Source: Octopus bimaculoides (Eukaryota). From it: DNA of 35,109 bases. The position numbers and the translations under genes are program-made. This document shows, in pieces, positions 1-35,109 of the stretch; the stretch's first letter is position 1; the number at the start of each line of letters is the position of its first letter. The notes under the pieces are model-generated. The model was not told the DNA's origin, searched no databases, and saw only the letters and a list, made by a program, of their open reading frames with translations. The stretch is taken from positions 95,052,487 through 95,087,595 of the forward strand of contig NC_068984.1 of assembly GCF_001194135.2 (NCBI RefSeq), read 5' to 3'.

Positions 1-228
1 GTGGCACATAAAAGACACCATTTCGAGTGTGGCCGTTTTCGTGCGGGTGACACGTAAAAGCACCCACTACACTCTCAGAGTCGTTGGCGTTAGGAAGAGC
101 ATCAAGCTGTAGAAACTCTGCCAAATCAGATTGGAGCCTGGTGTAGCCATCTGGTTTCACCAGTCCTCAGTCAAATCGTCCAACCCATGCTAGCATGGAA
201 TGCAGACGTTAAACGACGACGATGATGA

Positions 229-232
<4 letters not shown>
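1..232 (+). mobile_element. 3' UTR/tail fragment of an RTE-type LINE or RTE-tailed SINE ending in (GAC/GAT)n
   Basis: Bases 1-60 (gtggcacataaaagacaccatttcgag...) resemble the reverse complement of the 3' UTR repeat units of the RTE copy at about 4510-4640. The tail cacccactacactctc...ttaggaagagcatc...ccaacccatgctagcatggaa recurs in diverged form at 24120-24298. The segment ends in a gacgacgatgatgatgat microsatellite tail, typical of RTE 3' ends. Confidence 0.75.
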
Positions 233-275
<43 letters not shown>

Positions 276-280
276 TATAT
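231..280. repeat. (AT)n(AC)n compound microsatellite
   Basis: Directly visible dinucleotide runs. Confidence 0.95.
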
Positions 281-1029
281 CCTTAGATATACATATCACC
301 AAATATACAAATATGTATATATATGCCCATCACGTGCATGAAAAATAAAAGAATAAAATATAGGTATGGGTAAATCTCTATGGACAAATACCATTGTACA
401 ATATTAATATATGGGTATAATAACAAGTGTATATGTAAACACACACAAACATACAGACATATGCTGGAAATTAATTAAAGGTAATAGTAGAAATGAGAAA
501 TCATGCAACAAAAAATCTGAAATGAGATAGGTGAACAGAGTTACATGTATAGTTATAGACGCATAAATTCATATGCACAATATGTATATGTAAGGTTGTT
601 GGACATGTTGAAAAACAAAACATGAAAACATATAGGTAGTAGGAGTTTGAAAGTAACATGGCATTCAGGTACAAAAGGTGTGGGGAGCATACTAATCTCA
701 GCCAGATCCCAACATTGCCACTTGGTAATTTAGAATCCAGAGTTAATAAAATTAGATGAAAAGTCTACAAGGAATCATAATTATGCTAAATAATGTTAAA
801 CAGATAAAGTACAGAACTTGAGGCAAGATTCCTTACAAAATTTTCAGTAAGTACAAGTAAATAGGAATTGACAGAAATTGCTTCACAAGAATAAGGGCTT
901 CTAGCAGATGAAAGTGCTGTGTAATCTGTGCATACATAAATTATCTAGAGAGGGAATGTGAATTTTTTTTTTAAGAAGTTACTGTTAACAACAAATGAGG
1001 TGCGATTAACTAGTAATGTTAAGTGAAAA

Positions 1030-1420
1030 TTAGGGTTTGTGGTGTGATTTATATTTACATCTCATAAATTCATCAAATATATTAAGAGAGTTGTCCTTAC
1101 TGTACATAATTTCTGCAATACATAATGAACACCTATTATTATAATCACTATAGGGTTTTGCATGTTGAGCAATTGGCCATTTGATATTGTAGTTAACTAA
1201 ATCCTTCTTCAATTTCTAAATAATTTTAGATAAAGATGTGCAAGCAGCCTAGATTTGAAATTACAAGTAGCACCTTTCCTTCACTAGATAACTCATTAGG
1301 AAATGTATACAAAGGTTACACAATACTTGCCTCATTTATTTCTAACCATCGCAAATTCTCTGCATCCAAGGCCCAAGTTGCATTACTATATATCATCATT
1401 CTTTTATTAGAATTAGAATT
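1030..1420 (-). mobile_element. Penelope-like element relic, GIY-YIG endonuclease C-terminal part (pseudogenised)
   Basis: Minus-strand translation gives TSLSKII*KLKKDLVNYNIKWPIAQHAKPYSDYNNRCSLCIAEI...SLNIFDEFMRCKYK. This matches the PLE endonuclease pattern TxLSKxIWxLK...W.I...A.PY...C.LC..E...LN...E...C and parallels the + strand PLE at 31200-31420. Confidence 0.75.
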
Positions 1421-2249
1421 ATGATTTTGATAGGTCTTTGAGTTTTCTTCTTTTTTTTTTGTATTCTGTCTGCAGGTTTTAATTCGAAGTTTTATTGGTT
1501 TGAGACATTCTGTTACACTAAAATAACTCACTGATCGTAAAAATCAAAATTTCTCTGGAACATGCTGTTTAATTTGCTCCAAAACTTTAACATCAGCCTC
1601 TTATCTCATTTACTTATTTCTCAGTAAATTTACACTCTGTGATTTCCTTCTTAAACTGAGAACCAAGATATGACTTCAGATCTAAATAATCCTGCACTGA
1701 ATCGTTTTCATTTAGCATTTTTTTCCTAGCATTATAATGATTGAGCTGAGTGAATCAATGTGATGCTGAAGGTCATTCAATAATTTAGCAGGGTTTTGAG
1801 TTTCTGCTTCAAATCTTTTGATAACTCTTTGAACATAGAAACAATTTACTTGAAAAAGAGTAGAAAAATGGTTTTTCTTGTAACAAAATTTTTCTACCTG
1901 AATTTTGAACAGAAAATTCCAAATTAAATTCTGATTTTGCTTCTATGTAAAAGCACTAACTTTAGCATTGAATTATGTGAGCATGTAACTCAGATTTTCA
2001 TACTGAAAATAGTAAAAAAGCACTAAAATGGCAATCCTGCACTGTGTGGAATTTCTACCAACACATGTTTTTCAAACCAAATATGGCCATTTTCTTGAGG
2101 GCATCTTCTTTTCTACTTTGCATAACTTTAATATTAGTTAAGTTTACTTTAACACCCTTCAATTCCAGTTTGCTTTTATGTTCAAAATTTCTTCTTCCAG
2201 TCTTCCATAAATTCTGATATTATAAGAACAAATACATCAGTATACACAG

Positions 2250-3650
2250 GTGTACCCACAGACAGCCAGTCTTTGTTATGACTTGGATGGCTATAATAAA
2301 CAGGAAAGGGCTCAGGATTGAGCCTTGATGGTTCTGTACCTGTCACAGTACTCATTGTTAATTCTCACCTTATTTACTACATCACTGTACATAGTTTGCA
2401 CAAACCATTCATCTACCTCTAGCTCTCTTAGAGAACTCCAGATAACAGAGTGAGAAATCCTGTCAAAAGTTTTCTCCAGGTTTACAAATGCTAGCTTTAG
2501 AGGCTTACTCTTAACTATTCTTCTGCAGTTTCTAGAGAAACAGCATCCATGGTACCTTCTTGATAACTCCTGTTCCTAATGAATTTTGCAATAATTTTTT
2601 CTGCAACTTTCATGACCTGGTCTATCAACTAGATGTCTCTGTAGATTCTCCTCTCTGGTGCATTTCCTTTACCTTTGTTTAAAGTTATGCTACTATGCCA
2701 GTTACCCTATCTCCAAAACTGCAATCAACTTGGATCTCTCTTTTGGGTCTATTTGAAGGAAACTTTCTTCCATATGTTCTCCATATTCAACAGCCTCTCA
2801 TAGTAGCAGTTCCATGCCTCTTTCTTCTTGTTGTCACTGAGAGCAACCTATATACACTTCTCTTTATCAAGTTAACAAGAGAGTACACTCTCTTGTTATT
2901 GTGCTGTCGAATACACTTCTTTTTGCTTCTCCTCTTGCTAAATATACCTGTTATTTAGCTTCCCTTCTAGCTATTTGATATTTTTCTTGGCTATCCTCTT
3001 CTCTTCTACCCAGGCCTATCTCTTATCATTTATAGTCTTATCTACAAACTATTCCACTATCATGTCATTTTTTTCCCGAGGTTGAGGCCATGCTCCAACC
3101 ACATATCCAGTCTATAGTTTTCAGTAGGTTGTCCCATAGAATTCTCAGTTTTCTCTATGAGTTTCTATTACTTCTTCTCATCAGATGCTTGGCAAAACAC
3201 TTCTATCACTTCCATATCTTCTTTCTCCAAACTGCCTTATTTGTCTAGGTTTATCTACTTCTAGTTCTGAAATAAGTTGTCACAAACCCAAGTTGGTTGG
3301 TACATTCTTTATCTAGGAAAGACTTAGCATCAGCCAGCTGTCTCCATTGGAGAGAATGAAATCTATCTGACTTAATTGATAGGCAGTCATATGGCTGGCT
3401 TGTTTTCTGAAGTTAGTATTCTAAATGCTTAGGTCATTTGCATTGCAGCATGTCACCAGCTGTAATAGTAATGTTGCTGTTATTCATCATTGAGAAGGGT
3501 CTCATAGAAGGGTCTCTGCAGAAGGGTCTCATAGAAATATTCCTGCTCATGTGCAGGGTCTCAGTGTGGTGCATACTGTTGTCAATAACTAACTTGAACT
3601 TGGTTATTCTATCACACACCCTAATTATTATTGCTCTATCCATCCACCTT
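2250..3650 (-). mobile_element. Old, degraded RTE-clade LINE (endonuclease C-terminus, linker, part of RT)
   Basis: Colinear nucleotide similarity to the younger RTE copy at 6040-7700. Minus-strand remnants include HQGSILSPFLFIIAIQVIT (RT) and DRITKFKLVIDN...ITAGD (APE endonuclease). Many stops and frameshifts. Confidence 0.75.
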
Positions 3651-4504
3651 CTTCAATCCTTCCATCCATCTCTTCTTCCCTCTCTCCCTTCATCCATCCC
3701 TCCATCATCCTCTCTCTGCTTAAGCAGTTTCGCTGTTACCTCATCTAGCTCTACCACTTTGTTGTTCTTCAGGTAATGCAACTTTGAATAGCCTCTCTTG
3801 ACATGTCCTCATTTGTCACCTCACCTACAGATGATCCACCAAAGGCTTCTCTTTGTTGAAGTTGAACAGGTCCACTGAGTTTGGCCAGTTCAGCTCTTCT
3901 TGAAAATGTTCCACCATTATGACTGATTGTTCCTCTCATTACTACCATTTGACCACATTTACCCTTAATTGGCCACATGAATTATTTATTCCAGTCAGCT
4001 CTTTCATGATTCTGTATGGACATGTAGCATCATTTCTCATTACCCTTCTCTTTGAGCCATATCTTCTTGTTTCACCTACAACTCTTTATCACACACATAT
4101 TAGAGTGTAAGTATGTATTGTCTTGTTTCCATGTGCATACATTCATCACTTTCTCCTTATGGGTTTTTACTTCCTTCCTCCTGTTGATCAGGTTCCATAA
4201 GGCTGTGGAAATGCTTCATTCTTGAATGTCTTCCCTTCCCTCATTGGCACCTGATATGCTGACCTCATGATCAGACCCTCTCATGAAGCTTCAAATTGTC
4301 CTTCAACATCTCAAGAAATCTGCATTATACCCTATAGTTTGTCTGCATTATACCCTATAGTAATGATTTAGGTCACTACCTACTACCAAATATGTCCATT
4401 TTAGTTGAGTTGATAAACCCTTTTTTCAAGATTAAAGAATTTTTTAATACAGGTTGCAAGGGGTATTTGGGGACACTTAATTATCGGTACATTACTTTCT
4501 TCTT

Positions 4505-7500
4505 CCTGATGTGCCACCTGCACAGGAGCCAGTCCAGTGACACTGGTAACAACCTTGCTCGAATGTTTTTTCATGTGCCACCGGCACAAGTGCCAGTAAG
4601 ATGACGCTGGTAACAATCATGCTCAAATGGTGCTATTTACATGCCACTGGTACAGAAGCCAGACAGCTGCTCTAGCAATGATCACACTCGGATGGTGCTG
4701 TTAGCGCTCCACTGGCACAGGTACCAGTCATCGAATTTNNNNNNNNNNGCTGTTAGCGCTCCACTGGCACAGGTACCAGTCATCGAATTTGGTTCAGTTA
4801 CGATTTCAATTTCACTTGCCCCAACAGGTCTTCGCAAGCTGAGTTGCGTGTCCAATGAAGGAGACGACATTGGCATGGGTGCCAGTCGTCGAATTTGGTT
4901 CGATTTTGATTTCACTTACCTCAACAGGTCTTTGCAAGCAGAGTTTAGTGTCCAATTAAGTAAAGGTACGAAAAAGTGGGCTACACCCCTGGCAGAGCCC
5001 ACGGATTATGGTCTCACTTGGCTTGCCGGGGCTTCTCACGCACTGCATATTTCCAAAGGTCTCGGTCACTAGTCATTGCCTTGGTGAGGCTTAATGTTCA
5101 AAGGTTGCGCTTCACCACCTCATCCCAGGTCTTCCTGGGTCTGCCTCTTCCACAGGTTCCCTCAACTGCTAGGGTGTGGCACTTTTTCACACAGCTATCC
5201 TCATCCATTCTCGCCACATGACCATACCAGCGCAATCGTCTTTCTTGCACACCACAACTGATGCTTCTTAGGCCAAACTTTTCTCTGAAGGTACTTACAC
5301 TCTGTCTTGTATGCACACTGACATTACACATCCATCGGAGCATATTGGCTTTGTTTCTTGCGAGCTTACACATGTCCTCAGCAGTCACAGCCCATGTTTC
5401 ACTGCCATGTAGCATGGCTGTTCGTACACATGCGTCATACAGTCTGCCTTTTACTCTCAACGAGAGGCCCTTTGTCACCAGCAGAGGTAAGAGCTCTCTA
5501 AACTTTGCCCAGGCTATTCTTATTCTAGCAGCTACACTTTCAGCGCACCCTCCCCCGCTACTGACTTGGTCACCTAGTTAACGGAAACTATCAACTACTT
5601 CTAGTTTTTCGCCCTGGAATGTGGTAAAAGTTGTTTTCTGCACATTTTCAGTGTTTATTGCTCCTGAACATCTGCCACTTACAAAAACTATCTTCCTAGT
5701 TAGCCTTCCTTTGATATTGCTGCACCTCTTATGTGTCCATAGCTTACACTGAGTAAATCTTATAGAATTTCTACCTACGCCTTTTCTACAGATCGAGCAG
5801 GGNNNNNNNNNNTATGTGTCCATAGCTTACACTGAGTAAATCTTATAGAATTTCTACCTACGCCTTTTCTACAGATCGAGCAGGGCCATCTACCTGAAGG
5901 GGTTTGTGTTTTGTCTACCTTCCTACTTAGCTAGGTTGACTCTAAGGCCCTTTGATTCTAGTCTTTGCTTCCACACCTGAAACTTCTCTTCTAGTCTGAT
6001 AGTGACTCAGCAATTAGGGCAAAGTCATCAGCATAGAGGATCTCCCAGGGACATCCTGTCTTGAATTCCTCTGTTATTGCCTGGAGGACTATGATAAAAA
6101 GGAGGGGGCTGAGGACTGAACCTTGGTGGACCCCTACCTCTACCCGGAATTCTTCACTATACTCATTGCCAACCCTCACCTTACTGACAGCGTCCCTGTA
6201 CATGACTCACACAGCTCTCACTAACCATTCATCTATCCCTAGTTTCCTCATTGACCACCAGGTGAGGGATCGGGGGACCCTGTCAAAGGTTTTCTCCATG
6301 TCGATGAAGGCGAGGTACAGAGGTTTATCTTTGGCTAGGTATTTCTCCTGCAGCTGTCTTACCAGAAATATAGCATCAGTGGTGCTTTTCCCAGGCATGA
6401 ACCCAAACTACATCTCATTTAGACTGACTCTCTGCCTAATTAGTTGGGCTATGACCCTCTCCGTGACTTTCATTACCTGATCCAACAACTTGATGCCTCT
6501 GTAATTATTTGTATCTAAAGCGTCACCTTTACCTTTGTAGCAGTTGACTATGGTGCTACTACACCACTTATTGGGTATGACTCCTTTGTGTATCACCTGG
6601 TTAACTATACGGGTGACTAGGCTATAGCCGACACTTCCAGATATTTTGAGCATCTCTGCAGTGATTCCTGATGGGCCAGGGGCTTTCCCTGTCTTCATAC
6701 TCTTAATTGCTTTATCTACCATGGTACTGTCAATTAGGATAGCTGGTCCCTCTGTTGGGTTGACATTTGGCAGACTCTCTTTCTCCCATTCATTCTCTTT
6801 ATTGAGCAACCTTTCATAGTGGCATCTCCAAACCTCTCTCTTTGCAGCCACGTTTAGTGCAAGTGAACCATCATCCATGTGGACACATTTCTCTCCTACG
6901 ACATCACTATTCTCTCTCACATACTGTCTTGCAACACGAAATACCTCAAGTCTCTGGTCCTCACGGCACAGAACATAGGCAAATTTTTTCTTATCTGCTT
7001 CCCCTCTGGCTAAATAAACCTGTCGCCTAGCTTCCCTTCTGGCAGTCTGATACAATTCCTTGCTACCACCGTTCTTCCAGTCCTTCCTACCACCGTTCTT
7101 CCAGTCCTTCCAAGCCTGTTTCTTTTGTCTAATAGCCCTGTCAACAACATTGTTCCACCACCACGTTATTTTGGGTCGTGAGGGGACTTTGCACCATCCA
7201 CAGATCTGGTCAATGGCCCTCAGCAGATTGTCCCGTAGAAACCTCCAGTTGTCTTCTACATCATGAGAAGCTATATCCCCTTCTATTTTGTCAAAGGCTT
7301 CGAGTAATATGTCTCTAAATCTCAGTACATTCGCAGGATCTTTAAGCTTCCAGACCCTTCTCCTCTATGCTGGTCGNNNNNNNNNNTCTAAATCTCAGTA
7401 CATTCGCAGGATCTTTAAGCTTCCAGACCCTTCTCCTCTATGCTGGTCGTCTTCTGGGCAACCACTTAGCCCTGATCCTGAAGTCACTAACTACTAGCCT

Positions 7501-7880
7501 ATGTTGTGGGGTACATTCTTCATCTGGGAAGGTTTTGGCATTTATAAGCAGCCATCTTTCCCTTTTTCTGGCGAGGATGTAGTCAATTTGGCTAGTGTGT
7601 CTGTCAGAATGGTAGGTGACTCGTTGACTGGCAGGTTTCCTGAAGTTAGTATTGCAAACCATAAGGTCATTTGCATCACAGAACTCCAGCAGCCTGGTTC
7701 CCTCTTTATTGCGGGAACCAAACCCATAGCCTCCATGTATGCTATGGAAGCCCCCTGTGTGTTGTCCAACATATCCATTGAAGTCACCAGCCACAAAGAG
7801 AAGGTCTCTGTCATTCGCCAACAAGGTAGTCTGCAAGAGGGTATCATAAAATCGGTCTTTCTGTCCATAACAAAATTTTC
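4505..7880 (-). mobile_element. RTE-clade LINE: APE endonuclease part + reverse transcriptase + C-terminal domain + repetitive 3' UTR; disrupted, runs into an assembly gap
   Basis: ORF fragments show endonuclease motifs (FVAGDFNGYVG, SQIDYIL, PQHRLVVSDF), RT motifs (KAPGPSG, NYRGIKLL, YLAFIDMEKTFDRV, GVHQGSVLSPLLF, LYADDFALI) and the RTE C-terminus (RLRWYGHVARM, GRGRPRKTWDEVV). Stops and frameshifts split the ORF. Confidence 0.95.
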
Positions 7881-8267
7881 NNNNNNNNNNNNNNNNNNNN
7901 NNNNNNNNNNNNNNNNNNNNNNNNNNNNNNNNNNNNNNNNNNNNNNNNNNNNNNNNNNNNNNNNNNNNNNNNNNNNNNNNNNNNNNNNNNNNNNNNNNNN
8001 NNNNNNNNNNNNNNNNNNNNNNNNNNNNNNNNNNNNNNNNNNNNNNNNNNNNNNNNNNNNNNNNNNNNNNNNNNNNNNNNNNNNNNNNNNNNNNNNNNNN
8101 NNNNNNNNNNNNNNNNNNNNNNNNNNNNNNNNNNNNNNNNNNNNNNNNNNNNNNNNNNNNNNNNNNNNNNNNNNNNNNNNNNNNNNNNNNNNNNNNNNNN
8201 NNNNNNNNNNNNNNNNNNNNNNNNNNNNNNNNNNNNNNNNNNNNNNNNNNNNNNNNNNNNNNNNNNN
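7881..8267. other. Assembly gap (N run)
   Basis: Run of N. Other gaps are at 4739-4748, 5803-5812, 7377-7386 and within 32537-32628. Confidence 0.99.
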
Positions 8268-8899
8268 GTTTGTATGAAAATGTTTCGAAAACTCTTTTTT
8301 TTAGACCTCACTCCCTCATCATCCCACTCCAGACCTATTTTGGCAAATTTTTTTTTCACTTCAAAACTATGGGAAGAGCATTTTCAGTAAAAAAAAATTG
8401 CTAATATTTTCAGAGGGAAAAGTGATTTTAAGGGTGATTTGGCTGTTGTTTGTAGCACATCCAAAGACAACTCTCCTCATTTCTTTATCACTCTCACATG
8501 TACTGATGTTTTCCAATATTTTCCCCCCATAAATACATTTATATGCTATAAAAAAGAAAATTTGAGAAATTATGAAGTTTTTGCAACCCCAATCCCTGCC
8601 CCTGGTTGTTTCTGTTTAGAAATGAAAATATTGGAGAGCTTGAGGAGGTCATTGCTGGTATTTATCAACAGTGATGTAAAAAAAATTACAGAGATACATC
8701 TGCATAGCAAGTGACTTGATCTGAGATCGTGTGCTGAAACAAAAGCAATTGCAGCATGGAAGATGTTTGTAAACCATTCAAGAACACAAATACCATTAGT
8801 TTCACTTCAACATTAAAACTATTTTCGTCGCTTTGAAACCGCAACCTGTTCACTGACAAAACTTCACAAAAGTGATGCAGCATGAGGTTTTGTCAGTGA

Positions 8900-8903
<4 letters not shown>

Positions 8904-8938
<35 letters not shown>

Positions 8939-8990
8939 ACACACACACAGAGACACACACACACACACACACACATACACACACACATCA
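8904..8990. repeat. (CA)n microsatellite
   Basis: Directly visible. Confidence 0.95.
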
Positions 8991-9534
8991 CCTTTCATTT
9001 GTGTGTATGTGTATCTAAGTGTGTATTGGTATGTGTGTGTGCGTGTCACTGTTGAAGTTGTTTGTACTTGTTAGTAACTCTTTGTTTTGTTTTTCTTTGT
9101 CTTCTAATAGTAATTACCCAATATTCTAGGCTCTTCTCACAGCTATCCCATGTTCAAAAATTATACAGGTATTTAAAAAAATTTTCATTCAATAAATAAT
9201 GTTTTTACATTACATATACATTAATAGCGAATTAAAACTTAAAAGAGAAAGTGAGACTTTGCAAATGAAAATGGAATACTCTACAGTGAATGCAATGAAT
9301 ATTTAAATTCATGAAGAATTGGACGCAGTGAATATTTAAATTTGCAAGAAATTGGAGTTTAAAAAATTCAATAAACTTGAGGAATCAAAATTATAGGAAA
9401 TTTCTTAAAACATGAATTTATAAAAATATTTCCAGACAGTCAACTCTTTAATAATTGCTTTCTTTTAGTAATTTTTACATACCTTATTAATAAGCAGCTT
9501 TCTCCATTATAGTATAGATGACTCTGGAAAATCA

Positions 9535-10190
9535 ATGAGGGCCATTGCCAAAAAACTTTGGAGTGAACTATCAGAAGTGTGGTGCACAAGAACATTCAAT
9601 ATAAGTCATGTACTGAGGAAAGGCCAATTTGTGTTTGCAAAAACACAGGGAAACCATTTGACCTATGTTAAGTACTTACTTAAGAAAGTTAAAAGCCTTC
9701 ACAGACATGGCATACTTTGACCAAGACCATATGTCTAACTAAAGAAATGACAGATGGTTATATGCAGATCATTCTGATATCCTCAGAGTGATGCGCACTT
9801 AGTTTCCAGGGTCTTAAAATTGATGCTGCTGAATATGCTGAGGTGCTTGAGACAGTTAAGACCAAGATGGATGAAGTACACAGTGGAAGGCCATGTGTTT
9901 CAACAAGACTCAGTGCCTTCTTACAATGCCTACATAACCCAAGAATGGATGTCAGACAACATTTATGATTTTGTAGCCTCCAAACTCACCAGATTTCATT
10001 TCCATAGACTACTGCAGTTAGAGTATTTTTGAATGGGAAACTAATCAACATCTTCACAATACTTCACTGAACATTAGCATTGTCCAGCTGATGTCCAAAA
10101 TGAATTAGGACTGTCTGGTGCAGACATATCAACAATTTTAATCCTGCATTGGCAGTCATCGAAGTTGAAGGCAGATTCATAGAATAATTT
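9535..10190 (+). mobile_element. Tc1/mariner-superfamily transposase relic, maT/DD37D-like
   Basis: Remnant motifs in order: DQ...N.RNDRWL (about 9718-9760), VFQQDSVPSYNAYITQEWMSDNIYDF (9895-9972) and PNSPDF...IDY (about 9980-10012). These match the maT pattern FQQDSAPAH...TQEW...WPPxSPDLNPLDY. Multiple stops and deletions; no TIRs identified. Confidence 0.75.
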
Positions 10191-11715
10191 TATGAAAAAG
10201 CTTGTTGAGGACTTGTACATAAATTTTTTCAAAGTACATTTGATTTGTACTAGATTAGAGTTGTTTTATCAAATTACTAAATATGTCTTCACATACTTTT
10301 TACGCCTTATATTACACAGTCTTAGCCTTACAAAATTTATTAAAAACACATTTTTTATATGAAAGAGAAATACAATCAAAAATTCAATTTGGTATCTGTG
10401 AAATTGGAAATTTTAACACTTACTTCAATTTATGTTTATTTGAAGCCAGAGATGTAAAAATGTACTGATGTAGTGATGACTGGGTATGATGTTGGGTATT
10501 CTAGTAATAGATCACTCTTTAACTGAGTTTGCTTCAGGCAGTTCATATATAGTACTTGGAAATCCTACTGCACAACTTGAATTATCCTGAAAAGAGTATT
10601 TGAAGAAGCTCTGAAACTGCATTGTGGTGAATAAATACATGTAACTTATTTCTATGGGATCTTAGAATTAATGCTGCTGAATATGCTGTAACTTATTGGT
10701 GGGATTTTGTAGACCTTGTATTATGGCTCTTTGCAAATAAGGGACAGTTGGTGATGAACTGGACATGTTGGTGGCTCTGGAAAAGGTCACTACCCTTTTA
10801 TGTCATTAAAAACCACACATAATTAATCATTCTACCAGTAATTAACCTAGCTGGTTGTAATTCTATAATAATCTAGAAATTAAAACATATAACACTGCAT
10901 GGCTTGATGTTTATTTGTAAATGTTTTCTATGTAAGACATGTTAGGGTTGCAATCATATATTGGAGGAGTACTTTTGATTTATAAGTAAATCCTTTCTCC
11001 CATCTGTAACCACTCGATCACAGAGTGAGAGCAGTTCTTTTCAGTTTGACTGACAGAGTTCAAGATTTGGACTGGGAATTCAACAGAGAAAAGTGGTGGT
11101 AATTACCTAAAAAGGTCATATTCAAAAGGAAGAGGTACTCCAATGGAGGTGAGCAGAGATTTCTGAGAAATAGTTTACCATTTAAATTTGTGCATCTAAT
11201 GAACATGTTCTTAAGTTTTGTCATGTTTTTACGCCTTTGTTTGGGACCATTGGGGTATGCATAAAGAAGTTGTCAACATAAAACTTTATTTTGGCAAAGT
11301 TTTATGTTTGAATGCTTGTAGATGGCTTATCTGTCTCTGTGTTTCTGTTACAGTGCTGTATATTGTTAGTATTGGTGTTGAGTAATCCAAGTTAAATTTT
11401 ACCAAGCAGATTAGTATGGATGTAGAAATTTGAATGCTCAAGAGAACCTACTACTCTATCTTATTATTTTATGCTCCAATTTGTTCTGGGTTCCCCTGCA
11501 CAATCAATGGTGTATGTAAAGTACAGTTTGTTCAGTAGGGAATGTCTATGAGCCGTTTACTATATTGTTATTATTTAATCCCAGGTCAGCTCTGGGATGA
11601 CCTGGGATTGATGAAAGATATTTTAACTGTGATTAAAATCATCAACATTGTAAAAAAATATTTAAAAAAAAGAAAAGTACTGAAATTGAAATCTTACTTT
11701 TTAAGTTATTGATTT

Positions 11716-11735
11716 TACTTCCTGTTATTTTACAG
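11716..11735 (+). promoter_or_regulatory. Candidate 3' splice acceptor opening the large zinc-finger exon
   Basis: Pyrimidine tract ttacttcctgttattttacAG at 11735. An in-frame TAA at 11887-11889 means the ORF cannot extend upstream of 11890 without splicing. Alternative AGs lie at 11813 and 11904. Confidence 0.55.
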
Positions 11736-11904
11736 ATTTTCCTGCAAATGTGACCATTCCTGATGTACTTTACCTGAGTTGGACTTGTTCTGATTGGATG
11801 TTATACTTTACAGAAACATACATGGCACCAATAGTGAGGTGTCCATGTATGTTACTTGCAGCTCAGGATTTTGTTGCAAGCTTAACTAAGCTTCTTCTGA
11901 TAAG

Positions 11905-14900
11905 ATGATGTTCTCCAGTTCCAAAGAGAACCAGCTTCCATTATCTGGTAATAATGGTTCGCTTAATGTCAATCAGATATCTAACAAGGGATGTTACAGC
12001 CTTAGGTCACGTCACAAGTCACAAAATATTTTCAAATGTGAGATCTGTAGCAAAATCTTTGATAGCAATTCTTCTTTGGAACAACACATGTTTTCTGTTC
12101 ATCATTCTACAAATGGAGTGTTTTTATGTGAATTCTGTAGTGCCAATTTTTCACAAAAGAGCAGCCTCATGCAACACAGGTGTATCCATTTAACTAATAC
12201 TACTTCACAAGCCATATTAGACACAGGTTTTCCTCAAAAGACTTATCAATCACTGACAGATAATTCTAATATAAATACTGTAAAGATGTCACAGAATTTT
12301 ACCTGCGAATTCTGTCACAAAACATTTAAAACAAACTCAGCTTTGCTAATTCATAACCGCAGTCACACTGGTGAATCTCCTTATTCCTGTGAGTTTTGTG
12401 GCAAGAACTTTCGACAGACTGCACACTTAGATGTCCATATGAGAATTCATACTGGAGAAACACCATTTAAATGTAATTATTGTAATAAATCTTTTAACCA
12501 GAAGAACAACAGAAACAGGCATGAATTAATCCACTTAAATGGTAACATAGAACAAAATCCTACTATAACTGGAATAAACTTTGACACAAACACAGCCACA
12601 TCCCCAATTCATACTTCCAGTGTTCCTAACACATCTCAGAGTTTCACTGTTTCTGATGTGAAAGAATCTTCTTTGACATCTTCCATTTCAGCAGATCAAA
12701 GCAGATCTAATGATTTGATTGTACAACGGACACCACAAACATCTCATATATGTCACTTGTGCAACAAAACTCTTAACAGCAAATCAGCATTACAAGTGCA
12801 TTATAGAACACATACAGGAGAAAGCCCATATGTCTGCCATATCTGTAACCAAAGGTTCAAACAGAGTGCCCATTTGGATGCCCATTTAAGGGTGCATAGT
12901 AAGGAAACTCCTTTTAAGTGTCAATACTGTGATAAGGGATTCTCACAGAAAGGCAACAAAAATCGCCATGAGCGCACTCACTTTTTAAACAAAGAAGGAG
13001 ATACTGGTAAAACAAATACACTACTGCCATCAACCAGAGAAGTATGTCACACAAACAGTATTATTGGTTGTGAATTTGAAACTTTGCTTGATCATGAGGG
13101 AGTCAGAATTAATATAAACTATAAACAGTTTGTTAATATTGATGCAGACAATGTTTATAGTGATAAAAGTAATCTAGCTATTTGTGAGTTTTGCCAGAGC
13201 CCCATCAAAGATTGTACTTGTGCAGCTACTCACTCTTCTTCATTCCGGCAAAATGCAGAACCATATTCTTTTCAGAAGACTACAGAACAGTTTGTTTTAA
13301 GTGATAACACCAGTAGAGAGACTGTAGAGAATCAAACAGCAGAGGTGACAAATATTCAGAAGTATAACAACTCCAGAAGTAAACTCACAGCTCAAACAAT
13401 ATGTAATGACAATACATGCATGTCAGCTTCAAGTGAACTGTTAAATTCCAATACTTCATCAAGGAACCATTCATCATTTATTTGCAAAATGTGTACAAAA
13501 GAGTTTGTCACTAACATTGAACTACAAAGGCACATGCAGTGTCATAAGGGAGTTACTGTCTGTGAGTTCTGTCATAAAGATTTTAAAAGCAGCTCATCAT
13601 TAGCTGTCCACAGACGGGTTCATACTGGAGAGATGCCTTATAAATGTGACTACTGTAACAAAAGCTTTAAACAAGTACCTCATCTTGATGTCCATATGAG
13701 AACTCATACAGGAGAAATGCCATTTCAGTGCCTCTATTGTGACAAAAAATTCAGTCAGAAATGCAACAGAAACCGGCATATGAATACACATGTGAATGAA
13801 GCTGCTACTGAATCAAAGGATAAGTGTGACAAGAATGAGGTATATTCTGGCAACCAGGTTGAAAAACTTCAGTCTCTAACTGAATGTACAACATGTGGAA
13901 ATGAATTTTCTGAACCTAATAGTTTCATAACACATATATTATCACATGACAATCTACCTGATTTATTAAGTCAAAGCAATAATCATAATAATCACACTCC
14001 TGAAATAAACTGCAATAATTCTGGGACAGTTACTTTTAAAGACAGTCAGTGTAGAGTTTGTAATGAGACATTTACAGATCAGGCTGGCTTAGACCAACAT
14101 ATAGCTTCATCTCATAGAAAGAACTCATTCCCTGTCTCCAAAGATAATTGTGAAACTGAAGCAAATAAAATACAGGAGAGACCTTTGGGCTTAATACCAG
14201 GTGAAATCCCTTACATATCTTCATCAGCTAATAATTCTCTTGTAGTTTTGAATAACAATATGGGTACATTAAGCCATTTAGGAAATGAAAGCTCCAAAAG
14301 TTTCCAACCAGACAATTGCAACATTGAAGTTCAGTCAAGGTCACAATCTGGGGAATTGCTTTATGAAGCTGGTTACATTGAAAATTCTCAAAACAAAGAA
14401 TCCAAAACAAATAATTGGATTGAAGCAGCAAGCTTAAAAACAAGTGAACAGAGTATTTCAGCAAATTTTGTTTCCAATGATATGAGCTATACACCTGTTG
14501 AAAGACTTGGAACTCATGACTGTCAGATCTGTAATTCAAAGTTTACTAATTATACAAGTTTTATGGATCACCAAAGCTGTCATAATAACTGTATAGAGAT
14601 GATGAGAAAATCTCAATCAGCTTCTGATGAATTTATTCATAATAACAGCAACTTCTCTGACAGAGGTGTTTTCAAATGTGAGCTTTGTGGAAAGTTTTTT
14701 CCTGACATTGCGAGCCTCCATTATCATCAACAGGTCAAACATTCACAACCTAGATCTTGTCATCAACTCGAGAATGGTGATTTTGAAGAAAGAGATAACT
14801 CTTTCACATCTAGTCCCAGCAACAAAGGACACTTAATAACAGGAAGCACCAACATAACTTCAAGTAATAAAGAAGATTTGGCAGGTATTAACAATAAACT

Positions 14901-17900
14901 TTTCAGTTGTAAAACATGTAACTTCCATTTTAATTCTCAGCAAGACTTGATTAAACATAAATTGTGTCACACTGTTTCAACTAATCATTCAGTAAAGTGT
15001 AATCAGGACATGACTGCAGCTTTAACTCCATCAAATACATGTGCCGCAGTGGCTGACCAAATGAATAAATCAGATTCTCCTTTGGTTTCCACCAATTCAA
15101 ACATATGTGAATTTTGTAAGAAAGATTTCCGTAACCACTCTGCCTTGGTAATCCATCGAAGAATACACACAGGAGAAATGCCATTCCAATGTGAATACTG
15201 TCATCGTGGTTTTAGGCAAGTTGCTCACCTTGATGTACATCTACGGATACACACCGGGGAGACACCTTATAAATGTGCATTTTGTAATAAGAAGTTCAGT
15301 CAAAACTGCAACCGAATAAGACATCAGAAGATTCACCTGCAACCACAAAATTTAGATGGTAGTTATGAGCAGTCAACTAGCCACCAGGCTGGAGATCATA
15401 TGTACAATTGTGAATTTTGTATTTCAAAGTTCAGCAACTATGAAGAGTTTTTAGATCATCTTAACTGCCACAACACTCCTTGCTTACAAGATGGACAACC
15501 AGAAGAATATAAGAAAAAACGAAAATTGCAGTCAGTTTCACAGAGTTTCTATTCTGAAAATGGAACTCCTGAAGATTGGAACTGTTGTGAGAGAGGTTTG
15601 ACTGGATCTAATAATAAATGTAAACAGTGTAATCCCCATTCAGTTAATGCTGGTGAGTGTAACCTACAGATGGGAAGTAATTGTGACAAGACCCCTTTAA
15701 ATGGTTACATACATAACTGTAGTGTATCAGATTGTGAAAATAATGGTGGTTACTTTGTGAAAAACTGCCAGAATAGTCTGAAGGTTATTGGGAATAATGA
15801 ATGTGAGTTATGTAGTGTACAATTTGTGAACAAAGATGAACTTAATGTACACAAAGTGTCTCATCATATGGACCAGCCTTCAACAATGTTTAGCAATAGA
15901 AATTCTACCCACTGTCAGTCCAGCATGAATTTATTGAAAGATTCTGCTGGTCAAGGCCCATTTGAAAAGAGTTGTGAGTTTTGCCAGAAAACATTCAATA
16001 GTACTTCAGCTCTCATTACACATCGACGTGTACATACAGGAGAGACTCCTTACAAGTGCAGTTTTTGTCAAAAAAGCTTTAAACAAGCAGCACATAGAGA
16101 TGTTCATATGAGAATACATACGGGTGAGACACCATACAAGTGCCAGTATTGTGACAGAAGTTTTTCTCAGAACAACAATAGACTTCGGCATGAAAAAACT
16201 CATCAGTTAGACAACAATACTACTACACAATCCAATGAAAATTCTCCAAGGACTGAGCTTCAGAATGACAGCAATGGGGCAACTAGTTCATCAGCTGAGC
16301 AAAATGGTGCATTATGTTTTACTTGTCCAGTATGTGGAGCACTGTTTGAAAGTGGTTTGGACCTCACTGATCACCAAACAATTTGTTTTGCAGCTAATGA
16401 TAAACTTGCACATAATGATATAGATGTACCAAATTGTTCGGTAAGTCTAGTATTAGAAACAGATTCTTTCCCTAATGATGACTTGCAGCACATACCAAGT
16501 TTATCTTCAGACAATAACTACAATCTTAAAGATGCAGACAAGTCTAGTTACTCAGGTAAAAATGTAAGTCAACCAAGTGAAATATTTTTCAGTTGTCACT
16601 CTTGTGGAATTAAATTCAGAACTGAGTCTGTTTTAAATAAACATCAGAAGTCGTGTAAAGGTTCTTCAAGACTGGTTCCTGTAGCAACAGATGATATTGG
16701 CCTAAATTCTACTGTCATGTCTGAAGATGGATCTTCACACTTTACATTAGAAAATAATGTTGAATCATCAAAAGCTAAGCAACATGATGCAACAGTAGAT
16801 CTGTTTCCATGCAACATTTGTGGTGAAGAATTTACTCTTGCCATACATCTTAATTGTCACATGGCTACACATTCAGAGCAAAAAGAATTTACTGATCATG
16901 TTACTAAGCAAAATAAACCAAGAGCACTTTCAATAATCCTTGAAGAACCTTCTTTGCATATGACTGTTGAAGAATTTGGGAATTGTTCTGAAGATGAAGG
17001 TCTTGCTACTCCTCAACCTGACTGTAGTGGTCATCTGGAGAATGGGGAAGACAGTGACAATGTTGCAGAGATGGAAGACAATGATGAAGAGCAAAAAGAC
17101 AATACAAAACAAACTCACTTTAAGTATAAGAAGAATTCACAAATATTAGATTTTGAAAATTTGATAAAAAAAGAAATTCTTCTTGAAGATTATGAAAATC
17201 CTTTACACCAACTGAAAAAAACTTTTATTACAAAAGACAGTTCTAAAGATACAGAAAATCCTTGTGGTATTGATACTGCTATGGAAACAACATCAACTTG
17301 CTTACCTGATGCAGATCGAACAGAATACTTTTGTCATCAATGTAACATAGAGTTTACTAATGAAGAAAAACTACATCAACACAGGATGTCTGTTCATGAG
17401 GAAGCTAAAGAAAATTATGAAGTTGTGACTAGTGCAGAGCCACTACCTACACTATGTAATCGGGGGGATGGAAACCTACTTCTTGACCAACATATATGTG
17501 AATTTTGTGAGAAAGGATTCAACAGTAGCTCTGCACTGCATGTTCATCGTAGAATTCACACTGGAGAATCTCCCTACAAATGCCACCTCTGCAATCGGAG
17601 ATTTAAACAAAATATTCATCTCAATGTCCATTTGCGAACACATACAGGAGAAACTCCTTATCACTGTCAATTTTGTGACAAAAAATTTACACAAAACAGT
17701 AACCGAATTCGTCATCAACGTATGCATCTAGCTGATATTACCACAGTGGATAGTTCAGCTGTTGTGGATAATATTACTCCATCTGAAAATAATGTGTCAC
17801 TTGAACCAAACTCTGATTCTAGCAACAGAGATTCTTCAGATGACCATGAACTTATGACTAATAGTGAACAGCAATGGAAAGATAAAAAGCCTTTATATTA

Positions 17901-20226
17901 TAACCAACTTTTTGAAAAGGAAAGGAAATCATCTGTTCTTAACAACATTCCTATAGAGTATCATCCACCAAATGAGCCTAAAATAGAAGTCAATAATAAT
18001 AACTTGACTGGTTCCATTTACATGGGAGACTCTCAGCAAACGAGTGTTTTAAAAGAGGAAATAGATGCTGGTGACGATAAGCAGCTATCTATAAATACTA
18101 ACAAACAACCAGCTGATAAGGAAGACTCCCAAAGTGAAGTGAACTTGTCTTTCCCTCAAGACTCTAAGTACTACTTAAGGAATTCACACTTTAGATGTGA
18201 TTTCTGCTCACGACAGTTTCGTAGTAAATCTGCACTTATCATACATCGGCGAGTACACACAGGAGAGAAACCTTACCAATGTACATACTGTTTGAAAAGC
18301 TTCAAGCAAGTTGCTCACTTAGAAACTCATTCTAGAATACACACAGGTGAAACTCCATTCAAGTGTAACTACTGTCGACGATCTTTCAGTCAGAAAAGTA
18401 ATTGTGATCGTCATCATCGTATTCATGTGGCTTGGAAAAAGAGGATGAAAGCTAGAGCTAAAGCTGCTGCAAAAACAGTTCACCTATGTACCATCTGTAA
18501 TGGTCGGTTTGCTAATGCCAGTGCTTTAAGCAAGCATAAATGTTCTAAGGTAATTTCACTTGAAGAAGCAGAAGGCAACACTGATAATGTGCTTTCAAGC
18601 ATACCTTACTCATGCAATATATGTGGTAAAAACTACATTAACAAAGGATATTTTGAAAGACATAAACAGTCACACACTTTAAACACCACCTCAGAGAAAG
18701 ATGCAACATCTGTTACTGAAAAGGCATTTTATTTATGTGAGATTTGCCAGCAAAATTTTACAGATAAAACACAATACACTGAGCATGTATTTCAGCATAT
18801 CTCTGAGACACCATGTGATCAGGAAGCAAGTTCATACACCTCTACTGACGATGTTCCTGTCGACCATATTAGAGAAGTCTGCTATTTATGTGAGCAGTGT
18901 AAAAAAGAATTTTATAATAAAGAAGATTTCTATTCTCACTCTTGCTCCTCTACTTTTGACTCTGGCAATAAGGAAAGATATGAAGAACAAGACTCTAAAA
19001 GTTTTGAGAACTCCTGTAATGATGACGAAATATTTACCACAACTCTACTTGATCAAGACCTTTCACGAGAAACTGAAGTTTCTGGGTTTTCAGAACAGAA
19101 TGGAAATAACAGTGGACTGAGTGTGTGTGAGTTCTGCAACAAGACATTCAAAAGTTTATCATCTTTGCTTATTCATCGACGTGTACACACTGGGGAGACA
19201 CCATTTAAGTGTCCTTATTGTAAACGACAATTTAAACAGATTGCACACCTTGATGTCCATTTAAGAACACACACTGGAGAAACTCCTTTTAAATGCCAGT
19301 TTTGTGACAAATCATTCACACAGAACAGTAACAAGAACAGGCATGAGAAAGTTCACCTGAGCAGTGAAACTGCAGCACAACTTGAACTCAGTAGTAGTCA
19401 AATATTTTCTAAAAATTCTGTTAATTCAGCAGTAACTACGTCTGAAAAACCATGTCAAAGTTACTGCTGTGACATTTGTTTTGCTATGTTTTCTACAGAA
19501 AATGACCTAAATGAACACATCCAAACGCATCAAGATACAAGCTATGATCTTGGGACTACGCTTTTAGATTTGAATCAAAATTCAAATAAAAGGCACCACC
19601 AAGGTGAAAATGATGAATCTAACCAAAACCAGCTCCCACATGGAAAATCTAAGAGACTGAGTGACATAAAGAAAAGATGTATTATGGAAGTCAAAGGACT
19701 TGCCAATGAACAAGAGTTAAAGCCAGAAGTTTTTAATCAAAATAGACTTGACGACCAAAGTATGACATACGACAACTTTGGTGAAAATATTTCTTGCCAC
19801 CAGTGTGAAATGTGTGACAAAATATTCCAAACAAATGATGCTCTTGTAGAACACAAATTCTCTGAGCATATAATATCATCTAGTAACCAAGACATTGATG
19901 ATTGCAGTTCAAAAATAATAGGCAGCCAGAAGTCTGTCTCTGCTAACTTTGACAATGGTTTGCAAAAACATGTATGTGAATACTGTAACAAAGATTGCAA
20001 GAGTTTTTCTTCACTGCTTACACACAGACGAGTACACACGGGGGAAACTCCATATAAATGTAGTTACTGTGAACGTAGCTTCAAACAATCTGCTCACTTA
20101 GATGTTCACATGAGGACTCATACAGGAGAAACACCTTATAAATGTAAGTTCTGTGACAAAGCGTTCTCTCAGAATAGTAACAAGAATCGTCATGAGAGAT
20201 TACACCTCATCCAAACAGCTACTTGA
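11905..20226 (+). CDS. Giant multi-cluster C2H2 zinc-finger protein (2773 aa, about 47 fingers: nine tandem triplets plus about 20 solitary C2H2/C2HC fingers), single coding exon
   Basis: Uninterrupted 8,322-nt ORF. It carries repeated CxxC-x12-Hxxx(x)H motifs with TGE(T/S/M/K)P(Y/F) linkers inside triplets, separated by Ser/Asn/Thr/Glu-rich low-complexity spacers. No KRAB, SCAN, BTB, ZAD or SET domain is recognisable in the 44-aa N-terminus. Consistent with the known coleoid C2H2 ZNF expansion; no orthologue recognised. Confidence 0.97.
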   Translation: MMFSSSKENQLPLSGNNGSLNVNQISNKGCYSLRSRHKSQNIFKCEICSKIFDSNSSLEQHMFSVHHSTNGVFLCEFCSANFSQKSSLMQHRCIHLTNTTSQAILDTGFPQKTYQSLTDNSNINTVKMSQNFTCEFCHKTFKTNSALLIHNRSHTGESPYSCEFCGKNFRQTAHLDVHMRIHTGETPFKCNYCNKSFNQKNNRNRHELIHLNGNIEQNPTITGINFDTNTATSPIHTSSVPNTSQSFTVSDVKESSLTSSISADQSRSNDLIVQRTPQTSHICHLCNKTLNSKSALQVHYRTHTGESPYVCHICNQRFKQSAHLDAHLRVHSKETPFKCQYCDKGFSQKGNKNRHERTHFLNKEGDTGKTNTLLPSTREVCHTNSIIGCEFETLLDHEGVRININYKQFVNIDADNVYSDKSNLAICEFCQSPIKDCTCAATHSSSFRQNAEPYSFQKTTEQFVLSDNTSRETVENQTAEVTNIQKYNNSRSKLTAQTICNDNTCMSASSELLNSNTSSRNHSSFICKMCTKEFVTNIELQRHMQCHKGVTVCEFCHKDFKSSSSLAVHRRVHTGEMPYKCDYCNKSFKQVPHLDVHMRTHTGEMPFQCLYCDKKFSQKCNRNRHMNTHVNEAATESKDKCDKNEVYSGNQVEKLQSLTECTTCGNEFSEPNSFITHILSHDNLPDLLSQSNNHNNHTPEINCNNSGTVTFKDSQCRVCNETFTDQAGLDQHIASSHRKNSFPVSKDNCETEANKIQERPLGLIPGEIPYISSSANNSLVVLNNNMGTLSHLGNESSKSFQPDNCNIEVQSRSQSGELLYEAGYIENSQNKESKTNNWIEAASLKTSEQSISANFVSNDMSYTPVERLGTHDCQICNSKFTNYTSFMDHQSCHNNCIEMMRKSQSASDEFIHNNSNFSDRGVFKCELCGKFFPDIASLHYHQQVKHSQPRSCHQLENGDFEERDNSFTSSPSNKGHLITGSTNITSSNKEDLAGINNKLFSCKTCNFHFNSQQDLIKHKLCHTVSTNHSVKCNQDMTAALTPSNTCAAVADQMNKSDSPLVSTNSNICEFCKKDFRNHSALVIHRRIHTGEMPFQCEYCHRGFRQVAHLDVHLRIHTGETPYKCAFCNKKFSQNCNRIRHQKIHLQPQNLDGSYEQSTSHQAGDHMYNCEFCISKFSNYEEFLDHLNCHNTPCLQDGQPEEYKKKRKLQSVSQSFYSENGTPEDWNCCERGLTGSNNKCKQCNPHSVNAGECNLQMGSNCDKTPLNGYIHNCSVSDCENNGGYFVKNCQNSLKVIGNNECELCSVQFVNKDELNVHKVSHHMDQPSTMFSNRNSTHCQSSMNLLKDSAGQGPFEKSCEFCQKTFNSTSALITHRRVHTGETPYKCSFCQKSFKQAAHRDVHMRIHTGETPYKCQYCDRSFSQNNNRLRHEKTHQLDNNTTTQSNENSPRTELQNDSNGATSSSAEQNGALCFTCPVCGALFESGLDLTDHQTICFAANDKLAHNDIDVPNCSVSLVLETDSFPNDDLQHIPSLSSDNNYNLKDADKSSYSGKNVSQPSEIFFSCHSCGIKFRTESVLNKHQKSCKGSSRLVPVATDDIGLNSTVMSEDGSSHFTLENNVESSKAKQHDATVDLFPCNICGEEFTLAIHLNCHMATHSEQKEFTDHVTKQNKPRALSIILEEPSLHMTVEEFGNCSEDEGLATPQPDCSGHLENGEDSDNVAEMEDNDEEQKDNTKQTHFKYKKNSQILDFENLIKKEILLEDYENPLHQLKKTFITKDSSKDTENPCGIDTAMETTSTCLPDADRTEYFCHQCNIEFTNEEKLHQHRMSVHEEAKENYEVVTSAEPLPTLCNRGDGNLLLDQHICEFCEKGFNSSSALHVHRRIHTGESPYKCHLCNRRFKQNIHLNVHLRTHTGETPYHCQFCDKKFTQNSNRIRHQRMHLADITTVDSSAVVDNITPSENNVSLEPNSDSSNRDSSDDHELMTNSEQQWKDKKPLYYNQLFEKERKSSVLNNIPIEYHPPNEPKIEVNNNNLTGSIYMGDSQQTSVLKEEIDAGDDKQLSINTNKQPADKEDSQSEVNLSFPQDSKYYLRNSHFRCDFCSRQFRSKSALIIHRRVHTGEKPYQCTYCLKSFKQVAHLETHSRIHTGETPFKCNYCRRSFSQKSNCDRHHRIHVAWKKRMKARAKAAAKTVHLCTICNGRFANASALSKHKCSKVISLEEAEGNTDNVLSSIPYSCNICGKNYINKGYFERHKQSHTLNTTSEKDATSVTEKAFYLCEICQQNFTDKTQYTEHVFQHISETPCDQEASSYTSTDDVPVDHIREVCYLCEQCKKEFYNKEDFYSHSCSSTFDSGNKERYEEQDSKSFENSCNDDEIFTTTLLDQDLSRETEVSGFSEQNGNNSGLSVCEFCNKTFKSLSSLLIHRRVHTGETPFKCPYCKRQFKQIAHLDVHLRTHTGETPFKCQFCDKSFTQNSNKNRHEKVHLSSETAAQLELSSSQIFSKNSVNSAVTTSEKPCQSYCCDICFAMFSTENDLNEHIQTHQDTSYDLGTTLLDLNQNSNKRHHQGENDESNQNQLPHGKSKRLSDIKKRCIMEVKGLANEQELKPEVFNQNRLDDQSMTYDNFGENISCHQCEMCDKIFQTNDALVEHKFSEHIISSSNQDIDDCSSKIIGSQKSVSANFDNGLQKHVCEYCNKDCKSFSSLLTHRRVHTGETPYKCSYCERSFKQSAHLDVHMRTHTGETPYKCKFCDKAFSQNSNKNRHERLHLIQTAT

Positions 20227-20541
20227 GTCAAAGTAAAACAATATTGTAACTACTCAGAGACTGAATTGTGAATACTTACCAATGTGTATAATAGCATATA
20301 CTGCAACACTTCAGCTTTTCTGTCATCCTTTAAGATAAGAGTTTATCATTAATTTCATATTCATATGTCAATCCATAAACATTGTAATAAGATGTCCATT
20401 CATCAAACTGCTTCAGTTTTGACTGATGCCTTGTTTCTGAAGTTGGTTGACTTATATGCTGTTATATATAATGTTGCAGTCAACACGTCAACCACTGCCA
20501 GTAGAAAACAGCATTTTCTATTATGACAAATTAGTTTCTTA

Positions 20542-20547
20542 AAATAA
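20542..20547 (+). promoter_or_regulatory. Candidate polyadenylation signal (AATAAA) of the ZNF gene
   Basis: AATAAA about 316 nt after the stop codon. A second AATAAA lies at 20660-20665. Confidence 0.4.
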
Positions 20548-20791
20548 AAGGCTTTATTAAGGAATCATATCAAATTATTTTCTAATTTTATTACAATTCT
20601 ACATCTTCAAATGCAAAATTAATGTAACTTTAAGATGTCAAACAGCATTTTTGTTTATAAATAAATATTTGAAGGTATTTTATATAAATATATATAATAT
20701 ATATGTGAGTGAGTGGGCAAACAATAGAAGGGCACTCAACAAATTTATTGGGAGTTACATGTATGGATCAAAACAGTTTGATTCAAATTTG

Positions 20792-21640
20792 TTGGTACTC
20801 TTGAGTTTCAAGTGTGGTGCTAGTTGTCAACCATTTTGAATTTGAATGACAGAAGTTGATTGTTATTACCATAAGGTAGGCTGCTGTTGGTTGAGGAAGG
20901 TCACACAGTGTTGTGGTTTCATGTTGGTGTATGAGTAACAGTTAGTTGGAAAATACCGCATAGTGAACAGGAAATTGAATACGTGGCAATTAGGAAATCG
21001 GTCAGGTTGTTGGTGGAGAAATAGGAAGGAGTAGCATGTGCAAGTATATAGTTCTATATGTGGTTGTGCAGACACGCTCATATGGTTTTGTGTACATGTG
21101 TATTGATGTGAGCATGCGCATCTGTTCATGAGTGCACATGCACATGTCTGCACACACACTTGGACGAACACATGCACACCAGTATGCACATATGCATTTG
21201 CGTGCATGCATGAGTATATGCACAAAACAAGCGTCGGGGGTTGGTATGCGTTGGTAAGTGGCAGTCCTGTTCATAGGGTTGGTTGGTAGTGGTGCTAAGG
21301 TGGTATATCTGGGTTGTTGGTAGTCAGAGGTTCGCATCAATGCACACATGCATGCAATACCATGATTGTGTCTACACACCCACATATAGAACTATATACT
21401 TGCACATGCCACCCCTTCCTACTCCCCAACAACCATGTGGTCTATTTCCTGTTCTCCACGTGGTCAATTTCCTGTTTACCATGCAGTATTTTCCAACTAA
21501 CTGTTACCCATATACTAACATCAAACCACAACACCGTATAACCTTCCTCGACCAATAGTAACCCACCTTATGGTAATAACAATCAACTCAAATTCAAAAT
21601 GGCTCACAACTAGCATCGCGCTTGAAACTTGAGTACCAAT
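20792..21640. repeat. Foldback/MITE-like element with about 310-320 bp inverted arms
   Basis: 20792-21112 (ttggtactc...gttgattgttattaccataaggt...gcatgtgcaagtatatagttctatatgtgg) is the reverse complement of 21331-21640, at roughly 80% identity by eye. The spacer is about 220 bp. Confidence 0.85.
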
Positions 21641-23095
21641 GAAAGCTGCAGAGATGTTAAAAATATCTGGTGAGGCAGAATAAATGATTAGAATAAATGA
21701 AGTTATACAGGAAGGTATTGTACCCAATAACTGGCATAACAGTATCATTGTAAACTGTTATGAAGGCAAAGGAGATGCCTTAGAGAAAGGAAGCTATAAG
21801 GAATCAAACTACTGGATCAAGTTATGAAGGTCATGGAGAAAGTTATAGCATATCTGATCAATGACAAAATAGACCTAAATGAGATGCAGTTTGGTTTCCT
21901 GCTTGGAAGAGGTATCATCAATGCAATTTTCTTAGTGAGGTAACTGCAGGAGAAATAGAGCAAACCACTATATCTGGCATTTGTTGACTTGGAGAAGGCA
22001 TATGTCTGGGTACCACAATAATTCAGTAGTCATTATGGAAATTACATGTGGATAAATGACTTGTGAGGGCTGTACAAGATATGTACAAAGATGCAATAAA
22101 CGAAGTAAGAGTCAAAAATTATTTCAGTAATGAAGCTAGGAGTCCATCAAGTTTCAATCCTCAATCCTCTACTATTCATCATAGTCCTGCAGGCCATCAC
22201 GAAAGAGTTTAAGATTAGCTGTCCATAGGAACTCCTATCCGCCAATGATCTAATTCTCATAGCTGAATCTAAAGTAGAATCAGGAAATTCCAAACCTAGA
22301 GTTGAGAGGCCTCAAAGTAAACTTAAGAAAAGACAAAAGATTTTAATGAGTAGGAGAGAAAACAGGACTCTTCAGAGAAATGGCCTGGTTCAGTATGTAA
22401 GAAAGTAGGTGTAATCTTCATATGCTGTACCCAATGTAAACTATGGACATGAGATGTTATGGAATCACAGATAGACTAACAGGAAAATCAGTATGTCCAA
22501 TAAGCAAACCAGAAATAGAATCTCTGAATGACCTGCTAGAAGTAGCCAATAGCTTTTATCACCAAGGAAATATTAGTATAAAAGGTGGTCACTCCAAAAG
22601 TAAGAAGAGGTTGGAAAAGGTTCAGGGAGCTTCTGCCACTGCTAGCAACAAAGCACTTTCCTCTCAGCAGATTGTATGATACTTATGTTAGAACTGTGGT
22701 GCTGCATGGTGGTGAAACATAAACCTTGAATACAAAGGACTTAAGAAGACTGGGTAAAAATTAAGCTAGTATACTCTGTTGGATGTGCAATGTAAGTGTG
22801 CATGAGCAACAAAGTACAAATGTGCTGAGAGAAAAACTGGGCAGATGTAGTATGCAAGAAAGAAGACTGTGCTGGTATGGACATGTGATGTATATGGATG
22901 CTAGAAGCTGATTACTTAAGATGGATGGAACTTGCAGAAGAGGAAGACCTAGGAAAACATGGAACAAAGTGCTGAAGGCTGACCTTCAGCACTTGAATCT
23001 CATGGAGGAAATGAGAAGCAGCCAAGATGACTAGTAATATGCACTTCCCAAGAAGATCCACCCAAATCATTGAAACTAAGATACTGAGATCACAA
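21641..23095 (+). mobile_element. Old 5'-truncated RTE-clade LINE (RT and C-terminal region), degraded
   Basis: Colinear with the reverse complement of 5020-6660. Remnants include IVNCYEGKGDAL, LLDQVMKVME, YLAFVDLEKA, IIVLQAITK, KWPGSVCKK...CTQCKLWT, RRLCWYGHV and RGRPRKTWNKV. Confidence 0.85.
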
Positions 23096-23163
23096 TGTGT
23101 GTATATATGATGGTGGGCCACCTGCCCACTTTCGTCATTCCCATCATCCATTATCTCTTTAAA

Positions 23164-23400
23164 GGCGGTGAGCTGATAGAAAAGTTGGCAAGCTGGCAGA
23201 ATCGTTAGCATGCCGGGTGAAATGCTTAGCAGTATTCGTCTGCCACTATCTTCTGAGTTCAAATTCCACCGAGGTCAACTTTGCCTTTCATCCTTTCGGG
23301 ATCAATAAATTAAGTACCAGTGAAACGCTGGGGTCAATGTAATTGACTAATCCCCTCCCTGAAAATTTCAGACTTTGTGTCTATTGTAGAATGAATTATC
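23164..23400 (+). mobile_element. tRNA-derived SINE
   Basis: A-box-like tggcagaatcg (23194-23204) and B-box-like gagttcaaattcc (23255-23267). These are followed by a central domain gaggtcaactttgcctttcatcctttcgggatcaataaattaagtaccag resembling conserved invertebrate SINE cores; I cannot name the family with certainty. Confidence 0.8.
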
Positions 23401-24119
23401 TCTCTAACCGCAGTATTTTGCTGCTGTAATTAAATACGAGTAGAATTGCATGTTTCACAAGATTTTACTTGATACCTACTTGTTACCTGGAACCATTTCA
23501 TTTGTTATTTATCCTTCATTCTTAATACTGTTCTCTCCACCCATACTTTTGATCAACCTCAAGCATATGTCATCTTTCCCTCTCTCCATCATCCTTCTCT
23601 TGTCTACTGTACCATTATTACAATGCTGTAACTCTTCACCACCACCCTCTTTTTTCTCCACCTTCCCCCTACTCATATGTATCATTCATCACTCCTCAAC
23701 TCTTATCCATCATCCACTCCTTAACCCTATTAATTTCTACAGCTGTCACTTTCCAATACATTCCCTATGCACCCACCAACATTGCTCTTCAGGATATTCA
23801 CCCCTAACTCATTTTTCATCGCTCATTCTGTCATACACCCTTATACTATCTACCCATCTGCCTTCCCTGTTCTCCTGTCCCTACTTACTTCTACTTGCCT
23901 CATGTATTGAGGGTTCACTTTGAAACTTCATCACTGTTTTATCTTTTCCATGCTCTACACTGGTCACTCGTATCCTCTGCTTTATAATGTAGATAGCCAT
24001 ATAACTCCCCTACAGCAAAAGATCTGTTCTATTCTGACCCTTTCTCTCATTTCCTAGCATAATGCCTCCTTCCTCTCTACTATAGCACCACTCGGCTGCA
24101 AGCTGCAATGTCAACTTTA

Positions 24120-24298
24120 CTAGAGCTGGTGTCATGAAAAAAACCACCCAGTACACTCTATAAAATGGTTAGCATTAGGAAGGGCATCCAGCTATAGAAA
24201 CCATGCGAATGCAGAAACTGGAGCACAATGCAGTCTTTGGATCTGTTGGGTCCTGTCACACCATCCAATCCACACCAGCATGGAACTCAGGTGTTAAT
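24120..24298 (+). mobile_element. RTE/SINE 3' tail fragment
   Basis: ccacccagtacactct...ttaggaagggcatccagctatagaaac...catccaatccacaccagcatggaa...gttaa is homologous to 60-213. Confidence 0.7.
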
Positions 24299-25354
24299 TT
24301 TAGTAAGTATACATGTATTTCCAAAACTAGTGTCATGAAATATTTATTCATTTCAATTTATTTTCCCTTCTCTTACAGCAGGTCTAAACTAACTTAAAGG
24401 CAATTGAAACTGGTAGCATATTTTGGTAAAAATGTAAATCTTTTCTTCCTTTCATTCATGATAATGCTCTCAAAGCATTTTCTCCTTTTTGTTTTTAATA
24501 TAAATTTACTCATGAAAATTCTAAACAAGGAAAAGGTTGACAATGACTTCAAAGATTTGGCTTGCTCACCTTCATCAGACTGCTTTACTTAGGTTCTTCT
24601 TGACTTTAAATAATCTATGGAATTTTTCTTGGGTAGTTGAAGCTATGCGAATGATAATTAAGTGTACTGAGGAAGTAGTTGTGCAGGAAGAGAAGATAAA
24701 GATAGAAAGGAACAAAGTATGTGTTTGTAAGGAGTAGATTAACAGAATGTTATGATATGGAGATATATTTTGGTTTCAAGTTCAGTCAGGTATGGAAGTA
24801 AAGGTGTCAAAGGTGCAGGTCACAACACTCTTTCTATAGAAAGTTGGTTTTGCTCTGTCGTAAGGTTCACAAAAGAAAACTTGTTAAATCAGCTGGTCAC
24901 ACATCATAGGTTACACAGAGATTGAATTGGTGCTGGTGTTATTAAATTTCTAGGAAGAAATTTTAAACTGGGTGTATTGAGAAGATTATGTTACTATAAA
25001 ATTGAGAAGACTATGTTACTATAAATAATTATCATTTGGGCTTTCTAGTCTCATTTTAGCATGGCTATTGTGTATCATGGCAGACATATGCATACACATA
25101 AGTTCATGATGTTACTTTTACATCCATATGAATGTATGAAGATGATATACTTTTATATAGGTATATCCGTCTATAAGAATAACAATGAATAACAAAAATA
25201 GATAAAACAACATATATGCATACTGACACATAGCTGTATGTCTTTGTATAAAAACACACATGTATACTCATATATGTGTGCCACAATACATAGATAAAAA
25301 ATACAAAAATAGAGCCCCATGGCTCTATCTAGCTACCTATCTACTACTCTCTCT

Positions 25355-25397
<43 letters not shown>

Positions 25398-25651
25398 TAT
25401 GCATGCTTACATACCTCAGCTCACTCATCTGCACATCCACTTCTGTTGTCAGGTACATATGCACATATGTGCAAGTGTGTATGTGTGTGTACGTACATAG
25501 ATATATAATTTCTAATAACAATTTGATTCAGCTCCTTATAGCTTAAAGTTTTCTCTGCAAAACTTTTAGTCATATGGAACTGAGTCAAACTGTTATTAAA
25601 AGTTATATGTAACTCCTGTTATATAAATATATATTATCCGAAATGTGTCAT

Positions 25652-25729
25652 ACCAATCAGTTTCACATAAAGAATACAATGGAATTTTATGTAAGAAACC
25701 GATTATATAACTTTATGCTCATCAGAGTT
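25652..25729 (-). ncRNA. Degenerate minimal type-I hammerhead ribozyme motif
   Basis: Minus strand reads aact CTGATGA g-cataaag ... ctttatg-t GAAA ctgat t ggta. Stem II has 7 perfect pairs plus G.U; stem III resembles a decayed ACCGGT palindrome; stem I is weak. Confidence 0.5.
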
Positions 25730-26831
25730 AGCCGATATGGAAGGGAATATAGCGACTGCTTTCTATTGTCTGACGTAGATTAGCACAACTGGTCAGTGGC
25801 TGCTGTTAAAAAGGTGGTGGAATGAAAAAGAAGCTAGGGGATTAGTTTAGGAGTTATGTCCCTTGGTTGGTTATGCTTTGAAGTGAGCAAGAGTTATCTT
25901 GAAGTGGGGAAAGTGTGTATTATAAATGTGGTGCTTCTGTGGGGATGGGGTGTGTGGTAAGTAGCAGTGTCACGTGTAATTTTTTCTGTGGGGTGTACCC
26001 CCACTTATTTGTGATTTGGCATATGCGGAACTAATAATTCTTTGCAGAAACCACTGCATATTCGTGGAATCATAAATATCGTCAGCAATTTTTTATGGTT
26101 TTTTTCTGTGGCAATATATATTTTTTCACACTTTCTAAGGCTAAATTATTAATAATAATATACCATATTTGCCATCTTACTGGATGCCCCTTCGCAGTTG
26201 AAACTCCCTATGATTAGAATAGCCGCATATCACATCGCTTGATTGTTTCTCTTATTCCTGCTTTCAGTCAAAGCTTGCTAATTAATATCGCGACATCTGT
26301 CTATATTTCACACATACACACTCTCTCTCGCTGTATTTGTCTCTCAACAAAAGCCTCTCATTGTAGTGGAAATATATATATATACATACATATATATATA
26401 TAAAAATATACAGTGTATCACACCAATATTACTTGGACTAGTGATGACAGATCAAAGATATATATAACATGAGACTGAATGTTAATTTTATACCCGCACT
26501 TTTTAAAAAATTATCGCTACATTTGATCATACTCATTGTTTATTTCAACAGGATAATTTTTAAGGTCGTGAAATTAAGTTACTTGCTGGTCCCATCGCTC
26601 TCTCTTTCTCTTATTATTATAGTATTGATTACTGTATCTAGTGGTAATACAAATTAAATTTTTCAAAATCATGATTATTTTTAATCTCTGCTCAATCTCC
26701 CATTGGTGGTATGCACATATTAGATAAAAGGAAGATTTTGTAGGTTTTTTGGGGAAAAACTGCATCCAGTAGCTATCTTAAGTATTTTGTTGAGTGCTGT
26801 GTTTTTCGCAGCATGTTATTAAAGCCCTAAG

Positions 26832-28590
26832 ATGCTGCCCAAACCCCCTGACATCTTCTAAGGCTTCTGGCAGTGAACCTAAGTGCCAGAAAAAGGTTAT
26901 GACGCTCCATGAGAAGGTACAACTACTGGATATGTTCCGGGAAGGTAAAAGTTATGCTACAATAGGTTGCTATTATGTTATCAATGAAAGCACCATACGC
27001 TACATGAAAAAGAATGAGGTAGCAATCAGGATTACTGTAGCAGTAACTTTCAGTGAAAGGGCCAGAAAGATAATGATAGTGAGAAATAAGCATTTTGTCA
27101 GGATGGAATCTGATTTGGCATTGTGGATCAGTGACTGAAAGAAGGAAAACATCCCCTTGAGTGGTATCATTATTTGCAAGAAAGCACTGAAATTCTACCA
27201 GCAGTTCAACAGAGGAGACTGAGCAGAAGGCACCAAAGAACCACATCCAAGACCATTGACAGCATTGGAGCTTGAAAATTTTCAAGCCAGCAAGTGATGG
27301 TTTGACCGTTTCCAGAAACAGTTTAAAATGAAGTGTGTTTTCCTGCGTAGAGAGACAGCAGCAGCCAACAAAGAGGCCACTGAGAAGTACCTCAAGACCT
27401 TCAGGCAGATAATTGAGGACAAGGGATACAATCCAGAACAGGTTTTCAATATGGACAAGACTGGCTTGTTCTGGAAGATGCCTTCCAGAATGTACACCAT
27501 GAAGGACAAAGGTAGAGCCTTACGATTTAAGGCACAGGACAGAGTGGCGCTAATTATGTGTGGTAATGCTGCTAGCTTTGTGATGAAACCAGGATTTATC
27601 TATAAGTCTGCAACCCCGAGGGCCTTTGAAAATAAGAATAAAAACTAGCTGCCTGTCCACTGGATGCACAGTACCAAGGTCTGGATTACCAAAAGTCTAA
27701 ATTTGAATTTGTTCCACCAGTGCTTCATCCCTCAAGCCAAGGAATACCTCCAAAACATATGCATGGAATTCAACATGATGCTTGTTATGGATAATATTGG
27801 CAGTCACTCTTTGAATTTCAATCACAAGGGAGTCCAAGTTGAGTTCCAGCCTATGGATCAAGGTGTGATCCGTGCCTTCAAGGCACTTTACACTCAGAAC
27901 TCTCCAACACCTTGTGGACAGAATAAATTCGGATGAGAATTTCAAGTTAAAGGAGTACTGGCATAACTTCACAATCGCAATGTGCCTGTCAATCATCCAT
28001 GCTGCTCTTAAAGACATGTAAAAAGAAACCCTCATCACATGCTGGAAGAAGATGTGGCCAGAGTGTGTCCAGGACTACAAGGGATTCTCACCTGAAGATA
28101 TTTTGCACAAGGCTGTTGACAATGTGGTGAAACTGGCAAAGGTACTTGGTGGCAAAGGTTTTGACGACGTCACCCAAGATGAGGTCAACAACCTCATCGA
28201 TGCCCACTTTGAAACTCTGACATATGAAGATTTGTTGGAGTTAACAAAACCTGCCAGTAAAGAGGAGGAAGAAGTGCCAGATCCAGAAAAAGAGGAAGAT
28301 GAGGTGGGCCTGGCAATCGAATGTCTGTCTGACCTTTTAAGGACAGCAAAGGAATTGCAAGGGAAGGCAGAAGCATGGGATCCCTATATGGTTCGGTCTC
28401 TCCAATTTAAAAATGCCACTGATGCTGCCATGCAGACATAAAACTCTCCTCACCGCCATGAAGAAACAACGACAGCAACGTCCCATCACAATGTTCCTCA
28501 AGCTCACCAAGAAAGCCTTGCACGAAGATACAACATCCTCTAAAACACCTGAAGAAGAGGCATCCCCTAAAGAGATATTAAATATCTGAA
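26832..28590 (+). mobile_element. Tigger/pogo-family DNA transposon, transposase pseudogene
   Basis: The N-terminal psq-type HTH (KKVMTLHEKVQLLDM...KSYATIG...INESTIRY) is followed by a CENP-B-type HTH (MESDLALWISD...IPL...KA; FQAS..WFDRF). The DDE_1 motifs are VFNMDKTGLFWK, LVMDNIGSH and QPMDQGVIRAFKALY, with a C-terminal KKQRQQRPITMFL. There are several stops, and about 9 codons (LPPNTTSLI-like) appear deleted before QPMD. The non-coding 5' part may begin near 25985. Confidence 0.93.
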
Positions 28591-28650
28591 GAATACTGGT
28601 TTATATTACGTATATCAGTAACAATGTCACTCCAATAGGTAAATAAAAAT

Positions 28651-28789
28651 AAATATACAGTTTATTAATGCATAAATATAAATCAGAAATGGAAAAACAA
28701 AACAATAAATTGAACAATTATAAATTCAATTCAGTAAATATATCTGTCTTATATGGAATAATACTGGACAATGGAAAACACCTAAATTG

Positions 28790-28829
<40 letters not shown>

Positions 28830-29106
28830 TAATAATAATTTAATAAAAAATGAAGTAAAATGTACAGTTACTCACCAATAATGAATGATATTGATTTAAG
28901 ATGATGATGATGAAACTAATGAAGGTAATGACTGCACAGCAAAGAAGATTTAAAGCTCTTTAGGGGATGCCTCTAAAAATATACAGTTTATTAATGCATA
29001 AATATAAATCAGAAATGGAAAAACAAAGCAATAAATTGAACAATTATAAATTCAATTCAGTAAATATATCTGTCTTATATGGAATAATACTGGACAATGG
29101 AAAACA
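28651..29106 (+). repeat. 130-bp direct repeat (28651-28780 and 28977-29106, one mismatch)
   Basis: Both copies run aaatatacagtttattaatgc...ctggacaatggaaaaca and differ only at aaaacaat versus aaagcaat. Confidence 0.95.
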
Positions 29107-31420
29107 TAACACTTGACACTTCTCTGAAAGACATACCAATACCACCAAAAAATGCTTATATGAAAGAGCTGATTGCCAAAATAACAGACTTCACACATAG
29201 ACTAAGATGGAAAACTTTTTATTCTGGTAAAGACCAAATGGATACCACTAATAGCAATAAGGATATTAGCATGGATTTTACCGCTTGAATATTTAAAACC
29301 AGGAAGACACCATTACATAATAACCCCCTAGAAACATTTGAAAAAGAACTATGGACTATAATCAAAAACTTAAAATTTAAGAAACACCCATTGCAGAACA
29401 ACCGAGAAAATAAGCTAAAAAAGTTAACACATGAACTGACAAATATAAAAGGAGTTATTGTTAATTCAGATAAAACAAGAAATTTATATAACATGGATAT
29501 TAATTTATACCATAAATTATTGTACAAAGAAATTACAAAAAAATACAAGGTAGTTCCCTTAGACAGATTAACCTAGAGGCTAAAAAAATTATGGAAAATT
29601 ATAATATAGATGATAAAACAGAACCATTATTACCCAGTAGACCATGGATTACAATTAAGGATCATAAGGAGAATTTTCATATTGATACAAAGGTTAGATT
29701 AATCTGTCCTAATAAATCTGATTTATGTAAACTTAGCAAGATCTTGAAAAATAAGATCAAACTACAAATATGGTCAAACACTCAGAATACTATTAAATGG
29801 TTCTCTAATATAAATAATAAATATAAACATAAATTCCTACAAATAGATACTGAGAATTATTACTCTAGAATAGACCCTACTTTATTAAATGACACCTTGA
29901 TATTTGCCAAAAAATATACATCTATTAGTGCGAAGGAAATCAATGTAATTTTAACAGCTTGCAGGTCGGTTATAAATTTCAATAATAAGTTATGGGCAAG
30001 AAAAGATACCCATAACTGTTTCGATATCTTTCTGGGAGCACCAGATTCCATGCAAATAACTGACTTAGAAGGTGCATATTTATTGGCAAATATACAAGAC
30101 AAATTCCCAGAGCTAATGGGGAATTTTATAGAGATGATGCACTATTTGTAGTTAAGAATACATCTAACAGATGCCTAGAACTCATTAAAAAATGATTATT
30201 TAAATTTTTTTAAAGATTTGGTCTATCTATAACTATAGAAAAAGAATATAATTCAATTAATTACTTAGATATGAACTGTAATTTATTATCTGGAATACAT
30301 GAACCATATATGAAACCAAATTATAAATAAAAATATATAAATTATCAAAGCAAAGAGAATTTCATATTTATCTTGTAATGAAGATATAGTTAATAGACAT
30401 AAAGACCAATATGATTTGGCTTTAAGTAAACCAGGATATAAGAATAAATTAAAATATATTATAGTAATACAAATAAAATCAGTAAATTTGATAATAGGAA
30501 TAATAACATAAAAACTAATGATAATAATAAAAATCATAGATATATAAAGAAACTGAATAAAATTTAAAATGATATCTACTTAATGAATAAAAATAATTTT
30601 AGTAGTTTCAACAATAATAAAGTAGATACTAATAAGGTAATATGGCTTATAATCCCATATGCCATGGAAATAAAAACTAATTTGGTGAAATGCATTTATA
30701 GGCTAATTAATAAGCATTTCAATATAAATAATAAGTATTATGAAATTATTTACAATAAAAGAATAAAGATAGGATATAGTTTAACTCATAACTTAGCAAC
30801 TATTATAGCTTCTATAAATAATAAAAAATTAGATTTATTTGAATAGAGAATGTGTTAGTAATAACTCCCCTAATGTCAGGGCCGATATAGAAGATATTAG
30901 TAATAATACTACTAGGTATTTCATTAATAAACATAATATTATTAAGAATGATCAGAAACCAGTTACATCTAAAGCCTCTTCCTCAACCAATATAAATAAT
31001 TATTCTTATAAAACATGTGATTATAAAAATATAGATAGCTGTGTGGTTAAAAATTTATGTAAATTAAAAAATGTAGTATATCAATGTAAAGTTACCACAA
31101 ATTAATAATAAATATATTTATATTGGATCACCTAAAAATGAAATGAAGAAGCGTCTTTCAACACATTTATATACATTTCAGAATAGGAAAAGACAGAATT
31201 CAACAAGTCTAAGTAAATTCATTTGGGAACTTAAAGATAAAAAAATTAATTTTAATTTCGAATAGGATATCTTGGTGACTGCCCCTAGTTACAATATAAG
31301 TAATAAGTAGTGCCTTCTTTATTTGAATGAGAAATTATTTATTTTGATGGCTACATTTCCTTTACTTAACCTGAGGGATGAAAAAAATATATCTTGCCTA
31401 TGGAAAAACAAATAGGTATT
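29097..31420 (+). mobile_element. Penelope-like element (RT + GIY-YIG endonuclease), pseudogenised
   Basis: Motifs in order: N-terminal SLKDIPIP...LIAKITDFTHRLRWK; RT motifs TIKDHKENF...RLICPNKSD, FLQIDTENYYSRI and YRDD (30127-30138, frameshifted). The GIY-YIG part has VVYQC...YIGS (YIG at 31119-31127), KKRLSTH and TSLSKFIWELK. Many stops. Confidence 0.92.
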
Positions 31421-31776
31421 GACTAGATATAAATGATTTTTTTATAATAGTTATAGTTAATAGACTGTCATTTTGATACTTCATAATAGATATCTTTAAC
31501 TATTGTTAAGTAAATTAACAACTCTTATAATTATAATTAAAATTATAAATAGAACTTAATTTATATTTCCCCATTCTAAAGATGTAAGCATATAAATAGG
31601 AACTTATTGATGTGTATATATATAAATGCATGTGTATTTTTCAATGTCTACAAATAACAGAAAAAATAAATAAATAGTTACCAGGGTAGCAAAAATTCCC
31701 ATAAGTACCAAGGATGTAACAGCCTACATATAAAGGTAGAAACTCCAGGTTTTGGTGAAATGTTTTTGTATAAATG

Positions 31777-32109
31777 GATAAATAAATAAATGGAGTTAAA
31801 CGCAGGTGTTATTCAAATCTTCCGACACATTTCAAAGAAAAAAACATTGGTATTATTCCAGAAGGAATAAAATGATGTAAAACAATACAATCTTCTCATC
31901 AGGGAAAAAAAGAGAAACAAAATGCATCAATAAGATATTTTAACCGAATGTGATGCATTTTGTTTCTCTTATTTTACCCGATGAGAAGATTGCCTTGTTT
32001 TACATCATTTTATTCCTTCTGGAATAATACCAATGTTTTCTTTAAAACATATGTTGGAAGTATAAAGATTTGAATAACACCTGCATTTAATTCCATTTAT
32101 TTATTTATC
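31777..32109. repeat. Inverted repeat (arms 31777-31929 and 31951-32109, 21-nt loop) carrying hammerhead motifs
   Basis: The arms are reverse-complementary, e.g. aatgcatca / tgatgcatt at the loop and gataaataaataaatgg / ccatttatttatttatc at the ends. Confidence 0.92.
31820..31906 (-). ncRNA. Degenerate minimal type-I hammerhead ribozyme motif
   Basis: Minus strand reads ttcc CTGATGA g-aaga ... tctt-t GAAA tgt GTC ggaa, with stem I ttcc/ggaa. The + strand mirror copy at 31974-32059 has core mutations (ccgatga, aaaa) but keeps a palindromic acatatgt stem III. Confidence 0.55.
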
Positions 32110-32690
32110 TCTATATATATATATGTATATATGTTTATGTGTGTATGTTTGTATGCGTATGTGTGGGGATGTATGTATATATATGTATATTTGAATTTGT
32201 CATATATATATGTGTGTGTGTGTGTGTATACATGCATATCTGTATATCTCAGTATAGATATTTGCTTATTTGTTTCTTTATATACGGGAAGAGGTATACA
32301 TCTATATATGTGAAAGTCTTTGTGTAGATATGACGGTGTATATATCTGAATAGATATGTATCTAGGTATATATAAGGGAGTATATATATATAAGTATAGC
32401 TGTATTAGTGTGTGTATATATGTGTGTGTGGATGTGTATGTATATATATACATGTATATGGGTATATATGTATATGTGCATGGGTGTATATATGTATGTG
32501 TGTGTATGTATATGTATATATATATATATATATATNNNNNNNNNNNNNNNNNNNNNNNNNNNNNNNNNNNNNNNNNNNNNNNNNNNNNNNNNNNNNNNNN
32601 NNNNNNNNNNNNNNNNNNNNNNNNNNNNTATGTATATATATATAAATAATAAATGAGTATATGCATATATACGTACATGTATGTACATAC
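32110..32690. repeat. Degenerate (TA)n/(TG)n microsatellite tract with internal N gap
   Basis: Directly visible; it is the source of the spurious Y/I/V/C-rich ORFs. Confidence 0.9.
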
Positions 32691-32956
32691 CTACATCTAC
32701 CTGTATATATAGATGCATATCTGAGTACAGGACGTTGCAAACAAAGCGATGACAAAAAAAATAATAAACAGAGTACAAAAAACACACAGGCTACATAGAG
32801 AACATTTCCTTCATCAGCTGCCACCATTCTAACACTGGCGTTTCGAAGAGTTAGGGCAGACACATCGTTAAAATAACTCTTCCCATGGACCAAAAATTAA
32901 ATTTGTACCATGGAGGAATGTAGTGGCAGACAGAAAACAAGACAGGAAAACAAGCG

Positions 32957-32992
<36 letters not shown>

Positions 32993-33025
32993 TATACTGG
33001 AAGGTTTGGAGGTGATGTACAGGAA

Positions 33026-33969
33026 ATATATATTAGAAAAAATAATAATCAGGTACTTAGATGTCTGGATGGTTGTATATTTACAGATTTTTATACATAT
33101 GTCACATGTTTTATAAATTAGCGCTTTCACCTAGTCTTGTAGGCTCATCAAGTTTTAATTTCACCTTGCGAGAATGTTTCTTTTTATAGTATTATTGAAT
33201 GTGTAGGGGTAGAGAGAGATATATATAGGATAGTAAGAGAGGGTGAGGAATGAAGGGAAAAGTGAGAGAGAGAGAGAGTGTGTGTGTGTGTGCGTGTGTG
33301 CCTGTGTATCTGAAAGGAGTGTCAATGGGAAAGAAGAGGAAAGAAGAAAGAAGAAAATTGTGTTTACAGCTGGTCAGTTCTTTCAATGACACTTTCCTTT
33401 GTACATTATTACCCATCCTAAAATCTTCACTTTTATAAAGAATTGTTCCTTATCTTTATTCCTCTGGGAAAAAAAAAAATATATATATGTGTGTGCACAT
33501 ATATGTGTGTGCACATGTGTGTGTGTGTGTGTGTGTGTATATGTAAATATATATGTGTGTATGTATATAGACGTGACTAATGAAATATCACTATTTCTGT
33601 AATAATTCGTACTGGATGAAGGACCAAATTTGTAAAGTAAACTGTAAGTTTTAAATTTTAATTTCATTTATATTTCACCAACAATTTTCATCGTTTTCAC
33701 ATACTTCACGATCTTTGTATATTCATCACAACATTTCATTATTCTTAATCATTCTTCAATTTTGGAACAACAGAGCCTAAAAATGGCAAGAAACCCAGAT
33801 AGTGGGACATTTTTGTGCCAACTAGAATTGAACCCAGTTACCTAGGTCCTCATATTTCTCTCCTACCTTTTTTGAACTAACCAGCTGTATAGATGTAAAC
33901 ACAATTCCTTCCTCTTCCTTCCCTTCTCTTTTCCATTGACACTCCTTTCAGATGCACATGCGCACGTGC

Positions 33970-34025
<56 letters not shown>

Positions 34026-34521
34026 CCACACACTCTTTCCCACTAGATAATGATGCCAAAAAATTTTTGAAAAACAACTTTCTTCCAAACAATGCCACCT
34101 GGTTTTGCCATTTTTTAAAAGGTCAAGAATAAACTTGTATTGAAAGAACTGACCAGCTGTAAACACAATTTTCTTCTTTCTTCTTTCCTTCTCTTTCCCA
34201 TTGACACTCCTTTCAGATACACAGGTACACACACACCAACACATAAACACTCACACACACAAAAAACACACACACACACTCTCTCACTTTTCCCTCCATT
34301 CCTCACCCTCTCTTACTATCCTATATATATCTCTCTCCACTCCTACACATTCAATAATACTATAAAAAGAAACATTCTCTCAAGGTGAAATCAAAATTTG
34401 ATGAGCCTACAAGACTAGGTGAAACGCTAATTTATAAAACATGTGACATATGAATAAAAATCTGTAAATATACAACCGTCCAGACATCTGAGTACCTGAT
34501 TATTATTTTTTCTAATATATA
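33026..34521. repeat. Long inverted repeat (arms 33026-33387 and 34139-34521, about 750-bp spacer) with a third partial copy at about 33877-34030
   Basis: The arms are reverse complements at high identity, e.g. cctagtcttgtaggctcatca / tgatgagcctacaagactagg and acagctggtcagttctttcaat / attgaaagaactgaccagctgt. Confidence 0.92.
34394..34433 (+). ncRNA. Minimal type-I hammerhead-like motif (mirror copy at 33115-33155, minus strand)
   Basis: Reads aaat tTGATGA g-ccta-caagac-tagg-t GAAA cgc TA attt. The mirror copy has GAAA gcgc TA, giving the palindrome AGCGCT. C3 is replaced by U in both copies. Confidence 0.55.
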
Positions 34522-34584
34522 TATATATATATATATTCCCGAGCGTTACACCACTTGTCCTCGTCTGTTGTTTTTTTCATAAAT

Positions 34585-34637
<53 letters not shown>

Positions 34638-34841
34638 TGCATGATGATGTATATGCATGTGTACATGTATATATATGTGTATATATATGTGTATATGTAT
34701 GTATATGGCTATATGTGTGTGTGTATATATATATATTTTTTGTTTGTTATATTTCTGCTGCTTTTAAATAAAGTATATATATATATATATATATAAGAAT
34801 TTAAGGATTGGAGAAAACGCATGTTATAATTGCATACTTTA

Positions 34842-34925
34842 TTCCTACATATGTTTCAAAGGATTACAACCTGTGTGATCCATAGGGATCTTTGATATTA
34901 AAGTTGTAACCTTCTCATCAGGGAA
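34842..34925 (-). ncRNA. Near-intact minimal type-I hammerhead ribozyme (Penelope-type)
   Basis: Minus strand reads ttcc CTGATGA g-aagg-ttacaac ... gttgtaa-t-cctt-t GAAA catat GTA ggaa. All core bases are present, stem I is ttcc/ggaa, stem II is long, stem III is the palindrome ACATATGT, and the cleavage triplet is GUA. Confidence 0.7.
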
Positions 34926-35109
34926 AGCATGGGAATCATCTTAAACGTAAGACATTATGACCGATTATGAAAACAATAGATGGACAAGGTTATGACTTGA
35001 TTCATTTGAAAAAAACTGTTAGAGAATTGGTCACTACCGGATAGTGGGTTGGACAACACATACCAATAAATGTGTGAGAGCGTACATGCATACATAAATA
35101 CACATACAC

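Follow-up and report, generated by a model that had tools for sequence, protein, structure and literature searches.

A giant octopus C2H2 zinc finger protein with nine dispersed triplets that share invariant predicted base contacts

Why would one protein carry the same three-finger module nine times at dispersed points of its chain? Most poly-zinc-finger proteins are made of differing fingers that read one long site. The Octopus bimaculoides gene studied here lies in a window of 35,109 nucleotides (35 kb), the whole stretch of DNA that was analyzed, and an initial annotation of this sequence had singled it out as a candidate multivalent genome organiser. The gene is one unbroken frame, a complete single-exon coding sequence for 2,773 aa whose ATG follows an in-frame stop by 5 codons. 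A regular-expression scan detected 45 C2H2-type fingers, among them nine runs of three fingers spaced 28 aa apart, each run 77 aa or 231 nt long; this finger scan of the open reading frame reproduced exactly the triplet size and positions reported initially (Table 1).

Table 1. Features of the coding sequence, with coordinates in the window and counterparts in the colinear orthologue P0002
Feature	Protein position (aa)	Window position	Strand	Contacts −1/+3/+6 (finger 1 / finger 2 / finger 3) or description	Counterpart in P0002
2,773-aa C2H2 zinc-finger protein CDS		11905..20226	+	97% identity to Octopus vulgaris/sinensis LOC115211127	
Triplet T1	134-210	12304..12534	+	TAI / QHV / QNR	aa 180, 79% identity
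Triplet T2	283-359	12751..12981	+	SAV / QHA / QNR; F2-F3 linker degenerate, HSKETP	aa 331
Triplet T3	553-629	13561..13791	+	SSV / QHV / QNR	aa 621, 75% identity
Triplet T4	1068-1144	15106..15336	+	NAI / QHV / QNR	aa 1260, decayed; one zinc ligand gone, R+6 to Q
Triplet T5	1357-1433	15973..16203	+	SAT / QHV / QNR	aa 1548
Triplet T6	1865-1941	17497..17727	+	SAV / QHV / QNR	aa 2121
Triplet T7	2098-2174	18196..18426	+	SAI / QHT / QNR	aa 2377
Triplet T8	2408-2484	19126..19356	+	SSI / QHV / QNR	aa 2693
Triplet T9	2691-2767	19975..20205	+	SST / QHV / QNR	aa 2899, 79% identity
Relic of tenth triplet		16810..16929	+	one finger left (CNICGEEFTLAIHLNCHMATH), then decayed sequence	aligns with fingers 2-3 of intact triplet at aa 1842
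Lone finger class A, first after T3		13885..13947	+	H-x3-H, F[ST]N..[DE][FY].DH, acidic/neutral helix	
Further class A lone fingers		14521-14583, 15409-15471, 19468-19530	+	same class pattern	
Lone finger class B		14050..14115	+	H-x4-H, usually close upstream of next triplet	
Further class B lone fingers		12037-12102, 14677-14742, 15802-15867, 17332-17397, 19804-19869	+	H-x4-H	
T7-T8 spacer		18427..19125	+	four atypical conserved fingers; family-specific region, search probe	39% identity

A Pfam scan of the whole protein returned zinc-finger families alone, with 412.7 bits for PF00096 zf-C2H2 (cut-off 25.2) and 327.6 bits for PF13465 zf-H2C2_2 (cut-off 40), and found no KRAB, SCAN, BTB/POZ or ZAD effector or oligomerisation domain. 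Weak similarity to zf-C2H2_jaz was summed across the protein, with every single stretch below threshold. Linkers within the triplets are HTGE(S/M/T/K)P in 17 of 18 cases, the exception being that of T2, so that the protein is of the Krüppel type with TGEKP-type linkers. A profile search of the PDB retrieved generic finger matches (ZFP568, Aart, PRDM9, CTCF) and no closer solved relative. The gene is surrounded by transposon relics; no other zinc-finger gene lies within the 35-kb window, in which Rfam and tRNA scans were both empty.

The residues expected to contact bases are much alike among the triplets. Finger 1 (F1) has S at −1 in seven triplets and T or N in the others, A or S at +3, and I, V or T at +6. 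Finger 2 (F2) has Q−1 and H+3 in 9/9, with V at +6 in seven and A or T in the remaining two, and finger 3 (F3) has Q−1, N+3 and R+6 in 9/9. Each entry of the contact table drawn up beforehand, including the invariant Q/H of F2 and Q/N/R of F3, was recovered. Pairwise identity between triplets averaged 0.73 over the 12 canonical contact positions, compared to 0.39 at other non-structural positions, and none of 100,000 random 12-position sets drawn from those other positions attained 0.73. In three ordinary octopod poly-zinc-finger proteins used as controls, contact-position identity was 0.15 to 0.21; the contacts are thus conserved, as had been proposed, unlike those of typical diversifying arrays.

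To what DNA such fingers would bind can be read from published recognition modules, in which QSSNLVR specifies GAA and QRAHLER GGA (PMC9705829), while QLAHLRA specifies AGA and QAGHLAS TGA (PMC3607563). The octopus F3 pattern is Q..N..R and that of F2 is Q.AHL.(V/A/T), so that the specificity residues of engineered three-finger modules recur in F3 (Q−1, N+3, R+6) and F2 (Q−1, A+2, H+3, small +6); the octopus triplets differ in having a natural framework, variable +1, +2 and +5 positions and a finger 1 without an engineered counterpart. The GAA and xGA half-sites anticipated in the initial annotation agree with QSSNLVR, QLAHLRA and QAGHLAS. Because these F2 and F3 base contacts do not vary among the copies, all triplets are predicted to share one core target, 5'-GAA-(A/T)GA-3', with a third base triplet specified only weakly; the recognition code is approximate for natural fingers, and F2 +6 (V/A/T) and the whole of F1 are poorly predictive. 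GAAWGAWT occurs at 10 sites in the window versus 10.9 expected, which is no enrichment in a region far too small to be informative.

Divergence among the triplets places their duplication far back. They share on average 63% identity in protein and 64% in DNA, synonymous differences (pS) average 0.87 and reach saturation in 34 of the 36 pairs, and residues that are identical between triplets use the same codon in 49% of cases. R+6 alone is encoded by AGG, CGC, CGG, AGA and CGT; the 17 HTGE linkers comprise 13 distinct 12-mers, and all four HTGE coding strings quoted earlier as freely differing were found. The closest pair, T8 and T9, is 78% identical in protein and 73% in DNA. The duplication of the triplets is therefore old and due neither to chance nor to recent copying, which upholds the old internal amplification suggested at the outset; we infer the age of the family from divergence alone. 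Selection was assessed against two octopods. Compared with O. vulgaris, dN/dS was 0.021 for triplets, 0.104 for lone fingers and 0.265 for spacers, and compared with a third octopod it was 0.021, 0.094 and 0.248, respectively; the value for the protein overall was low (0.165). Purifying selection on the triplets, also part of the original proposal, was borne out by both comparisons. The contact residues had been named beforehand as the place to look, and none of the eight triplet substitutions in the octopod comparisons fell on a contact position; against the third octopod, positions −1, +2, +3 and +6 were free of substitution.

A more distant comparison came from P0002, a transcript-like Logan contig (run SRR27666080) that is a colinear orthologue with 31 to 42% identity and ten intact triplets. 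All ten keep Q/H in F2 and Q/N/R in F3, so that these five residues are invariant in 19/19 triplets of octopus and P0002, and P0002 shows none of the free variation at these contacts that would have spoken against the proposal. Orthologous triplets of the two proteins are 71% identical and non-orthologous ones 61%. A fragment from a third lineage, P0308, contains four triplets with the same signature. The contact residues thus appear to have stayed unchanged since before the split of two deep cephalopod lineages. Module number, in contrast, is not conserved: octopus has nine triplets and one relic, and P0002 has ten and one decayed copy. These counts point to a common ancestor with at least 11 triplets, of which one was lost in octopus and another left as a relic, and since triplets were lost or decayed in both lineages, some copies are dispensable. 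A single AT-hook (RKRGRPKGS) is present in P0002; none was found in the octopus protein.

The family comprises the window protein, P0001/P0225 from O. vulgaris/O. sinensis, P0228/L003 from the third octopod, P0002 and the fragment P0308, and is marked by a colinear giant protein, iterated triplets with the signature, and a T7-T8 spacer in which four atypical fingers are conserved. The latter are a C2HC finger (HLCTICNGRFANASALSKHKC), CNICGKNY.., CEICQQNFTDKTQYTEH and EVCYLCEQC..EFY..DFY.H.C. The family was found in Octopus species and two Logan samples (SRR27666080 and SRR11869390), probably cephalopod, and nowhere else. A profile of the T7-T8 spacer searched against 1.84 billion representatives exceeded 200 bits for P0001 and P0308 only; true relatives score 409 to 472 bits with this profile, and generic finger matches 123 to 176 bits. 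With the triplet profile, an index of 5.8 billion proteins, whose filter favours proteins of query length, gave short generic three- to five-finger proteins alone. Three Octopus proteomes contained no close paralogue, the next octopod matches covering at most 25% of the protein without the signature, and no signature-bearing paralogue was present among about 450 retrieved proteins. The gene thus appears ancient and single-copy and has so far been seen in cephalopod-type sequences only. RefSeq names the octopus relative 'uncharacterized protein LOC115211127', in keeping with the earlier premise that this is not a characterised family.

Other candidates for kinship were set aside. ZNF236 and ZNF236-like matches span 18 to 41% of the query at 23 to 28% identity and lack the triplet signature. 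Six proteins of insect, crustacean or owl origin with high query coverage (P0045, P0030, P0056, P0063, P0023 and P0003) have different contact sets, and the mollusc giants from Babylonia (P0258), Haliotis (P0283) and Gigantopelta (P0312) are without the signature. Nor does the protein appear to belong to a cephalopod lineage-specific C2H2 expansion, given its conserved contacts, the absence of paralogues with the signature among the retrieved proteins, and the lack of a second zinc-finger gene in the window.

The spacers turned out to carry features of their own. Gaps between triplets measured 72 to 438 aa, in line with the roughly 70 to 440 aa given in the initial annotation; its description of the spacers as unalignable went too far. 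They contain 18 lone fingers in recurring classes, in the order triplet-A-B-triplet, and the N-terminal half of the protein can be aligned colinearly with the C-terminal half over 1,425 columns (E = 2.5e-90), an alignment that pairs the relic with T2, class A copy A1169 with A2522, and class B copy B1300 with B2634. In P0002, class A fingers have positional counterparts at aa 733, 1051, 1357 and 2795, and class B fingers at aa 782, 1113, 2080 and 2224; both classes are kept in this orthologue, and in the octopod comparisons dN/dS for lone fingers is about 0.1. Since the spacers carry two recurring, conserved classes of lone fingers, the repeat unit exceeded one triplet. Lone-finger helices have a mean charge of −0.94, versus +2.2 for F3, and base reading by such neutral or acidic helices is unlikely. 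Polar or disorder-promoting residues make up 69% of the spacers. In an AlphaFold2 model built from a three-sequence alignment (mean pLDDT, 51), the triplets T8 and T9 reached pLDDT 71 to 82 and 68 to 84, and the class A finger at aa 2522 about 70, compared to 21 to 37 for the T8-T9 spacer; the low spacer confidence is a weak sign of disorder.

The explanation that we favour, with slightly more belief than doubt, is that of a giant, amplified by super-modules, whose equivalent triplets would read one short word multivalently by avidity. We infer from the sequence that the protein binds DNA, what motif it reads, that it does so multivalently, and any function it may have in chromatin. A Krüppel-type C2H2 protein would have grown as a super-module was repeatedly multiplied within the chain, each super-module consisting of a three-finger triplet with TGE(T/K)P linkers and, after it, two lone fingers whose recognition helices are non-basic. 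At least 11 super-modules would have been present in the ancestor; in octopus, nine triplets remain intact and one is a relic. Selection would keep the F2 and F3 contacts identical, such that every triplet reads the 5'-GAA-(A/T)GA-3' core, with finger 1 adding a weak T-rich preference only. A six-base core alone would be too common for specificity, and avidity is the likely mode: several triplets per molecule, tethered by mostly disordered spacers of 70 to 440 aa, could occupy several copies of the word simultaneously. A protein of this kind would prefer sites that are clustered or iterated, and one molecule could join separate DNA segments. For the acidic or neutral lone fingers, protein contacts or regulation would be a more probable task than the reading of bases. 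More speculative, and rather unlikely, is a cephalopod-specific multivalent chromatin organiser, in which the 9 to 11 equivalent triplets would form a coat on a GAA(A/T)GA-type simple repeat or transposon-borne array, bundle it, or bridge dispersed copies; the acidic lone fingers that follow each triplet might then be built-in regulators or partner-docking sites. The sequence fits an architectural or satellite-binding role no better and no worse than it fits a scaffold or a transcription factor driven by avidity.

A scaffold or hub, with a few triplets anchoring it to DNA or RNA, the others redundant, and the lone fingers and spacers engaged in protein-protein interaction, is an unlikely account of the protein. 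This is the role suggested for WIZ/ZNF644, ZNF462 and other large proteins with dispersed fingers, and it would suit lone fingers that are constrained, shared with the orthologue and unlikely base readers, spacers with dN/dS of about 0.25 rather than about 1, and single triplets that can disappear. However, a few anchors would give no reason for invariant contacts in all 19 triplets or for their dN/dS of 0.02, and the idea overlaps our main explanation instead of excluding it. It also seems improbable, and distinctly so, that the triplets serve a ligand other than double-stranded DNA, with Q/H and Q/N/R facing RNA, DNA-RNA hybrids or a protein surface. RNA-binding C2H2 proteins such as TFIIIA and ZNF346/JAZ exist, and the octopus protein has the weak similarity to the dsRNA-binding finger of Pfam zf-C2H2_jaz; yet no stretch of it is above threshold, JAZ-type fingers differ in their long linkers and other helix, the linkers of the triplets are the standard 7-residue TGE(T/K)P, and validated DNA-reading modules have the same Q/N/R/H set.

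We give very little weight to an ordinary member of a cephalopod C2H2 expansion, for example a transposon-targeting repressor, in which the likeness of the modules would be incidental. Octopus genomes do contain very large C2H2 expansions (PMC12513265), and the location of this gene amid transposon relics fits that idea, which is countered by the one-to-one colinear orthologues, the lack of a close paralogue in the three Octopus proteomes, the low overall dN/dS, the absence of KRAB, SCAN, BTB and ZAD, and contacts that are conserved where those of the control proteins are diversified. That the triplets resemble one another through recent duplication or gene conversion (concerted evolution) rather than functional selection is effectively refuted. 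The T8/T9 pair would suit such a process, but nearly all pairs are synonymously saturated, invariant residues use different codons (five for R+6), and most triplets are closer to their positional orthologues in P0002 than to their paralogues.

Multivalent reading of one word has partial precedents. In principle, the nearest is the ZAS (Schnurri/HIVEP) family, whose domain combines a C2H2 finger pair with acidic and Ser/Thr-rich regions (PMC3048431); its member PRDII-BF1/HIVEP1 is likewise very large, and two far-apart finger pairs bind the same sequence (Fan and Maniatis 1990, cited in PMC3048431). A ZAS protein carries a pair of two-finger modules for GGGGNNNNCC-type (kappaB-like) sites, whereas the octopus family has 9 to 11 three-finger modules with other contacts, which sets it apart from ZAS/HIVEP/Schnurri proteins; no HIVEP protein was among the matches in sequence searches with the octopus protein or the family profile. 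One caecilian protein, named 'zinc finger protein 646-like' (P0316), carries some ten finger pairs at dispersed points, all with the contacts HGSN, NMAN, and its halves are only about 28 to 30% identical to each other. In a protein from lungfish (P0311, LOC122809357), triplets of the DNGR/DSTR type recur about ten times. Both share with the octopus family an old internal amplification and conserved recognition residues; they differ in contacts, module sizes and taxa, show generic finger similarity of 123 to 176 bits, and are functionally uncharacterised. Multi-AT-hook satellite binders (Drosophila D1, vertebrate HMGA1) and architectural C2H2 proteins (CTCF, Su(Hw), WIZ) use many short DNA readers or dispersed fingers on a largely disordered chain, with which they bundle repeats or connect separate sites. 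The likeness is conceptual; homology was not detected, and an AT-hook is a different element from a zinc finger. CTCF and Su(Hw) each have one contiguous array of differing fingers.

Altogether, 9 to 11 separate readers have been kept alike at their base contacts across a deep cephalopod split, with the intervening sequence nearly unrecognisable, and conserved contacts together with diverged spacers form what appears to be a clear signature of selection for valency. Because triplets of this size are accessible to SELEX and the prediction names one motif, GAA(A/T)GA, the protein offers a tractable test of homotypic multivalency in genome targeting; should the triplets bind DNA unalike, the invariant contacts would call for another explanation. 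Cephalopods have an unusual genome architecture and are a lineage known for large-scale genome reorganisation. If the protein is an organiser, it would be a zinc-finger counterpart to the multi-AT-hook satellite bundlers, and uncharacterised proteins of similar build, such as vertebrate ZNF646-like, would make up a general, overlooked class of homotypic multi-module zinc-finger proteins. If it binds iterated sites, it would represent a novel type of factor that binds repeats or bridges them, and would draw attention to similar, unstudied vertebrate proteins.

The zinc-finger gene of the window is a single unbroken open reading frame over the span given in the initial annotation; it encodes 2,773 aa, and a stop codon lies in frame 5 codons 5' of the ATG. 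A pattern scan identified 45 C2H2-type fingers in the protein, 27 of which form nine runs of three at a pitch of exactly 28 aa. These nine triplets (T1 to T9, with fingers F1 to F3) were found at the positions first assigned to them, each 77 aa long, and the gaps between them measure 72 to 438 aa, matching the reported range of about 70-440 aa. Helix residues -1/+3/+6 also read as reported: (S in seven, T, N)/(A or S)/(I, V or T) in F1, Q/H/(V in seven, A, T) in F2, and Q/N/R in F3 in all nine. We refer to F2 Q-1/H+3 plus F3 Q-1/N+3/R+6 as the signature. Pfam matched zinc-finger families only, ruling out a KRAB, SCAN, BTB or ZAD ZNF, and identity with ZNF236 was rejected after database comparison. 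A KKKRK patch at aa 1203 is a possible nuclear localisation signal.

Between triplets, identity is 63% at the protein level and 64% at the DNA level. The mean proportion of synonymous differences is 0.87, with saturation in 34 of 36 pairs, and identical residues share a codon in just 49% of cases; the invariant R+6 is encoded by AGG, CGC, CGG, AGA and CGT. The same freedom had been pointed out for the HTGE linkers, where all four quoted codon strings are present and 13 different 12-mers occur among 17 linkers. Mean pairwise identity was 0.73 at the 12 canonical contact positions (-1, +2, +3 and +6 of each helix) versus 0.39 at 37 other non-structural positions; in 100,000 random samplings of 12 of the latter, 0.73 was never attained. 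Thus, saturated synonymous sites and contact identity together mark the triplets as old copies with preserved recognition residues. Three ordinary octopod poly-ZNFs had a contact identity of just 0.15-0.21, in keeping with the diversified contacts stated for typical expanded ZNF arrays. The lineage-specific C2H2 expansion of cephalopods (reviewed in PMC12513265, where this gene goes unmentioned) was considered as an alternative origin; the octopus protein behaves otherwise, its contacts being conserved.

Against Octopus vulgaris, dN/dS was 0.021 for the triplets, 0.104 for lone fingers in the spacers, 0.265 for the spacers and 0.165 for the whole gene; the values against a third octopod were 0.021, 0.094, 0.248 and 0.165, respectively. 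None of the 8 triplet substitutions relative to the third octopod fell at -1, +2, +3 or +6. Saturated synonymous sites, the triplet dN/dS of 0.021 and the orthologues uphold the proposed old internal amplification under purifying selection.

The window protein exactly matches entry P0226 in EukProt and MetaClust and is 97% identical to LOC115211127 of O. vulgaris and O. sinensis, which is annotated "uncharacterized protein", in line with a family lacking prior characterisation. These matches place the window in an Octopus genome, probably that of O. bimaculoides. The third octopod is represented by an SRR11869390 contig, L003, with 90% DNA identity and colinearity across 9.9 kb (window 10824-20668), a stretch that adds 1 kb of upstream and 0.44 kb of downstream flank to the CDS; window positions 20543 and 20660 carry AATAAA/ATTAAA signals. 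The shared flanks may be conserved UTR in the same exon, or L003 may simply be genomic.

Among 5.8 billion clustered proteins, the sole distant full-length relative is P0002 (3,021 aa), which occupies a 9,192-bp Logan contig (L001, run SRR27666080) that looks transcript-like; it is 31-42% identical to the window protein and colinear end to end. In an exhaustive HMMER search of 1.84 billion representatives with a profile built on the T7-T8 spacer, which is family-specific, just two family matches emerged: the Octopus representative at 472 bits and, at 409 bits, P0308, a 982-aa Logan fragment with 71% identity to the P0002 C-terminus and four signature triplets; the next match (194 bits) was an unrelated poly-ZNF. 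No signature-bearing paralogue or non-cephalopod-like relative was present among about 450 proteins inspected, and the divergence of P0002 and P0308 would fit decapodiform cephalopods. P0002 retains the signature in 10 of 10 intact triplets, so that the five residues are invariant in 19 of 19 and do not vary freely in the orthologue. Orthologous triplets of octopus and P0002 are 71% identical versus 61% for non-orthologous cross-species pairs, which argues that the amplification is older than the split and that the similarity is explicable without concerted evolution. P0002 also carries one AT-hook, QRRKRGRPKGSRS, at aa ~2008-2022 (aligning to window protein aa ~1735), in the spacer preceding the T6 orthologue (aa 2121), which is the seventh intact triplet of P0002; the octopus versions of the protein lack the GRP motif altogether.

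Module number is not conserved across orthologues: triplets were lost or decayed in both octopus and P0002. The P0002 triplet at aa 937 has no octopus counterpart, that at aa 1842 is a relic in octopus, and the T4 orthologue has decayed in P0002. These lineage-specific losses imply an ancestor with at least 11 triplets.

Nor are the spacers unalignable, as first described; they contain 18 lone fingers, and the two protein halves align colinearly. The lone fingers belong mostly to two recurring classes, A (H-x3-H spacing, pattern F[ST]N..[DE][FY].DH) and B (H-x4-H spacing), and the order triplet-A-B-triplet recurs in octopus and P0002. Their recognition helices are neutral or acidic (mean net charge -0.94 versus +2.2 for F3), making them poor candidates for base reading. 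Halves aa 164-1386 and 1387-2720 align over 1,425 columns at 26% identity (E = 2.5e-90), pairing T1-T5, T2-relic, T3-T6, lost-triplet site-T7, T4-T8, A-A, B-B and T5-T9; other registers are significant too. This pattern fits a hierarchical history in which a five-finger unit was amplified and a multi-unit block then duplicated, and suggests a block of about five units. AlphaFold2 on T8 to T9, from a shallow alignment, gave pLDDT values of 70-84 in the triplets and about 70 in the class A finger, falling to 21-37 over the remaining spacer; polar or disorder-promoting residues make up 69% of the spacers. Both hint at disordered spacers.

The triplets show the canonical hallmarks of DNA reading in their spacing, TGE(T/K)P linkers and Q/N/R/H contacts. 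Fingers 2 and 3 share specificity determinants with engineered modules reading GAA (QSSNLVR) and GGA (QRAHLER) (PMC9705829) or AGA (QLAHLRA) and TGA (QAGHLAS) (PMC3607563). On this basis, GAA is predicted for F3 (Q..N..R) and (A/T)GA for F2 (Q.AHL.V/A/T). Small residues and the lowest conservation at -1, +3 and +6 characterise F1 (S.S[A/S]L.[I/V/T]), which probably contributes little past a T-rich preference. Each triplet would thus specify about six bases well, insufficient for unique targeting; several of the nine long-tethered modules engaging together would give avidity where sites are clustered or iterated, and might bridge DNA segments. The 35-kb window, a stretch too small to decide, shows no enrichment of the predicted word (10 sites versus 10.9 expected), and no GAA(A/T)GA-like unit was found among its four simple repeats. 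One shared motif, read by a multivalent organiser or satellite binder, is a reasonable hypothesis.

The remaining features of the window are listed below. In the LINE-type relic, one ORF weakly resembles an Exo_endo_phos_2 "endonuclease-reverse transcriptase" (E = 3e-4), and ORFs beside it contain reverse-transcriptase-like text, e.g., RLRWYGHVARMDE, without a Pfam match. The pogo/Tigger-like matches are weak and lie in separate short ORFs, indicating a decayed element. Apparent ORFs at 7501-8277 (+) and 7844-8359 (-) are artefacts of reading through a 387-base gap.

Features of the window, in window coordinates
Feature	Position	Strand	Remarks
Assembly gaps (N runs)	4739-4748, 5803-5812, 7377-7386, 7881-8267, 32536-32628		
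Non-LTR (LINE-type) retrotransposon relics	5098-7836	-	upstream of gene; frames broken, short N runs inside
Simple repeat (CA)42	8904-8987		
Zinc-finger ORF	11905-20226	+	
Triplet starts, T1 to T9	12304, 12751, 13561, 15106, 15973, 17497, 18196, 19126, 19975	+	
Relic triplet	16810-16872	+	span of the one surviving finger; decayed sequence follows
pogo/Tigger-like DNA transposon fragments	26794-28441	+	downstream of gene; weak CENP-B_N (E = 4e-4), DDE_1 (E = 1e-3)
TG/TA-rich 8-22-bp array	32409-32535		adjoins gap
Simple repeat (CA)25	33983-34033		
Simple repeat (AT)72	34591-34736		

PRDII-BF1/HIVEP1 has two finger pairs set far apart that bind one and the same sequence (Fan & Maniatis 1990, as cited in PMC3048431). 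In the ZAS family, as outlined in PMC3048431, acidic and Ser/Thr-rich regions follow each finger pair. The octopus protein follows the same principle, extended from two modules to 9-11, but uses triplets rather than pairs, and the searches gave no sign of homology with that family. Unrelated giants likewise repeat one dispersed module 10-20 times: P0316 (Geotrypetes, a caecilian, "ZNF646-like") has about ten dispersed HGSN/NMAN pairs with identical contact residues, P0311 (Protopterus, a lungfish, LOC122809357) about ten DNGR/DSTR-type triplets, and P0313 (Oratosquilla LOC143037053) and P0310 (an ENA contig) repeated LSDT and HGNQ single fingers, respectively, each with the same contact residues. 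Protein halves are just 24-47% identical in P0316 and P0311, and the architectures of these two indicate that dispersed finger modules have undergone old homotypic amplification more than once in animals. To our knowledge, such amplification is essentially unstudied, and there may be a general class of homotypic multi-module zinc-finger proteins. The gene for the octopus protein is uncharacterised and restricted to one lineage, and it offers an unusually clean example of selection for valency.
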